Shown: positions 1-64,000, counted from the first letter of the stretch. The stretch: 64,000 nucleotides of DNA from Acidobacteria bacterium UBA2990 (GCA_002347025.1 DEAE01000002.1:91544-155543); one strand, 5' to 3'. The notes: generated by a model from the sequence alone, not told the origin. A program made the numbers and translations.

Positions 1-550
1 CGTAGGGAACGACTTGTCTCAGAACAGGGTAATTCATCAACGTTTCTCCACCGAAAAAACTGACATGTACCACAGGATTGTTGCCGGATTCTCGGAGCAA
101 TAGGTCCACACTCTGGCGTGCGGTTTCTTCGCTCATGAATTTTGGTTGAGAACCGTTGGTGGTGTCGACGATCTTATCCTCGCTGTACTCGTAGCAATAG
201 GTGCAGCTGAGGTTGCATTGGTTCGTAACGTTTAGAACTGCTGTGCTTAGCGGGAACGGGGTAAGTGGGATGATATTAGGAGGGGGCGTTTTGACCTGGG
301 ACTCAGCTATCAAGCGGACTGCGTGTACCTGTTCCAACTCACGTAAAGTCGCGTCTAGGTCAGTGTCCGGAAACAGAGGAGCGACATCAGTTAAAAGGTC
401 AGAGCGATTACGGGGCCTGGAGACTAGTGCGTCAAGTAGTGCTCGTGCCGGTTCGTCAAGGGCAAAGATAGCGGCGCTTGGGACCAGATACAGGAACTGG
501 CGCCCTGCGGCATTAAAACTGTGGAATTCTCCGAGTCCAAGTTGGTTCAT
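1..550 (-). CDS. qhpD: Radical SAM/SPASM peptide maturase QhpD, 5' part only (gene runs off the left edge)
   Basis: My own minus-strand translation from the ATG at 550 reads MNQLGLGEFHSFNAAGRQFLYLVPSAAIFALDE...LNVTNQCNLSCTYCYEYSEDK...VSFFGGETLMNYP. It carries the CxxxCxxC radical-SAM motif (CNLSCTYC) and a GGE motif. The ATG overlaps the qhpA stop (ATGA, 547-550). It is absent from the ORF track because there is no stop inside the window. Confidence 0.75.
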   Translation of the reverse strand, partial: MNQLGLGEFHSFNAAGRQFLYLVPSAAIFALDEPARALLDALVSRPRNRSDLLTDVAPLFPDTDLDATLRELEQVHAVRLIAESQVKTPPPNIIPLTPFPLSTAVLNVTNQCNLSCTYCYEYSEDKIVDTTNGSQPKFMSEETARQSVDLLLRESGNNPVVHVSFFGGETLMNYPVLRQVVPY

Positions 551-2265
551 GGTTGCTCCACGGCGGTTGGATCCCACCGCAGGTAAAGAGGGACAGTCAC
601 TACTAGATGACCACGGGCACGGAGTTGGCTACGGCTCATGGTCTGAGCCGGGTAGGTTGCCGTTACCCAGACGTCCCCAATGTTGTTCCGTTCACCGCTG
701 CGTTCTACGTTAGGGCCGTCGAGGGATGGGGTGAATAGGCCGCTCCCGTCAATGCTACCCACGTATTGGGTGTCATCGTCGCCAATCGTAACGGCGTATT
801 CTTCGATGCTCCAGTTTGCATCGATGATACCAAGATCGAGGTCGTCCGCTGTATTCGATTCACCGTCTGGACCATCGTTATATGCTCGAGCTTCAAACTG
901 CTGATACTGTTTCGGGAAACGAATGCCTCCAACTCGCGCCATGCCGGTGGAAGGCATCACGGTTATCCGGTCTACTTCGTCATATACGGCTATTGCATTG
1001 GAGATGTTCGACCTGTCAAAAAAGAGGTCTCTGTAGCCATGGGAAGCCTCAGCGTCAACGTGAACTCGTATGTCGAAGCTCTCATCATTATTTCCCAGGA
1101 CTTCCATTATTTCGATTCCAGGACCGAGGTCGATGGAGTTTGAGGGCGATTCCCCAGTTAAGTTCAACCCATAAAGCCGAAGGGTCTCAGTCGTGCCAGT
1201 TGACAATGCGAGTGGGTGCACACCAGCAATGACGGGCTGGCTGTCTGCTCGTTCAAGTGTAATGTCGATGCCTTCCTCATCATAGGATCCTGTAAACCAG
1301 CGGCCACGCATGGTCCGTAAGTCACGATCCACGAACATCACTTCTCGGTGCGTGTTGCCGTTGTCTTCGGAGGAACGACCACGCCACTGGAAGCCTGTGT
1401 AGATAATTGCTTGGCCGGTTCTGGTTACCCTGCGGCCGTTGCGGGCATACGTGTAGGTCGTTGCGGTAGTAAACTCGTCCTCTGTGTCGGGTACTGGGGT
1501 GATGGTAAAGCTTCCGTAGACGGGCCCTAAACCAAGAGCCTGGCCTCGTATCAGCCATGTTCCGGCCACCCGTGCCGGGCGCATTGTTGCAGACCATGCT
1601 GCCCATTCAGATGTTTGAAACGGAAAATGCTCAGAGAGATGTTTGATGGCTTGGTCAACCGGCTGTGGTTCGTCAGTTGCTGGCCCAGAACGTCGGAATG
1701 CTTGGAAATCTGTGAACGGGTAATAGCCTCGGTGCATTGCCATTAGGAGCGCCCATTCCTTGCTGGTGCGCCTTTGGTTCAGCACGCGTCCCATTGAGTG
1801 ACACTGGGTGCATGTTTCTTGAATGCCAGCGTCTTTGTAGGGCTGATCATCGGCCCTACGTTCAACCTCGTAGGCAGCTGGGTATGCTTCCTCGGGTGCG
1901 AGGCCGAGGGTGTTTGACAGATAGCGCACCACTTCCCGAGCGGTCTCAGGGTCTAGGTCTACTCCATTGAGAGTAACCATGCGGCGGATGGTTTGCTGCC
2001 AGCCTTCAGGTGTCGTTCGGCGGAAGGAGATGCGGGAGAGGCGACCTTTCTCATCGGCGACATGACAAGAACTGCACGCTTGCTTGACCGTGGCATTGTC
2101 GATTGGAATGCCTTTGGAACTGTCACTCTCAGCCGTTTGAGCTGCAGCACTACTTGAACCAATAAGCACAAGAACGAGAAAAGATGACCAGATGATTAGG
2201 TGGCGCGGATCCTGGCAAAACATATCATAGCTCCGTCGTGCGCCTTTTTTTAGCATACTAATCAC
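547..2265 (-). CDS. qhpA: Quinohemoprotein amine dehydrogenase alpha subunit (di-heme c)
   Basis: 572 aa with a signal-like N-terminus. Two CxxCH motifs sit in the N-terminal domain (CSSCHVADEKGRLSRISFRRTTPEGWQQTIRRM and CTQCHSMGRV). Context is qhpD immediately downstream plus qhpG/F/E nearby. Confidence 0.8.
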   Translation of the reverse strand: MISMLKKGARRSYDMFCQDPRHLIIWSSFLVLVLIGSSSAAAQTAESDSSKGIPIDNATVKQACSSCHVADEKGRLSRISFRRTTPEGWQQTIRRMVTLNGVDLDPETAREVVRYLSNTLGLAPEEAYPAAYEVERRADDQPYKDAGIQETCTQCHSMGRVLNQRRTSKEWALLMAMHRGYYPFTDFQAFRRSGPATDEPQPVDQAIKHLSEHFPFQTSEWAAWSATMRPARVAGTWLIRGQALGLGPVYGSFTITPVPDTEDEFTTATTYTYARNGRRVTRTGQAIIYTGFQWRGRSSEDNGNTHREVMFVDRDLRTMRGRWFTGSYDEEGIDITLERADSQPVIAGVHPLALSTGTTETLRLYGLNLTGESPSNSIDLGPGIEIMEVLGNNDESFDIRVHVDAEASHGYRDLFFDRSNISNAIAVYDEVDRITVMPSTGMARVGGIRFPKQYQQFEARAYNDGPDGESNTADDLDLGIIDANWSIEEYAVTIGDDDTQYVGSIDGSGLFTPSLDGPNVERSGERNNIGDVWVTATYPAQTMSRSQLRARGHLVVTVPLYLRWDPTAVEQP

Positions 2266-2371
2266 ACCGCTTCAACCTTACATTATCCCTGACTTTGGTC
2301 GGGTTCGAGGGCTGCTAACTAATCTGCCGTTTCTTGTCGGTCGGTGTTGGGGGAACTTGGATGGTGCTCGT

Positions 2372-3898
2372 TTATCGGCATTCTAGTACGCCCTTCGCTA
2401 ATAGCACAGAGAGAGCACCCAGAAAATCCGGGAGGCTTACCGGAGGAGAGTGTCGATTGTAGGTTTCGTAGAGGTCTGGGACCTGTCGATGTTTCGGGGC
2501 TAGTTCGACCAAACGAACCAAATCGACATCTCGAAGAAACCGTAGACCCTGTTCGGATGGTGGCCAGTTTGGAACTGACAGCCGGTCCTCCATGACGATA
2601 CGTCGCGTCGTAATGGCGGGATATCTTTTTATCTGGAGGCAGGGTCCTGGAGACAGGTGAATTTCGCGACTTCGCTTAATAGTTTCGAATGCGGCTAAGA
2701 CCGTTGGGTCACGCTTGAGGTACTCGGCATCATCTGGCATGTTTGGTGTGCCATGTGTCGGAAGGACTCCGTCAGGAGCCGATCTCCCAGTCCAGAACGG
2801 GTGAAGGTGTTCCTTGGCCGCGTCGGCAAAGAATTGAGCTGATTGCCGACTCAGTGCATCATGCATCTGCTCCTCTCGCTTATTGAAGATGCCAAGGGCT
2901 GCGGTTGAAAGTGAAGAATCAGTTAGTGAAGTGTGGGTGACGACAGCCGCCAACCAGGCTGAGGCTAAGGCTTTTTTCACGCCGTAGGACGAAAGCGGAT
3001 CTATGAATGACGCCGCGTCGCCGACCAGTAGGACCCCTGGAACGCCATATTTGTGGGCGCTGTAGAGGGAAGCGTCACAACCCCAAGGCTCTGCGACCCG
3101 AAGTGCGCCATTGAGCAGTGAACGTAGGGCAGTGGTTTTGGCAAGCTCGGTGTTATAGCAGGACATGATGGCGTGTCGCTGGTCGAGTTTGGTCGCCTGT
3201 GGATCGACCATGAACGTCACGTAGCGTCGACTCTTGCTGACCGGTACCGACCATGCCCAACCATCTCCGTAGCTTTCCACCAAAGTGTGAGTCTGGCTCT
3301 CTAGGGGCCATCCGTTCGGTTGTTCCCATACCGCTGTGAGGCCTACCGTTGTGCGGCTGTTTTCGTAATTGCGGAATCCGCGACGTGCAATGATGCCTGA
3401 GCGGCCGGAGCAGTCGAGGATGAATCGTGCATGGCTCGATTGTGGCCCAGACTTGGTCAAGAAGTGGACTGTGCCTTCTGGCTGTAACGGGGATGTGTCG
3501 GTGGTTGGGAGCTCGACACGGCGAACAAGGGCTTCGGTTTGTAGTTGGGAACCGGCTTGTGCTGCAAGTTTGAGTAGTAACCGGTCGAAGTCTCGGCGCT
3601 CCACTTGCCAGCCCTTGGTAGCATCAGCAAAGTGAGCAGTGCGAGTGCGGTGGTCGCCCCACCAAATCGTGTTGCCAGCACTTGCGAGAAAGCCAGCTTG
3701 ACCGAGGGCCTCCGAGATACCGAGGAGGTCAAAGAGTTTTTGACAGCTTGGGGGGAGCGACTCACCGAGGAACCGCCTCCCTTTTAGGGGTTTTGTGAGA
3801 AGCTGCACCGAGTGCCCCCAACTAGCCAACAACCGTGCAGCGGCTGAACCAGCTGGACCACCGCCGATGATCAAAACGTCGTACAAAAATTTCGCCAT
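2372..3898 (-). CDS. qhpG: FAD-dependent monooxygenase of the halogenase/GG-reductase fold, QhpG-like (CTQ cofactor biogenesis)
   Basis: The N-terminus has the dinucleotide fold DVLIIGGGPAGSAAARLL, and there is a GDAASFIDPLSSYGVKKAL motif. It lies directly upstream of qhpA on the same strand. The product name is inferred from context. Confidence 0.6.
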   Translation of the reverse strand: MAKFLYDVLIIGGGPAGSAAARLLASWGHSVQLLTKPLKGRRFLGESLPPSCQKLFDLLGISEALGQAGFLASAGNTIWWGDHRTRTAHFADATKGWQVERRDFDRLLLKLAAQAGSQLQTEALVRRVELPTTDTSPLQPEGTVHFLTKSGPQSSHARFILDCSGRSGIIARRGFRNYENSRTTVGLTAVWEQPNGWPLESQTHTLVESYGDGWAWSVPVSKSRRYVTFMVDPQATKLDQRHAIMSCYNTELAKTTALRSLLNGALRVAEPWGCDASLYSAHKYGVPGVLLVGDAASFIDPLSSYGVKKALASAWLAAVVTHTSLTDSSLSTAALGIFNKREEQMHDALSRQSAQFFADAAKEHLHPFWTGRSAPDGVLPTHGTPNMPDDAEYLKRDPTVLAAFETIKRSREIHLSPGPCLQIKRYPAITTRRIVMEDRLSVPNWPPSEQGLRFLRDVDLVRLVELAPKHRQVPDLYETYNRHSPPVSLPDFLGALSVLLAKGVLECR

Positions 3899-4108
3899 GG
3901 AAGCATTGTGTCTGAGTCGGCAGTGCTGGTGAACTGATTGCTGTATGAGCCTACTCTAACTTAAGTGACCTAGGGTCAGGTTGATGGGTTAATCAATTCT
4001 AAACCTTTAGTTTCAACACGACTCCGTACGAACCCGAGAAAACCTTTTTAAGACGGCTGTTACAATTCCCGGCATCGTTCGAGTGTTCGACTACGAGGCA
4101 GGAAGTTA

Positions 4109-5845
4109 GTGTTGATAGACCCTCAGTTTCGCCGAGCCCTGTCGTATCTGAAACCCTATTGGGGCCAGTTGACCTTGGTCTTGACGCTTAGCCTTCTGTC
4201 GACTGCTGTGTCCTTGCTGATTCCGCTTTTGTCTCGCTCTCTGGTTGATGGTGCGATCTTGGGGGCTGATTCGAGCAGATTGAGGCAGGTGGTATCACTA
4301 TTTGTCGCGATCACGGTTTTTGGGTTTGGTCTCAACGTTGTTAGCGGTCTGCGTTATACCCGAGTATCGGCAGAGATTCTCTTTGAGATGCGTTTGACAC
4401 TCTACCGTCACCTTCAGAACCTATCGCCCAGATTCTACGCTCGGACCCGCTTCGGCGACATCATGTCGAGGTTGAACAATGATATTGGTGAGATTCAGCG
4501 GGTGGCTGCAGAGGTGGTCTTAGCTTGGGTTGGAAATGCTCTGTTTTTGGTTGGCGCCGCCGTTATGCTGGCCTATCTCGACCTGTGGTTGTTCCTTTGC
4601 GGTATTGCGCTACTTCCTATTAGTGTGTGGGCCCTCGTCCACTACCGTCGTCGACTTGAAGGACGTGTTGCAACACTGCGTGAGCGGAGTGCAGCTATCG
4701 GTAGTTTCTTGATTGAAACACTGCAAGCGGTGAGGCTGGTAGTGATAGCCAACGCGCAACAACGGGAGGTTTATCGTTTTCGTCAAAGGAATGATCATTT
4801 TATTGAAGCGCTCATGTCGATGCAGTGGACAACTTACATGTCTGGTGGACTACCCGGTCTAGTGTTGTCTGGCAGCACTGCTTTCGTGTTTCTCTATGGA
4901 GGACAAAGGGTCATTGATGGCACCTTGACGTTAGGAACACTTGTGGCGTTCATGGCGTATCAATTGCGGTTGTTTGCACCGGTTCAGGCTTTGATGGGTC
5001 TTTACGCGAGTCTGGCGACAGTGCGAGTCTCGCTGGAGCGAGTTCACCAGATATTGGACGTTGTTCCAGATGTCAGGGAGGTGGCTTCTCCTATTGCACT
5101 ACCCAGGGTCCGTGGTGAAGTGCGGCTTGAGGATATTAGCGTGTCGTTCGAACGAGGTCCGCCCGTGCTTGATGGGGTCTCTTTGTATGTGGAGCCCGGG
5201 TCATGCCTTGCGATAGTTGGCCCAAGTGGAGGAGGTAAGAGCACTGTGGCCGATTTACTGCTTCGCCTCTTGGATCCTGATGCGGGCACGGTCAGGCTTG
5301 ACGGTCATGACTTGCGGACGGTGAAGTTGGAGGATTTGAGATCCAGGATAGGGTTAGTCGAACAGGAGCCGGCGGTGTTTTATGCATCGCTTGCGGACAA
5401 TATTCGCTATGCGTGTCCTGAAGCTTCTGATGAGGATGTGTTAAAGGCTGCTAGTGCAGCAGGGCTAGACACGTTTGTGGACCGGTTGCCTGATGGCTGT
5501 GCGACCCTGCTTGGGGAAAGAGGTATGGCGCTATCTGCTGGAGAACGGCAGCGGGTGGCCCTTGCCCGAGCGTTTTTGGCGGCCCCGGATATTTTGGTGA
5601 TGGATGAGCCGACAGCAGCGCTTGATCCCGAAGTGGAACAACAAGTCGCGAAAGGGTTTGAATCTGTTATGGCTGGACGAACAACCATTCTGATTACCCA
5701 TCGGCTGGTGTTGGCGAAGAGAGCGGACCGTATTGCGTTTCTTGATGGAGCCCATGTTGTTGAAGAAGGAACGCCTGATGAATTATTGGCCTTGGGTGGC
5801 CGATACGCGAGTCTGTTCTCAGAGACAGGGCAGAGCAAAGATTGA
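4109..5845 (+). CDS. qhpF: ABC exporter, fused permease and ATPase, QhpF-like
   Basis: 578 aa with a 6-TM N-terminal half. Walker A is GPSGGGKST, the signature is LSAGERQRVALARA and Walker B is ILVMDEPTAALD. GTG start preceded by AGGAAG. Divergent from qhpG. Confidence 0.7.
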   Translation: MLIDPQFRRALSYLKPYWGQLTLVLTLSLLSTAVSLLIPLLSRSLVDGAILGADSSRLRQVVSLFVAITVFGFGLNVVSGLRYTRVSAEILFEMRLTLYRHLQNLSPRFYARTRFGDIMSRLNNDIGEIQRVAAEVVLAWVGNALFLVGAAVMLAYLDLWLFLCGIALLPISVWALVHYRRRLEGRVATLRERSAAIGSFLIETLQAVRLVVIANAQQREVYRFRQRNDHFIEALMSMQWTTYMSGGLPGLVLSGSTAFVFLYGGQRVIDGTLTLGTLVAFMAYQLRLFAPVQALMGLYASLATVRVSLERVHQILDVVPDVREVASPIALPRVRGEVRLEDISVSFERGPPVLDGVSLYVEPGSCLAIVGPSGGGKSTVADLLLRLLDPDAGTVRLDGHDLRTVKLEDLRSRIGLVEQEPAVFYASLADNIRYACPEASDEDVLKAASAAGLDTFVDRLPDGCATLLGERGMALSAGERQRVALARAFLAAPDILVMDEPTAALDPEVEQQVAKGFESVMAGRTTILITHRLVLAKRADRIAFLDGAHVVEEGTPDELLALGGRYASLFSETGQSKD

Positions 5846-6017
5846 GGCAGGGTGAGAGTGGGATTGGTGTGGGTCACCGGCTTCCGCTCGAGACAACTAA
5901 GTGTTACTTAGAGACTGTCCTCTCATAACCCCTGTGTTCTGTCCCGGCTCGGGCCAATTGGGACACCACCCGGGTAGTAGTAGCGGATTAGTTGATTCAG
6001 TTGTGGGCATTGGCGCT

Positions 6018-6677
6018 ATGAAGAGGCGAGTCCGAGTTGCGGTTATCGACAGCGGCGTGAACACTGCTCACCCCCATATCGGAACTGAAGTTGAAGGTGT
6101 TTGTCTGTTGCCTGGCGATTCTGACGACTATGTTGACAGGCTCGGTCATGGCACTGCAGTTGCCGCGGCGATTCAAGAGAGGTCCCCGCAGTCTGACTTG
6201 GTCATTGTGAAAGTGTTCGATCGAAGGCTGGCGGCCTCGATTGATACATTGGTGGCGGCTATCGACTGGGCGGCTCGCCGAAATGTGGACTTGATTAATC
6301 TTAGTCTGGGGACGGCAAACCCGAGGCATGGTGAGGTTCTCAAGGAAGCGGTTGGTCGGGCCACGGCTGTTGGTGCGCTGTTGGTAGCTGCCGGCAGTCA
6401 TGCCGGCGTCAGGTATTTTCCTGGGAGCCTCGAGGGTGTGGTGTCGGTCGGCCTCGATTGGGGGTGTCCCAGGTTGGGGGTTCAGGTTGTGGGCGGATCC
6501 CACCCAGTTTTTGGCGCTTCGGGCTATGCCCGCCCAGCACCAGGTCTGTCCCCCGATCAGAATCTTAAGGGGCTTAGCTTTGCAGTTGCCAACGTTACTG
6601 GCCTTTTAGCTAGGGAATTGACAGCCGGGTGCCGCCCATCGGTGATGACTGCAGTTGAGCGGCTCAGTCGACTATAA
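6018..6677 (+). CDS. qhpE: Small subtilisin-like (S8) serine protease, QhpE-like leader peptidase
   Basis: VAVIDSGVNTAHPHIG (Asp), GHGTAVAAAI (His) and GLSFAVANVTG (Ser) form an S8 triad. I trimmed the start to the ATG at 6018 (MKRRVRVAVIDSG). The track ORF starts at 5901. Confidence 0.65.
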   Translation: MKRRVRVAVIDSGVNTAHPHIGTEVEGVCLLPGDSDDYVDRLGHGTAVAAAIQERSPQSDLVIVKVFDRRLAASIDTLVAAIDWAARRNVDLINLSLGTANPRHGEVLKEAVGRATAVGALLVAAGSHAGVRYFPGSLEGVVSVGLDWGCPRLGVQVVGGSHPVFGASGYARPAPGLSPDQNLKGLSFAVANVTGLLARELTAGCRPSVMTAVERLSRL

Positions 6678-6903
6678 GATCTAGGTTCTCAGTGGCTGAT
6701 GCCGACGAGGTGTTTTGTTGGGTCAGCTTCTGTAGACTCTGCTGTTTTGGGAGGTCAGAGCTCCCCTTTGTCTTACTCGTTAGGTAGGCCGTGAGGTTCC
6801 TTGGAGATGGGGTTCTTTACTGAACGCTGGCCTGTAGCCTTGACGCCAGATCCCTGCCAAAGATAGCTTTCTAGGCTGGGATCTGGTCGTCTGCGGTCTT
6901 AAT

Positions 6904-7395
6904 CTATTGTGCTTCCGTAATCATGATCGCTTCAAGGTCATCAGTATCTGAGGGTAGCTCGGTGTCGCCAGCTGGTACATTGTTCTTCTGCAAAAGATAG
7001 GCTGAGATGTCGGCATAACCGGACGGACTCAGGCTGGCCGGGGCCCCCTGCGGCATAGTGGTTCGTATCGCCGTATACATATCGCTGATCGACAGGTCGC
7101 TCCAGCGGAAGAAAAACGATGATCCGACCAGAGAAGGTGCGATGCCGTCGCCCATTAGATCGTCGAGGTGGCATGCTGCGCACTCTTGTTCATAAGTGCG
7201 CTGTCCGCGTCCAGCTTGTTCATCGGTGTAGACGCCGTCCCAGATGGTTTGGTCTTGAGCGAACACTGTAGCAGTAAACGCACTCGAGTCTGGTATTGTC
7301 GCGAGCGACGCGACGAAGGGGCACAGCGAAGCAAGTAGAAACGCCGCAAAGAGGCGACGGCTTTGGCCTATAGACGGGTTTCGCATTTGTCTCAT
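6904..7395 (-). CDS. Class I c-type cytochrome, secreted
   Basis: 163 aa with a signal peptide, a single CAACH heme motif and a distal TMPQG Met ligand region. Confidence 0.75.
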   Translation of the reverse strand: MRQMRNPSIGQSRRLFAAFLLASLCPFVASLATIPDSSAFTATVFAQDQTIWDGVYTDEQAGRGQRTYEQECAACHLDDLMGDGIAPSLVGSSFFFRWSDLSISDMYTAIRTTMPQGAPASLSPSGYADISAYLLQKNNVPAGDTELPSDTDDLEAIMITEAQ

Positions 7396-7721
7396 ACCTC
7401 ATCAAAATTTAGGGCGGTTAAGGGCGATCGACTCCGCCCAGTGTAACGCCGATTAGTGTGGGGCGGGTCGTCTGAATGCTCCAAGGAGACAATCCATTGC
7501 AGTCGGTGGGGTTTCCAGAAATCCCGGTGTGAACAGTCAGACGTCGCCACCGCATACTTCAACTATATCATCCCCGATTCTTGTCTGGTTGTACTACTCC
7601 ACTTCGGACGAAAAATATCATAGCTTGGACTGGTAGCTTGATTCTTGGCGCGTGCTATCTTTGCACTGTTTAGCAAATTAGATTGCTATCTGCGCGGTGG
7701 GTGAGAGGAGGCAAGTTTCCG

Positions 7722-8567
7722 GTGGACGTATCTATTGAACCTCTTGATACTCCAGAGATGGAGGGTGACGGGGGGCTTGCCCTTTGTGAGTTTAGTAGTC
7801 AGTTCTTTAGCGAGATCGAGATCTTTGCCAAACTAAGAGTTGTAAAGCTTTACCGTTTGGACATTGAACAAAGCCGGTTGGTAGCCTGTATCCCGTGTCT
7901 TGACCACGAAGCTATGTTGCATGAGGGGATCGCTGCTCATGCTGCAGCCTACATCGAAGACCGCGTGACGGGAGAGTTGCATGAGATCGTGTTGGTTCCG
8001 TCTAGGCGTCATGTTGAGGTAGACAGTGCGTCAACCTTAGAGGAATACCATGATGGAGCTGCCTCTCGTTTAGTTGAAAGGTTGCGTGGTATCCGGCCAG
8101 ACCTTGCATATTCTGTCAAGAAATTGTCATGGCTTCGTGGCGATCGGCGAGTCGTCAGAGCCTGTAGGGCTCAGGTTGCCCTGAGGGATGTTTTGCTCAG
8201 GGCTGACATAGGTCAGGTTAGCGAAGCGGTGGAGCGATTGCGTATCATCGCTGCTTTGATGGAGAAGCAATCTCGAGTAGCGTCCTGGAGTGTTCGTACG
8301 GTAACAGGTCCGCTATTAACTGTGGTTGGGTTTCTGGTTTATCAGGGGCTTGGTCGTCTCTCTCCAGAGATTGGAACTGCGAATGCTAGCATGTTCCAGT
8401 CGCTGGTTGTGGGGGTTGCTGGGGGATTGTTCCTCTATTTTGGTCTTAAGGCTGTCCACTTAACAGAGATAGCTAATCGCGTGTGGAAGCGAGCGGCGGA
8501 ATATGGGTTGATCATTTCGGAGCGAAGAAGGTTGGCCTTAGACTTTGATGTTGATGCTGAAAAATAA
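7722..8567 (+). CDS. Hypothetical protein with two C-terminal TM helices
   Basis: Long ORF with no recognisable motif. GTG at 7722 follows GAGAGGAGG. The track start at 7683 (TTG) is also possible. Confidence 0.4.
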   Translation: MDVSIEPLDTPEMEGDGGLALCEFSSQFFSEIEIFAKLRVVKLYRLDIEQSRLVACIPCLDHEAMLHEGIAAHAAAYIEDRVTGELHEIVLVPSRRHVEVDSASTLEEYHDGAASRLVERLRGIRPDLAYSVKKLSWLRGDRRVVRACRAQVALRDVLLRADIGQVSEAVERLRIIAALMEKQSRVASWSVRTVTGPLLTVVGFLVYQGLGRLSPEIGTANASMFQSLVVGVAGGLFLYFGLKAVHLTEIANRVWKRAAEYGLIISERRRLALDFDVDAEK

Positions 8568-8571
8568 AGAA

Positions 8572-8988
8572 TCACAGTTGAGCGAGAAGAACTACGAATA
8601 GCATCAGGTTAATGGCATGAGATGCGAAACAAAACACGCATTTGGCTCGGACAATGAACAATAACGAATAGATGAGGTATAGGCTGAACAGAAGGGCAAT
8701 AGCACTGGCGCTCAGCCCAATGAGGTGGACCATAGGGTCATGGAGGCCGCAGGTGGCTACTGCGGTCCCGAGTAACGTATAGAAGATGAGGCCGAGCAAG
8801 GAATTGGGCGGACCAAGAATTCGGGCTGATGGAGTGAAGACGATCGCAGTACATGTTTGTTGTTCCAGTCTACAGATGATCGGTAGTCGGCGTGAGTCAG
8901 CCTTCACCCAGTGAAAAGCGATAGCAGTGAAGTGGAGAGAGATTATCCCCCCTACGGCGCACAGGTAGACTAGCAATGTAGACATCAA
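8572..8988 (-). CDS. Vitamin K epoxide reductase (VKOR)-family membrane protein
   Basis: 138 aa and about 4 TM helices. Loop cysteines lie in CRLEQQTC and there is a CVFC redox motif in the last-but-one helix. Confidence 0.5.
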   Translation of the reverse strand: MMSTLLVYLCAVGGIISLHFTAIAFHWVKADSRRLPIICRLEQQTCTAIVFTPSARILGPPNSLLGLIFYTLLGTAVATCGLHDPMVHLIGLSASAIALLFSLYLIYSLLFIVRAKCVFCFASHAINLMLFVVLLAQL

Positions 8989-9002
8989 GGCCTGCAGGGG
9001 TG

Positions 9003-9749
9003 TTACGGTAAAGGTAAGAGCAACTGGCTGCCTGGTGCTCGCTGTACATCGAACGTCTTAAGGGTGTAGTTGACAGTGGTATAGTGGCCGACGAGGCCCG
9101 CTAAATCCATAAGCCCTCTGTTTCCGAATAGCCGCTGGGCCGCTACAAAAACCTCAGTGCTCACTTTGGGTTCTTCAATAAGTTGACGAGTCATCCTAAT
9201 GATGGTCAGCTCTGCTTCGCCTAGTCCAGGTAACTCACCAATTTCAGGGAGGGGTTGGCCGTTTCGGAGTAAGTCGATGATTCCGTCTTCTAGGCCAGCC
9301 CTGCGGCCTAGTGGTTCATGGGCCGACCACTCGTACTGGCTATCAAGGGCACGGGCAGCGGTCAGAATTGCTAATTCGGCCAAGCGCTGGTCCCTGCTGC
9401 CGTCGGCGCCATAGCGTAGGTAGGTGCTAGCTGGAAACAAATGTTCGGCCATCGAAGGGCTATACATCCACATGCCGATAGGGCCGCGTAGGCCATTTGC
9501 GTACCGGCTATCTGGATTGACAATTTGATCGAATACAAGCTGGTCTTCTGGGGTGAGGCTTTCCCGGGAGACAGTCGGCAATCGGGCCCAAGAGTCGTCA
9601 TGAATATCCTGTGGAATGTCGGTGAGGGTGACCTCTCTCGGAATGAAAAAGTTACTTTGAGCCTCGGTGGTAGGGCTCACCACGGAATTGGCGTCATTGC
9701 AAGCAGCTAATATTGAGATCAAGATAGCGATGGTCACATTTCGTAGCAT
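9003..9749 (-). CDS. Carboxymuconolactone decarboxylase (AhpD-like) family protein, probable lipoprotein
   Basis: N-terminal ILAAC lipobox-like signal. The region LAILTAARALDSQYEWSAHEPLGRRAGL...LVGHYTTVNYTLKTF is typical of the CMD/AhpD fold. Confidence 0.55.
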   Translation of the reverse strand: MLRNVTIAILISILAACNDANSVVSPTTEAQSNFFIPREVTLTDIPQDIHDDSWARLPTVSRESLTPEDQLVFDQIVNPDSRYANGLRGPIGMWMYSPSMAEHLFPASTYLRYGADGSRDQRLAELAILTAARALDSQYEWSAHEPLGRRAGLEDGIIDLLRNGQPLPEIGELPGLGEAELTIIRMTRQLIEEPKVSTEVFVAAQRLFGNRGLMDLAGLVGHYTTVNYTLKTFDVQRAPGSQLLLPLP

Positions 9750-9899
9750 CGTGGCCTCCTCGAAACAGAGTAGACATCAGAACCAAGTGGTTTGTCGGTG
9801 CACAGGGTTGCGGTAGTCATGTACATTTGACCGTGCTTAGAGCTCCGTCAGTATGCTCCCTCCTAGCAGCGTCTGAAGCAAGTGTGCCGATTCAGTTAG

Positions 9900-10481
9900 T
9901 CACAGTGTCCAACACGCGAGCTGTTTCCTGCATGTGCAAAACCGGCCAAGCCGGCATATCGCGAGTTCTCGAGCGGTGAACCGAAAGGGCGCTATGGTCA
10001 GTGGCTGTGTGCCGATGCCGATGGTTATGTGGGGTAGGTAACGTGTGTAGCTTGACCGGTTGCGGAAATTGGTCACCCACGAAATGTCGGCTAGCCTGGG
10101 AGGAGCACCGTCGGTTTGGAACGATTCTGGACTGCCGGTCTGGACTTCAAAAGTTGTCATGGCGTCCATCAAGGCCTCATGGAGGTGTTGTAGAGGCTCC
10201 TGAGGTTCAACTGTTAGTACCTGAGCGGTGCCTCCAGTATGAGCTCCGGTGACATGAAGTTTTAGCGGCTGGTGATTAGGCAGGATTTGTTCAAGGCATG
10301 AAGAGATCTCACAAATTTGATCTTCTGACACAAAGTGTTGCCCCAAAGTTATGTGAGGATGATGGGAGTGGTCGAAGAGGAACCCTCCATTTTCTAGCTG
10401 ATCTAATTGTTCATTCAGTTGTTGTGCTATCTGTTGCGCCGTGGGTGGTAAGAGTAGGGCAATGTCGAGTGCGATTGTCAT
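9900..10481 (-). CDS. 2H phosphoesterase superfamily protein (LigT-like)
   Basis: Two HxT motifs with the expected spacing: HPHITLGQ and LPHITIGIG. Confidence 0.6.
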   Translation of the reverse strand: MTIALDIALLLPPTAQQIAQQLNEQLDQLENGGFLFDHSHHPHITLGQHFVSEDQICEISSCLEQILPNHQPLKLHVTGAHTGGTAQVLTVEPQEPLQHLHEALMDAMTTFEVQTGSPESFQTDGAPPRLADISWVTNFRNRSSYTRYLPHITIGIGTQPLTIAPFRFTARELAICRLGRFCTCRKQLACWTL

Positions 10482-10735
10482 GGTGGTGATCCATTTCGAC
10501 TAAGGTCGGCGAGCCGTGACTGATGTCTATCTGGGGTATGAAGGTTAGGGAAAGGCCCCATGTCGATCAGGAGAGTAGAAACCCGCTTGTAGTAACTTGT
10601 AGGAAGGGCAGACTAGCACTTGGGATCTCTTGGTGGTTTCAGCGGTTTTGTCTAATGCTCAACGGGAAACAATGCCAAGGGCAGATTGCATCAGGCGAGA
10701 GTCGCACTGCGACTGACGTTGCATTGGCCATCGGT

Positions 10736-11932
10736 TCAGAGATCGCGAGTCTTGGGGCAGGATTCTAGAATTGGTTGGAGCTTATCGAGTAGGGCCGCCT
10801 GCTCTTTGTCTGAGCCGATCGTGATGCGGAGCATCTCATCGAGAGGAGGTTCGTCGAAATGCCGAACAAGAATCCCGGCCTTTGTGAGTCGGTGATAGAG
10901 ATGCCTAGCATTCACCCCAGGCGGCCGTACAAGTAGGAAATTGGCTTGACTAGGGAATACCTTGAAGTCGAGGGACTCTAATGCCTTGGCCAAGTGTGCT
11001 CGGCTTGACGTAATTCGGCCAATGATTGCCTGGGTGTATTCAACATCTCGGATGGCTGCGGCTCCGACTCTCACGGCTACAGCATTGACGTTGTAGCTAT
11101 CTTTCACCTTGATCAAGGTGTTTATTATAGTCGGGTGTGCGATCGCGAATCCCAGGCGTAAACCCGCTAGAGCATGACTCTTGGAAAGTGTGCGCAGGAC
11201 CACAACATTGTTCACATGTCTGACTAAATCAAGGGCATTTTCGTTTGCGAACGCGACGTAGGCTTCGTCAATCACGAGGAGTCCGTCAAGCGATTCGGCT
11301 AGGGCGGATAGTTGGGCCAACGACACGCTCGTTCCGGTCGGGCTGTTCGGATTAGCTACGAAAGTCAGAGCGCCACGTGCTTGGACTAGGTCGTCGGTCG
11401 GTAGTCGGAAATGGTCGTCGTAGGGGACTTCAATTACAGGAGCCTTCTGGATGGCTGCGAGGGTTCGGTATAAGACATAGGTAGGTGTTGGGTAGACGAC
11501 AGGCCGTCCGGGGCCGGTCACAGCACGAACCAGTATGGTTAACAGGTCATCGCTGCCATTCCCAGGGAGGATCCATTCTGGGTCGAACCCTAAGACCTCT
11601 GAGGCGGCTTCCCTGAACTCTCGGCCTAACGGGTCCGGGTAGCGGCGAAGTGCTTCACCTTTGAGTTCTTTAAGTGCTGCCACTGCTGCTGGACTCGGTG
11701 AGTAAGGGTTTTCATTAGTGTTGAGCTTGACCACTGACATACCTGGTTCTGGCTGCAGGCCAGGTACATATTGCTGTAGGCTGTCGATGTCGTCTCTGAA
11801 GAAAGACACAAGTTTCAAATCAAATGATGAGGAAGGGAAAGTGTCAGCGTGTCCAGTCAAAGCTGTGCGTGGTTGTGGCAATGTTGGTTGGCCCAAGAGG
11901 TGTGACATTCGGACCGGCGAGGTGCTCGCCAA
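10736..11932 (-). CDS. hisC: Histidinol-phosphate aminotransferase
   Basis: KLNTNENPYSPSP, YPDP, and the PLP-lysine region LRTLSKSHALAGLRLGFA. The annotated TTG start at 11932 overlaps the upstream gene by 89 nt. The real start may be an internal TTG or GTG near 11818-11809. Confidence 0.85.
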   Translation of the reverse strand: MASTSPVRMSHLLGQPTLPQPRTALTGHADTFPSSSFDLKLVSFFRDDIDSLQQYVPGLQPEPGMSVVKLNTNENPYSPSPAAVAALKELKGEALRRYPDPLGREFREAASEVLGFDPEWILPGNGSDDLLTILVRAVTGPGRPVVYPTPTYVLYRTLAAIQKAPVIEVPYDDHFRLPTDDLVQARGALTFVANPNSPTGTSVSLAQLSALAESLDGLLVIDEAYVAFANENALDLVRHVNNVVVLRTLSKSHALAGLRLGFAIAHPTIINTLIKVKDSYNVNAVAVRVGAAAIRDVEYTQAIIGRITSSRAHLAKALESLDFKVFPSQANFLLVRPPGVNARHLYHRLTKAGILVRHFDEPPLDEMLRITIGSDKEQAALLDKLQPILESCPKTRDL

Positions 11933-12341
11933 ATTCTCCGTAGCGTGTACGAACGCTGTCAGGTTGTGGGGCGACAGGGAACTGGACCTGAATCTCGACC
12001 TTCCCGGGTGACCAATAGCTGGTGTTCACTCGAGCCGTGTACTGACCAGCTTGGACTACAGCCGTTCCATCCGAAATTAGGTTTTGAGCCGGCCATTCGT
12101 TCGACGGGAGCTGGTTGCCCAATTCGTGGCTAACAACATAAGTCACTACAGCGCCATCTGGCAGGTCGGTTGAGCCTTCGATACGTAACTCCCGCCATCT
12201 TGTCTGGTGGTCGACTTCTAGCACAACGGGTTGGCCATCGGGAACTGGTGACGATACTTCGCCTGGGGGGCTATCCCGATCGGGGCTGCACCCACAGGCG
12301 CATAGTAGCCAGATGAGTATGCCCCTCGTCACAATTCCCAT
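11844..12341 (-). CDS. Hypothetical lipoprotein
   Basis: The signal ends in LLCACGC (lipobox-like). No other motif. Confidence 0.45.
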   Translation of the reverse strand: MGIVTRGILIWLLCACGCSPDRDSPPGEVSSPVPDGQPVVLEVDHQTRWRELRIEGSTDLPDGAVVTYVVSHELGNQLPSNEWPAQNLISDGTAVVQAGQYTARVNTSYWSPGKVEIQVQFPVAPQPDSVRTRYGEFGEHLAGPNVTPLGPTNIATTTHSFDWTR

Positions 12342-12459
12342 GATTCTACCATTATAGCCGCCTGTGGCTTGCTCCCGTGTTTTGGGTGGGTGACGGGCTG
12401 GATGGATATAGACGTTTGTCCGGAATATCGCGTAGGCTAAGGGCTAATAGAGGATCGGA

Positions 12460-12780
12460 ATGGTTGACCAAAAAGATGATCGAATCGGACCGCTGCGGCG
12501 TTTGGTTGACGCTGTTGAGGACAGTGATACGCTAGATCTGGTTCACGCTGTGTTCGAATTACTAGAGCAGGACACTAGCAGAGTAATTGATCAGACTCAT
12601 ATCGCCCGAGATATCGCTGGACGAACAAAAGCAGGAGATTGGTTCGGGAATACTGAGTTGGTGGAAGTGTTGTCTGATGCTGATTATTTCCTGCGTGTCT
12701 ACAAGCAGCAGCGCGATGACATAGGTGAACTCAAGGACGTGTTGCGCGAGAGACAGGGACGGCTTAAGCCCTCAAGTTAA
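12460..12780 (+). CDS. Hypothetical protein
   Basis: 106-aa acidic ORF in an otherwise empty interval. No motif recognised. Confidence 0.3.
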   Translation: MVDQKDDRIGPLRRLVDAVEDSDTLDLVHAVFELLEQDTSRVIDQTHIARDIAGRTKAGDWFGNTELVEVLSDADYFLRVYKQQRDDIGELKDVLRERQGRLKPSS

Positions 12781-12799
12781 ACCGTCCTATAACTTCCCA

Positions 12800-13534
12800 T
12801 CAGTCCCGTTTGAGATGGCTTTTCAGACTTGCTATTCGGGATTTGACCGGTGGGTGAGTAGACAGGTATTCACCGAGACCGAGTGAGCCACTAGTAGGTT
12901 CGAGGGCGAGGAAGCGAGTAAGTAAACGAATGGCCCCGTCTGGATCAAAGCCAGCAGACTTGACTAACAGCCCGCCAAGTGCATCGGCCTCATATTCCTG
13001 ATCTCGAGAATAGGCCCCTTCAAGCCAATGCATACCGACTTGGCGAAGCCAGGGAGCAACAGCTCCACTTCCTGGGGTCATTACCGAAGCCGCTGAATAT
13101 GCAGTTTGCCGCAGTAGCCGGTTGATGGCGTGTCTGCGAATGACATGAGCCATCTCGTGGGCAATGACGAATGCCATTTCATCATGGTCTCGCTCGCAGA
13201 GCTCAGTCAGGGCTTGGGTTATGAAGATGAACCCTCCCGGGAGTGCGTAGGCTGATGGCGACTGTTCACAGACCACATTTGCTTCGAACTGATGGAGCTT
13301 ATTGCGAACTACGTTGCTCAGTCGAGAGGTTAGCTTGGTGATTACTTGGTTGAGGGAAGGGTCGACGGACTGTCCTGTTTGCTCTCGGATGACCCCTGCC
13401 ATCTCAAAACCTACGCCGTATTCTGCCCTCAGGGATTCGGTTGAGTTGCCAGTTAATGAACTCCAGACCCACTTGATCTTGCGGGCCTTGCTCGCTGTTA
13501 GGCGGCCTAATTTGTAGGGATAACTGAAGGGCAT
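12800..13534 (-). CDS. M48-family zinc metallopeptidase
   Basis: HEMAHVIRRH (HExxH) with downstream EYEADALG, typical of M48/HtpX-like peptidases. Confidence 0.7.
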   Translation of the reverse strand: MPFSYPYKLGRLTASKARKIKWVWSSLTGNSTESLRAEYGVGFEMAGVIREQTGQSVDPSLNQVITKLTSRLSNVVRNKLHQFEANVVCEQSPSAYALPGGFIFITQALTELCERDHDEMAFVIAHEMAHVIRRHAINRLLRQTAYSAASVMTPGSGAVAPWLRQVGMHWLEGAYSRDQEYEADALGGLLVKSAGFDPDGAIRLLTRFLALEPTSGSLGLGEYLSTHPPVKSRIASLKSHLKRD

Positions 13535-13784
13535 ACTCTCGGTGGAGAACTTTCGGACTGTTGCGATTTGGTGACCTAAAGCCTAGCACTAGGAAGTATG
13601 AACACCTAGTGGTGTTCGGCGGCCTTTTGATGGAAATAGGGAATTGCTTGGTCTATAGATCCCTAAATTGTTGCTATCTTTAACTGCTGCCATATTGCAT
13701 CAATAGAACTATCCCAGTGCAGCAGACAGGTTCGAATCTCGAGCTGTGAGTCTTTTGCTTGACTGGCATTGTTAGGATTTCCTT

Positions 13785-15371
13785 GTGAATAGAATCAAGC
13801 GGTTGGGGCTTATGACTGTGGTTGCACTGTGGGCCTTTGTTCCGCGTTGGACGTCTGCGCAAGAGCTTGCTTCTCCAGTTATCGGGACAATCGAAGTGGT
13901 TACTCAGGAAGTTTTCAACGAGTCTGGTGGTGACTTCCAAGGGCTATACCGGGTGGCAAATGGGATTCATGTGAGAACCCGTGAGAGGGTGATCCTCCGA
14001 GAGTTGCTCTTTGAGACTGGAGAGCCTGTCGATCAGGAACTCATTGAACAGACAGAACGCAATCTTCGGACGCTGCCGTTCTTGCGGGATGCACGTGTTG
14101 AAACATATGCGGTAGATGACGATCTTGATGGAGACGTCGACCGAGTTGATGTGCGTATAACCACATGGGACGGATGGTCGTTGGCGCCACGATTTGACAT
14201 CTCTAGACTGCACGACCGGACGCTTTGGGAGCTTGGTTTATCAGAAAAAAATCTGTTCGGTTGGGGAAAGGCGATGAGAGGGTCACACCGCGTGACCCTT
14301 GACCGGTCAATTGATCAATTTGTTTTTGAAGATTATCAAGTGTTCGGCTCAAATGTTGCCATGGAAGCGTCGTTGGCAGACATGAGTGATGGTTCTGAGC
14401 AGTTTCTGAAATTTGATCGTGGATATTTATCGTTGGTAGACCCATGGACTGTAGCAATGGGAGCTGGTCGCTTCAATCGCACTGACCCACTCTTTAATAA
14501 TGGGGTAGAAGAGGGTCGGTTACAGCATGTTGGCCGGTGGGGTGATGTCGAGGTCGGAAGGGCTATTCGGCAGCAAGGGAATAGGGTAATTCGCGTCCAT
14601 GGGGCTTATCGAATACGCGACGAGCAAGTTGGTATTCAGTCCAGAGATTTCGCTATTGCTGAGTTTGGTGTTCGAGCCTTGTCCCATCGGTTTGTCCGAT
14701 TGAACCACGTCAACCAATTCGATCGTACCGAAGATTTCAATTTGGGGTTCCAAGTGCATGGCACATTAGGCTTGTCGTCTCCGGTCTTGGGTGGGCAGGA
14801 GGACCGGGCCATGATGGTGGCATTTGGGCATGACCAAGGGTTTCGTTTCCGCGATGACCACTTTCTATTGATGGGGTTCAGATTCTCTGGTCGCCATGAA
14901 AAGGCAGCGTGGCGTAATTCCTTAGCGGATGCAAGCCTACGTTACCTGCGGAAGCATTCTTTAAAGCGAGCTTTAGTTGGAAAGGTACATTACCGGTATG
15001 GACACAGCCTGGACCCAGAGGTGCAGATCTTGCTGGGTGCCGAGACGGGGCTTCGCGGCTACCCTATTCGTCAGTTTGAAGGCAATCGTTCGTTCCTTCT
15101 CTCCCTTGAAGAGCGATGGTTTGTGGTGGATGACCTGGGTCAGCTGTTGTCGCTAGGCTTTGCCGGGTTTGTCGACAGTGGTTTTGTGTGGTCTGAATTA
15201 ACACCTGTCGACCCTGCGGACCTGAAGACAGCCGTTGGTGTTAGCGTGCTTCTGGGGAGTACTCGGTTGTCGAGGCGACCGGGCATTAGAATCGATATTG
15301 GCTATGGTCTGAACGCAGTTGAAGGAGCCTCTCGGTTGGTGTTTGCGGCAGGGTCAGACCTTCAGTTCTAG
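13785..15371 (+). CDS. Omp85/BamA-family outer-membrane beta-barrel protein (POTRA plus surface-antigen domain)
   Basis: Signal peptide, a POTRA-like N-terminus (IGTIEVVTQEVFNE...RELLFETGEPVD), alternating beta-strand pattern and a C-terminal aromatic residue (SDLQF). Confidence 0.6.
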   Translation: MNRIKRLGLMTVVALWAFVPRWTSAQELASPVIGTIEVVTQEVFNESGGDFQGLYRVANGIHVRTRERVILRELLFETGEPVDQELIEQTERNLRTLPFLRDARVETYAVDDDLDGDVDRVDVRITTWDGWSLAPRFDISRLHDRTLWELGLSEKNLFGWGKAMRGSHRVTLDRSIDQFVFEDYQVFGSNVAMEASLADMSDGSEQFLKFDRGYLSLVDPWTVAMGAGRFNRTDPLFNNGVEEGRLQHVGRWGDVEVGRAIRQQGNRVIRVHGAYRIRDEQVGIQSRDFAIAEFGVRALSHRFVRLNHVNQFDRTEDFNLGFQVHGTLGLSSPVLGGQEDRAMMVAFGHDQGFRFRDDHFLLMGFRFSGRHEKAAWRNSLADASLRYLRKHSLKRALVGKVHYRYGHSLDPEVQILLGAETGLRGYPIRQFEGNRSFLLSLEERWFVVDDLGQLLSLGFAGFVDSGFVWSELTPVDPADLKTAVGVSVLLGSTRLSRRPGIRIDIGYGLNAVEGASRLVFAAGSDLQF

Positions 15372-15382
15372 TTGCTACTGAC

Positions 15383-16006
15383 ATGGGCGTTAGAGGACTA
15401 CCGACGAACTTGGTTTCGGATAGGCAAGCTCCCTGGCGTGTAGGTGCGATGTTTGCGTTGGCTGCCTGTCTCCCTGTCCTCTTTGTTCAAATTGGAGTGC
15501 CACTAATCGGTATTTGGGGAGGCTTTGTCGGGAGCACGCTGCGTCACCCATTCGTCTTGTTGGTGGCGGTATCAGGTGCAGGAGGACAGTGGGTCGGCGG
15601 GAGACTCTGGCACGGGCTGAAAAGCCGGGCAGTCTTCGGAGCGGCTTTTGCGTCTGCTCTAGCGGGTCCCCTATTGGCTGTTACTGGACTCGAATCATTC
15701 TCTGCCTATGAAACGGTGCCCCGTTTGTCATTGGGGTTTGTTCCGGTTTTCGCGGTGCCATATAGCTTCCTAGGGTTGGTTAGTGCCGCCTTGAGTGGTG
15801 CGTCTTTGCCAAGAACGTTTCAATTGATGGGAAGGTTCGGAGTCGGCGGGATGTTCGGAGGCCTGGTTCTTGCAGTTGTTGTGGTGGGTGCAGGTGAGCA
15901 GTCAGGTGTCCTCGCTGGGACTCTCAGGGCAGTTGGTCCTGGAATCGCCTGTGGTCTTCCGGCTGCGATTGGTGGGTCTGCTCTTGCCAAACTGTCGGTT
16001 GCTTAG
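15383..16006 (+). CDS. Gly/Ala-rich integral membrane protein, hypothetical
   Basis: 207 aa with multiple hydrophobic helices. It starts 12 nt after the Omp85-like gene. Confidence 0.4.
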   Translation: MGVRGLPTNLVSDRQAPWRVGAMFALAACLPVLFVQIGVPLIGIWGGFVGSTLRHPFVLLVAVSGAGGQWVGGRLWHGLKSRAVFGAAFASALAGPLLAVTGLESFSAYETVPRLSLGFVPVFAVPYSFLGLVSAALSGASLPRTFQLMGRFGVGGMFGGLVLAVVVVGAGEQSGVLAGTLRAVGPGIACGLPAAIGGSALAKLSVA

Positions 16007-16056
16007 GTAGCAATACGAATTGATGGGTGCTAACTGGATAGGGTTGGTGATGACCA

Positions 16057-16725
16057 CTAGGGTGAGTAATTCCACTGCCGTTCTGATTGACGTTCACTGC
16101 AGTAGACATAATAGAGGCTGACGGCTGATAAAACATGCCACACGGCATGTGGTTGAATGAAATGTTCGAGTTCGCCACCAAAACAACCTATGCCGGCGTG
16201 GTCTAGTCCGAGTAAAAGCGTTCCACAGACCAGTAACCACTTTGCGCGGCTGGCATCTGCATTCTCGGTCGACGTGTGTCGCCACAGCCACAGCACGATT
16301 AGGGCCTGGGTGGCAACGAGTGCGAAACCTAGACCGATGTGGACTTGAGGTGCGGTGAGACCAAGAACAGCAAATCCGGTGGTTAGTGACTGCAGTCGAG
16401 ATGGTGGGAAATATTTTCGACGGACTAATGCTGCGGCGAGGAGGTAGCCGGTGAGCAGGGAAATGGCCCCAAGGTCAATGCGCTGAAATATGTCTCTGAA
16501 TCCAGCGTGGAAGATCAGGGACACTGTGCCGATGAAGCCTACTAGAACAGGTAGGAACCGAGCCGAGAGCATGCGATCTGTGCTTCGGAATTGCAGCCAG
16601 AGAATGGCAGCAACCACAAGGTAGGCTAGCGCCGAGATGGTCTCCGTTGGGTGGACGATCCAGCCTTCAAGGTCAGGTTCACATGTGCTTAGTCTCGCTC
16701 GCTCCAGAGAGCTCCAGGGTGTCAT
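16057..16725 (-). CDS. Alkaline-ceramidase-like integral membrane protein (PF05875-like)
   Basis: About 7 TM helices, an N-terminal CEPDLEGWIVHPTETISALAYL and a C-terminal HAVWH (HxxxH) in the last helix. It overlaps the upstream neutral ceramidase gene by 4 nt. Confidence 0.4.
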   Translation of the reverse strand: MTPWSSLERARLSTCEPDLEGWIVHPTETISALAYLVVAAILWLQFRSTDRMLSARFLPVLVGFIGTVSLIFHAGFRDIFQRIDLGAISLLTGYLLAAALVRRKYFPPSRLQSLTTGFAVLGLTAPQVHIGLGFALVATQALIVLWLWRHTSTENADASRAKWLLVCGTLLLGLDHAGIGCFGGELEHFIQPHAVWHVLSAVSLYYVYCSERQSERQWNYSP

Positions 16726-18353
16726 CGTTCTGCAATGGCCATGTCGCGAGCAGCATCTATAAGCTCACTCCAGGCCTGTGCGACGTCGTCGCCGAAACGC
16801 TTGCCGATGGTGACCCATTCCTCATAGTGGTTTGGATGGCTAAAGTTCCACCAACCGACATTGTCATGGAGTGGAACCATATACGAGAGGTAATCCTGAG
16901 CTGATCCAATTACTGCATGATGGATGCCTGGCATAGCTGAGTCGACTCCCTCCATTGCCGGAAAGTGCCAGATTCCCCATTCGCCGTAGTCTGCTGTGCT
17001 GGCCTGTCGCCCCAGAAAGTAGGCGGGATCGATTTCACCGGGAGCAGTCAAAATGCTCAACGGGCCTAGTTGAACCAGGCTGACCTCGGTCATTACGCAG
17101 CCGAGGATGCCTCGGCACCGATCCCAGTCGTATCTCTGGGTATCTTGTGAGTCCACATCTTGATGCCAAACAGACCAGGTGGCAAGAAGATGGATGAGGT
17201 TGTCGACGGGGGTGGAGATTTGGCGTGTCAGTATCCTAATATTATCAGGTTGGCTGGTTGGAGCGCGGTCGAGGGCAGCTGCTGCTGCGCTCGCGATTTC
17301 ATATCCAGTGGAGCGTATCTTGTCCCACCCTTCAGTAACCAAAGCCGGCCGCTTCTTCCCATCTTTGCCCGGTTCATACACTCGCTCACCAGTGGCACTC
17401 CATAGTGGAACCGGTGTGCTCCGGAGGCCTCCAATTTGGTTTCCTAGGGTGCCGACTACATAGATTGCGATGCCGCCGCGCGTGCGTTCCATATACTCGC
17501 GAAGATAGTGTGGATAGTCGCTCGAGATTAGTCGGTTGTCACTGCCGAGTGTATCTGGATGGTTGTGCCAGTTGACTAGGGTAGCGATTGGCTGTCCGTC
17601 ATCAATACCGACGAACTCTGCAGCAACGATGTTGGTGTTCCGAACTATAGGATCACGCTGGTCTCTTTGGATGAGAAAGCGATCGTAGTGGGTTGGGCCT
17701 GTGCTGAATTGGTTGTTGATGTCCGGCAGGTGGCATGTAGAAGCAGATTTCAGGCGAGAGGTTCCAGCGTCGATACATGAGACGTGTGTGGTTGTGACGG
17801 TGGCCATGGTAGCTGGCCGGAGCGTGGAGATCGCTTGGTCGATCGACTCGTAAATTTTTTCGCGAATCTGACCTGCGTATCGACGGTTGTGGTCTGGGAT
17901 CAACGTTGACCAGAAGCCACTGGCATCTGGGGCTGAGTGCGTGTGGGTTGAATGGATGATGACGTGAGATGTAGGAATGCCGTGGATTGCGGTCACTCTA
18001 CGTCGCACGCGGTTGATGTGCTTGTGACTGAGTCCAGGGAGATCTGTGGACACGATGATAAGGGTGTCGCCGGTGGAATCCCGCAATGCGAGTGTTCGGG
18101 CCCACAATGGGTCATGAATCCCATTGGCTACTCGAGCGTCGTTTCGAAAGGGGACATAGGGACTAAAACCAGCTAGGTGTACCCACCGATAACATTGGCG
18201 AATTTCGTCATATGGATCGCCATTTGAATTTCCGGTTGCGCTTTTGCACAGGTTTGGCGTGATTTCGATTGCCCCTGCCCCAGCCTGAAATTGTGCTATG
18301 GCTGGTGATGTGCAGAGTGTAATGAGTGTAGCGTTCAGCCAGAAGTGTTTCAC
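16722..18353 (-). CDS. Neutral/alkaline non-lysosomal ceramidase family protein, secreted
   Basis: Signal peptide then AGAGAIEITP, DPLWARTLALRD...LIIVSTDL and IHSTHTHSAPD. These match the N-terminal signature blocks of neutral ceramidases. Confidence 0.6.
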   Translation of the reverse strand: MKHFWLNATLITLCTSPAIAQFQAGAGAIEITPNLCKSATGNSNGDPYDEIRQCYRWVHLAGFSPYVPFRNDARVANGIHDPLWARTLALRDSTGDTLIIVSTDLPGLSHKHINRVRRRVTAIHGIPTSHVIIHSTHTHSAPDASGFWSTLIPDHNRRYAGQIREKIYESIDQAISTLRPATMATVTTTHVSCIDAGTSRLKSASTCHLPDINNQFSTGPTHYDRFLIQRDQRDPIVRNTNIVAAEFVGIDDGQPIATLVNWHNHPDTLGSDNRLISSDYPHYLREYMERTRGGIAIYVVGTLGNQIGGLRSTPVPLWSATGERVYEPGKDGKKRPALVTEGWDKIRSTGYEIASAAAAALDRAPTSQPDNIRILTRQISTPVDNLIHLLATWSVWHQDVDSQDTQRYDWDRCRGILGCVMTEVSLVQLGPLSILTAPGEIDPAYFLGRQASTADYGEWGIWHFPAMEGVDSAMPGIHHAVIGSAQDYLSYMVPLHDNVGWWNFSHPNHYEEWVTIGKRFGDDVAQAWSELIDAARDMAIAER

Positions 18354-18518
18354 GCCTACATCGTAGCGCGCCCTGGCTTGAGAATCGATTCTCTATTGAG
18401 AAAACAGACTCTTGATTTTGCCTTGTGCGGAGCTAAGTTTTGGGCAAATGTGCTCTGTTCTAGACTTAGGGTTTGATTTATATGTGTTCCTTGCTGCTCT
18501 GGCTTTGCGAAGCGGGTA

Positions 18519-19115
18519 CTAGGGTAGCCTCCAACCCAGGTATATGCCGATGGCTTGTATGTCTGGATTATGGCTGCTGCCATTGAGGCTATTGTTAGAT
18601 ACGTGCAACCAATGGAAGCCCGTGATGAATTGGCCGTTTGCGCTCTGGTGGCTCTGCAACCCGAGTCCGACCTGAGACACGAAGTTGAACCGGGTGCCTA
18701 GTTTCGGTATCTGGGTCGATGCGTATGACAACCCGCCGCTGCCTTCGGCAAGGATAGAGAAGCTACTGAACCGAATGAGGTTCTGGCGGAGCACGAATGA
18801 CCAGGTTGGCAGAAAGGCGTTCTGACCAGGACTCGGGACCACATGAAGGAGTGCAGTTTGGACTCCGATTGCCCTGTTCGGCCCCATATTTCGAGCTAAG
18901 AGGACTTTTCCGCCAACTAGCTGTTCTCGGTGTTCGTTGAGGTCCCAGGCTTCTAGGAAGAAGGCTCCGCCCATCTCGACATACCAATTTTGTAGTGGTG
19001 GCTTGTCTGTTGATGGAGAGGGGTTGGCGTGGACCGTTACCGTTAGGAATGACACCCCTAAAGTCAGGTATGCCAGTCTGTAAGTTCCTAGCATGGTGAA
19101 GTCTCTATCTCCCAA
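18519..19115 (-). CDS. Acyloxyacyl hydrolase / lipid A 3-O-deacylase (PagL)-like outer-membrane protein
   Basis: Small beta-barrel-like sequence with WLHVSNNSLNGSSHNPDIQAIGIYLGW, resembling the PagL H-x-S-N...N-x-G block. Confidence 0.4.
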   Translation of the reverse strand: MGDRDFTMLGTYRLAYLTLGVSFLTVTVHANPSPSTDKPPLQNWYVEMGGAFFLEAWDLNEHREQLVGGKVLLARNMGPNRAIGVQTALLHVVPSPGQNAFLPTWSFVLRQNLIRFSSFSILAEGSGGLSYASTQIPKLGTRFNFVSQVGLGLQSHQSANGQFITGFHWLHVSNNSLNGSSHNPDIQAIGIYLGWRLP

Positions 19116-19293
19116 TCACCCAAAATATCTAACTGGCGAGGTAGTTCTGTAGTGGTCGAGTGACAGCTACGAGAAGCACCCTCCGTCTGGAGAAGCAGAT
19201 GGTGTCGGTTCTGCAATGTATCGCCACTCACGCACGGTAAGAGCGCTTCCTGGTCGAGGGGGGTGCTGGGAAAGATAGACTTTTCGATCTCAT

Positions 19294-19821
19294 CTAAGGA
19301 CTTGGAATGTTAGTCAAGTCGGTTGTTTCAGCGCCCCTAAACTTCGCCCAGGCGTCTGCAAGAGAGGCTGGTTCGCATCGACTGACGATGGTTCGGCTAC
19401 CGCTTTCAGCCAGTAGCTCGTGGCGTCGTAGTTCAACCTCGCATCCGCCAATGCCTTTGAAGCAGCCAATCTGTTCTAGCGGTGTGTCGCCGTCTTTCCA
19501 TACGGAGCAGTAAATGGGGTTTGTCAGTGACTCACAGCGTTCTGACGTCGTGTAGCCCGAGTAATTTGGCAATGAGCGGACAAACTCGGTGCATGTGTCT
19601 AGTCCCGAAAACTCGCCACGTGAGAAATCTATTTCACCCCACGGGAGTAGGTTGATAAAGATGTGGTCCGGAAGGTCTGGTGCTTCGATGGCCTCGGTGC
19701 TGATTTCAGCGGTTTCTATGCTAGGTGCTTCTTGGGAAGGTGGGGCCGAGCAGGTGGCGACTAGGGTGGCAGCGAGGATGGTGGGTAAAGGGCGCGTTTG
19801 TTGCTTGATTCGCGGTTGCAT
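19294..19821 (-). CDS. Cys-rich hypothetical lipoprotein
   Basis: Signal with LVATC lipobox and several Cys in the mature part. No family recognised. Confidence 0.4.
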   Translation of the reverse strand: MQPRIKQQTRPLPTILAATLVATCSAPPSQEAPSIETAEISTEAIEAPDLPDHIFINLLPWGEIDFSRGEFSGLDTCTEFVRSLPNYSGYTTSERCESLTNPIYCSVWKDGDTPLEQIGCFKGIGGCEVELRRHELLAESGSRTIVSRCEPASLADAWAKFRGAETTDLTNIPSP

Positions 19822-19949
19822 GTCGAATCGAGTATACAGGTCTCTAGCCGAACTTATGCGTTCCGGAGATACTGTGCTTGGATTCGGCTGGCGGAAGTGC
19901 GCCTGTCCGAGAGTACAATACTACTTTACCTACATGTGGTGACGGGGGG

Positions 19950-20942
19950 ATGTTAACTATGCCGGTGCAACACTTGAAAGGATTCGCGCTCGCTCTGGTT
20001 TTGTTGTTTAACCAGGCTTGCGAATCTGGCTCTGGAGCTGTCGAAACGACCGACCAGGTGGCTTCTTCATTGGAGATAGTCGACCTGGTAGGACAGATGC
20101 GTGACCTGGCTTGGGCCGAGCAGGTGGACGTGGCGCAGGCCCTTATCGAGAGCGAACGGTCCGGTCAGGATACCTCATCTCCAGGCTGGCTATTGGCGGT
20201 GTCTTGGCTCGGGCGGGGAGCGAGTTTCGCCGAGCGGTGGGATGTGGCCGAGCTCTATGCCCAGGAAGCCCATGATGGCAGCGTTGAGTTGTTGGCTCAC
20301 CGGGACCTTGACGCTGAGGGCCAATTGCCATTGGCTTTGGGGGCGGCAATTGAAGTTTTGGGGCACTCCAAAGAGGCTGCAGGCGAGCGTGTTGGAGCGG
20401 TTGATTTCTTGACTGCCCAGCGCGACCTCTACAGGGGCACGTCGATTGAAACCCGCATTCAGAAGAATGCGCTTCTTCTTAGTCTTGAAGGTCAGCCGTT
20501 TCCGGAACTAGACGTTGAACATTACCTTGGTGAGCGTCTGCTTTCGTCAGATAGTCTTGAAGGCAAGGTCGTCGTAGCCTTTTTCTGGGCGCACTGGTGT
20601 CCCGATTGCAAACGTCAGATACCGGTTCTAGAGCAAATCTACGAGACCTACGGCGATCAGGGCGTTGTGATTCTAGGCCCGACCCAGCTCTACGGTTATG
20701 TGGCACGTGGTCAGGACGCAACCCCTGAACAGGAACTTGAATATCTACGAGGAGCCTATCAAGAGCGTTTCCCGATTCCTTCGTGGATGAGTGTGCCAGT
20801 TAGTCAAGAGAATTTCCTTGAATTTGGAGTTAGCACTACCCCCACGCTTATTATCATTGACCGTGAGGGGACGGTTCGTCTTTATAATCCTGGAGATTTG
20901 CCATTTGACGAACTATCGGGTCACGTGGAACGGCTACTCTAG
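19950..20942 (+). CDS. TlpA-like thiol:disulfide oxidoreductase (thioredoxin fold) with an N-terminal helical domain, probable lipoprotein
   Basis: FFWAHWCPDCKRQIP (WCxxC) and TPTLIIIDREG. I trimmed the start to the ATG at 19950 (MLTMPVQHLKGFALALVLLFNQAC). Confidence 0.7.
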   Translation: MLTMPVQHLKGFALALVLLFNQACESGSGAVETTDQVASSLEIVDLVGQMRDLAWAEQVDVAQALIESERSGQDTSSPGWLLAVSWLGRGASFAERWDVAELYAQEAHDGSVELLAHRDLDAEGQLPLALGAAIEVLGHSKEAAGERVGAVDFLTAQRDLYRGTSIETRIQKNALLLSLEGQPFPELDVEHYLGERLLSSDSLEGKVVVAFFWAHWCPDCKRQIPVLEQIYETYGDQGVVILGPTQLYGYVARGQDATPEQELEYLRGAYQERFPIPSWMSVPVSQENFLEFGVSTTPTLIIIDREGTVRLYNPGDLPFDELSGHVERLL

Positions 20943-21024
20943 AACAGGTGGACATTCTGCTAGAGCCCTGGATGGCGGATCAGATTCCCATTGAGTATTT
21001 TCGTAATCTTGCTTTGTGCTGGAC

Positions 21025-21786
21025 TCAGTGGGTTAGTCCGTAGAGAAAATAGTTAACACCGATCTGGAACCCTGTGTTTTCGGCATCAATAGGAAAGAGG
21101 CCTCGTCCGGCAAGTTGCCAGTACTCGGCAAGGTTGGTGTTGTAGTTGACAATGGCCATAAGTCGACCGTTCGGGTCGTTGTTTTCGAAGACACCGAAGT
21201 ATTCTGGCGTGAGGCCTCCAAGGTGATGGTTGATCGGGTTAGGCGCGTCAATCTCTTCAAGTACGAAGAATGAATTAAAGATGGGATGAGTGGAATCCAG
21301 CGTCATGAGCTGAGCGTCTGGCAACACGCGTTTTAGCTGTGCCTCAAAATTAACCCATTGACGAGTCTCAAAGTCATTAAAGATGATGAAACCGCCTTTC
21401 TGCATGTAGGAACGAAGCACGACGGCTTGTTGGTCGGTCATCACCCAGAAACCAGGCTCCCACATCATCGCGACGGGGTGTTTGAAGAGGTCGGGGTCAT
21501 CAAGGGACAGTATGAGGCTGCCATTCGTTCGTGCGTTGACGGCCGTAAATTCCCCCACCACAGACATTAGATTCGCCTCTGCTCCAGGAAACTCATGTAG
21601 CCACATGTTGAAGCCTCGTCCAACGGGAGGAGAGCCATATGTGCCAGTGGTCCAGCGAAGACGTACGAAAGTCACACGGCCATCGTAGGGTAGCGCTGAT
21701 CGTCCCCAAGCTTGCTGAGCGGGTTGGGCCGCAATGGGTACCCAGCTGAGGACGAGCCCCATCATCACTAGTATTCTGGGAATCAT
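21025..21786 (-). CDS. DUF4159-like secreted protein
   Basis: Signal peptide plus the blocks WLHEFPGAEANL, GGFIIFNDFE and HPIFNSFF, as I remember them for DUF4159. Confidence 0.4.
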   Translation of the reverse strand: MIPRILVMMGLVLSWVPIAAQPAQQAWGRSALPYDGRVTFVRLRWTTGTYGSPPVGRGFNMWLHEFPGAEANLMSVVGEFTAVNARTNGSLILSLDDPDLFKHPVAMMWEPGFWVMTDQQAVVLRSYMQKGGFIIFNDFETRQWVNFEAQLKRVLPDAQLMTLDSTHPIFNSFFVLEEIDAPNPINHHLGGLTPEYFGVFENNDPNGRLMAIVNYNTNLAEYWQLAGRGLFPIDAENTGFQIGVNYFLYGLTH

Positions 21787-22009
21787 ATTAGGGTCCGTTT
21801 GATCACTGGTTACCTGAATCCAGTCGGTTCAATAATCACCCATGATGTAACGGTTCGCAACTGTCTATTGTCGGAGTTGAGACCGGTAGCGTTTTGGAGT
21901 GAGCCACATTGCCTCTGAAGTGCTTCTGTCAGATGGTAGGAAGCTTTATGACCTCTAGTTGGTAAGATCTTGGTTGTTGATCGGGACTAGCAGGTTATGG
22001 GGGAGTTCT

Positions 22010-23387
22010 ATGACAGGCCGGCAGGGAGGTCTCGTTGTCGTGTTTTTGGTTCAGGTGTTTGTGGTTGTTGCGACAGCTCAGCAGGGCGCGACCGGAGGAG
22101 AGTGACGCGACTATTTCAAGGGCCATGCCGCCCGGATGGGCCCGTGCGTATGATGCGAAGACTGGTCGACACAAATGGGATTTCCATACCGTGCCTCAGA
22201 GTGCGGACGAATACGGAGCTGATACCTGGTTGAACGACTCATGGCGAGAGGCTGGCAATACCAACATTTGGTCGATCATGAGCGGAGACCCGGAATTGGG
22301 GTATGTCTACCTGCCGATTGGGACCCCAACTAGCGACTATTATGGCGGCCATCGGCCTGGTGATAATTTATTTGCTGAGAGTCTTGTTGCGGTAGATGTT
22401 GAGACGGGTCAGCGGCAGTGGCACTTTCAAATGGTGCACCATGGGTTGTGGGATTATGACAATCCAGCAGCGCCCAATTTGATTGATGTGATGGTTGAAG
22501 GTCGGATGGTTAAGGCTGTTGCCCAGGTGACCAAACAAGGCTACCTCTATGCCTTTGACCGGGTGACCGGAGAACCTATCTGGCCGATCTTGGAACGGAC
22601 GGTGTCTACCGATACCGACCTGGTTAGGGAAACCCCATCTCCGACACAGCCCTTTCCGACTAAGCCGCCACCCTTTGAGTACCAGGGGACCTCTATCGAG
22701 GACCTTGTAGATTTCACCCCTGAGATCAGGCAACTAGCGATAGAGGCAGTGGAGGGTTTCCGGCTCGGGCCGTTGTATACCCCCAACAGTATGGCTGGGA
22801 CGGTCTTTCGACCCAGTATCGGTGGTGGTGCGAACTGGTCTGGGGCTGCGGTCGACCCCGAGTCTGGTCTCTTGTATGTCACCTCCAGAAATGCACATTC
22901 TGTGATGGGCTATCGAGAACCAGGTCCCGAGGAAGAATCAACGCTTCGCTATATTGTGGAATTTGGACGTCAGGGACCCCAAATGCCTCAGGGATTACCT
23001 CTATGGAAGCCGCCTTATTCACGTGTCACGGCTATCGATATGACGCGGGGTGAGCACACCTGGATGGCACCACTTGGGAATGGCGACCGATACCGCAATC
23101 ATCCAATGCTGCGTGGCCTCAACTTACCGCCACTCGGCGGAGACGGACGGGGGTCCCCACTGCTTACGAGCACCCTTCTAGTGGTGCCCGTGACTGCAGG
23201 TGGTAAGGATGGTGGTCCTCGCTTGGTAGCCTACGACAAGGGGACGGGCCAAGAGTTGGGTTCGGTTGACCTTCCTGGAGGAGCTTTGGGAGCACCAATT
23301 GGCTATATGTTGGAGGGCAAACAGTACATTGCGGTGACAGTTGGGGGCGAGGTGCCGGGCTTGGTCTCGTTCGGGCTTCCACACTGA
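22010..23387 (+). pseudogene. PQQ-dependent dehydrogenase remnant: signal peptide, premature TGA, deletion and frameshift, then the C-terminal ~430 aa of the propeller
   Basis: ATG at 22010 (after GGGGGAG) encodes MTGRQGGLVVVFLVQVFVVVATAQQGATGGE, then TGA at 22103-22105. The long ORF (22035-23387, another frame) begins inside the propeller at RAYDAKTGRHKWDFHTV...GDPELGYVYLPIGTPTSDYYGG. This aligns with roughly residue 210 onward of the intact PQQ enzyme at 32377-34080. Confidence 0.6.
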
Positions 23388-23585
23388 ATCTCGGCGAGTC
23401 TTTCCCGTTACCGTCTACAAGCCACAGTCTGGGAGCATTTGGTGACTAAAATAGGCGATTGCGTAACAGTCTCGCCGTGGACCGGCAGGGGCGAGTCGGT
23501 TTCCCGTAATGGGGTCTGCCATGTCGGGCAGGCTTAAGCTAGCGACATATTGCGTTAAGCCATTGACCCTCGTCGACCGGGTTGG

Positions 23586-24230
23586 TCACATCCACACCTG
23601 CTGAGCATCCGGGTCATCCTCTGAGGCCGGTGTCGCTTCGACTTGGAGCCTCATAGTGTCGTTTACCACGATGGTTTTGGGCGCGGCCGTGTAACCGCGC
23701 TTCCATACTTGCAGTTTGTGGTGTCCCGTGGGCACCGCTAGCCACGCCAATCCTTCCTCATCGGTGATGGCGCGATAGATGCCAAGGTTGACCTCGGTGT
23801 GCTTCAGGGGGGTTCCGGTCGTCTCTCCAATCACCAAAATCGTGACCTCGTGTTCGGGTGGTCTGGCGGCTCTGAAGCTGAAATTAGCAGAGGTGTTTGG
23901 GTGTTGAGGTCCAACGTCTGATGGCACCGTTTCTATAGTCCAGTGGTGCACGCCTTCACTACTTGGGGCGACCAGCTCTACCCGGCTGACGTAGAGTGCT
24001 GTCGCTTTAGGCCAGGGTTTCTCTTCCAGCGTGCCTCGGCCGATGCCGAGTCCCTCCTGGTTCCTGATCGTGACCGATCGTCCAGCTAACCGGCAGCTGG
24101 CCGTGCATTTGATTCCGACCATAACTGAGAAATATGTTTCCGTCACAGCTGGTGAAGGTACATCCCAGACGGCGATGCTCATTCGGTGTGGAACGTTGTC
24201 TGCTGGAGAACACTTATCCATATCCATCAC
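23586..24230 (-). CDS. Hypothetical protein with a C-terminal carboxypeptidase-regulatory-like beta-sandwich; no signal peptide
   Basis: 214 aa, with VTILVIGETTGTPLKHTEVNLG...GHHKLQVWKRGY resembling a CarboxypepD_reg fold. It lies 33 nt downstream of the Tat flavoprotein gene. Confidence 0.35.
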   Translation of the reverse strand: MMDMDKCSPADNVPHRMSIAVWDVPSPAVTETYFSVMVGIKCTASCRLAGRSVTIRNQEGLGIGRGTLEEKPWPKATALYVSRVELVAPSSEGVHHWTIETVPSDVGPQHPNTSANFSFRAARPPEHEVTILVIGETTGTPLKHTEVNLGIYRAITDEEGLAWLAVPTGHHKLQVWKRGYTAAPKTIVVNDTMRLQVEATPASEDDPDAQQVWM

Positions 24231-24263
24231 TTACGCCTTATCCCTTTGCTGCCCATCTGCAGG

Positions 24264-25946
24264 TCAAACGTTGCCTCCATTTACGGCTGCATCCCGTCCA
24301 GCAATGCGGCCGAAAACAAGGCATCGCCCAAGTCCATGTTGGGCGAATCCCCCCTGCGACTCACCCGCGCAGTAGAGCCCAGGGATGACCTGTCCCCGGG
24401 TGTCAATGACTTGCGCTCTGGTGTTTGTTCGAAGGCCAGTGAGTGAGTCGTGCAAGATAGGTGTGGACCACGCGGCAAAGAATGGTGGTGTCTGAATCTT
24501 GTATCGCGGATTGGGTTTCTGAAAATCTGGATCTTCCCCCTGGTCCACGAACGAGTTGTAACGGGACACGGTCTCTTGGAGCACCGCTCCGGACATCGGT
24601 TTCGCCTGGTAGGGATTAGTAATTCGGCCGGCCAGCTCCGCGATGGTATCCGCGGTGAAGAAATAACCGTCTGGGTCGATGTTAGGCGGTCGTGGGTCCC
24701 ACTCCTCTCTGGTCACGGCGTCACTATCGAAGATTGCCCAAATCGGACCTCCCCCATTTGGCCGGGCGGAATTGCCGTTATATGCCATTGCGGCTGCGAA
24801 GAAGTCGTAACGGGCATCTAACTCGTTCCAGAATCTCCGACCGACTTGGTTCACAAGAATGACCTCCTGCCAATTGGTTACGGTCAGTCCGGATGCGCGC
24901 GCGCTCTCGAAGACTCGTCTACCTAGGGCGGAACCGCTCAGGTACTCCTCTCCCCAAATCAAACTGTTGTATCCATATCGACATCCGATATGACGGGTCT
25001 TTGAGATGGCGATGCCGGATTCAGCTGTTTGGTTGGCCGTCGCCCACAAGCCTGCGCCAATGTCGAGGGCAGCGAGTTCCCCATCGCCACTTTGTCTAGA
25101 CCACGGCTCACCCGCTACTTGGTACTCTTCAGTCAGACGGGGATCGAACGTTCGACGGAGGGTCACGTTGCTTGAGCTGCCGCCAGTCGCTATGAGGACA
25201 CCCTTTCGGGCTCTAATGTTTACTGTACGGCCTTCATGTAGTGCTGTGACACCTAACACTCGCCCTGAGTGTGGTCCTTCTCGGACGATGCTAGTCATCT
25301 TGTGACGAAGACGGATGTCGACTCCTTTTGCCCGTGCGCTGGTCTCTAGGGCGCGAACGAGACCAGACCCGACTCGCGTCGGATAATCCGTCACGCGTTC
25401 GCTGGCGACGGGCCACTGCACCGTCCGCTGTTGCCGGCGGACAGTCGAGGCTCCTGTCGGACCCGTGAGGTGGTCCTGGAACTGCACACCATTTTCTAGA
25501 AGAAACTCAAAGGTTGGAGCATTCTCGTCGGCAAAGGTTCTGACGAGCTCGCGGTCGCTGTAGCGGCTTTGGCCATGGTCGTGGCGAACCCAATCAATGA
25601 AGACCTGTTCTGCCGAATCTGTCACGCCGTGTTGCTCCTGATTGCTCGTTCCGCCGCCCAGATGGACCTGGCCACCCGAGCACATCCCATGGCCTCCGAT
25701 ATCCACGTTTTCTTCCACCATGATTACTGATGCTCCATGGTCGAGCGCCGAGACGGCGGCGGCTAGGCCGGCGGTCCCGGCTCCAATGGTCACAAAGTCG
25801 GTGGAGAGGTCCCAGTAGTTCTGAGCTTCGGCCGTGTTGGGAGTCAGGGCGGTCAGGGTGGTTGCACCGACACCGGCTGTCGCGCCGGTTTTTAGAAAAT
25901 CTCTTCGGCTGGGGACTGAGTTGGCCTTTGTTTTAGGTTTCTCCAT
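24264..25946 (-). CDS. Tat-exported FAD-dependent oxidoreductase (fumarate reductase / 3-ketosteroid dehydrogenase flavoprotein-like)
   Basis: Twin-arginine signal SRRDFLKTGATAGVGATTLTA, FAD fold DFVTIGAGTAGLAAAVSA and C-terminal GLYCAGE. I trimmed the start to the ATG at 25946 (MEKPKTKANSV). The track extends it to 26120. Confidence 0.7.
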   Translation of the reverse strand: MEKPKTKANSVPSRRDFLKTGATAGVGATTLTALTPNTAEAQNYWDLSTDFVTIGAGTAGLAAAVSALDHGASVIMVEENVDIGGHGMCSGGQVHLGGGTSNQEQHGVTDSAEQVFIDWVRHDHGQSRYSDRELVRTFADENAPTFEFLLENGVQFQDHLTGPTGASTVRRQQRTVQWPVASERVTDYPTRVGSGLVRALETSARAKGVDIRLRHKMTSIVREGPHSGRVLGVTALHEGRTVNIRARKGVLIATGGSSSNVTLRRTFDPRLTEEYQVAGEPWSRQSGDGELAALDIGAGLWATANQTAESGIAISKTRHIGCRYGYNSLIWGEEYLSGSALGRRVFESARASGLTVTNWQEVILVNQVGRRFWNELDARYDFFAAAMAYNGNSARPNGGGPIWAIFDSDAVTREEWDPRPPNIDPDGYFFTADTIAELAGRITNPYQAKPMSGAVLQETVSRYNSFVDQGEDPDFQKPNPRYKIQTPPFFAAWSTPILHDSLTGLRTNTRAQVIDTRGQVIPGLYCAGESQGGFAQHGLGRCLVFGRIAGRDAAVNGGNV

Positions 25947-26421
25947 CCTTCTGTTTAGCCTCCGTGTGACATGCATGCGAGCTAGTGGCTCGACATGGAT
26001 CGTCTCGAGAACAAGGTTGTGTCGATTTAATCCTGCAAAAAAGTGTCCGGCTTGGCTGGTCCCAGTGATGCTCCAATCATTGGCCTCGGTTGGTTCACGG
26101 AGAATCTTTCGGGAAACCAAGGCGCCGAACTTACTGCGCGAAATACTGTCAACGGGAAATCGCCCTATTGTCTCACTTCAGGACCGTTCCTTAGTATCTC
26201 AAAATTTTCTGGTTAGGAAGGTCGCTGTATTGAGCTTGACCTCAGGAGAATTTTGGTTGGCTGGCTCGGTCCTGCGGTTGTCTCTGAATACTGAGGTTCA
26301 CTTGACGGATTCTGGAAGCGCCCCTACACTTTACCTAGCGATTCAGATGTTGGTGTTCTGGGGCTTGGATCTGGCCGGATGGAGACCCGCTGGTGTCCGG
26401 TCGGTGGGCCAGGAGGGCAGG

Positions 26422-28896
26422 ATGTTGAGACTGGCTGGGCGCATACTGTGGCCGTCGTTTTTCGCCTTAACAGCGATAGTGGTTTTAGGTACGGTCGGCA
26501 TGGAGGCTGCCGGTCCGCAGGGTTCAGCGGGTGCGGGTTCGTCTGTAGCTGCCTCCACTGGCTCACCAGACCCTCGGGGTCTTCTCAACGAGTATTGTGT
26601 AGCTTGCCATAACGAGAGGTTGCGGACTGCCGGCCTGAATCTTGACACGGTTGACGTTGCGGATATTGGGGCGACGGCCGAGACATGGGAAAAGGTGGTG
26701 GGCAAGCTGCGCAGTGGCGCGATGCCCCCGCCCGGACGGCGTCGCCCGGACTCCGCGACGTTCGATGTGTTTGTGGCGTGGCTGGAAGGCGAGCTTGACT
26801 TGGCTGCGGCAGCCGATCCGAATCCTGGCCGTCCCGTGGACCATCGTCTAAACAGGTTTGAATATAGCAATGCCGTTCGCGATCTGTTGGCGCTCGAAAT
26901 CGATGCTGAGTCTCTATTGCCAGCTGACGAATCCGACCACGGCTTTGACAACATTGCTGAGGTCCTCTCGATGTCCCCGACGCTTTTGGGCCGGTATATG
27001 GTGGCGGCTCGTAAAGTTAGTCGTCTGGCCATCGGAGACCCGACCCTAGGGCCTGCAATAGAAACCTTTGACTTGTCGCGCGGCCTTCGACAAAACGAGC
27101 GAATGAGCGAAGGCTTGCCCTATGGCACACGGGGTGGCATGGGGATTCAGCATTACTTCCCCCTCGATGGCGACTATGTCGTAAAAATTCGGTTGGGGCG
27201 GAACTTTACCAATTCACAAATACGGGCAATCCGTACGCGAGAAGAGGTCGACGTATTGCTCGATGGTGTGCGGGTCGAGCGATTTCAGATAGGCGGAGAG
27301 TGTGTGGATTCGGATGATCCAAATTGTGCCGGATCGGGAATTTACCGAACCTCGCGATACCAGTTGACGGCAGATGAAGCCTTGGAGGTTCGGTTTCCTG
27401 TTACAGCGGGCATGCACACGCTTGGTGTCGCTTTTGCTAGGAAGAGTGTGTTGACCGAAGGTCCAGCCCCGCCTTTGCTTCCACCACGGCATACGAGTTC
27501 GACCTATGAAGCCCCTCGGATGGATGTCGATTATGTGCGTTTGGAGGGGCCGTTTGATCCGACTGGTCCTGGCGATACCCCAAGCCGACGCAGGGTCTTT
27601 GTGTGTCGGCCTACGAGCCTTAGCGATGAAGAGCCCTGTGCCAGGGAGATATTGGAAACGCTTGCCCATCGTGCTTACCGTCGTCCAGCGACTCAGTCAG
27701 ACGTCGACACTTTGTTTGAGTTTTACCAGATCGGTCGAACCGAAGGCGATTTTGAACGAGGCATTCAGGAGGCATTGGCACGTTTGCTGGTATCTCCCCA
27801 GTTTCTATTCCGCATCGAACGAGATCCGGTCGAGGTTTCTCCTGACGGGATTTATAGCATCAGTGACCTCGAGCTAGCATCCAGGCTCTCATTCTTCCTG
27901 TGGAGTAGCATCCCTGATGCCCAACTGCTTGAGGTGGCAGCGCGTGGAGCACTCAGGACGCCCGGTGAGCTAGAGTCACAGGTAGAGCGCATGCTTGCCG
28001 ATCCACGGGCATCAGCCTTGGCTAGAAATTTTGGTGGTCAGTGGCTGTTTATTCGGAACTTGCAAGCGGTTGACCCAGATGCCAGTTCGTATCCCGAGTT
28101 TGACGACAACTTGCGTGTTGCCTTTCAGCGAGAAACAGAGTTGTTTCTGGAATACCAACTTCGTGAGAATAGGCCACTAGAGGAGTTGTTGACAGCAGAC
28201 TACACGTTTGCAAATGAGCGTTTAGGGCGCTTTTACGGACTCAACAATGTTTATGGTGCCCATTTTCGACGTGTCCCGTTGGACGGGACGCAGCGGGCTG
28301 GGTTGCTCGGGCATGGGAGCATCCTGACGGTCACGTCTTATGCAACCCGGACGTCGCCAGTGGTTCGAGGCAAGTTCTTGCTGGATAACATCCTGGGGGC
28401 CCCGCCCCCGCCCCCGCCCCCGAATGTTCCACCTCTCGAGGAAGAGGCTGAGACGGGGCAGGCGCTGGCTTCGATTCGTGAGCGGATGGAAGCCCATCGA
28501 CAGAATGCGGCATGCGCAGCCTGTCATACACGTATGGACCCGCTGGGTTTTGCGTTGGAGAATTTCGACGGCATAGGTCGGTGGCGTACGATGGACGGTG
28601 ACACTGAAATCGATGCGTCTGGAGTGTTGCCAGACGGAACGAAGTTCACTGGTCCAGAAGACTTTCGCGATGCTCTGTTAAAGCACCGCGAGGAGTTCGT
28701 CCGTACCGTCACGGAAAAACTCTTAACCTATGCCCTTGGCCGAGCGGTTCAGCATTACGACATGCCGGCCGTGAGGAGCATTTTGCGGGAAACAGGTTCT
28801 AGCCCCAGTTGGTCATCATTAGTTCTGGGTATTGCAAAGAGCCAACCGTTTCAAATGAGAAAGACACACGAGGTTGTGGGAGTGGCTGAGGAATAG
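26422..28896 (+). CDS. DUF1592/DUF1585/1587/1588/1595-type (planctomycete PSD/PSCyt) protein with two CxxCH motifs, copy 1
   Basis: The ATG at 26422 is preceded by AGGAGGG. Signal/TM sequence is ILWPSFFALTAIVVLG. Motifs are YCVACHNERLRTAGLNLD...LRSGAMPP, LASRLSFFLWSS, GAPPPPPPPNVPPLEE and HRQNAACAACHTRMDPLGFALENFDGIGRWR. The track ORF (from 25834) is over-extended. Confidence 0.75.
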   Translation: MLRLAGRILWPSFFALTAIVVLGTVGMEAAGPQGSAGAGSSVAASTGSPDPRGLLNEYCVACHNERLRTAGLNLDTVDVADIGATAETWEKVVGKLRSGAMPPPGRRRPDSATFDVFVAWLEGELDLAAAADPNPGRPVDHRLNRFEYSNAVRDLLALEIDAESLLPADESDHGFDNIAEVLSMSPTLLGRYMVAARKVSRLAIGDPTLGPAIETFDLSRGLRQNERMSEGLPYGTRGGMGIQHYFPLDGDYVVKIRLGRNFTNSQIRAIRTREEVDVLLDGVRVERFQIGGECVDSDDPNCAGSGIYRTSRYQLTADEALEVRFPVTAGMHTLGVAFARKSVLTEGPAPPLLPPRHTSSTYEAPRMDVDYVRLEGPFDPTGPGDTPSRRRVFVCRPTSLSDEEPCAREILETLAHRAYRRPATQSDVDTLFEFYQIGRTEGDFERGIQEALARLLVSPQFLFRIERDPVEVSPDGIYSISDLELASRLSFFLWSSIPDAQLLEVAARGALRTPGELESQVERMLADPRASALARNFGGQWLFIRNLQAVDPDASSYPEFDDNLRVAFQRETELFLEYQLRENRPLEELLTADYTFANERLGRFYGLNNVYGAHFRRVPLDGTQRAGLLGHGSILTVTSYATRTSPVVRGKFLLDNILGAPPPPPPPNVPPLEEEAETGQALASIRERMEAHRQNAACAACHTRMDPLGFALENFDGIGRWRTMDGDTEIDASGVLPDGTKFTGPEDFRDALLKHREEFVRTVTEKLLTYALGRAVQHYDMPAVRSILRETGSSPSWSSLVLGIAKSQPFQMRKTHEVVGVAEE

Positions 28897-28942
28897 CGAG
28901 GATCGCGTTGCCATTTGGCGTCCCTGGTGGAGGAATATTTAC

Positions 28943-30301
28943 ATGGTGATTACGAAGAAATGCTTGTCTCGTCGCACGGTACTTCGAGGGCTTGGTGCGA
29001 GTGTTGCTCTGCCGCTGCTCGATGGCATGGTTCCGGCCTTTGCTGCTATCAGGAATAGCGCAGCCAGGCCAGTCAAGCGGCTCGGAGCGTTGTATGTCCC
29101 CAACGGAATGAGCATGCCTTACTGGCGACCTGCTTTGGAGGGGCCTCTGGAACTTTCTCCGGTTTTGACACCGTTGGCGCCCGTTCAGGACCAGCTGTTG
29201 GTGCTGAGTGGCATGGCGAATCAGGAGGCTAAGCAGTGGCTTGATGAGGGTGACGGCGACCATTCACGGTGTCAGGCTGCCTTTTTGACCGGAGCCCATG
29301 CGAAGAAAGCTTCAGGAGCTAACACGACACTTGAGGTGGGCGTGTCGATGGACCAACTTGCAGCTCGCGAACTACGAGAGGACACGCAGTTGGCGTCTCT
29401 CGAATTGTCGTTGGAGGCGAATGAACTCGTCGGGCAGTGTGAAGATGGGTATGGCTGTGCCTACAGCGCAACGCTGGCCTGGCAAGACCCCAACACCCCT
29501 CTGCCAATGCAGACAAATCCTCGGGCAGTGTTTGAACATTTGTTTGGTGCGGTGGGTAGCACAGAGAGCGATGCTAGGCTCAAGGCCCTTCGGCGAGACC
29601 GGAGCCTGCTCGATTCGGTGAGTGAGGAGCTTACTGCTCTCCAACGGCAACTCGGCCGCAGCGATAGGTCGAAACTGGGTGGATATTTGGACTCGGTGCG
29701 AGACATAGAAAGGCGCATCCAGATTGCTGAGACCCAGAGCGATCAAGAGCTGCCGGAGGTTATTCAGCCGGCTGGTATCCCTGCCAGTTTTGAGGAATAT
29801 GCTGATTTGATGTTTGATTTGTTGCTGGTCGCCTATCAGGCAGATCTGACCCGTGTGTCTACCTTCCTGTTTGGTCGTGAGAAGAGTGTGCGGACCTATC
29901 CAGAAATTGGCGTGGCTGATCCACATCACCCGACCTCACACCATCGGATGCGGCCAGAGCAGTTAGCGAAGCTGTCTAAGATCAACACGTTTCATATGCA
30001 AATATTTGGACGGTTCCTCGAGAAACTGCGGTCTACACCAGACGGAGATGGCTCGCTGCTGGACCATTCTGTGATGATTTATGGGGCTGGAATGGGAAAC
30101 AGCAACGCCCATGATCCCCTTGACCTGCCAATCGTGGTGGCTGGTGGCGGCGGAGGAACACTCAAGGGTGGGCGACACCTTCGTCTTCCGGATGGGACAC
30201 CGTTGGCAAACCTGCATTTAACCGTTCTTGAAAAGATGGGAATTTCTGCTGACAGCCTTGGCGATGCCACCGGCGAACTTCCGGTTCTGTCCGAGGTGTA
30301 G
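28943..30301 (+). CDS. DUF1552-type protein with a Tat-like signal, copy 1
   Basis: ATG at 28943 after GGTGGAGGA. MVITKKCLSRRTVLRGLGASVALPLLDGM, then the conserved blocks LPSLELS, RSLLDSV and GVADPHHPTSHH. Confidence 0.7.
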   Translation: MVITKKCLSRRTVLRGLGASVALPLLDGMVPAFAAIRNSAARPVKRLGALYVPNGMSMPYWRPALEGPLELSPVLTPLAPVQDQLLVLSGMANQEAKQWLDEGDGDHSRCQAAFLTGAHAKKASGANTTLEVGVSMDQLAARELREDTQLASLELSLEANELVGQCEDGYGCAYSATLAWQDPNTPLPMQTNPRAVFEHLFGAVGSTESDARLKALRRDRSLLDSVSEELTALQRQLGRSDRSKLGGYLDSVRDIERRIQIAETQSDQELPEVIQPAGIPASFEEYADLMFDLLLVAYQADLTRVSTFLFGREKSVRTYPEIGVADPHHPTSHHRMRPEQLAKLSKINTFHMQIFGRFLEKLRSTPDGDGSLLDHSVMIYGAGMGNSNAHDPLDLPIVVAGGGGGTLKGGRHLRLPDGTPLANLHLTVLEKMGISADSLGDATGELPVLSEV

Positions 30302-30362
30302 GTGAATGGCTGGTGGGCATCATGTCGGTGTCGCACCTCTGGGTCGTGTGCACGGGTAAGGA

Positions 30363-31844
30363 ATGGGTATGCGAATGCGCAACGAACTATTAACGATAAC
30401 CTTCGGGAGTTTGGCGTTAGCGGTTGCGAGCGTTACAGCGGCGAATGAGGGTGACCTGCGTGTGGTTGATGCTGCAAAGCAGCAAGACGAAGCTTCGGTT
30501 CGGGATTTGCTCACTCGGGGGACTCCGGCTGACGTGGCTCAGCCAGATGGGTTTACGGCTCTTCACTGGGCGGCGCAGTGGAACCACGCTGAAATCGCTG
30601 ACCTCGTCATTGGCGCAGGTGCGGATGTGAATGCGGCGGACCAGTACCAAGTGACGCCGCTAGCCTTAGCCTGCCTTAACGCGAGTTCTTCCATGGTGGA
30701 ACGACTATTGGAGGCTGGAGCGGACCCGAATTCAACCCAAGAGTCTGGCGAAACGGCACTTATGACTTGTGCGCGGAGCGGTCGGTGGAGCGCCGTGTCT
30801 CTGCTTGTTTCCCGTGGGGCAGATCTGGATGCGCGGGAAAGGGACCATGGTCAGACTGCCCTGATGTGGGCTGCCTGGGAAGGGCATACCGATGTGGTGA
30901 GGGGGTTGTTGCGCCACGGTGCCGAGGTGGACACACAGACTACCACCGGCTACACGGCGTTACTGCTTGCAGCACGAGAAGGTTACACAGAGACTACCAA
31001 GGCTCTACTCGATGCCGGGGCGGATGTGAATGCCACGGCCGAGGATGGTACGTCTGCCTTGCTGGTTGCCGTTATTCGAAGACATACAGGTTACGCAAAG
31101 TTTCTACTCGACCACGGCGCTGATCCGAATCTCGGTCCTGGATTCACCCCTTTGCACTGGGCGGCCGGCGAATGGGATACCGAACTGAATGATTTTTCGA
31201 ATGGTGTGGCGGAGGGCAATCAGTGGAGTGCCTTTGGTGGACTTTTGCCAGCGGACCGGTTGCGGATGGTAAAGCTTCTTCTCGACCACGGTGCAGACCC
31301 GAATATTCGGACTGATAGAACTCCAGGATTCGGGATTCGAGTGAAGGGGCATCTAGGCAACATTTCAGGGGGGACGCCTTTCCTGATAGCGGCTCGAGCA
31401 AACGATGTCGACGTCATGCGGGAGTTGTTGTTACGTGGTGCCGATCCACTGACTCCTACCAAGAACGGGACCACACCGTTGATGATGGCTGCCGGTGTTG
31501 GCCACGAGCCCGGCATCACTCGATCTATGGAGGGTGAGGCACTCGAGGCGGTCTACCTTTGTGTCGAGCTTGGAGCCGATGTGACTGCGGTTAACGAGGC
31601 CGGCGACACTGCCTTGCACGGGGCAGCATGGCGCGAGAGGGCAGATTCGATTGTTGAGTTCCTTGTGGCTCGAGGGGCCGACATTGATGCCAAGAATCGG
31701 AAAGAGTGGACGCCACTCGTTATTGCGGAAGGGGTTCATACTGGCGGTAACTTCATCAAATCCGATACAACCGCTGCGCTACTTCGGACACTCGGTGCAA
31801 CGCCCAGTCCGCCAGATATTTCAAGGGAGCCGGACGCCAGATAA
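30363..31844 (+). CDS. Secreted ankyrin-repeat protein (~12 repeats), copy 1
   Basis: Signal peptide LTITFGSLALAVASVTAA. Repeated TALHWAA..GH...V..LL..GADVNA units run throughout. Confidence 0.8.
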   Translation: MGMRMRNELLTITFGSLALAVASVTAANEGDLRVVDAAKQQDEASVRDLLTRGTPADVAQPDGFTALHWAAQWNHAEIADLVIGAGADVNAADQYQVTPLALACLNASSSMVERLLEAGADPNSTQESGETALMTCARSGRWSAVSLLVSRGADLDARERDHGQTALMWAAWEGHTDVVRGLLRHGAEVDTQTTTGYTALLLAAREGYTETTKALLDAGADVNATAEDGTSALLVAVIRRHTGYAKFLLDHGADPNLGPGFTPLHWAAGEWDTELNDFSNGVAEGNQWSAFGGLLPADRLRMVKLLLDHGADPNIRTDRTPGFGIRVKGHLGNISGGTPFLIAARANDVDVMRELLLRGADPLTPTKNGTTPLMMAAGVGHEPGITRSMEGEALEAVYLCVELGADVTAVNEAGDTALHGAAWRERADSIVEFLVARGADIDAKNRKEWTPLVIAEGVHTGGNFIKSDTTAALLRTLGATPSPPDISREPDAR

Positions 31845-32376
31845 GCGACGGCAGCCTGGAGGAGTGTCAGGGCCGTGCCATCGTAGAACTGGTTTTACAA
31901 TTCGGTAGTGCCGTGAGCGTCCACATGCCAGGGGCCAGTGTCTGAGCTGGCGTTTCTGGCGTTAGTTGATGGCCTTCTTAGCCAGCGTTCAGTGGAAGTA
32001 CGGTCACTTAAGCCGCCTCTTGGTATGCCTTGGTTGTCTGCCCGTCGTGATTGAGCTCGCTGACGGTTAGGGTTTACCCTCAGCCTCCGTACAGCTAGGC
32101 AACCACCCCCAGACTGGCATGTTGCGATTGTTTCAATTGGAATGGTCCTGACATGGGTATCATTTGTCTCTTCCTGACAAGAATGATGTGTTTACGGAGC
32201 TGGACATCGACAACATGTTGAACACGCTGACCGAGGCAGGGTGTCTTCAGGCATTGTTCCGGTCGTAGGTAGGTTGCCTGCTAGGGGGCTGTGGGATTGC
32301 TGCTGAAATGTTTGCTCATGGATGGATAGCCTAACAACACGAGGCAACTGTTTTGCGCAGCGATGGAGGAGTTCTG

Positions 32377-34080
32377 ATGGATGACACAGGGCGGTGCTGT
32401 GTGCTCGTGTTCGTGTTGGCTGGATTCCTTGGTGGTGTTTCGGTTGGGACTCAGGGAGAGACTTTTGAGCCAGTTACTGATGCGATGCTTCAAGACCCTG
32501 ACCCTGCCGATTGGTTGAACTGGCGACGGACGCTTGACGGGTGGGGCTATAGTCCGCTGGAACAGATCAATCGGGACAATGTCCATCAATTGAGTCTGGC
32601 ATGGTCCTGGACGATGACACCAGGTCTGAGTCAAGCTACACCGATTGTCTACGATGGTGTGATGTACCTTCCGAACCCGCTCAATATTGTGCAGGCGATT
32701 GATGCGCGGACTGGCGATCTGCTCTGGGAATACCGCAAGCAGTTCGACCGGTCGCCGGATGATTCATTTCGGGCACGGACTCGGTCGATTGCTATCTACG
32801 ACGACAAGGTTTATCTCAACACCAACGATGCTCATATCGTAGCTCTCGATGCCCGTAGTGGTGCAGTGGTCTGGGACCATACGGTGGCTGATAACCGACT
32901 GGGTTATCGGTATACCAGCGGGCCAATCGTGGTTTCAGGAAAAATTGTGGCAGGTATGACAGGGTGTGAACGCTATAAGGATGGCACCTGTTTTATTTCG
33001 GCTCACGATCCGCAGACCGGTGCTGAGTTGTGGCGGACATCGACCGTCGCCCAACCAGGGGACCCAGGAGGGGATAGTTGGGGGGATCTTCCGGCAACCT
33101 TTAGAGCTGGTGGCGACGCCTGGATACCTGGTAGTTATGACCCAGGCACAAATCTGATGTATTGGTCGACCTCTCAGGCAAAGCCTTGGGCACGGTTGTC
33201 GCGCGACACTGACGGCGATGCACTCTATACGAACAGTGCGCTCGCGATCTCCCCAGAGACCGGTAAGCTGGAATGGTATTACCAGTTCGTTCCCGGCGAG
33301 ACCCACGACCTAGACGAGGTATTTGAAAGTGTGCTGATCGACCACAATGGCCGTCAGTCGCTCTTCAAGATGGGCAAGCTTGGCATTCTGTGGGAACTTG
33401 ACCGGCAGACCGGGCAGTTTGTGGCCGCCCATGATTTGGGGTATCAGACGCTCATCGATGTGGACTCGGAGACAGGGAGGGCCACGTACAGGCCTGGGGT
33501 CATTCCGAAGCCTGGTGAGGCACTAGAGTTCTGCCCGGATTTCCAGGGGATTCGGAATTGGCGAGCGTCTGCCTATCATCCTGGAACGGGAGCGTTGTAC
33601 ATCCCCATTCATCCGAGATGTGTTCGCGGTGTCTTTAGTGAGGTCGCCAGAGAACCCCATCCTGTGGGGGACCTCAACTACTACGCAAACCCTCGTTGGA
33701 CTGGCTGGCAGGCGGACGGGAGGTTGCCTCACCCGAAGAGTCCAGACCATGATGGTCATCTTGTAGCGATTGATATTGAAACTGGTGCTGTTCGCTGGCG
33801 TCATTCGACTCGAACGCGGTCGTTGGTGGCTGCCTTGACGACAGGTGGAGGATTGGTGGTCACAGCGGATGGTGACCGCTACTTGTATATCAATGATGTC
33901 GAGACAGGGGCGGTGTTGTTTCAGACACGCCTGCCGTCTCCTCCTCAAGGGTTTCCTATCACTTACGCCGTGGATGGACGGCAGTACCTAGCCGTTCCCG
34001 TCGGTGGTGGTCGTCAGGTCGGTGCACCCAACGCGATGTTTGTGTTCACGTTGCCCGAGGAAGGTAGTGAGGAACCGTGA
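32377..34080 (+). CDS. PQQ-dependent dehydrogenase, methanol/ethanol family (8-bladed propeller), secreted
   Basis: ATG at 32377 after GGAGGAG. DPADWLNWRRTLDGWGYSPLEQINRDNVHQLSLAWSW, with repeated xxAxDxxTGxxxW blade motifs. Confidence 0.75.
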   Translation: MDDTGRCCVLVFVLAGFLGGVSVGTQGETFEPVTDAMLQDPDPADWLNWRRTLDGWGYSPLEQINRDNVHQLSLAWSWTMTPGLSQATPIVYDGVMYLPNPLNIVQAIDARTGDLLWEYRKQFDRSPDDSFRARTRSIAIYDDKVYLNTNDAHIVALDARSGAVVWDHTVADNRLGYRYTSGPIVVSGKIVAGMTGCERYKDGTCFISAHDPQTGAELWRTSTVAQPGDPGGDSWGDLPATFRAGGDAWIPGSYDPGTNLMYWSTSQAKPWARLSRDTDGDALYTNSALAISPETGKLEWYYQFVPGETHDLDEVFESVLIDHNGRQSLFKMGKLGILWELDRQTGQFVAAHDLGYQTLIDVDSETGRATYRPGVIPKPGEALEFCPDFQGIRNWRASAYHPGTGALYIPIHPRCVRGVFSEVAREPHPVGDLNYYANPRWTGWQADGRLPHPKSPDHDGHLVAIDIETGAVRWRHSTRTRSLVAALTTGGGLVVTADGDRYLYINDVETGAVLFQTRLPSPPQGFPITYAVDGRQYLAVPVGGGRQVGAPNAMFVFTLPEEGSEEP

Positions 34081-34144
34081 GTTTGAAGCTTTGGCTCGAT
34101 CACTCGGCTTGGCTCGAAGCGAAAGCAGGTTTAGGCACATTCCC

Positions 34145-34178
34145 GGTGTAAACGCACGGTCCCCTGCGCGTTTACACC
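34145..34178. terminator. Perfect 11-bp stem hairpin between convergent genes (candidate bidirectional terminator, no U-tract)
   Basis: GGTGTAAACGC-(12 nt)-GCGTTTACACC, located between the PQQ-ADH stop (34080) and the OsmC stop (34199). Confidence 0.35.
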
Positions 34179-34198
34179 GTTGAGTCTGGCAAACTGGC

Positions 34199-34624
34199 TC
34201 ACGACTCGAGCGTAGCGGTCATCGAAATCTCAGCATTCATAAGTTTCGAGATAGGGCAGCCGGCCTTGGCATCGTTGGCTGCGCTCTCGAACGCGGCTTG
34301 GTCTGCGCCAGGAACTTTCGCGGACACCTCCAAATGGATTCGGGTTACGGCGAATCCGTCCTCCACTTGCTCTAGCGAGACTGTGGCGCTGGTGCTGACG
34401 TGGGCTGGCGTGAGGCCGGCCTGCGCTAGTCCATGCGAGAGTGCCATTGAAAAACACCCGGCATGTGCCGCGGCGATCAGTTCCTCTGGGTTCGTGCCAG
34501 CGCTTCCCTCAAATCGCGTGGCGAACGTATAGGCAGCGTCTGTGAGAACGCCGCTTGTGCTTGAAATGGCTCCACTGCCACCTTTGAGGTCTCCCCTCCA
34601 GATGGCTGATGCCTTGCTGTCCAT
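34199..34624 (-). CDS. osmC: OsmC-family peroxiredoxin
   Basis: 141 aa with WRGDLKGGSGAIS, TNPEELIAAAHAGCFSMAL and AKAGCPISKLM, the two conserved Cys blocks of OsmC. Confidence 0.85.
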   Translation of the reverse strand: MDSKASAIWRGDLKGGSGAISSTSGVLTDAAYTFATRFEGSAGTNPEELIAAAHAGCFSMALSHGLAQAGLTPAHVSTSATVSLEQVEDGFAVTRIHLEVSAKVPGADQAAFESAANDAKAGCPISKLMNAEISMTATLES

Positions 34625-34802
34625 ACTTCCTCCTGACTTCTCGGGCCGGTCGGCATGGAGCCGAGGACCCTTTGTGAGTGTGGTAGTGCACTTCTTACTA
34701 GAAGTGTAGAGACCAAACCTTAATGCTAGGTGCTTAGGCTTTCTTACGCAAGCCGATGGTTATACTGCCGGTCTAGAAACTGTTCGGCTTCGGCCGTGTG
34801 CC

Positions 34803-36401
34803 TCATTTGTCTTGAAGAATGAATTTTGCGCCTTGTTCCGCAATCATCACAGTCGGAGCATTTGTGTTGCCCGAGGTGATTTGCGGCATGATCGAGGCAT
34901 CAATTACACGGAGACTATCGATGCCGTGTACGGCTAGGCGATCGTTCACGACGGCTTGGTTGTCATGTCCCATCTTGCAGGTCCCAACTGGATGAAAGAT
35001 GGTTGTCCCAAGATCTCCAGCCGCTTGGGATAGCGCCGCATCGCCTTCGACGTCAGGTCCAGGGAGCCACTCAATCGGTTCAAAACGGGCGAGGGACCGA
35101 GCGGCCATGATGCGGCGTGTGAAGCGTAGGCCAGCCACGGCAATTTCTCGGTCTTCCTTGGTCGAAAGATAGTTAAGGGTGATTGTAGGGGCATGTAGCG
35201 GATCTGGATTTTGTATCCGTACATGACCTCGACTTGTGGGCTGCAAATTGCAGACCGAAGGTGTGATGGCGTTAAACGTGTGTAATGGTGAGCCAAATTT
35301 GTCGAGGGATAAGGGTTGAACATGCCACTCCATGTTCGCTGAACGCCGAGACGGGTCACTCTTGGCGAAAGCTCCGAGTTGGGATGGTGGCATAGTAAGG
35401 GGTCCGGTCTTGAAGAGGAGATACTCTAACCCCATCGCGGCCTTACCGAACCATGAGTTTACCCGCTGGTTCAAAGTGACTGTGTGGCTGACTTTAAAGA
35501 TGGTCCGTATCTGAAGATGGTCTTGCAGGTTCTCGCCAACACCGGCAAGGTCGTGCACGACCTCCACGCCATGCTTCTGCAATACGGCACCGGGACCAAT
35601 CCCAGATAGCTGCAGAATCTGAGGAGACCCTATGGATCCAGCCGCGAGGATCACCTCTCGGCGAGCTTCTAGGATAGCGTCAGAGTCGACCAATTTTACT
35701 CCTCTTGCACGTTTGCGGCCGTCATGGATGTCAATTGCCAGACGGTCGACGTGCGCTCCAACCCGTATGGTTAGGTTCGGTCGATGTTCGACTGGTCGGA
35801 GAAAGGCTTTGGTGCCACTCCAGCGGCGGCCATTGCGTTGATTCATCTGAAAGTAGGCACTTCCCGAGTTGTCTCCACGGTTGAATTCGGTGATTTTGGG
35901 AATCCCGCATTCTTGGGCTGCCTCACGCCAAGCATCAAGGATTTCCCAGCTGACGCGTTTCTCTTCGACCCGCAGTTCGCCGCCGACACCATGGAAGGCA
36001 TCAGCGCCGTGCTGATAGTCTTCTGATTGCATGAAGATGGGGAGCACGTTCTCCCAGGACCAGCCACGATTTCCGAGTGATGCCCAATAGTCGTAGTCTT
36101 GTTGCTGTCCACGCATGTAAATCATGGCGTTGATTGATGAACATCCACCGAGAACCCGACCGCGGGCGTAGCCGATGCTGCGACCGTTGAGTCCTTGGTC
36201 AGGTTCAGTCGTATAACACCAGTCGGTACGAGGGTTGCCGATCGTGTAGAGATACCCAACCGGGATGTCGATCCAAAAATAGTTATCTTGTCCTCCGGCT
36301 TCCAGTAAGAGAACGCTATTGTTTGGATCAGCGGAGAGGCGGTTGGCTAGGACGCAGCCTGCAGTGCCACCACCTACGATGATGTAATCGTGGCTTATCA
36401 C
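34803..36401 (-). CDS. GMC-family FAD oxidoreductase (choline dehydrogenase-like)
   Basis: DYIIVGGGTAGCVLANRLSADPNNSVLLLEAGG, GGCSSINAMIYMRG and C-terminal HPVGTCKMG...VIDASIMP. Confidence 0.85.
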   Translation of the reverse strand: MISHDYIIVGGGTAGCVLANRLSADPNNSVLLLEAGGQDNYFWIDIPVGYLYTIGNPRTDWCYTTEPDQGLNGRSIGYARGRVLGGCSSINAMIYMRGQQQDYDYWASLGNRGWSWENVLPIFMQSEDYQHGADAFHGVGGELRVEEKRVSWEILDAWREAAQECGIPKITEFNRGDNSGSAYFQMNQRNGRRWSGTKAFLRPVEHRPNLTIRVGAHVDRLAIDIHDGRKRARGVKLVDSDAILEARREVILAAGSIGSPQILQLSGIGPGAVLQKHGVEVVHDLAGVGENLQDHLQIRTIFKVSHTVTLNQRVNSWFGKAAMGLEYLLFKTGPLTMPPSQLGAFAKSDPSRRSANMEWHVQPLSLDKFGSPLHTFNAITPSVCNLQPTSRGHVRIQNPDPLHAPTITLNYLSTKEDREIAVAGLRFTRRIMAARSLARFEPIEWLPGPDVEGDAALSQAAGDLGTTIFHPVGTCKMGHDNQAVVNDRLAVHGIDSLRVIDASIMPQITSGNTNAPTVMIAEQGAKFILQDK

Positions 36402-36590
36402 AGCCTGATCGTAGCGCTAAACGACGACTGGCGACTAATGAACAGGGTGGAAGCACCAGCATGTCAGCTTCTCAGCCGACCATGGTTTCTGCCATGCCGG
36501 TACATGCCTGGCTACGAGAAACGCTTTTTGAGTGATTCTGGTGTGGAATTGAGCGAAAATACTGTGGCGGGAGTGCTGCTTCGGAATGCA

Positions 36591-39005
36591 ATGCCTCGGA
36601 GGTTATCTGTGGTCAGAGCTTTTTTTGTCCCGATCGCGTTGTGGGTGGTTCTGGGGGGGGTAACAGACCCTCTTTGGGCTGCAGGGCAATTGGGAAAGTC
36701 GGAAGCCCTCGATGAACCTGGAGCCCTTATCGGACGATACTGTCTGGGTTGCCACAATGACCGGTTAACTACAGGCGGGCTATCCCTCGAGGGGGTTGAT
36801 GCAGGTGATCCAAGCGCCCACCCCGATGTGTGGGAAAGGGTGGTTCGAAAACTGCAGACAGGTGCGATGCCCCCCCAGCCTCGTCCTCGGCCAGACCGAG
36901 ACACCTACGAACAGTTGGTGTCCTATCTTGAAACAGCTCTAGATCAAGTAGCTGCTAGCAGGCCTAATCCTGGAAGAACTGAGACATTTCGGCGTCTCAA
37001 TCGAACGGAATACCAAAACGTAATCCGCGATCTCTTGGCTCTTGATATCGACGCGACTGAACTATTGCCACGCGACGATGCGGCGTTCGGCTTTGACAAC
37101 GTAAACACGGGCGTCCTGTCACCCACGTTGATGGAACGCTACCTGGCGACTGCTCGGACGGTGAGTGAATTGGCTGTGGCGAGCGAGGTTCCGTCGGTTG
37201 GGAGTCGGGTGGTGATCTTGCCTCCGGACAGGACACAGCGGGAACACGTCGATGGCTTGCCGTTCGGAACGCGTGGTGGCACGTTGGTCGAACATACCTT
37301 CCCATTCGATGGCGAATACGAGATTCAGGTGCGGTTGCAGCGGAATCGGAACGAGAATGTGGAAGGTTTGACCGAACCGCACGATATGGAGATCTCGCTC
37401 GATGGCGACAGGCTCGAATTGTTCACGATGGAACCGGATCGTGAGAGCTTTGTGATTCAGGCGAATGCGGCCTATTACACCGATGAAGGCATCGACAATC
37501 ACCTAAATGCCAGGCTATCGGTAACGGCTGGGCCGCATACAGTCGGGGCGACCTTTATTAAAAAGAACTCGGCCTTGTTGGAATCCACAAGGCAGCCCTA
37601 TCAGGCGCAATTTAACAATGATCGTCACCCTCGGCAGCAGCCTGCGGTTCGGTCGGTATCGATTGTTGGTCCGTTCAGTCCGACTGGTGTCGGTGAGACT
37701 CCTAGTCGGCGGCGAATCTTTTCTTGCCGACCGGCAACAGAGTCTGTCGACGACGCTGAGGAATGTGCCACGGCGATCGTGGGGACGCTCGCCCGTCGTG
37801 CCTATCGGCGTCCAGTGTCGGTGGATGACCTTGAGCAACTCCTGTCCTTTTATCGAGAAGGGCATGCGGTGGGTGGGTTTGAAGTTGGTATCGAAACGGC
37901 ACTACGTGCGCTGCTTGCGAGTCCTGAATTTCTGTTTCGGATTGAGCGCGACCCCGATGATGTAGAGGCTGGCACGGCCTACTTGGTGAGTGACCTTGAA
38001 CTGGCAACGCGGCTGTCATTCTTTTTGTGGAGCAGCCTGCCTGATGACGAACTCCTTGATGTGGCGTCAGCGAAGCAGTTGCGAGACCCTCAGGTATTAA
38101 AGGCCCAAGTGAAGCGAATGTTAGCTGACCCGCGCGCCGAAACCCTCACCAGCAATTTTGCTTCCCAGTGGCTCCATTTGAGAAATTTGGATGCGGTTCA
38201 GCCAGACTCTCGATTATTCCCGGACTTTGACGACAATCTGCGTCTAGGATTCCGGAGAGAGACGCAGTTGCTCTTTCGGAGCATCGTTGATGAGGACCGG
38301 AGTGTGACTGACCTCCTGACGGCCGATTACACTTTCTTGAACGAACGGGTAGCAAAGCACTATGGGCTGTCAGGGGTCTACGGCGATCACTTTCGGCGCA
38401 TTTCTCTTCCTGAAGGGAGCCCGCGGGCCGGTTTGCTCGGTCATGGCAGCATCTTGACCGTGACGTCCTATGCCACGCGGACCTCTCCGGTATTGCGTGG
38501 AAAATGGATTCTTGAAAATCTCCTTGGTACTCCGCCTCCACCACCGCCCCCGAACGTCCCTCCGCTGGAGGAGAGCCGTTCGACTACGCAGGTGGTGTCA
38601 ATGCGTGACAGGATGGTTGCTCATCGTCAAAACCCCGCTTGTGCGGTCTGTCACCGCGTTATGGACCCCGCTGGATTGTCGATGGAAAATTTCGATGCGA
38701 TTGGCCGGTGGCGAGACGCTGAGGGTGGTGTGGCGATCGATGCATCTGGCAGTCTTCCCGGCGGCAGTGATTTTGACGGCGTGGTGGGCCTGCAGCAAGC
38801 TTTGCTCGACCGTCCAGATGTGTTTGTTCGAACAGTGACAGAAAAGCTTCTGATTTATGCTCTGGGTCGAGGCCTTGAGCATACGGATGCTTCGGCGGTT
38901 CGTGAGATTCTTCGTGTGTCAGCTAGTGACGACTATCGTCTTTCAGCTCTCGTGGTTGGTGTGGTTGAAAGTACGCCCTTCCAGATGAGGAGATCGCAGT
39001 CATGA
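36591..39005 (+). CDS. DUF1592-type protein with two CxxCH motifs, copy 2
   Basis: ATG at 36591 (MPRRLSVVRAFFVPIALWVVLGG). Motifs are YCLGCHNDRLTTGGLSLE...LQTGAMPP, LATRLSFFLWSS, GTPPPPPPPNVPPLEE and HRQNPACAVCHRVMDPAGLSMENFDAIGRWR. The track ORF starts at 36390. Confidence 0.75.
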   Translation: MPRRLSVVRAFFVPIALWVVLGGVTDPLWAAGQLGKSEALDEPGALIGRYCLGCHNDRLTTGGLSLEGVDAGDPSAHPDVWERVVRKLQTGAMPPQPRPRPDRDTYEQLVSYLETALDQVAASRPNPGRTETFRRLNRTEYQNVIRDLLALDIDATELLPRDDAAFGFDNVNTGVLSPTLMERYLATARTVSELAVASEVPSVGSRVVILPPDRTQREHVDGLPFGTRGGTLVEHTFPFDGEYEIQVRLQRNRNENVEGLTEPHDMEISLDGDRLELFTMEPDRESFVIQANAAYYTDEGIDNHLNARLSVTAGPHTVGATFIKKNSALLESTRQPYQAQFNNDRHPRQQPAVRSVSIVGPFSPTGVGETPSRRRIFSCRPATESVDDAEECATAIVGTLARRAYRRPVSVDDLEQLLSFYREGHAVGGFEVGIETALRALLASPEFLFRIERDPDDVEAGTAYLVSDLELATRLSFFLWSSLPDDELLDVASAKQLRDPQVLKAQVKRMLADPRAETLTSNFASQWLHLRNLDAVQPDSRLFPDFDDNLRLGFRRETQLLFRSIVDEDRSVTDLLTADYTFLNERVAKHYGLSGVYGDHFRRISLPEGSPRAGLLGHGSILTVTSYATRTSPVLRGKWILENLLGTPPPPPPPNVPPLEESRSTTQVVSMRDRMVAHRQNPACAVCHRVMDPAGLSMENFDAIGRWRDAEGGVAIDASGSLPGGSDFDGVVGLQQALLDRPDVFVRTVTEKLLIYALGRGLEHTDASAVREILRVSASDDYRLSALVVGVVESTPFQMRRSQS

Positions 39006-40348
39006 TCATCAAGAAGATGGCCTTACCTCGACGAACATTCTTGCGTGGTGTCGGTGCAACACTGGCGTTGCCACTGCTCGATGCGATGGTGCCAGCGGCG
39101 TCTGCTTTAACCAGAACGGCGGCGACTCCGCCACGGCGGCTCGGTTACGTCTATATCCCGATGGGAATGAATCCAGTGCCATGGACTCCGGCTGAAGTGG
39201 GACCGCTTACCACGCTGTCACCTTCCCTGTCTCCGCTCATGCCCCATCTTGAACACTTGACGGTCATGACCAACCTGGAGATCAATGATGCACACATCTC
39301 CGGGAATCACGCGTCGGCCAATTCGGCTTTCCTCACCTGTGTGCGGCCCAAACGGACAGAAGGTAGCGACTATGTGAACGGGACGTCGGTAGACCAGATC
39401 GCGGCCTCCCAGGTTGGCGGTGAGACACCGCTGCCATCCCTCGAAATTGGCACCGACCTTATCGCTCAGGTAGGAAACTGCGACAATGGGTTTGCATGTG
39501 CGTATATGAACAGTCTGTCTTGGTCATCGCCGACATCGCCGAACCCAACAGAGGCTGATCCGCGTATCGTGTTTGAGCGATTATTTGGAAGGGGTGGCAC
39601 CCCGGAACAGCGTCAGGCTCAGCTCCATCGAGATCGAAGCATCCTTGACTGGGTGCTCGAGGATATGTCGCGCCTGCAGCATCAGCTGGGCGCTGGGGAT
39701 CGGACCAGGGTGAGCGAGTATCTTGATACGGTCCGTGAGGTGGAGCGTCGGATTCAGCGCGCTGAAGAATCTGCGACTGACTCGCCTCTGGAGGACTTGA
39801 CTCGTCCGACGAGTGTTCCTGAGGTGTGGGAGGACCATGTCAAACTAATGTATGACCTGCAGGTGTTGGCGCTAAGGGCCGACCTGACTCGGATTATCAC
39901 CTTCCAGATGGCCCGTGAGGCGAGCACCCGGACTTACCCGCAGATTGGTGTCCCAGAACCACATCATCCAACCTCACATCACCTCGACAACCCAGAGAAG
40001 TTGGCCCAGTTGGCGAAGATTAACCAGTATCACGTGTCTCTTTTTGGCTACCTGGTGGAGCAGTTAAAGAGCACTGAGGATGGGGATGGGAGTTTGCTTG
40101 ACCACACAACCTATCTTTTGGGAAGCGGACTGGGGAATCCGAATGTCCACGATCATCGCAATCTGCCAATCGTAATCGCAAGTGGTGCTGGTTCCAGAAT
40201 TACTGGCGGCCGGCACGTCAAATATGAGGCATTAACCCCACTGGCCAATCTGCATCTCACGCTTCTCGACGAGGTGGGTGTGCACCTTGACGACTTTGCT
40301 GACAGCACAGGTCGTGCAGGATTAGCGACCGAGCCATTGACAGTGTAG
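39002..40348 (+). CDS. DUF1552-type protein with a Tat-like signal, copy 2
   Basis: MIIKKMALPRRTFLRGVGATLALPLLDAM, LPSLEIG and GVPEPHHPTSHH. There is a 4-nt ATGA overlap with the upstream gene. Confidence 0.7.
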   Translation: MIIKKMALPRRTFLRGVGATLALPLLDAMVPAASALTRTAATPPRRLGYVYIPMGMNPVPWTPAEVGPLTTLSPSLSPLMPHLEHLTVMTNLEINDAHISGNHASANSAFLTCVRPKRTEGSDYVNGTSVDQIAASQVGGETPLPSLEIGTDLIAQVGNCDNGFACAYMNSLSWSSPTSPNPTEADPRIVFERLFGRGGTPEQRQAQLHRDRSILDWVLEDMSRLQHQLGAGDRTRVSEYLDTVREVERRIQRAEESATDSPLEDLTRPTSVPEVWEDHVKLMYDLQVLALRADLTRIITFQMAREASTRTYPQIGVPEPHHPTSHHLDNPEKLAQLAKINQYHVSLFGYLVEQLKSTEDGDGSLLDHTTYLLGSGLGNPNVHDHRNLPIVIASGAGSRITGGRHVKYEALTPLANLHLTLLDEVGVHLDDFADSTGRAGLATEPLTV

Positions 40349-40372
40349 CCCGGCATTGCTTGGAGGTAGATC

Positions 40373-41854
40373 ATGCGAGTTCTCGCGATCCAGTTGATAG
40401 CATTGCACTTGGTGTTGGGACCTGTCTCGGCAGCCGGCTCTCCGGGGACAGATATTGGTCTGCTTGGCGCGGTCAGAGGCGGTGATGCTACCGGTGTGCA
40501 CGACGCCATCGATGGCGGGGCTGATGTGACTGCTAGTGATCCGGATGGGACCACTGCTCTCCATTGGGCCGCACACGCCGACGATCCGGCTATCGTTGAA
40601 CTGCTCTTGGCGGCCGGAGCCGACCCTCTGGCGGTTAACCGTTTTGGGGTGGCCCCGATCGCATTGGCCTGTGTTAATGGCAATGCTCCCATTGTGAGAT
40701 TGTTGCTGGATGCCGGGGCTGACCCAAACACAGTGTTGGCTGAGGGGGAGACCTCCCTCATGACAGCGGCCCGCACCGGCTCCCTTGAGGTTGTGAGGCT
40801 GCTGCTTGAGCGTGGAGCCGATGTGAACGCGAGGGATGCCTGGCGAGGGCAGACGGCCCTCATGTGGGCCTCGGCTGAAGGGCATGCACAGATCATCCCG
40901 ACCATGTTGTCCTATGGTGGCGATATGACGGCTCGGTCAGATAAGGGGTGGACCGCACTGCTGTTTGCTGTTCGTGAGGGGCAGATAGACGTAGTGCAAA
41001 CCTTGCTTGAAGCTGGTGGCAACGTGGAAGAAACTCTTCCGGTTGAGGAGGAAAGACGCCGTGGCGGGACCAGTGCAGAACGCTCGGCTACCGGTCTCAA
41101 TGCATTCCTGCTGGCGGCAGCCAATGCGCATTACGAACTTGCTGCATTCCTTGTTGACCGTGGGGCAGATGTGAATGTCTCGACAAGAGGTTGGACTGCG
41201 CTTCATCAGGTCTCTTGGGTGCGTAAAGCAGGTATTGCGGGTAGTAACAATCCTGCCCCGACCGGTTCGGGTAATATGACCAGTCTTGAGTTTGTTAAGA
41301 AACTCGTCGCCGCTGGCGCTGATGTCAATGCCCGGGTCACTATTCGACCGCCGGCGGGTATCACTAGGTTGAATTTCATTGGCGGAACCCCGTTTCTTTT
41401 GGCTGCCAGGACAGGCGATGCGGACTTGATGCGTCTGTTGGCCGACCTCGGTGCCGATCCACTACTTCCCAACGAAGATAACACTACCCCGATCATGGTC
41501 GCTGCCGGGGTCGGTACTGCCGCGCCTGGGGAAGACCCAGGGACTGAGGCCGAAGTGCTTGAAGCGGTCAAAATCGCACTTGAGCTAGGTGGGGATCTAA
41601 ATGGTGTGGATGACAAGGGTGAGACCGCGATGCATGGTGCCGCTTGGAAACATCTGCCTGGTGTGGTGGCTTTTCTCGCGCAAGCTGGTGCTGATGTAGA
41701 CGTGTGGAATCAGCGGAACTCGAGAGACTGGACACCGCTCGATATTGTCGGGGTGCACCTCGATATGAATCGTCAGAGTAGTCCGGAGACTGCGGCTGCT
41801 ATTCGGAAGGTCATGATGGCTGCTGGGATTGCCCTTCCTCCAGTCGGTAATTAG
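40373..41854 (+). CDS. Secreted ankyrin-repeat protein, copy 2
   Basis: 493 aa, the same length as copy 1. Signal peptide plus TALHWAAHADDPAIVELLLAAGADP and further ANK units. Confidence 0.8.
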   Translation: MRVLAIQLIALHLVLGPVSAAGSPGTDIGLLGAVRGGDATGVHDAIDGGADVTASDPDGTTALHWAAHADDPAIVELLLAAGADPLAVNRFGVAPIALACVNGNAPIVRLLLDAGADPNTVLAEGETSLMTAARTGSLEVVRLLLERGADVNARDAWRGQTALMWASAEGHAQIIPTMLSYGGDMTARSDKGWTALLFAVREGQIDVVQTLLEAGGNVEETLPVEEERRRGGTSAERSATGLNAFLLAAANAHYELAAFLVDRGADVNVSTRGWTALHQVSWVRKAGIAGSNNPAPTGSGNMTSLEFVKKLVAAGADVNARVTIRPPAGITRLNFIGGTPFLLAARTGDADLMRLLADLGADPLLPNEDNTTPIMVAAGVGTAAPGEDPGTEAEVLEAVKIALELGGDLNGVDDKGETAMHGAAWKHLPGVVAFLAQAGADVDVWNQRNSRDWTPLDIVGVHLDMNRQSSPETAAAIRKVMMAAGIALPPVGN

Positions 41855-42048
41855 ATTGCTTGTGAGTCATCGCCCTCGTATTTAAACTGTTTCGGCGGTT
41901 AGCGCAGGCCCGGTCAAAGTTACTTCTACGTCCGTACATCCTCACCTTACTTGGCCTTGGGCAGAGCGACACTGGGTTCAGCGTGGCTTGTTCTTGTGTT
42001 GCTGTGCCTGCTAGCAAATCTGAAGTTCCAAGCTGTTTGAATTAATAA

Positions 42049-42063
42049 TGAGAACTGGTCTCA
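42049..42063. promoter_or_regulatory. Fur-family-like 7-1-7 operator, site 1
   Basis: TGAGAAC-T-GGTCTCA in an AT-rich stretch about 145 nt upstream of the ATG at 42207. Confidence 0.5.
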
Positions 42064-42107
42064 TTTATATTGACTGATGGCCCGTCGGCGGTTAGTCTGT
42101 CCAATAA

Positions 42108-42122
42108 TGAGACTCAATATCA
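42108..42122. promoter_or_regulatory. Fur-family-like 7-1-7 operator, site 2
   Basis: TGAGACT-C-AATATCA, 85 nt upstream of the ATG at 42207. Confidence 0.45.
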
Positions 42123-42206
42123 TTTTTAACGGCTGGCCATTCGTTGTTTCCTCGGAACCAACTCGTTCTCATAGACCTAGTAGATATCCCCGGGGTGAAC
42201 ATTTCT

Positions 42207-43304
42207 ATGACTAGGCTATTGGCAGTTGGCGGCCGCGGTCCTGTCGGGCTTCTCTTTTTGGTCTCACTGTTTGGATGTGGTGGGGCAGACACTGAGGTAG
42301 TCGAGGACGTCAAGAGAGTCTCTGAGAGCGAATCCTCGTCTGATTCCCTTGAAGGGCGCCATCTTGCGAATCTGCGTCAGGTGACCTTCGGAGGTGAGAA
42401 TGCTGAGGCCTATTATTCGCCCGATGGTGAGCGGCTGATTTTTCAGAGTCGGCGTGACGGCGTGCCTTGTGACCAGATTTTTCAAATGGATTTGGATGGA
42501 CGCAATGCTGGCATGGTCAGCACGGGTGCGGGACGCACTACCTGTGGATATTTTCTATCTGATGGTGAGTCGATCATCTATTCATCCACTCATTTAGGGA
42601 ATGTCGAATGTCCACCAGAGCCTGGGTTTGAAAGGGGCTACGTATGGCCTATTTATGCTAGCTACGATATTTTCACTGCGAATTCCGATGGTAGCGGAAT
42701 AACCCGAATCACCGAGAGCTCCGGATATGACGCGGAGGCAACCGTGGGACCGAATGGACGGGTAGTCTTCACAAGTGTCCGTGATGGTGATCTGGAGATT
42801 TATTCGATGAACGAGGATGGGTCTGATGTTCGTCGCTTGACGAATCGTCCCGGTCCAGATGGAGGCCCTTTCTTCTCTCATGATGGGCAGAACATTGTAT
42901 TTAGAGGCAGAGAAATTCCTCCAGGTGAAGAACTCGATGATTACCGGTCGCTCTTGGAGCAGGAATTGTGGCGACCGACGGAACTTGAAATTTTCGTTAT
43001 GGATGCCGATGGAGCTAACCTGCGACAGGTTACGGATTTAGGAGGAGCTAGCTTCGCACCCTTCTGGCACCCAGATAATGAGCGAATCATTTTTAGCTCC
43101 AATTGGCATAACCCAGGGGGCAGGAATTTTGATCTGTTTATGGTGCGAGAGGATGGCACTGACCTTGAGCAGATAACCTTTAATGAGACCTTTGATGGTT
43201 TTCCGATGTTTTCACCAAACGGCGGACAACTTGTATTTGCTTCAAACCGAGATGCAGCTGCTGAAGGTGACACCAACGTGTTTGTTGCCGACTGGGTGGA
43301 TTAG
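42207..43304 (+). CDS. TolB-like / PD40 beta-propeller lipoprotein
   Basis: I trimmed the start to the ATG at 42207 (MTRLLAVGG...LFLVSLFGCGG lipobox). Repeated PD40 units are present (YYSPDGERLIFQS, TVGPNGRVVFTS, FFSHDGQNIVFRG, FWHPDNERIIFSS, MFSPNGGQLVFAS). Confidence 0.7.
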   Translation: MTRLLAVGGRGPVGLLFLVSLFGCGGADTEVVEDVKRVSESESSSDSLEGRHLANLRQVTFGGENAEAYYSPDGERLIFQSRRDGVPCDQIFQMDLDGRNAGMVSTGAGRTTCGYFLSDGESIIYSSTHLGNVECPPEPGFERGYVWPIYASYDIFTANSDGSGITRITESSGYDAEATVGPNGRVVFTSVRDGDLEIYSMNEDGSDVRRLTNRPGPDGGPFFSHDGQNIVFRGREIPPGEELDDYRSLLEQELWRPTELEIFVMDADGANLRQVTDLGGASFAPFWHPDNERIIFSSNWHNPGGRNFDLFMVREDGTDLEQITFNETFDGFPMFSPNGGQLVFASNRDAAAEGDTNVFVADWVD

Positions 43305-43347
43305 AGGTTCGAGAGGCAGTGTCTAGGTCTACTTGTGGTGGGCAAAT

Positions 43348-43602
43348 ATGGGCGACGAATTGGGTGTTTTGGCAGATGGACTTGTTATTGCGATCCCGCT
43401 TGTCATACTGGTCGGATTGACAGTTGCTGGGTTGGGTACGTTGCTGTTGTGGGCTGAGGTGATACACCAGACAGGTATGTCCTGCTTGAAATGTCTAGGT
43501 GGGCGTGGTTGTACCGAATGTGGTGGTGGAGTTACTGAATGCCACAATTGTCGGGGAGTAGCTGTCTGTGAAGCGTGTAGCCAGAAGCCTGTCAATTCCT
43601 GA
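43348..43602 (+). CDS. Small membrane-anchored protein with a DnaJ-type CxxCxG zinc-finger tail
   Basis: One TM helix (LVIAIPLVILVGLTVAGLGTLLLW), then CLKCLGGRGCTECGGGVTECHNCRGVAVCEAC, which gives four CxxC pairs. Confidence 0.5.
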   Translation: MGDELGVLADGLVIAIPLVILVGLTVAGLGTLLLWAEVIHQTGMSCLKCLGGRGCTECGGGVTECHNCRGVAVCEACSQKPVNS

Positions 43603-43811
43603 TGGTGGGTCGGTGGACGCCGGATGAGGTCGTTGAAGGTGTCCCTACCAACATACTGAGAGCTGGGTGGGCAACCAGGATATGAGTCGTAGCGAATTGG
43701 CTGGACAGGTGTTGGTTAGATCGATCATGGGCCTTGTGGTATGTGACGACTTCCGTCGAAATGAGCCATCAATGGTGATGACTACTTCGGGAAATCAGTG
43801 AGGGAAGGTTT

Positions 43812-45578
43812 TTGGCTAAGAGAATTATTGAGGACCTGTGTTCTGCGTTGAACATCGCAGCTCTTCTGATTGTCGGTTCTGTAACTCTGACCCCGCAATC
43901 AGTATTTTCTCAGGGTTTCTCCACGAGGGCCTCCGAGGCCATTCCCCTAGTGGCCCCGGCCGTACAGGGGGACACCGGATTCGTGGTGGTGGCGCCTGAC
44001 CGGGGTTTCCTTGGTAACGAGGAAGTACGGGATGCATTTAGAAGGTTCAGTGAGTTGTTTCGAGCCGAGTTGGCGTTCTTGCCGTGGGATGGCGATGTGG
44101 CGAGATATGTGAGAAGGGCAGTTACTCGCCTGAGTGATAGAGGGGCTGGGCGTGTGGTTGTGTTGCCTCTTGTGGTAGCGGATTCCCACCCGTTGTTGCG
44201 ACGTTTGGAACAGAGTTTCAGAGACGATCTTGCCGACGTTTTGATGGCTAAATCCTTTGGGAAATCGTATTTGGCTGAGGAGGTATTGATTGATCGCTTG
44301 AAGGCGAGTGCTCTGCTGAATCCGGCAGTGCGTGGTTCCGGTCGAGACGGTGACTCTGAGGGTGAAAAGACTGCCATTGTGATTGTGAGTGGTGGTGCTT
44401 TCGGAGACGAGGAGGAGATTCGTGGGATCGAAGATGAGGTTCAAGGGTTAGTCCGTCCAGTCGGTAGCTACTTCGATGTTTCAGAGACCCGAACGGTTGT
44501 GCTGAGGCATATAACTGGTGGTGTCGATGGGGTACAGGCCTCGCTTGAGTATTTCAAGGTTGAGGTAGACCAACTCGTGGAATCCCATGATCAAGTGGTG
44601 GTGGTGCCCTTCTACTTGAGCCAGAGGATGGACTCCATGATGGACGAAGTCCAGTTTCTCCGAAGGCAGGTCGATGGCAAGCAAGTCGTAGTACTGCCGC
44701 CTGGGCCGTTACCGCATGAGTTAGTCACCTTGTGGATGTGTCAAGAAGCTAACCGGTGGGTGCCGCTCAGAAAAGATGAGGTCGGCTTTGTAGTCATGCC
44801 TCACGGTTCAGACATTGATTGGAACGAATCGATACGAGAATCTTTGGCGGAACTAGAGCAGGATTACCCTCTTGAGTATGCCTTTTCGATGGCGGACTCC
44901 GAGGTTCTTAGACGATCTGTACGCCGCCTTGAAGCTCGGGGTTATCGAGGCATCGTTGTCTTGCGTGTCTTTTCAATGGAGTCCTCATTCAGGGAGCGAA
45001 TCGACTGGCTCTTAGGGTTGTCTGAGATGTCAGGAAATTCGATGGGTATGGGACTGCCGAAGCGTGTTCGGTCAGCGTCTCTCTTTGCGACTCTTGGAGG
45101 GGTAGAGGACCACCCTTTGTTTGCCAGAGCCTTGCTGGACCGAGCCCTTGAAATCTCGACTCGGCCAACCGAAGAAGCGCTGTTTTTGCTTGGTCACGGG
45201 ACTGGGCCTGGTCCGAGCAACCAGAAATGGCTGGATAACCTTGCGAGTATCCGCGAACAGATTAACGACTTAGGGCATGAGTTCGCCTCGGTGCATGTTG
45301 CGAATTGGCAGGAAGATTGGCCGGCCTTGCGCGATCTTGCAGTAGCTGAGATTCGAGCATTGGTGGACATGGAAATCGAGCAAGGGAGAGCCGTTTTAGT
45401 GGTCCCGGCTCGGATTACGGGGACTGGTCCTGAAATTGGTGAGTTGGCTCATCTGGAACATGTCCGGGTTGGAACAGGTTTTGCTCCACACCCTTTGTTC
45501 AGAACTTGGGCGTCTAGCCAATTCGATGCAGGAAGAAGACTCCTGATGGAGGCAGTAAACACAGCGACTGATAGGTAG
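43812..45578 (+). CDS. Secreted protein made of four tandem CbiX/SirB-like (class II chelatase fold) domains
   Basis: TTG start after GAGGGAAGG, with a signal peptide. There are four ~130-aa units, each ending in a beta-strand motif: RVVVLPLVVADSHP, QVVVVPFYLSQRMD, GIVVLRVFSMESSF and AVLVVPARITGTGP. Units 3 and 4 begin with VVMPHGSD and LLGHGTGP, as in the CbiX HGS motif. Confidence 0.45.
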   Translation: MAKRIIEDLCSALNIAALLIVGSVTLTPQSVFSQGFSTRASEAIPLVAPAVQGDTGFVVVAPDRGFLGNEEVRDAFRRFSELFRAELAFLPWDGDVARYVRRAVTRLSDRGAGRVVVLPLVVADSHPLLRRLEQSFRDDLADVLMAKSFGKSYLAEEVLIDRLKASALLNPAVRGSGRDGDSEGEKTAIVIVSGGAFGDEEEIRGIEDEVQGLVRPVGSYFDVSETRTVVLRHITGGVDGVQASLEYFKVEVDQLVESHDQVVVVPFYLSQRMDSMMDEVQFLRRQVDGKQVVVLPPGPLPHELVTLWMCQEANRWVPLRKDEVGFVVMPHGSDIDWNESIRESLAELEQDYPLEYAFSMADSEVLRRSVRRLEARGYRGIVVLRVFSMESSFRERIDWLLGLSEMSGNSMGMGLPKRVRSASLFATLGGVEDHPLFARALLDRALEISTRPTEEALFLLGHGTGPGPSNQKWLDNLASIREQINDLGHEFASVHVANWQEDWPALRDLAVAEIRALVDMEIEQGRAVLVVPARITGTGPEIGELAHLEHVRVGTGFAPHPLFRTWASSQFDAGRRLLMEAVNTATDR

Positions 45579-45773
45579 TGGGACGTTAGTAGTCGTGGCG
45601 CTGATGGTCCACTAATTGATCGCTATTCCAGTCCAGGTCTGAGAGTTGTCACGTCATTGTCATATGACTGGTAGTTGCCTTTCGGGAAGGCGTCCAGAAT
45701 GAGAGCTACGTGGACGCTACTGTTGAGTGCTCTCTATCAGGACTTAAGAGAACGACTAAGGAAACGGTTGTCC

Positions 45774-45998
45774 ATGGGTAAGAATTCATCGTCGAAGCAG
45801 AACGCTTCATCAAACTGGTTTGTGACACGCTGTAGTCACGGATGTTTACATCTTGACTTGGGTCGTGTCTCTGTGAAGCTGTCACCGCCTGAGCTAAAGT
45901 CTTTGATCACGTTGCTAGGTGACGCCTATATAGAGCTGTGTGAGGATGAGCAGGTTCAGGTAGAGTTTGACCGCTCAACTGGAGAGTTTACCCATTAG
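45774..45998 (+). CDS. Small hypothetical protein
   Basis: ORF between the CbiX-like and PepSY genes. ATG at 45774 after AAGGAAA. The track start at 45675 is also possible. No motif. Confidence 0.3.
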   Translation: MGKNSSSKQNASSNWFVTRCSHGCLHLDLGRVSVKLSPPELKSLITLLGDAYIELCEDEQVQVEFDRSTGEFTH

Positions 45999-46028
45999 TG
46001 CATCACCAGTGTCTGAGAAGCCAGCGAG

Positions 46029-47165
46029 ATGAATTTTCGAAAGATCATCTTTTGGATCCATTTACCTGTTGGGATCCTGAGTGGGCTGGTTGTGCTGATG
46101 ATGTCTCTTACCGGTCTTATCTTGACCTATGAATGGCAACTTGAGGAATGGTCATTTCGCAATTATATAAGTGCAGGCACTAGAGATGGCAGGCCACTTA
46201 CGGTGGGGATGCTCCTCGACAATCTTGCCCAAGTGGACCCGGAAGTTTCAGTGGGGTCGGTCATAATCAGAGCCGACCCACGTGAGCCGGCCGCGGTTAG
46301 CGTGGGTGCCGGGAGATTACTGTTTCTGGACCGATATAGCGGCCAAGTGCTTGGCGACAATAACAGTGCCGTACGGCGCTTACTTAGGAAGGTGAGGTCG
46401 ATTCACCGATGGTTCGGTCTGGAGGGTCAGTATCAGGTGGCCGGCCGGACGTTCACGGCTGTGGCGAACCTTGGGTTCTTTTTCTTAATTGTTAGTGGGG
46501 TGTATCTCTGGTGGCCCCGAGGTTGCACTCGTGCGGCTATCAGGAACGCGACGTGGTTTCGCCGAGGCCTAACAAGCAAGGCACGTGATTTCAACTGGCA
46601 CAATGTTATCGGGTTCTGGCTTGCACTGCCCCTGATCGTTATCGTCTTCAGTGGGGCGATGATTTCCTATCAATGGGTTGGCGACCTAGTTTACCGTGTC
46701 GTCGGGGAGTCTCCTCCGTTGCCCCGAGCGGTCACCCAGGCCGAAGGGATATCTGAGCAACCATCGTCGCCTCGGGTGGGAGGGCGGCTTCCCAGCTTGC
46801 TGACCTACGATGAGGCGGTAGTTCGTGCCGCCGGGGAGATGCCAGATTGGAACATCATGACCTTGGTGGTGCCAGAGGCTGGTGATTCTTTCCTTTCTGT
46901 GTCGGTTGATCGCGGGAGCGGGAGGCAGCCACCTAAACGGTTAGACTTGAGTTTTGATCGTCGGTCTGGTGAGCTCATTGGGCGCGATGGTTATGGGTTT
47001 TATAGCCAAGGACGGAGGATTCGTCTGTGGTTGCGTTATGCCCACACGGGTGAAATCTATGGCGTATTCGGACAGACCGTCGCAGGGATGGCAAGCGCCG
47101 GTTCTGTCGTTCTAGTTTGGACTGGTCTGTCTTTGTCCTGGCGGCGATTTTTTGGTCCCAGTTAA
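46029..47165 (+). CDS. PepSY-associated TM-helix protein (PiuB-like iron-regulated membrane protein family)
   Basis: FRKIIFWIHLPVGILSGLVVLMMSLTGLILTY, IHRWFGL and C-terminal YAHTGEIYG...VLVWTGLSL. This is the typical PepSY_TM architecture. Confidence 0.7.
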   Translation: MNFRKIIFWIHLPVGILSGLVVLMMSLTGLILTYEWQLEEWSFRNYISAGTRDGRPLTVGMLLDNLAQVDPEVSVGSVIIRADPREPAAVSVGAGRLLFLDRYSGQVLGDNNSAVRRLLRKVRSIHRWFGLEGQYQVAGRTFTAVANLGFFFLIVSGVYLWWPRGCTRAAIRNATWFRRGLTSKARDFNWHNVIGFWLALPLIVIVFSGAMISYQWVGDLVYRVVGESPPLPRAVTQAEGISEQPSSPRVGGRLPSLLTYDEAVVRAAGEMPDWNIMTLVVPEAGDSFLSVSVDRGSGRQPPKRLDLSFDRRSGELIGRDGYGFYSQGRRIRLWLRYAHTGEIYGVFGQTVAGMASAGSVVLVWTGLSLSWRRFFGPS

Positions 47166-47651
47166 TTCTTCCCCTTTGATTTGGTAAACCTAGGGAATCC
47201 GTTGGATCATGGACCTCATTGAAGTTAGATAATCTTGGGATGGGTACCTTGTCGCTGGTCTACGTCTTCTAAAGAAAAAACGAATATAACTGGAGTTTAA
47301 CTCTCGCATTCAGCTATACGGAGGTCAATAGGGTAATGGCATGGACGATGCCTACACACTGTTGGAACTAGGGCTATAGCGCTTGGTTTGCTACGGTACG
47401 AGCCGGTCGGATGCTTCTGCGTCGACGGGATAGGGGAGTGGACCTGACCTTTCCAGTATTGTGGCTGACCAAAGGGGTAATGATGTGGCTTTGCTGAGTC
47501 AGGGAGATGGTGGTTTGGAGAATATCATCGACTAGGAAAGTTGACATAGGCCTGTTAGGCAATTGGCCAAAATTGAAATACCGTTCGATAGCACTTGGAT
47601 TACCCAGCTTCTAGTGACCGAAAATGTGACTTAGAGTTAAGCACATGGTGC

Positions 47652-48944
47652 CTAATCACGTGGTGAGGATAACCTGATGATCTCGCGACCAGCCCGTATG
47701 ACGATGGCATCTTCGGACACTGCATATCCTGTTACTGGTCCATCAACGGACAGGTGGTTCGTTGATACCACTTCGACTGCTTCTGGCGATGCTCGAAGTA
47801 CCTGGGTTGTGCCGTTCACTGTGAAGAAGTAAACATAGTCCTTGTGCCCGAGCGGTGTGGCCCATATGGATCCTGGCAATCTATGGACCCAGCGTGTCTC
47901 TCCAGTGTCAGGGTTGATGCACCGTGCGGCACCTGCCGGATTAACCCAGTAGACGCAGTGTTGATAGAGGAAGGGGGAAGCGAAATTTGAGGTGCTGCTT
48001 GCTCTCCACGCGATATCAGAGCGGTCAAGTGTGCCGCTACGGTCTCGCTTGATAGCCAAGTTGGCTTCAACCCCAAGGCCTCCGGTAATGACCAGATTCT
48101 CTGTTACTGTTGGGGAAGCAACATTGTTCCCACTCAATCCTTCGAAGGTCCACAGTTGTTGACCTGTCTCGATGTCGAAGCCCTCTACTTGACCGGAAGC
48201 GCTCACGATGATCTCCCTGCCATCCGGTGACAGTGCAGGGGTGCTCCAGGCCACCCCAGCCTGTCTGTCAGACTTCCAAAGTGTCCTGCCGGTGTCACGG
48301 TCAACCGCGAGTAAATAGGAGTAGCTACTACGAGCGAGAAACACAACAACGGCATCAGGAGTTAGAAGTAGAGAGCTTCCTACACCGTGGTTTCCCGAAA
48401 AACTTCCATATTCATTGCTTAGATTGCGATGCCAAACTGTGTTTCCCAGATGGTCCAGTGACCGGAGGTCACCGCTAGCAAAAAATGTATAGAGTCGCTC
48501 ATGGTCGACTGCTGGTGTTGGAGCGGCTTTTGCAACGTATTCGTTGAACTCATGTTGTTCTGCTGCCTGAAATGATCGCCGCCAATGTTGGGTGCCATCA
48601 TGAAGGTTTAAGGCAGTAACCCAGAGTGTTTCTTTCATAGGGCCGTCGATGGATGTTACGAAGACCGTGTTGTTCCAGATAACTGGGCTCGATTGGCCTA
48701 TAGTTCCGTCGGTTGCTCTCCAGAGGACCTGGGCATCTGACCAAGACAGAGGCAGGCGTGAAGCCATGCTGATGCTGTTGCCTGCGCTACCCCGGAAACC
48801 TGTCCAATTACTATCGTTTGCATTGGCGTTGACAGCAGCCAGCTCGCTCGCTGAGGGACTCTGAGCGATGCCTGACTGGGTATCGGTTAGCAGAAACAAG
48901 AGTGAAATGGCGATGTGAAGTCTTGGAGATGTCTGAGTAGTCAT
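47652..48944 (-). CDS. Secreted PQQ-like (BamB-type) beta-propeller repeat protein
   Basis: Signal peptide, WTGFRGSAGNS, and repeated ...D..TG...W... blade motifs. No catalytic quinoprotein signature was seen. Confidence 0.6.
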   Translation of the reverse strand: MTTQTSPRLHIAISLLFLLTDTQSGIAQSPSASELAAVNANANDSNWTGFRGSAGNSISMASRLPLSWSDAQVLWRATDGTIGQSSPVIWNNTVFVTSIDGPMKETLWVTALNLHDGTQHWRRSFQAAEQHEFNEYVAKAAPTPAVDHERLYTFFASGDLRSLDHLGNTVWHRNLSNEYGSFSGNHGVGSSLLLTPDAVVVFLARSSYSYLLAVDRDTGRTLWKSDRQAGVAWSTPALSPDGREIIVSASGQVEGFDIETGQQLWTFEGLSGNNVASPTVTENLVITGGLGVEANLAIKRDRSGTLDRSDIAWRASSTSNFASPFLYQHCVYWVNPAGAARCINPDTGETRWVHRLPGSIWATPLGHKDYVYFFTVNGTTQVLRASPEAVEVVSTNHLSVDGPVTGYAVSEDAIVIRAGREIIRLSSPRD

Positions 48945-49043
48945 AAGCTGAAAACGGGGAAGCAGGTCGGTGTTTTGAAGAGTCGAAGTTTTGAGGATGG
49001 AGGCAGCTTGTCTGGAACAAATTACAAGTTCTTCATCATATAA

Positions 49044-49058
49044 TGATAATGAGTCTCA
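49044..49058. promoter_or_regulatory. Fur-family-like 7-1-7 operator, site 3 (embedded in a near-consensus Fur box)
   Basis: TGATAAT-G-AGTCTCA. The surrounding ATAATGATAATGAGTCTC resembles the E. coli Fur box GATAATGATAATCATTATC. It lies 100 nt upstream of the minus-strand start at 48944. Confidence 0.55.
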
Positions 49059-49175
49059 ATACTAATATTGGTTTTTGGTTAGAAGTTGGTTCATGCAAAC
49101 GGGTGGCAATTAGCCTCAGAATTGATGAGAACAAGACTTGACGGCGGCAGGCCATGACGTTAGTATTAATGAAAC

Positions 49176-49190
49176 TGAGACTCAGTCTCA
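49176..49190. promoter_or_regulatory. Fur-family-like 7-1-7 operator, site 4 (perfect palindrome)
   Basis: TGAGACT-C-AGTCTCA followed directly by TATATAT (-10-like), 66 nt upstream of the ATG at 49257. Confidence 0.55.
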
Positions 49191-49256
49191 TATATATGCC
49201 TACTTTGTGACAAGGCGACAAAAGGCTGGATTGGTTCACCAAAAGAGGAGCAAGCG

Positions 49257-49547
49257 ATGTCGAAAGAAAAAGAACAGAGCCACTCGGAGGCTGAGGAGCT
49301 AGTGTCGTCCCATTCATTGAATTCTGAGGATATTGCCACGGTCAAAGTTGATCGCCGGTCGTTTCTCGCGAAAGCGATGACTGCTGGTTCAGTGGGTGTG
49401 GGTGCAGTCATGGCTGCAGGCTGTCCAAGTGGGAGTGACATGGACGGCGGCGGGGATTCAACAGACTCTGATAGTGATGGAGCGAGTTCAGGCTCGGACA
49501 GCGACGGAGCTGGAGCTGCGTCAGACTCAGACAGCGAAGAGCACTGA
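49257..49547 (+). CDS. Tiny Tat-signal protein with an Asp/Ser/Gly-rich ~41-aa mature part (possible lipoprotein)
   Basis: Strong RBS AGAGGAG. DRRSFLAKAMTAGSVGVGAVMAAGC is a twin-arginine signal plus a weak lipobox. It is followed by PSGSDMDGGGDSTDSDSDGASSGSDSDGAGAASDSDSEEH. Confidence 0.55.
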   Translation: MSKEKEQSHSEAEELVSSHSLNSEDIATVKVDRRSFLAKAMTAGSVGVGAVMAAGCPSGSDMDGGGDSTDSDSDGASSGSDSDGAGAASDSDSEEH

Positions 49548-49727
49548 GGCCCGGAGGGTCGGGTATCCGGGTTAGAGAGAAGTTGTGAGAGCAGATTAAA
49601 TTGCAAAAGTGAACGGTCGTCCATTCTGATCCTGCCTTTTACCTTGTGCCTAAACATCATACCTTCCGGCCTAACGACCCGGAGTTTGTCCTGCTTTTTA
49701 TCACCCGCCAAAACACGACCGTTCTAT

Positions 49728-49758
49728 GGGGTGCTGGGACCATAGGTCGCAGCACCCC
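49728..49758. other. Strong stem-loop in a 570-bp intergenic region
   Basis: GGGGTGCTGGGACC-ATA-GGTCGCAGCACCCC, with 13 of 14 positions paired and a triloop. No T-tract follows. Confidence 0.3.
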
Positions 49759-50124
49759 TGGGCGAGGGCCATTGCGCGTGAAGTTTTCGACCGTTATAGA
49801 CGCTGGATCTGCTAGGGGTGTTGTCTGACAGACTCAGCAGGGAAGACATGATAGTGGTGGAACGTAGGAGGTTTGTTTTTCTCAGTTACGGGATCGCTGG
49901 AGCCTGGTGGCCTTCCCATTAGTTGCTGCGCTGGGTGCCTTCTAATTGGCTGGTTACAGCACTGTCTGTCAAAAAGGCGGTTGTTGGGTCACTGACATTC
50001 ACTGGGGGCTGATGCTGACTTCAATGGTTGGTTTCATGATAGCGCTTTGCCACGTGTTTTTGAGGGCTATCAGAGGGGTTCAAATGGTTTCAGCCTCTGA
50101 GGGAGTTTCCATGGTGTGGAACAG

Positions 50125-50958
50125 ATGGGACTCCCAGTGCTCATAGCACCGGCAGTGATCTATCTAGTCGCATTCATCCTTTATGGGACCTTCTTTAAGC
50201 GTCAGGATGAGCATATCGGTAGACTCGCTACAGCCACCTTGGCAGCAGCGGTTCTCCTGCACACATTTGTTGCAGGGATGTTTACAGTGGAGTTGGGGCA
50301 ATTGCCATTCGTTGGTACCCCAGCAGTCATTTCTTCATTCGTATGGCTTTTGGCCGTAGCCTATCTCTATACCGAAATGGTTACCGATGACAGGTGCTTG
50401 GGGGTGTTCATAACTCTAATATTGGCGGCACTCCAAACTCTATCGTCCTTTGGTGACGGGGCAAGAGAGTTGTCACCAGCGTTGAACACTGTTTGGTTTA
50501 ACGTCCATGTCGTGTCTCTTTTGTTGGCTTATGTGGCTTTTGCCATGGCCTTTGTCGTTGGAACCTCTTATGTTCTTTTGTTTCGTGAGCTTAAATCCGC
50601 AAAGATCGGGTTCTTTGCGGAGAGGTTACCTTCGCTGCAGTTTATTGATGGGATGAACCAGAAAGCTGTTGTTATTGGCTGGCTATTTCTTACATCGGGA
50701 CTGGTCGTCGGCGCAATCTGGTTGTCTCAGTTGCAGCCACACACAATAGGTCCAAAGGCTCAGGCAATGTCGTTGCTAGACCCGAAGATATTTATGGTTG
50801 TCTTGAACTGGCTGGTTTATTCATTCGCTATCTACGCGAGACAGGTAGTTGGCTGGACTGGAAAGCGGGCTGCTTGGTTATCGGCGGTTGGCTTCGCGAT
50901 GGTCCTCTTTAATCTTGTTCCAGTCGGATATTTCCTGACGGCTAGTCACAATTTCTGA
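50125..50958 (+). CDS. Cytochrome c assembly protein family (CcsA/HemX-like, PF01578) membrane protein
   Basis: About 8 TM helices. The C-terminal block GAIWLSQ...DPKIFMVVLNWLVYSFAIYARQVVGWTGKRAAWLSAVGF...SHNF resembles the CcsA/HemX core, but the Trp-rich WWD motif is degenerate. Confidence 0.5.
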   Translation: MGLPVLIAPAVIYLVAFILYGTFFKRQDEHIGRLATATLAAAVLLHTFVAGMFTVELGQLPFVGTPAVISSFVWLLAVAYLYTEMVTDDRCLGVFITLILAALQTLSSFGDGARELSPALNTVWFNVHVVSLLLAYVAFAMAFVVGTSYVLLFRELKSAKIGFFAERLPSLQFIDGMNQKAVVIGWLFLTSGLVVGAIWLSQLQPHTIGPKAQAMSLLDPKIFMVVLNWLVYSFAIYARQVVGWTGKRAAWLSAVGFAMVLFNLVPVGYFLTASHNF

Positions 50959-51032
50959 TGTCCTCGAGGGAATTGACGAAGGTTTGGAAGAACTCGCATG
51001 TCCGGCCACCAGTTTAGGCGTGCCCTGTTGGA

Positions 51033-52139
51033 GTGAAGGTTTTGAACAAGTCCATTGACACTCTCAGTGAATCGACGGAGTGGCCTTTGCGTGGGGAGAC
51101 TCATGGGCAGGTATCGCCGTTGTGGTTGCTTACAAGGCAACCGAGGTTGAATGAGCTGGTGGCTTATTTGACAGACATGCGTAAAGTGATTGATGTGGAT
51201 CCTGATGGCGGGCATGTCCTTTCTTTTTCTCGTGCGCGCTTGGGGATGGCGCGGACGGAGTTTGCCCAGATGATCAGGCAGGGAGAGGCCAGGCTGCATC
51301 TTTTTTGCAAGCTTTTGGCCAGCTGCTTGTTTGCCAAGTTTGAGATGCAGAGTGTGGTGATTGGTGAGGTGCCGAACACTCGAAAGCGGTTCCAGTATTC
51401 ACAGGGAATTGATCCCGCTACGCTGTTTAGCGAAACAGATCTGGCCCTTGGAACTCGACTTCTGGATCTACTACGTTGCCAGTCCTCCGAGGGGTGGGAG
51501 ACTCCGCGCCTAGTGGCGAACTTTGTGGAGTATCAGCCACTGCTTGAGAACGATTATGCGATTCATAAGATGATCAGTCGGGTCAAGGCGGAGGAAGAGA
51601 TATGGAACAAGGTGTGTGACGAAATTTTCCGACTTGATGAGTTGATTCAGAAAGACAAGCAATTCAGAACTTTGAGTCCATTCATTAAAGACGTATTCGG
51701 TGTCAAGGTTGTTGTTGGGACTCCGGATGATGCTAGATATTTACAAGCGGCCCTTGAGATGTCGGCGTTGAAACCACACGGTGGCACTGATGCGAATATG
51801 TCAGAGACTGTATGGCTGCGAGTGCTTGAATCGAAAGACTATCTTGGAGATTCAGGGAAGAAACGTACTGGTTGGGAGGCTATCAAATCTGTTGTGAACT
51901 GGTCTGGGGGAGTGTTCGAGTTGCAGATTCAGCCACTCGCAAACTATTTCTTGGAAAGGGAACGTCTAACGAGCGAAAGCCATGTCGCGTTTAAGCAGAA
52001 CAGGGAAAACATTCGTAACGGAGTGATCTCACATTACCCTCTAATAGGTTTCTATCGAGACTTGTTACGGTGGTTATTTCTAGAGGCAAAATCCTGCTCA
52101 CCCAGTTTCAGGTCTGTCCAAGTAGTCGTCAATGACTAG
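51033..52139 (+). CDS. Divergent RelA/SpoT-fold nucleotidyl/pyrophosphotransferase domain protein with a ~190-aa N-terminal extension
   Basis: Block-by-block similarity to small alarmone synthetases. SRVKAEEEIWNKV matches sRVKs.eSi.eK, DVFGVKVVV matches DiaGlRiv, SKDYLGDSGKKRTGWEAIKSVV matches DYi..PK.sGYrSlH.iv, FELQIQP matches vEiQIRT and SHVAFKQ matches H...YK. Confidence 0.5.
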   Translation: MKVLNKSIDTLSESTEWPLRGETHGQVSPLWLLTRQPRLNELVAYLTDMRKVIDVDPDGGHVLSFSRARLGMARTEFAQMIRQGEARLHLFCKLLASCLFAKFEMQSVVIGEVPNTRKRFQYSQGIDPATLFSETDLALGTRLLDLLRCQSSEGWETPRLVANFVEYQPLLENDYAIHKMISRVKAEEEIWNKVCDEIFRLDELIQKDKQFRTLSPFIKDVFGVKVVVGTPDDARYLQAALEMSALKPHGGTDANMSETVWLRVLESKDYLGDSGKKRTGWEAIKSVVNWSGGVFELQIQPLANYFLERERLTSESHVAFKQNRENIRNGVISHYPLIGFYRDLLRWLFLEAKSCSPSFRSVQVVVND

Positions 52140-52469
52140 TTCTCTGGTCGGTCTACATATGGAAGGGGTTCGCCGGTTAACCCGACGCAATATTCTAAGA
52201 GCTGTCCATTGGTGGGGATGTCCGGAATCTGTTGCAGGGCACTTCCGTTGTGGCGACCTAGCGGAAGGTATCGATGACTCTTAATGTCTTGGGTGTGCAG
52301 CTTCTGGTAGACGACGAGGTAGTCCCAGAACTTGAGGGCTACTAAGGGCGGTTGGTGAAAGGGAGACCAGTTCGGCTGCTGATTGTCGAGTCAGACAGTG
52401 TCTGGAGGTGAACTGAGACGAAAGCCTCAGTCCACGCTCCTCTGACAGGAACTAGGTGGATAGTTAGTG

Positions 52470-53999
52470 CTACTGTTGCTGGGTTGCCGGTCGCGCGTAC
52501 TGGTCAACGATTTCTGGCCTTTGTCCGGCTGTTGAGATGTTCTCTAGGGACATGACGTATTCGACAGCGTCGATCGTTGGGCGCGATTGCCGTGGGAGAC
52601 CGCCTCGGTGGCCTTCGGCAATATATAACGGGGTCCGACCGAGTTCGTTGGTCTGTCTCCAGACTTGTGAGTCTGCACCATTTGCTGCTAGCAGGTGCAC
52701 GACCGAGGGGAAGTTTCCATAAGCGGCACCATGCATTGCGGAGTCGCCATTGCTATCCACAGCATCGAGATTGGCTCCAAGATCAATGAGCATTTGTGTG
52801 GCAATAACTGCTTCTGCCTCGGTGCCGGCTTCTTCTTCAGGGGCCGATGTGCCGAGGCCGGCGGCAGCCATCAATGGGGTGCTGAGCTCAGCGTTCGGTA
52901 TAAAGGGGTCGGCGCCCAAGTCGACCAGAAGTTGCATCAAGGCGTCGTCGGCTCGGTCGGCTGCCATCAGGAATGCCGTGGCACCTTCGGTTCCCAGGCG
53001 AGACGCGGTATGCGGCGGACGTGTGCTCTGGTCGAGTTGGGTGTTCACGTCCGCCCCTAGGGCGACCAGGACTCGCACGAACTGCAAGGGGGTTAAGTGT
53101 CCAGAGCCGGTCGGAGACGGGTCCCCTCGGTCGCTAGCGTCTGGCTTACGTACCCAGCTCATCGTGTGAAGTGGAGTGAAGCCTGTACGTTGGTCGTTGG
53201 GGTCAGCCCCGGCCTTAATTAGCTCAACGGCAAGTTCGAAATGACCGTTTCGGACAGCGAGGAGCAACGGACTCATGCCATCATCAACGGGTCGGTAGCT
53301 TGCATTGTTAACAGCTTGGTCGGGTCTATCCTGGACTCGCTGTAAGACCTGGTTCACATCAACGCCGGCAGCTATTAGGCTACGTGCTACATCGATATGG
53401 CCTTCCCTAACAGCGAAAAAGATAGGTGAGAAACCAGAGTTTAGGGACGCATGCACGTCAGCTCCCGCCTGAACGAGCGCTTCAACAACAGGAAGGTGTC
53501 CCTCCGCCGATGCCCACATTAAGGCTGTCTGGTTATTGCCTTCCCGCCCATTGGGGTCAACGCCCTCGGTGAGCAATGCGGTTACGACTTCCACGCTCCC
53601 CGTGCGGGCTGCTGTCATGAGGACGGTTTCTCCGCCTCTTAGGGTAGCCTTCGCGTCAGCTCCAGCATCGAGAAGCAAGTTCACCACTGTTGCGTTGGCG
53701 TTGGTGGCAGCGAGTGATAGTGGCGTCACACCGTAATCATTTCCGGCATTTACGTTTGCACCAGACTTGACCAACAGGGTTGAGGTGTGGCTGTCGTCTT
53801 GATAGACGGCCCAATGGAGAGCGGTCATTCCGTCAACTTGCCTTGCGTTGACATCGGCTCCGTCATGGATGAGCGCGAGGGCGAGCTTGCTATTCCCATG
53901 CTCGACCGCATCCGCCACTGTTGATTCTTCGGCTGCGATCGCCAGACTGCTCAAGCTGGCCGCTAGCACAGAGAGTCCAATGATTCGTCTAACATTCAT
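52470..53999 (-). CDS. Secreted ankyrin-repeat protein, copy 3
   Basis: 509 aa with signal peptide IGLSVLAASLSSLAIAA. It is collinear with copies 1 and 2 (DGMTALHWAVYQDD..., GETVLMTAARTGSVEVV, QTALMWASAEGH). Confidence 0.8.
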   Translation of the reverse strand: MNVRRIIGLSVLAASLSSLAIAAEESTVADAVEHGNSKLALALIHDGADVNARQVDGMTALHWAVYQDDSHTSTLLVKSGANVNAGNDYGVTPLSLAATNANATVVNLLLDAGADAKATLRGGETVLMTAARTGSVEVVTALLTEGVDPNGREGNNQTALMWASAEGHLPVVEALVQAGADVHASLNSGFSPIFFAVREGHIDVARSLIAAGVDVNQVLQRVQDRPDQAVNNASYRPVDDGMSPLLLAVRNGHFELAVELIKAGADPNDQRTGFTPLHTMSWVRKPDASDRGDPSPTGSGHLTPLQFVRVLVALGADVNTQLDQSTRPPHTASRLGTEGATAFLMAADRADDALMQLLVDLGADPFIPNAELSTPLMAAAGLGTSAPEEEAGTEAEAVIATQMLIDLGANLDAVDSNGDSAMHGAAYGNFPSVVHLLAANGADSQVWRQTNELGRTPLYIAEGHRGGLPRQSRPTIDAVEYVMSLENISTAGQRPEIVDQYARPATQQQ

Positions 54000-54035
54000 A
54001 TCTCTTCTCTCCAGATCTTGAAGTCCACTGCCGGA

Positions 54036-55376
54036 TTAGAGGGCCACCGGGCTAAAGAGCTTCTTGACGGTGCCGTTGCTGTCTCCGAACCCATCGAGCT
54101 GGACACCCACGCGATCGAGGAGGGTGAGGTGCAAGTTGGCCAATGGTGTGCCGTCCTGGTAACGGATGTGCTGCCCGCCTTTCATACCAGCCCCAGTGCC
54201 GCCGGCCACCAGAATGGGGAGATTGACATGGTCGTGAAGACTGGAGTTACCCATTCCGCTTCCATACAGATAGACGGAATGGTCAAGTAATGTGCCGTCA
54301 CCTTCTGGTGTCGCTTTTAATTTTTCCAGGAACTCTGCAAAGAGTGAAAGATGGAACGTGTTGATCTTCGCGATCTTCGCGAGTTTTTCTGGGTCGTTGC
54401 CATGGTGGCTTGTTGGGTGGTGTGGGTCTGGGACCCCGATTTCCGGATAGGTGCGGTTGCTGAGCTCACGCGTGAGCTGGAAACTGACGACTCGTGTGAT
54501 GTCACCCTGAAATGCCAAGACCTGCAGATCGAACATCAGTTTGGCATGGTCAGCGAACGAGGCGGGCACTCCGACTGGCCGATCTAGGTCTGGAAAGAGG
54601 TTGTCAGAGGCTGCAGCTTCGGCTCGCTGAATTTGTCGTTCAATCTCTCGAATGCTGTTGAGGTATTGGTCAACGCGGGCCCTATCGCTTACACCTACGG
54701 TTCCTTTGAGACGGGCAATGTCTTCGTTGAAGGAGTCAAGAAGGCTGGCGCGACTTTTGAGTGCCGCCTGACGTTCCTCGGTAGTGCCTCCTTCACCAAA
54801 AAGTCGCTCGAACACAATGCGTGGATGCGCCTCGGAAGGGAGTGGGGTGGTCGGTGATGACCAGGAAAGACAGTTCTGGTAGACACAGGCGTATCCGTTG
54901 TTACACACGCCTGCCAAGGGATTCAAGTCCATTGACAGTTCGAGGGAAGGTAGCTGTGTATCCTGCCCGATCTTCTGTGCTGCAATTTGGTCCGCTGTGG
55001 TGCCTAAAAAGTAATCGGAACTCTCGGTGTGTTTCGCGTATGCAGCGCTCAAAAATCCGGAGTTCGAGGTGTCGTGGGTCCCAGGATATGAATTCTGCAA
55101 CTCGAGGTTCGTCACGACAGTCAGCTGATTCTTGACCTTTTCGAGAGGGCTCAGGATGGGTGTCAGTTTATCGAGGGTCGGACCTTCTGGCGTCCAGCGA
55201 GCCCAGTCGTAACCCATTGGAATGAATACGTAGCCGAGTCGGCGCACAGGTTTCGCCGGGGTGTTGGCGAGGGCCGTAGCCGCCGGGATCATGGCGTCGA
55301 GTAGAGGTAGCGCTAGGGTTGCTTGCACACCTTTGAGAAACGTCCGACGGGGCAGAGCCTTCTTGGTGATGATCAT
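54036..55376 (-). CDS. DUF1552-type protein with a Tat-like signal, copy 3
   Basis: MIITKKALPRRTFLKGVQATLALPLLDAM, LPSLELS and GVPDPHHPTSHH. There is a 4-nt overlap with the upstream gene. Confidence 0.7.
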   Translation of the reverse strand: MIITKKALPRRTFLKGVQATLALPLLDAMIPAATALANTPAKPVRRLGYVFIPMGYDWARWTPEGPTLDKLTPILSPLEKVKNQLTVVTNLELQNSYPGTHDTSNSGFLSAAYAKHTESSDYFLGTTADQIAAQKIGQDTQLPSLELSMDLNPLAGVCNNGYACVYQNCLSWSSPTTPLPSEAHPRIVFERLFGEGGTTEERQAALKSRASLLDSFNEDIARLKGTVGVSDRARVDQYLNSIREIERQIQRAEAAASDNLFPDLDRPVGVPASFADHAKLMFDLQVLAFQGDITRVVSFQLTRELSNRTYPEIGVPDPHHPTSHHGNDPEKLAKIAKINTFHLSLFAEFLEKLKATPEGDGTLLDHSVYLYGSGMGNSSLHDHVNLPILVAGGTGAGMKGGQHIRYQDGTPLANLHLTLLDRVGVQLDGFGDSNGTVKKLFSPVAL

Positions 55377-57775
55377 GTCGAATTCCTCATTTGAAACGGC
55401 ACGCTTTTCACTATGCCCAGGATGAGCGACGAGAGCCGATACTCATCGGCTTTGGCGTCGCGCACGATCGCACGGACAGCGGGCGCATCGTAATATTCAA
55501 CGCCTCGGCCCAGTGCGAATGTTAGTAGTTTTTCGGTGACTCGATTTGCAAACAGCTCGGGACGACTCAGTAGTCCAGCTTCAAGGCCATCGACCCCTTC
55601 GAATTCTCCAACCCCTGGCAATCCGCCAGAGGCATCCATAAGGCCGATATCTCCACCGTGGTCACGCCAGCGACCCACCGCATCGAAATTTTCGAGAGCA
55701 AAACCAACCGGATCGATGGTGTTGTGGCAGCTGGCGCACGCAGGGTTGGTGCGGTGTTGACTCAGACGCTCGCGCATCGGCAGGTTGGAGGCGACCGAAG
55801 TTTCCTCCAACACCGGCACATTGGCCGGCGGTGGGGGTGGGGGGGCTCCGTAGATATTATCCAGCACCCATTTGCCGCGGATGACAGGTGAGGTTCGTGT
55901 TGCATAGGAGGTGACGGAGAGGATACTTCCGTGCCGCAGGAGTCCCCCTCGCTTGCTGTCCGGTCCGAGCCCAACTCTCCGGAACCTACTGCCATAGACT
56001 CCGTCAATTCCGTAATGTTTTGCAAGGCGCTCGTTTAAAAACGTATAGTCGGTCTTTAGGAGGTCGAGCACGCTTCGGTTTTCCCGCAAGATGCTGTCAA
56101 AAAAGTGTTCCGTTTCCAACCGAAATGCCTGACGCAGATTGTCATCAAAATCTGGGTAAAGGCGCGGGTTGGGACTGACGGCGTTGAGATTTCGGAGCAG
56201 TAGCCATTGACCGGCGAAATTACTTGCCAAGTTGTTCGATCGTGGGTCAGCCAGCAGTCTCCGAGCCTGTCGTTCAAGTTCCCCTGGTTCGCTTAACTCA
56301 CCGTCGATGGCTGCATCCAAGAGTTCGTCATCTGGGATGCTGCTCCATAGGAAGAATGACAGGCGCGAGGCAAGTTCTAGGTCAGTGACTGCGTAGGCCT
56401 CTCCAGCGGTTCGGTCGGCTGCGTCGAGCTCCACCCGAAACAGAAATGCTGGATTGATAAGTATTGCGCTGAGGGCTCGTCCGATACCTGTATCGAAATT
56501 CCCAGAAGCCCTGCCGGCTCGATAGAATTCCATCGGACCGTCAATATCACTACTTGTGATGGGTCGCCGGTAGGCCCGTTTCATCAACGAAGCGACAATG
56601 TCGCGCGCACATCCTTCTTCCTCACTCAGTTCCGTCGGTTGACATACGAAGAGACGATTGCGACTAGGAGTGTCGTCTGCTCCTCGTGGGTCATAGGGTC
56701 CCGTGATGGATACTTGGTAGATCGCTGGCGTCAAACGAGGGTGCCGTGTCTCGTTGAAGTGTGACTGAAGGGGTTGCCGTTCGGTTTCGACTAACGATGA
56801 ACCGTTCTTGAGGAAGGTAATGCCAACATCGTGGGGTCCGGCCGTCACCGGGATACGAATTGTTAAATGACTGTCGACCTGCGAGTCGTCCCCTCTCTCG
56901 GGTTTTTCGACGGTAAAGGTTGCCACTGACCGTCGATCGAGGAGCAACTGCAGGGTGTGTAGGCCTGGATTCCTCATGCCTCCAATGTTGCCGGATCGGT
57001 TTCGCGCTAGGCGGATTCGAATTTCGTATTCTCCATCCTGCGCGAAGGTATAAGGGATCAAGACCCCGCCACGGGTTCCCAGCGGAAGACCAGGGACATG
57101 TTCTTCCTGGGTGGTGTCGGCGGGGACGCGAATTACATCGGCTTGAAGAGAGGTTTGTGTGGTGCCCAAGGCGAGGCGGCTGATCTTTTGGGCTGCGGAA
57201 ATATAGCGGTCCAACAGTGCGGGCGGAAGGTCACCCACCGTCACATTATCGAATCCGTAGCCGCTTTCGTCAGGAGGAAGCAGGATTGTTGCATCGATGT
57301 TGAGCGCCAACAGGTCTCGAATGGAATTCTGGTATTCGGTGCGATTGAGGCGGCGCAACGTTTCGGTGCGCCCTGGATTGGTGTTTACGGAGGCTCCTTT
57401 GTCAAGGGACGACTCAAGCCAGGATGCGAAGGCATCTCGGGTGTCCGATGTTGGTTGCGGCCTATTCGGAGGAGGCATGGTGCCGGTGCGAAGCTTTCTT
57501 ACCACTTTCTCCCAAGTTTCCGCATGCTCGGTGATTTCGGTAAGGTCCAGTGAACTCAGGTCTAAACCAGCCGTTTCCAGATTGGAATTATGGCAAGTCA
57601 CGCAGTAGCGGTTCAGCAATTGGCGACTATTTGTAGCTGAAGGATCAGCCGCTGTGTCCTGAGCGTTTATCCCTTGGGCTGACGCACCGGTGGTGAGAAA
57701 CAGGAGGACGGTCAGTGCCAGCCCGGTGTACCCAGCAGCCAAGCTGGGACTCCTCGTGAACCCCTTGAATTTCAT
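55373..57775 (-). CDS. DUF1592-type protein with two CxxCH motifs, copy 3
   Basis: ATG at 57775 (MKFKGFTRSPSLAAGYTGLALTVLLFL). Motifs are YCVTCHNSNLETAGLDLS...LRTGTMPP, LASRLSFFLWSS, GAPPPPPPANVPVLEE and HRTNPACASCHNTIDPVGFALENFDAVGRWR. Confidence 0.75.
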   Translation of the reverse strand: MKFKGFTRSPSLAAGYTGLALTVLLFLTTGASAQGINAQDTAADPSATNSRQLLNRYCVTCHNSNLETAGLDLSSLDLTEITEHAETWEKVVRKLRTGTMPPPNRPQPTSDTRDAFASWLESSLDKGASVNTNPGRTETLRRLNRTEYQNSIRDLLALNIDATILLPPDESGYGFDNVTVGDLPPALLDRYISAAQKISRLALGTTQTSLQADVIRVPADTTQEEHVPGLPLGTRGGVLIPYTFAQDGEYEIRIRLARNRSGNIGGMRNPGLHTLQLLLDRRSVATFTVEKPERGDDSQVDSHLTIRIPVTAGPHDVGITFLKNGSSLVETERQPLQSHFNETRHPRLTPAIYQVSITGPYDPRGADDTPSRNRLFVCQPTELSEEEGCARDIVASLMKRAYRRPITSSDIDGPMEFYRAGRASGNFDTGIGRALSAILINPAFLFRVELDAADRTAGEAYAVTDLELASRLSFFLWSSIPDDELLDAAIDGELSEPGELERQARRLLADPRSNNLASNFAGQWLLLRNLNAVSPNPRLYPDFDDNLRQAFRLETEHFFDSILRENRSVLDLLKTDYTFLNERLAKHYGIDGVYGSRFRRVGLGPDSKRGGLLRHGSILSVTSYATRTSPVIRGKWVLDNIYGAPPPPPPANVPVLEETSVASNLPMRERLSQHRTNPACASCHNTIDPVGFALENFDAVGRWRDHGGDIGLMDASGGLPGVGEFEGVDGLEAGLLSRPELFANRVTEKLLTFALGRGVEYYDAPAVRAIVRDAKADEYRLSSLILGIVKSVPFQMRNST

Positions 57776-58151
57776 GGCCTCATTGTAGGTCTGAGCACCG
57801 CGAAACTCAAGCCTCAACTTGGAGTTGAAAGCTTCCGCAAAGCACCTTTGGGCTTGGTTTGATGGGTCGTCGGGTCAACTGGGTTGTCTTCTGGTGGGAA
57901 GAAGGTCAGCCCCTCTACGGAACTGAGTTGCTCCAACTTTGGTAGCGCTTTTGAACGGCTTCCACGTAGAATGCGGTGTCAGGCCGTGGTAATTGGATGT
58001 TTATTGGCTAGGGAAATCTCGTCGCGTGACCGGAGGCTGGGTCATTGCGGCCCTCTGACAACAGGGTCGGGCTGTCATCGAGCCGCCGGACACAGAAAAT
58101 TTCTGATGGGAAGCTTGTGTTTGTATAAGTGTCCATATTCTCCCCGGATAA

Positions 58152-58176
58152 CCATTGTTTAAACTTTAAACGATGG
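58152..58176. promoter_or_regulatory. 25-bp near-perfect palindrome just upstream of fbiC (candidate operator)
   Basis: CCATTGTTTAAA-C-TTTAAACGATGG, with 11 of 12 arm positions complementary. It ends 27 nt before the ATG at 58204. Confidence 0.35.
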
Positions 58177-58203
58177 GCAGTTTATTAAACCAGAGTTGTG
58201 TTT

Positions 58204-60645
58204 ATGACAGAGCAGGAGTACCGGTGGCCGTCTCGAGACGAAGCTCTGAGTCTGGTGCATGAGCCCAATTTGTCAGAACTCATGGCACGGGCCGCCTCTC
58301 TGCGCGATGCTGGTTTTGGAAATGTAGTCACTTACTCTCGAAAAGTCTTCATTCCGCTGACTCAGCTATGTCGTGACGTTTGCCGGTATTGCACGTTTGC
58401 TCAACCACCGCGGATGGGCGAACGGGTCTATCTTACGATTGACGAGATGATCAATGTAGCTCGCCAAGGGGCTGAGGCAGGGTGCCGTGAGGCTCTCTTT
58501 ACTCTTGGTGACAAGCCGGAATTGCGGTATCCGCAGGCTCGCGCCGAACTTGCCGAGCTCGGCTATGCAACTACGATCGAGTATCTACTTGCCGCCACGC
58601 GGGCAGTGTTTGATGCGACCGGCTTGTTGCCTCACGCGAATCCAGGCGTTACCTCGTATCGTGAACTAGTCGCGCTTAGGGAAACCTGTCCTTCTCAAGG
58701 CATGATGTTGGAGAGTGTCTCAGAACGCTTACTTGAGGCGGGCGAAGCTCATTTCGGGTCGCCTGACAAGGACCCACAAGCCAGATTGGCGACGCTGAAA
58801 ACTGCAGGAGAATTGTCCATTCCTTACACTTCCGGCATCCTAATTGGCATAGGGGAGACACGGGAAGAGCGGATTGAAGCCATTCTTGCCTTGCGTGACC
58901 TGCATGCAAGACATCACCACATCCAGGAAGTAATCATCCAGAATTTCAGAGCCAAAGAAGGTACTGCCATGGCTACATGGGCTGAGCCTGACTTGGCGGA
59001 TTTGTTGTGGACCATTGCGAGCGCTCGACTAATTCTGGGCCCTCGGATGCCGATTCAAGCACCACCAAACTTAAGTCCTGGTACGTTTGGTGCTTTAATC
59101 CGGGCTGGAATCAACGACTGGGGCGGCGTGTCTCCCGTTACCCCTGACCACGTTAACCCCGAAGCCCCCTGGCCGCACCTCGATGTGCTTGCAAGTCGAA
59201 CTGCAGACGAGGGTAAGGTTCTGAGTGAGCGCCTCACGGTTTACCCAACTTATGTTCGAGCGTTGGATGATTGGGTCGCTGCCTCGATGAAGCCGGCAAT
59301 TTTGCAGGCTTCTGATGCTGATGGCTTGGCTCGAGTAGACCCGTGGTCGCCTGGGGATGGCGACGCATTCTTACCTCGGGAGGTGCTTGAATATACTCAC
59401 CACTCGGCTACGTTGGTCCCTTCGCGGAGGATTGAGACTCTGTGCGAGGCAGCAGGTCGCGGGGTGGCGCTGACGGAGTCTGAAATTGCTCATCTCTTCA
59501 GCGCTAGGGGTGATGATCTTGCGTTTGTGCTTCGGGCAGCCGATCGACTCCGTCTGGAGGTCAACGGGGACGAGGTAACTTACGTCGTCAACCGAAACAT
59601 CAATTACACCAATGTCTGTTACTTCCGGTGTCAATTTTGCGCCTTTTCAAAAGGCAAACTTAGCGAGAGCCTTCGTGGAGTTCCTTATCTCTTAGACTTG
59701 GAGGAGATCGGCCGTCGTACTACCGAAGCGTGGGCTCGTGGTGCGTCCGAGGTGTGCATGCAGGGAGGGATACATCCGGAATATACCGGTGCCACCTATC
59801 TGGATATCTGCCGGACGGTCAAGGCAGCCGTACCTGGTATCCATGTTCATGCTTTTTCGCCCTTGGAAGTCTGGCAGGGGGCTGAAACGCTTGGGGTGTC
59901 CTTACGAGACTTCTTGCTACAGCTGAAGGAGGCAGGATTGGGAACTCTTCCCGGTACTGCCGCGGAAATCTTGGATGATGAGATTAGGCAAGATCTGTGT
60001 CCCGATAAGCTGTCGACGGAGCAATGGTTGGAGGTGATGGAGACTGCTCACGGAGTGGGCTTCAAGACTACCGCCACGATCATGTACGGGCATATCGATG
60101 GGCCCAAGAATTGGGGGCGCCATCTACGGCGGGTTCGAGATTTGCAAGAGAAGACAGGTGGGTTCACCGAGTTTGTGCCGTTGCCGTTCGTGCATCGGGA
60201 AGCACCGTTGTATTTGAAGGGACGAGCCCGGAAGGGGCCGACATTTCGAGAGGCGCTTTTGATGCATGCAGTAGCAAGACTAGCGCTTCACCCGGTGATA
60301 TCGAATATCCAGGCGTCTTGGGTCAAAATGGGACCTAGGGGAATCGTGGAATGTCTAAAAGCTGGAGTGAACGATATTGGTGGAACGCTGATGAATGAGA
60401 GCATCACGAGGGCGGCAGGAGCATCCTTTGGCGAGGAACTTCCGCCCGAAGAGATGGAGGCTGTTATCCGAACGGCCAGTCGTCGTCCCCGACAACGATC
60501 AACTGCCTACGGTAGACCGCCAGGAGAGCAGGTGGCTCGCTCTTTTCGAGCAGCAGCCTTACAGCCGACGGTCCGCACACCTGCGTCACGCTGGTCGAGG
60601 TCTGTTCCAGCAGGGAGCCTAGTGCGGCCTGGTCTTGATGCCTGA
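58204..60645 (+). CDS. fbiC: Bifunctional FO synthase (fused CofG and CofH) for coenzyme F420 biosynthesis
   Basis: Two radical-SAM halves each carry CxxxCxxC: CRDVCRYCTF and CYFRCQFCAF. The ~810-aa length and overall collinearity fit FbiC. A GTG at 58198 is an alternative start. Confidence 0.85.
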   Translation: MTEQEYRWPSRDEALSLVHEPNLSELMARAASLRDAGFGNVVTYSRKVFIPLTQLCRDVCRYCTFAQPPRMGERVYLTIDEMINVARQGAEAGCREALFTLGDKPELRYPQARAELAELGYATTIEYLLAATRAVFDATGLLPHANPGVTSYRELVALRETCPSQGMMLESVSERLLEAGEAHFGSPDKDPQARLATLKTAGELSIPYTSGILIGIGETREERIEAILALRDLHARHHHIQEVIIQNFRAKEGTAMATWAEPDLADLLWTIASARLILGPRMPIQAPPNLSPGTFGALIRAGINDWGGVSPVTPDHVNPEAPWPHLDVLASRTADEGKVLSERLTVYPTYVRALDDWVAASMKPAILQASDADGLARVDPWSPGDGDAFLPREVLEYTHHSATLVPSRRIETLCEAAGRGVALTESEIAHLFSARGDDLAFVLRAADRLRLEVNGDEVTYVVNRNINYTNVCYFRCQFCAFSKGKLSESLRGVPYLLDLEEIGRRTTEAWARGASEVCMQGGIHPEYTGATYLDICRTVKAAVPGIHVHAFSPLEVWQGAETLGVSLRDFLLQLKEAGLGTLPGTAAEILDDEIRQDLCPDKLSTEQWLEVMETAHGVGFKTTATIMYGHIDGPKNWGRHLRRVRDLQEKTGGFTEFVPLPFVHREAPLYLKGRARKGPTFREALLMHAVARLALHPVISNIQASWVKMGPRGIVECLKAGVNDIGGTLMNESITRAAGASFGEELPPEEMEAVIRTASRRPRQRSTAYGRPPGEQVARSFRAAALQPTVRTPASRWSRSVPAGSLVRPGLDA

Positions 60646-60722
60646 AGGGGAATATTGGAATTGCTCCGACAGACTGTCGCGTGGTCCATGGGGGCTACGC
60701 TGGACCAAAAGGGGAAGGACAC

Positions 60723-61265
60723 ATGACTGGAGAAAAGCTCAGATCATTTACACAACAGAACCGATCTCTTTTGCAAATTGGTGGGAGTCTTGCTGTAGTG
60801 GGAGCGATTGGTGTGTTCTTGTTGTGGTTTCTGACTTGCCCGTGCGACCGGATGCCCGGAGGTTACTTGTTGGGTGATGTGTCAGACGGCCCAGTTGCTG
60901 ACTGGTCCTTCGCCAATGATGTGACCCTCTGCCAAATTCAAATTAGTGCCGGGGTGTTGCCCCACTCAATCAACCTCAATTGCATGGCGACTCCTGAAGG
61001 AGGGCTATATCTCAGTTGTTCGCAGTGCGAGACCAAGCGTTGGTCTAATGCCGTCTTGGAGAACGGCAGAGCGAGGTTACGCTTAAACGAAACTGTGTAT
61101 CCGGTTACGCTCACCCGGGTCCTGGATAGTCGTGAGCTTGATGGTGCTTGGAGCGCGCGGGTGATCAAGTTGAACACACTGCCAGAACCCGCCAATCCTG
61201 CTCCACCCCCAGGAACACCTCGCCCTGACCATTGGTGGTCGTTCCGGGTAGTGTCTCGGTCGTAG
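60723..61265 (+). CDS. Hypothetical membrane-anchored protein
   Basis: ATG at 60723 after GGGGAAGGA, with one N-terminal TM helix (LLQIGGSLAVVGAIGVFLLWFL). No motif recognised. Confidence 0.4.
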   Translation: MTGEKLRSFTQQNRSLLQIGGSLAVVGAIGVFLLWFLTCPCDRMPGGYLLGDVSDGPVADWSFANDVTLCQIQISAGVLPHSINLNCMATPEGGLYLSCSQCETKRWSNAVLENGRARLRLNETVYPVTLTRVLDSRELDGAWSARVIKLNTLPEPANPAPPPGTPRPDHWWSFRVVSRS

Positions 61266-61270
61266 TGCTG

Positions 61271-61804
61271 TTAGCGAGTGGTGACGGGTGCGGCTGCGCG
61301 GTCCAGTGCAGACACCACGGTGGTTACGGTGAGGATATACGCTACGAGTGTGGCGGCCTCAGACAACAGGCTTCCAATCGGTTCGAAGACTGTCAGGCGG
61401 GATGCTGAAATAAGGCAAAGTGGCGAAAAATAGAAGATCCCGTTCCAGCGTCCTATTCGTGTCATGCGTAGTTGTTTCTGTTGATGTGTGAGATAGGAAT
61501 CAAGCACATACTGGCTGAAGGCCAAAGCGACACACGCGGGTAAGATAGGTGTGACTATCCCGGCTATGGCAGCGCCGGCGAGTCCCGTCGTGACGAAGAT
61601 ACAATCCGTGGCATGATCAAAAAATTGGCCGTTCGGCGATGCGGTGCCGGCGGCTCTCGCTACCTTGCCGTCAAGGTAATCAGTCGCAACGGCCAGACAT
61701 AACAACAGAGCTAGGGCTTCTGGATTTAGGAACTGAGGCCTGGCAAGCCCTACAGCTACAGGGATCGTCAACATCAGTCTGGTTGCGGTAAGTAGGTGTG
61801 CCAT
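61271..61804 (-). CDS. CDP-alcohol phosphatidyltransferase family protein
   Basis: DYLDGKVARAAGTASPNGQFFDHATD matches D-x2-D-G-x2-A-R-x8-G-x3-D-x3-D. Multi-TM. Confidence 0.8.
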   Translation of the reverse strand: MAHLLTATRLMLTIPVAVGLARPQFLNPEALALLLCLAVATDYLDGKVARAAGTASPNGQFFDHATDCIFVTTGLAGAAIAGIVTPILPACVALAFSQYVLDSYLTHQQKQLRMTRIGRWNGIFYFSPLCLISASRLTVFEPIGSLLSEAATLVAYILTVTTVVSALDRAAAPVTTR

Positions 61805-61806
61805 TT

Positions 61807-62829
61807 TCAGCCGAATAGCTCACGTTGAGCGCGCTGCCAGAACACTAACCCGATCAGGGCGTTGAAGAAGATGAAAAAGTTGTGTTGGACAAATCCAAAG
61901 GCTGCCATTTGGCCTTCATTGTCTGGAAAGAGAATGACCCAGAAGGTGATCGCAGCAGCCCGCATTGGAGTAGGAGCGGTAGCGGCAAAGAAAATGACGG
62001 GTAAGTAGCCCAGCAATGATAAAAAGGTCGCTTCAACGCCAAACAGACGTAGCGCGATAGTGTAAACCGCTACGGCAGCGAGTAATGCCGGAGATCGGAG
62101 CAGGAGGAACAAAGCGTAGTGTTTGAGCGTCGCTAAGCGGAATGCGTGAAACAGCCGTTTGTCTCTTATCTGAGCTCTGGGTAATAGGGTGCCTCGGAAA
62201 AAGAGATAGCACAGGGTAAATACTGCTCCAGCCCCTAGTGCGATATAGGGGATGAGAGAAAATGCACTAGGGAGAGTGTCCTGACTGAAAGCGAAGCCGA
62301 CCGTGGCCCAGGTTAAGAGATAGAACACCTCGCAGAACATGATGAACAGCATTACGGAGCCGACTTCCCATCCAGGTACTTGGTCGCGTCGATTCAGGTA
62401 GTAAGCCATTGCACCTTTACCGATTTGTTCGTTAAAGATGGAGATGATGTAGGCGCTAGCGCGGATAGGCAGGATGTCTCGGTAGCGTGTCGTGGTTACG
62501 AACCAATTTAGTGCTCTGGTGACGACCAGCGTATCGATCGCCAGATAGAAACAGGAGTAGGTCATCATCAATGCCAACCAGGCAAGCCACTGGACGTCGG
62601 CAAAGACTTGAGCCATATAGCTAAAAAGGGATAGGCCTTCTCGCATCGCAGCCCCGTTCAAGCGTGAATATAGGTAAACAAAACACCCTGTCGTGATCGC
62701 CAGAAAGAGAGCCCTGCCCCAACGATTCTGGGGATGGCTTGGGAGCGAAGCCTTTCTGTGGGCTGCGTCCTCTTGAGGTGTTTCCGTGGAAGGAGCCGAT
62801 TCAGTAGGATGTCGTGAAGGCTTTGTCAT
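61807..62829 (-). CDS. Polytopic membrane protein, possibly UPF0104 / lysyl-PG-synthase-TM-like (flippase-like)
   Basis: 340 aa and about 8 TM helices. It is tightly packed between the SDR and CDP-alcohol transferase genes. The family call is tentative. Confidence 0.3.
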   Translation of the reverse strand: MTKPSRHPTESAPSTETPQEDAAHRKASLPSHPQNRWGRALFLAITTGCFVYLYSRLNGAAMREGLSLFSYMAQVFADVQWLAWLALMMTYSCFYLAIDTLVVTRALNWFVTTTRYRDILPIRASAYIISIFNEQIGKGAMAYYLNRRDQVPGWEVGSVMLFIMFCEVFYLLTWATVGFAFSQDTLPSAFSLIPYIALGAGAVFTLCYLFFRGTLLPRAQIRDKRLFHAFRLATLKHYALFLLLRSPALLAAVAVYTIALRLFGVEATFLSLLGYLPVIFFAATAPTPMRAAAITFWVILFPDNEGQMAAFGFVQHNFFIFFNALIGLVFWQRAQRELFG

Positions 62830-63728
62830 GATTGTTGGGTCTTGCCATGGATGAGATCGTCGAGTGTCGAGGACAGTGGCGTCAGACTAACGCCGAGGTC
62901 AGCAGCGGCATTCTGGCGAACTACCTCATTGGTAGTGATGACCTCGATGACGGTGGGTGTCATTCCTTGTCTCCTAATGAGATTTTGGAGTGCTGCTCCT
63001 AGCTTTCCTGCCCAGATAGGGATAGAGCCAATTGATATTTTCTGTCCCAGACGATGGCTCACTTCCGCAACCAGGGCGCGGTAGGTTATCGACTGGGGGC
63101 CGGCTAGGTCGTGTAAAGCTACCCCAGGTTGTTGGGCGCGAGCACAGTTGAGGATGGCTTGGCTCAAGTCATCCACATCCAGTGGGTGCATCGAGTAGTG
63201 TCCGCCGCCTAACAATTTGACGGATGGCCGCGATGCTACGTGTAGGAGTGAACGGGCCCCGGCTGTGCCTGGACCGAGCAGGATCGGGGTACGTATGATT
63301 GTTGCGGAAATTCCCGAGTCCTTAACTGCCTGTTCCGCTTGGCCCTTGGACTGAAAATAGCGATTGGATGAGTGAGGATCGGCACCCAGTACGCTGATGA
63401 AAATCAAATGATCGACGCGAGCTTGGCGGCAGGCTTCTACAACGGTCTGTGTCGTGTCAATGTTAGCTCTCTGATAGGTGGATGTGGAACTTTCAAGGAG
63501 AATACCAGCAAGGTGGACTACACACCCGGCGTTGGTCAATAGGCTGCTTAGTCCGGAGGTGTCGTTATAGTTAACTAGGCAGGGGGTGATGTGCGGGGAG
63601 GACGGAAGCCCAGCAAGCGCCTGTTGGGTCCGGACACCGGCGTTGGCATGGATCTCTTGCTGATCGGTTATGTGACGGAGTAGAGACCGCCCGACGCTGC
63701 TATTTGCTCCGGTAATTGCGATATTCAT
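62826..63728 (-). CDS. NAD(P)-binding atypical SDR / epimerase-like protein
   Basis: The N-terminal MNIAITGANSSVGRSLL is a Rossmann GxxGxxG variant. There is a 4-nt overlap with the downstream membrane protein gene. Confidence 0.6.
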   Translation of the reverse strand: MNIAITGANSSVGRSLLRHITDQQEIHANAGVRTQQALAGLPSSPHITPCLVNYNDTSGLSSLLTNAGCVVHLAGILLESSTSTYQRANIDTTQTVVEACRQARVDHLIFISVLGADPHSSNRYFQSKGQAEQAVKDSGISATIIRTPILLGPGTAGARSLLHVASRPSVKLLGGGHYSMHPLDVDDLSQAILNCARAQQPGVALHDLAGPQSITYRALVAEVSHRLGQKISIGSIPIWAGKLGAALQNLIRRQGMTPTVIEVITTNEVVRQNAAADLGVSLTPLSSTLDDLIHGKTQQS

Positions 63729-64000
63729 GTTCCTAGGACAAGTATCCTGTTCACGAGTGCATTAGAGCCGCTAGTTCAAACGATCGTAACGATATTAGCT
63801 CACATCGCTTCGTATCAGCAGCGGATGGACCACGGGGCGGGTAGATGTGAGGCCCTCTGGCGACCAGCTTGGCGACCGTTACCTGTGACCAGGAAACATG
63901 GTCTCTGGCGATCACGGACGATCTCACGCTTGAGTGGGGTTGTCATGTTGGTTGTTCCAGTTTGCCTCTTGGTGGATGGATGTGACCCTACCGGGTGAAT

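Follow-up and report, generated by a model that had tools for sequence, protein, structure and literature searches.

Why does a gene for a secreted ankyrin-repeat protein stand three times, within one stretch of DNA, beside a cytochrome-type gene and a DUF1552 gene, and what might such a trio do? The stretch, called the window here, comprises 64,000 nucleotides of a genome of the Vicinamibacterales (Acidobacteriota). Gene pairs of the PSCyt3 ('group III')/DUF1552 kind are known in Planctomycetota and Verrucomicrobiota and were called intriguing, with nothing known of their function (He et al. 2017, PMC5615132), which agrees with a preliminary description of this locus that had presented them as a known pair without assigned function. 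The DUF1552 profile alone matches 25,230 clusters (50% identity) in public data, and DUF1552 proteins with their cytochrome partners rank among the large protein systems in environmental bacteria that are still uncharacterised. PSCyt- and PSD-type domains were originally defined from Rhodopirellula baltica. No description of an ankyrin partner for the DUF1552/cytochrome pair was found in the literature. The trio is an Acidobacteria-specific version of this very large known gene pair, and its ankyrin partner was previously undescribed.

The first trio lies on the plus strand and consists of A1 (26422-28896, 824 aa), B1 (28943-30301, 452 aa) and C1 (30363-31844, 493 aa). The gaps of 46 nt and 61 nt between these co-oriented genes are as first described. 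The two further copies that had been noticed in the window, at 36591-41854 on the plus strand and at 57775-52470 on the minus strand, were found to have the same Pfam architecture: each trio encodes a PSCyt1-PSD3-PSD5-PSD4(DUF1592)-PSCyt3-PSD2 protein, a DUF1552/HXXSHH protein with a Tat signal and a secreted ankyrin protein of ∼490 aa. On the plus strand, the second copy is made up of A2 (36591-39005, 804 aa, 50% identity to A1), B2 (39002-40348, 448 aa, DUF1552 with E = 1.2e-93) and C2 (40373-41854, 493 aa, 41% full-length identity to C1). The third copy, on the minus strand, contains A3 (55373-57775, 800 aa), B3 (54036-55376, 446 aa, DUF1552 with E = 8.7e-92) and C3 (52470-53999, 509 aa, 45% identity to C2). 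In copies 2 and 3, the start of gene B overlaps the stop of gene A by 4 nt (ATGA), an arrangement of translational coupling that was also seen at many related loci. Across the three copies, paralogue identities were 50-55% for gene A, 47-59% for gene B and 37-45% for gene C. Since copies 2 and 3 are the nearest pair for A, B and C alike, the three genes were duplicated together.

A1 is predicted to be a c-type cytochrome of the PSCyt3/DUF1592 type with two haems, exported by way of Sec and either secreted or anchored, with homologues of ∼810-835 aa. Its Pfam domains are PSCyt1, PSD3/DUF1587, PSD5/DUF1595, PSD4/DUF1592 (E = 1.3e-45), PSCyt3/DUF1588 and PSD2/DUF1585. The five from PSD3 to PSD2 occur in A1-A3 in canonical order and all above the gathering score (E 1e-18 to 1e-48), and the matches to PSCyt1 and Cytochrome_CBB3 are near the Pfam threshold, that to Cytochrome_CBB3 being weak. 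The profile search thus placed gene A in the DUF1592-type family and gene B in the DUF1552 family, as the preliminary description had proposed. Its two CxxCH motifs in A1 were likewise recovered upon translation, namely CVACH at residues 59-63 (26596-26610) and CAACH at residues 698-702 within PSCyt3 (28513-28527). Two such motifs are present in every A protein of the window (CLGCH at 51 and CAVCH at 684 in A2, CVTCH at 58 and CASCH at 680 in A3), and exactly two were counted in all full-length relatives from outside the clade (34/34). For the first haem motif, at least 90% of relatives, in and out of the clade alike, share C59, C62, H63, M101, P102 and P103, and Met101 of the GAMPPP motif is likely to be the axial ligand of haem 1. 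H692, C698, C701, H702, D706 and P707 are conserved family-wide around the second. The first haem domain is an ordinary class-I-like one with a Met ligand; the PSCyt3 domain with haem 2 is novel, mostly helical and the best-conserved part of A. With both CxxCH motifs kept throughout the family, A is predicted to bind two c-type haems.

Between PSD3 and PSD5, A1 contains a variable beta-sandwich (approx. residues 205-395, 27034-27606) with no match in Pfam. Its strands were taken from an AF2 model of low to middling confidence (pLDDT 60) and gave weak Foldseek matches to CBM35 and CBM6. In A homologues, Pfam CBM60 occupies the same slot, and within A the paralogue identity is lowest here (38-50%). 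The sandwich is accordingly regarded as a variable, CBM-like module. A similar set of parts is known from Cbp2D of Cellvibrio japonicus, which has c-type cytochrome domains, a CBM2 and a DUF1587 region and whose X183 domain can reduce LPMOs (PMC8981238). Like A, Cbp2D joins cytochrome c domains, a carbohydrate-binding-like module and DUF1587/PSD3 in a single secreted protein, and it is implicated in polysaccharide breakdown. It is a likeness of parts only, as Cbp2D has no PSD4, PSCyt3 or PSD2 and neither a DUF1552 nor an ankyrin partner has been described for it.

B1 matched the HXXSHH/DUF1552 family (PF07586) with E = 7.4e-92, and B1-B3 scored 308-314 bits, where the cut-off is 30. All three copies carry the HPTSHH motif (residues 329-334 in B1, 29927-29944), which is presumably part of a metal site. 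The twin-arginine signal reported for B1, SRRTVLRG, is present, and PRRTFL(R/K)G was seen as a further form of it. Its arginines R10 and R11 (28970-28975) are invariant in 40 homologues and also conserved in out-of-clade DUF1552 proteins, while the Pfam TAT_signal match on B1 is weak (E = 0.03). From this motif, B is predicted to be exported as a Tat substrate. H107, D137, H329, S332, H333, D374 and H390 are conserved family-wide. Only the ankyrin-bearing clade has a Cys loop in B, with an insertion at 160-166 and the cysteines C166 and C172.

In a Foldseek search with the AF2 model of B1 (pLDDT 66, middling confidence), every match at E ≤ 0.001 was a sulfatase or LtaS with a probability of 0.99-1.0, but with TM-scores of only 0.3-0.45. 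The best matches thus all belong to the alkaline phosphatase (AP) superfamily, which includes sulfatases, LtaS/EptA-type transferases, YejM and cofactor-independent phosphoglycerate mutase. As in AP enzymes, conserved His/Asp pairs stand late in the sequence of B where the AP metal ligands sit. The hhalign comparison of the B profile with DUF1501, which we take to be a member of the alkaline phosphatase clan, was colinear with E = 4e-4 but a probability of only 35%; it paired HHxxSHH of B with WDHH of DUF1501 and H390 with RDHH. In these respects the A-B pair resembles the PSCyt2-PSD1 (DUF1549/DUF1553)/DUF1501 pairs, in which a multidomain cytochrome-like protein likewise stands beside an AP-like protein with a Tat signal, although A and B belong to other Pfam families. 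B differs from the AP superfamily in that HMMER gave no sequence-level match to it, in its low TM-scores and in its pairing with a cytochrome. It has no CxPxR motif, and no conserved Ser, Thr, Cys or formylglycine nucleophile is evident in it, the one conserved Ser lying inside HxxSHH. The position expected for it seems to be taken by the invariant His107, as mapped by secondary-structure order only. Judging from this middling model with its uniform Foldseek matches and from the weak profile match to DUF1501, B looks like a metalloenzyme of the AP superfamily with a probable alkaline-phosphatase-like fold. The initial idea that B is the metal or catalytic subunit gains support from this modelled fold and from the family-wide set of His and Asp residues.

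C1 consists of ankyrin repeats behind a Sec signal, as had been proposed. Pfam Ank families matched it with E = 2.8e-72, eleven repeat cores could be recognised at a spacing of ∼33 aa, and its hydrophobic N-terminus ends in VTA. C is predicted from these features to be a solenoid of about 12 ankyrin repeats located in the periplasm. The length of the C homologues is conserved (489-496 aa).

The expectation that an ankyrin gene adjoins DUF1552 beyond this genome held within one acidobacterial clade and failed at more remote loci. At 80 related acidobacterial loci, a full-length relative of C adjoined a DUF1552 gene in 79 of 94 cases, of which 55 had the order A-B-C, 7 C-A-B and 17 were divergent. 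Among the same 80 loci, C was truly absent in only two decidable cases (L029 and L058); it was present also at L094, L095 and L166. No ankyrin gene was found at ∼70 DUF1552 loci of more remote relationship, most of them marine and with many sulfatase genes; the cytochrome partner was kept there. The ankyrin partner belongs to a single acidobacterial clade and does not accompany DUF1552 in general. As most DUF1552 pairs do without it, C cannot be essential for the core chemistry. In the reverse direction, all of the sampled C homologues (3/3) adjoined an A-B pair or, as a lone C, a decayed B remnant. The distances of A, B and C correlated with r = 0.92-0.95 (Mantel 0/999), their clusters agreed with an ARI of 0.84-0.97, and gene order was particular to each subfamily. 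Co-divergence of tightly linked genes can also come from common inheritance alone.

The surroundings of the trio differ as well from those of PSCyt3/DUF1552 pairs elsewhere. Both share the architecture of A, the family of B, adjacent and co-oriented genes, two CxxCH motifs, the Tat signal and HxxSHH; the acidobacterial trio has the near-constant third gene for a secreted ankyrin protein of ∼490 aa, and its neighbours are PQQ, GMC and FAD oxidoreductases instead of sulfatases. PQQ dehydrogenase genes were found in 18 of the 80 loci and also within the window, together with genes for GMC and Tat-FAD oxidoreductases as further redox neighbours. Such PQQ dehydrogenase neighbours could mirror the abundance of these genes in the genomes concerned.

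We lean, without great assurance, towards an operon for three cooperating periplasmic proteins, namely an enzyme with haem and metal that has an ankyrin protein of its own as subunit or assembly factor. B would be exported in folded form with its metal centre and serve as the catalytic subunit. A would dock onto B, and its beta-sandwich might bind a possibly glycan-like substrate. Electrons could pass through the two haems of A between B or the substrate and a periplasmic electron-transfer pool, which the PQQ, GMC and FAD dehydrogenases encoded nearby may feed or drain. C would be the dedicated, paralogue-specific partner of its own A/B pair, either as a stable, clamping third subunit or as an assembly factor. 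A dedicated protein-binding partner argues for A and B acting as a complex. It also offers an experimental handle on the pair by pull-downs, co-crystallisation and tests of specificity by paralogue swaps.

A more far-reaching form of this explanation is put forward tentatively, as possible rather than probable. The trio would be a new periplasmic redox enzyme in which an AP-fold, Tat-exported metal protein performs electron-coupled chemistry on organic substrates that possibly derive from glycans, the two-haem cytochrome wires it to the pool and the 12-repeat ankyrin solenoid is an obligatory structural subunit. To our knowledge, no redox enzyme is known in the AP superfamily, and an AP-fold protein coupled to a cytochrome is therefore without precedent. 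If true, the AP fold would be seen in redox chemistry for the first time, widening its known chemistry, and C would be the first ankyrin protein found as an integral component of a periplasmic enzyme complex in bacteria. Such an enzyme would also matter for the extracytoplasmic oxidation of organic matter by abundant soil and ocean bacteria.

On the whole rather unlikely is a role of C as a transient maturation or cofactor-delivery factor (a holdase or a haem or metal chaperone) for periplasmic A or B and not as a subunit, in analogy to AnkB/KatB and Cj1386/KatA. The preliminary description had suggested a three-component periplasmic complex with the ankyrin protein as its scaffold, and such a transient role would agree with these data as well. 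Haem enzymes with an accessory ankyrin protein have been described before: in katB-ankB (Pseudomonas, Myxococcus) and Cj1386-katA (Campylobacter), the adjacent, operonic ankyrin protein is needed for full activity or haem loading of the haem enzyme, and haem binding is known for one of these ankyrin proteins. AnkB is reported to be periplasmic, and C, predicted to be so, is likewise encoded beside a predicted haem protein, which is a likeness of gene arrangement. An accessory role would suit the lack of the ankyrin gene in most of the DUF1552 family, and the clade's Cys loop in B might need help in folding. However, C has no homology to AnkB or Cj1386 beyond the repeat motif, its length is conserved, and it is paired with a cytochrome and an AP-like protein instead of a catalase. 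AnkB has a handful of ankyrin repeats, and C with ∼12 would be much larger. Cj1386 is reported to reside in the cytoplasm, but C bears a signal peptide, and the fact that each A/B subfamily has its own diverged C suggests a specific, extensive interface over a generic chaperone.

It is distinctly improbable that A-B acts essentially as a hydrolase or transferase akin to sulfatases and phosphatases, in which the haems of A are structural or redox-sensing and C binds the substrate or another partner. The modelled AP-superfamily-like fold of B and the CBM-like module in A would fit this, as would the out-of-clade pairs that sit among sulfatase genes (33 in the metagenome loci; see also He et al. 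2017, PMC5615132). Yet functional haems are indicated by the Met ligand and the two CxxCH motifs, all conserved across the whole family, the conserved residues of B (His, Asp and one Ser inside HxxSHH) include no evident Ser, Thr or Cys nucleophile, and the acidobacterial loci contain dehydrogenases instead of sulfatases.

That the ankyrin gene is functionally unrelated, a 'eukaryote-like' effector or generic ankyrin gene adjoining the pair by chance, would follow the usual interpretation of such proteins in genomes from the environment and from symbionts, but is scarcely credible and for the most part already refuted by the gene neighbourhoods, given the adjacency over three gene orders, the conserved length, the divergence of C in step with A and B, the three paralogous copies in one window, the lone C beside a decayed B, and a similarity to Legionella Ank effectors in NCBIfam that stayed sub-threshold with scores far under the cut-offs. 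For metagenomics this means caution, as it is routine to count such ankyrin genes as eukaryote-like factors for host interaction; the C family, abundant in soil and marine Acidobacteriota, is tied to a periplasmic enzyme system instead.

Several units were also found in one genome elsewhere, for example in OZ242279.1 and OZ220736.1, and such sets of diverged trios within a genome suggest that several substrates are served.

The first of the three paralogous trios in the window is encoded on the forward strand by A1 (26422-28896), B1 (28943-30301) and C1 (30363-31844), spaced 46 and 61 nt apart as given in the preliminary description. Pfam searches of the three proteins confirmed the proposed families: A1, the predicted DUF1592-type two-haem cytochrome, matched PSCyt1, PSD3 (DUF1587), PSD5 (DUF1595), PSD4 (DUF1592), PSCyt3 (DUF1588) and PSD2 (DUF1585), B1 matched HXXSHH/DUF1552 (7.4e-92) and C1 matched ankyrin families. 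The motifs described for A1 and B1 were likewise found, namely the haem motifs CVACH at residue 59 and CAACH at residue 698 of A1 and the twin-arginine motif SRRTVLRG of B1, which also carries HPTSHH at residue 329. C1 has 11 repeat cores with a spacing of ~33 residues downstream of a hydrophobic signal ending in VTA. The reported recurrence of the trio at 36591-41854 (trio 2, forward strand) and 57775-52470 (trio 3, reverse strand) was borne out, both with the Pfam architecture of trio 1.

The paralogues in the window are 50-55% identical for A, 47-59% for B and 37-45% for C. For each of A, B and C, copies 2 and 3 resemble each other most, and whole trios were therefore duplicated. The stop codon of A overlaps the start codon of B (ATGA) in trios 2 and 3. 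A scan for promoters and terminators around trio 1 gave signals at chance level; the operon structure is therefore based on spacing and overlaps only. All nine mature trio proteins are acidic by net charge and pI, and charge complementarity thus gives no clue.

For a survey of relatives, one genome per GTDB species was scanned with the B alignment, the best 80 loci were kept with 10-kb flanks and their ORFs were compared with A, B and C by BLAST. The nearest relatives of B were found in MAGs of Vicinamibacterales and other Acidobacteriota, and two Logan contigs are syntenic with the window at 98% identity. The expectation that an ankyrin gene stands beside DUF1552 outside this genome held for these relatives, where a full-length C-like gene adjoins 79 of the 94 DUF1552 genes found, but not for more distant loci outside the clade. 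The order was A-B-C on the same strand for 55 genes and C-A-B on the same strand for seven, while C was divergent from A-B for 17. Ten cases were undecidable on cut contigs and five were scored as lacking ankyrin, three of which (L038, L069 and L074) were artefacts from split A genes. Among the best 80 loci, C is truly absent from L029 and L058 only. In a reverse look-up of three C homologues, two belonged to A-B-C trios and the third lay by a B remnant. This third locus (L172:2202-4004) is apparently a trio that has decayed but retained its ankyrin gene, as the lone C-type gene is preceded by an 87-residue DUF1552 C-terminus that is 70% identical to B1.

Across 75 complete trios, distances between pairs of sequences were correlated among A, B and C (r = 0.92-0.95; Mantel 0 of 999), their subfamily assignments agreed (ARI 0.84-0.97) and the gene order was specific to each trio subfamily. 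A, B and C are linked, have diverged together and share a predicted periplasmic address. Several genomes hold five or more units. Trios also occurred in MAGs labelled Bifidobacteriaceae (L012, L038, L052) and Alphaproteobacteria (L062); these trios are 50-76% identical to acidobacterial ones, and the taxon labels seem to be mistakes of binning or naming.

Metagenomes were scanned with a distant DUF1552, which has 35% identity to B1, as seed; this gave 80 loci, mostly marine. Profile searches detected ~70 full-length out-of-clade B genes in these loci, almost all with an A gene upstream, and exactly two CxxCH motifs were present in 34/34 full-length out-of-clade A proteins. No ankyrin gene was found in the out-of-clade loci of this 559-kb set; its sole ankyrin genes (L094 and L095) adjoin in-clade B genes. 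The boundary of the association was located by sampling representatives down the similarity ranking and falls between profile E-values of ~1e-131 and 1e-127 or weaker. The representative at ~1e-131 has a C-A-B arrangement with the ankyrin gene present, while those sampled at 1e-127 or weaker had no ankyrin gene and other third genes instead, e.g. PhyH or a second DUF1552. Ankyrin has therefore been added in one clade to a two-gene system that extends far beyond it, with 25,230 clusters at 50% identity.

Near or beyond the clade edge, the gene after DUF1552 encodes a PhyH-type dioxygenase or a pirin (L163:2856-3626, L166:6491-7201), both metal-dependent oxidoreductase-type families. Two DUF1552 genes stand in tandem at L170. 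At L083:2033-6004, and also at L090, L136 and L155, a DUF1501 gene immediately precedes the DUF1592-type/DUF1552 pair, and both 'planctomycete' families resembling alkaline phosphatase (DUF1501 and DUF1552) thus occur at one locus. The most frequent neighbour of distant pairs was a sulfatase (33 genes); sulfatase neighbours of the pair have also been reported for Verrucomicrobia (He et al. 2017, PMC5615132).

HMMER found no solved relative of B, as B1 and the B profile gave no meaningful match in the PDB; the matches returned by sequence search were coiled-coil noise from a helical insert and were discarded. Even under permissive settings, Pfam did not connect B with the Sulfatase, DUF1501 or Metalloenzyme families, and the B profile did not align significantly (hhalign) with a sulfatase alignment from the fetched loci. 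An AF2 model built from 40 homologues was mediocre (pLDDT 66). With this model, all six Foldseek matches at E <= 0.001 belonged to the alkaline phosphatase superfamily (sulfatases, LtaS), followed by YejM, phosphoglycerate mutase and alkaline phosphatase; probabilities were 0.99-1.0, with TM-scores of just 0.3-0.45. Against a DUF1501 alignment made from fetched loci, with its identity confirmed by Pfam, the B profile aligned colinearly (hhalign E = 4e-4, probability 35%), pairing HHxxSHH with WDHH and H390 with RDHH. This profile alignment would be an independent line in agreement with the Foldseek matches. Residues R10, R11, H107, D137, Q138, D224, D241, R253, E256, T303, R304, H329, S332, H333, D374 and H390 are kept in B both inside and outside the clade. 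A Cys loop (insertion 160-166, C166/C172) is peculiar to B of the ankyrin-bearing clade.

For A1, sequence search gave nothing meaningful in the PDB, and neither A nor B is represented by a model in NCBIfam. AF2 modelled A poorly (pLDDT 60); in this model, a beta-sandwich spanning residues ~205-395 gave weak Foldseek matches to CBM35/CBM6 modules, while the helical PSD/PSCyt3 parts had no PDB fold match. Pfam CBM60 occupies the beta-sandwich slot in A homologues. Among the window paralogues, the beta-sandwich is the least conserved region of A (38-50%) and PSCyt3 the most conserved (65-74%). Across the whole family, both haem motifs are conserved, as are Met101-Pro-Pro and His692.

A, B and C most likely work together as a periplasmic enzyme. 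B would be the catalytic subunit, exported in folded form together with a His/Asp metal centre, while A would bind the substrate via its variable beta-sandwich and transfer electrons via its two c-haems. C may bind its own A/B pair in a paralogue-specific manner, acting as a clamp-like subunit or assembly factor. Ankyrin accessory proteins of haem enzymes provide precedents for C: AnkB is described as needed for KatB activity (Howell et al. 2000, as cited in PMC12754779) and Cj1386 as delivering haem to KatA (Flint et al., as cited in PMC11442138). It is possible that B is purely hydrolytic and the haems are non-catalytic elements; however, this is hard to reconcile with both haem sites being so strictly conserved. 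A PQQ dehydrogenase as obligate partner was rejected as unproven, with such genes near the trios in just 18/80 related loci and at variable distance. The gene neighbourhoods effectively rule out C as an unrelated 'eukaryote-like effector'.

That the A-B pair is known and has no assigned function matches the literature, and searches on DUF1552, DUF1592, other PSD/PSCyt families and DUF1501 returned no functional study. No mention of an ankyrin partner of the DUF1552 pair was found, including by searches for ankyrin and Acidobacteria. The trio adds this partner to a known, uncharacterised gene pair and thereby offers a way into a very large dark family. Ankyrin proteins that partner periplasmic enzymes are, to our knowledge, rare.

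The trios are surrounded by periplasmic oxidoreductase genes, trios 1 and 2 being embedded in a run (22035-36401) with PQQ dehydrogenases at 22035-23387 and 32353-34080, a Tat-signal FAD_binding_2 flavoprotein (24264-26120, reverse strand, divergent from A1) and a GMC oxidoreductase (34803-36401, reverse strand, divergent from A2). The ORF at 22035-23387 covers only positions 184-595 of the Pfam PQQ profile and is 630 bp (210 codons, in frame) shorter than the gene for its 671-aa counterpart in L081, a contig with 98% identity to the window. The junction lies near 22101-22108; a genuine deletion variant, a pseudogene or a repeat collapsed in assembly could each account for the shorter ORF. A secreted family of ~346 aa with no Pfam match and a conserved CHEGN near the C-terminus occurs in 16/80 acidobacterial trio loci (L030:18382-19422, L042:15272-16378 and 14 others), often as tandem copies adjoining PQQ dehydrogenases. 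Between trios 2 and 3 lie a CcsA/ResC-type cytochrome c assembly gene (50116-50958), which is relevant to haem attachment generally and is not trio-specific, and a BamB/PQQ_2-like beta-propeller gene (47652-48944). Divergent from trio 3, 58198-60645 encodes an 815-aa protein that combines two radical-SAM regions with a C-terminal CofH/MqnC domain and that by its domain content alone looks like a fused FO-synthase-type enzyme.
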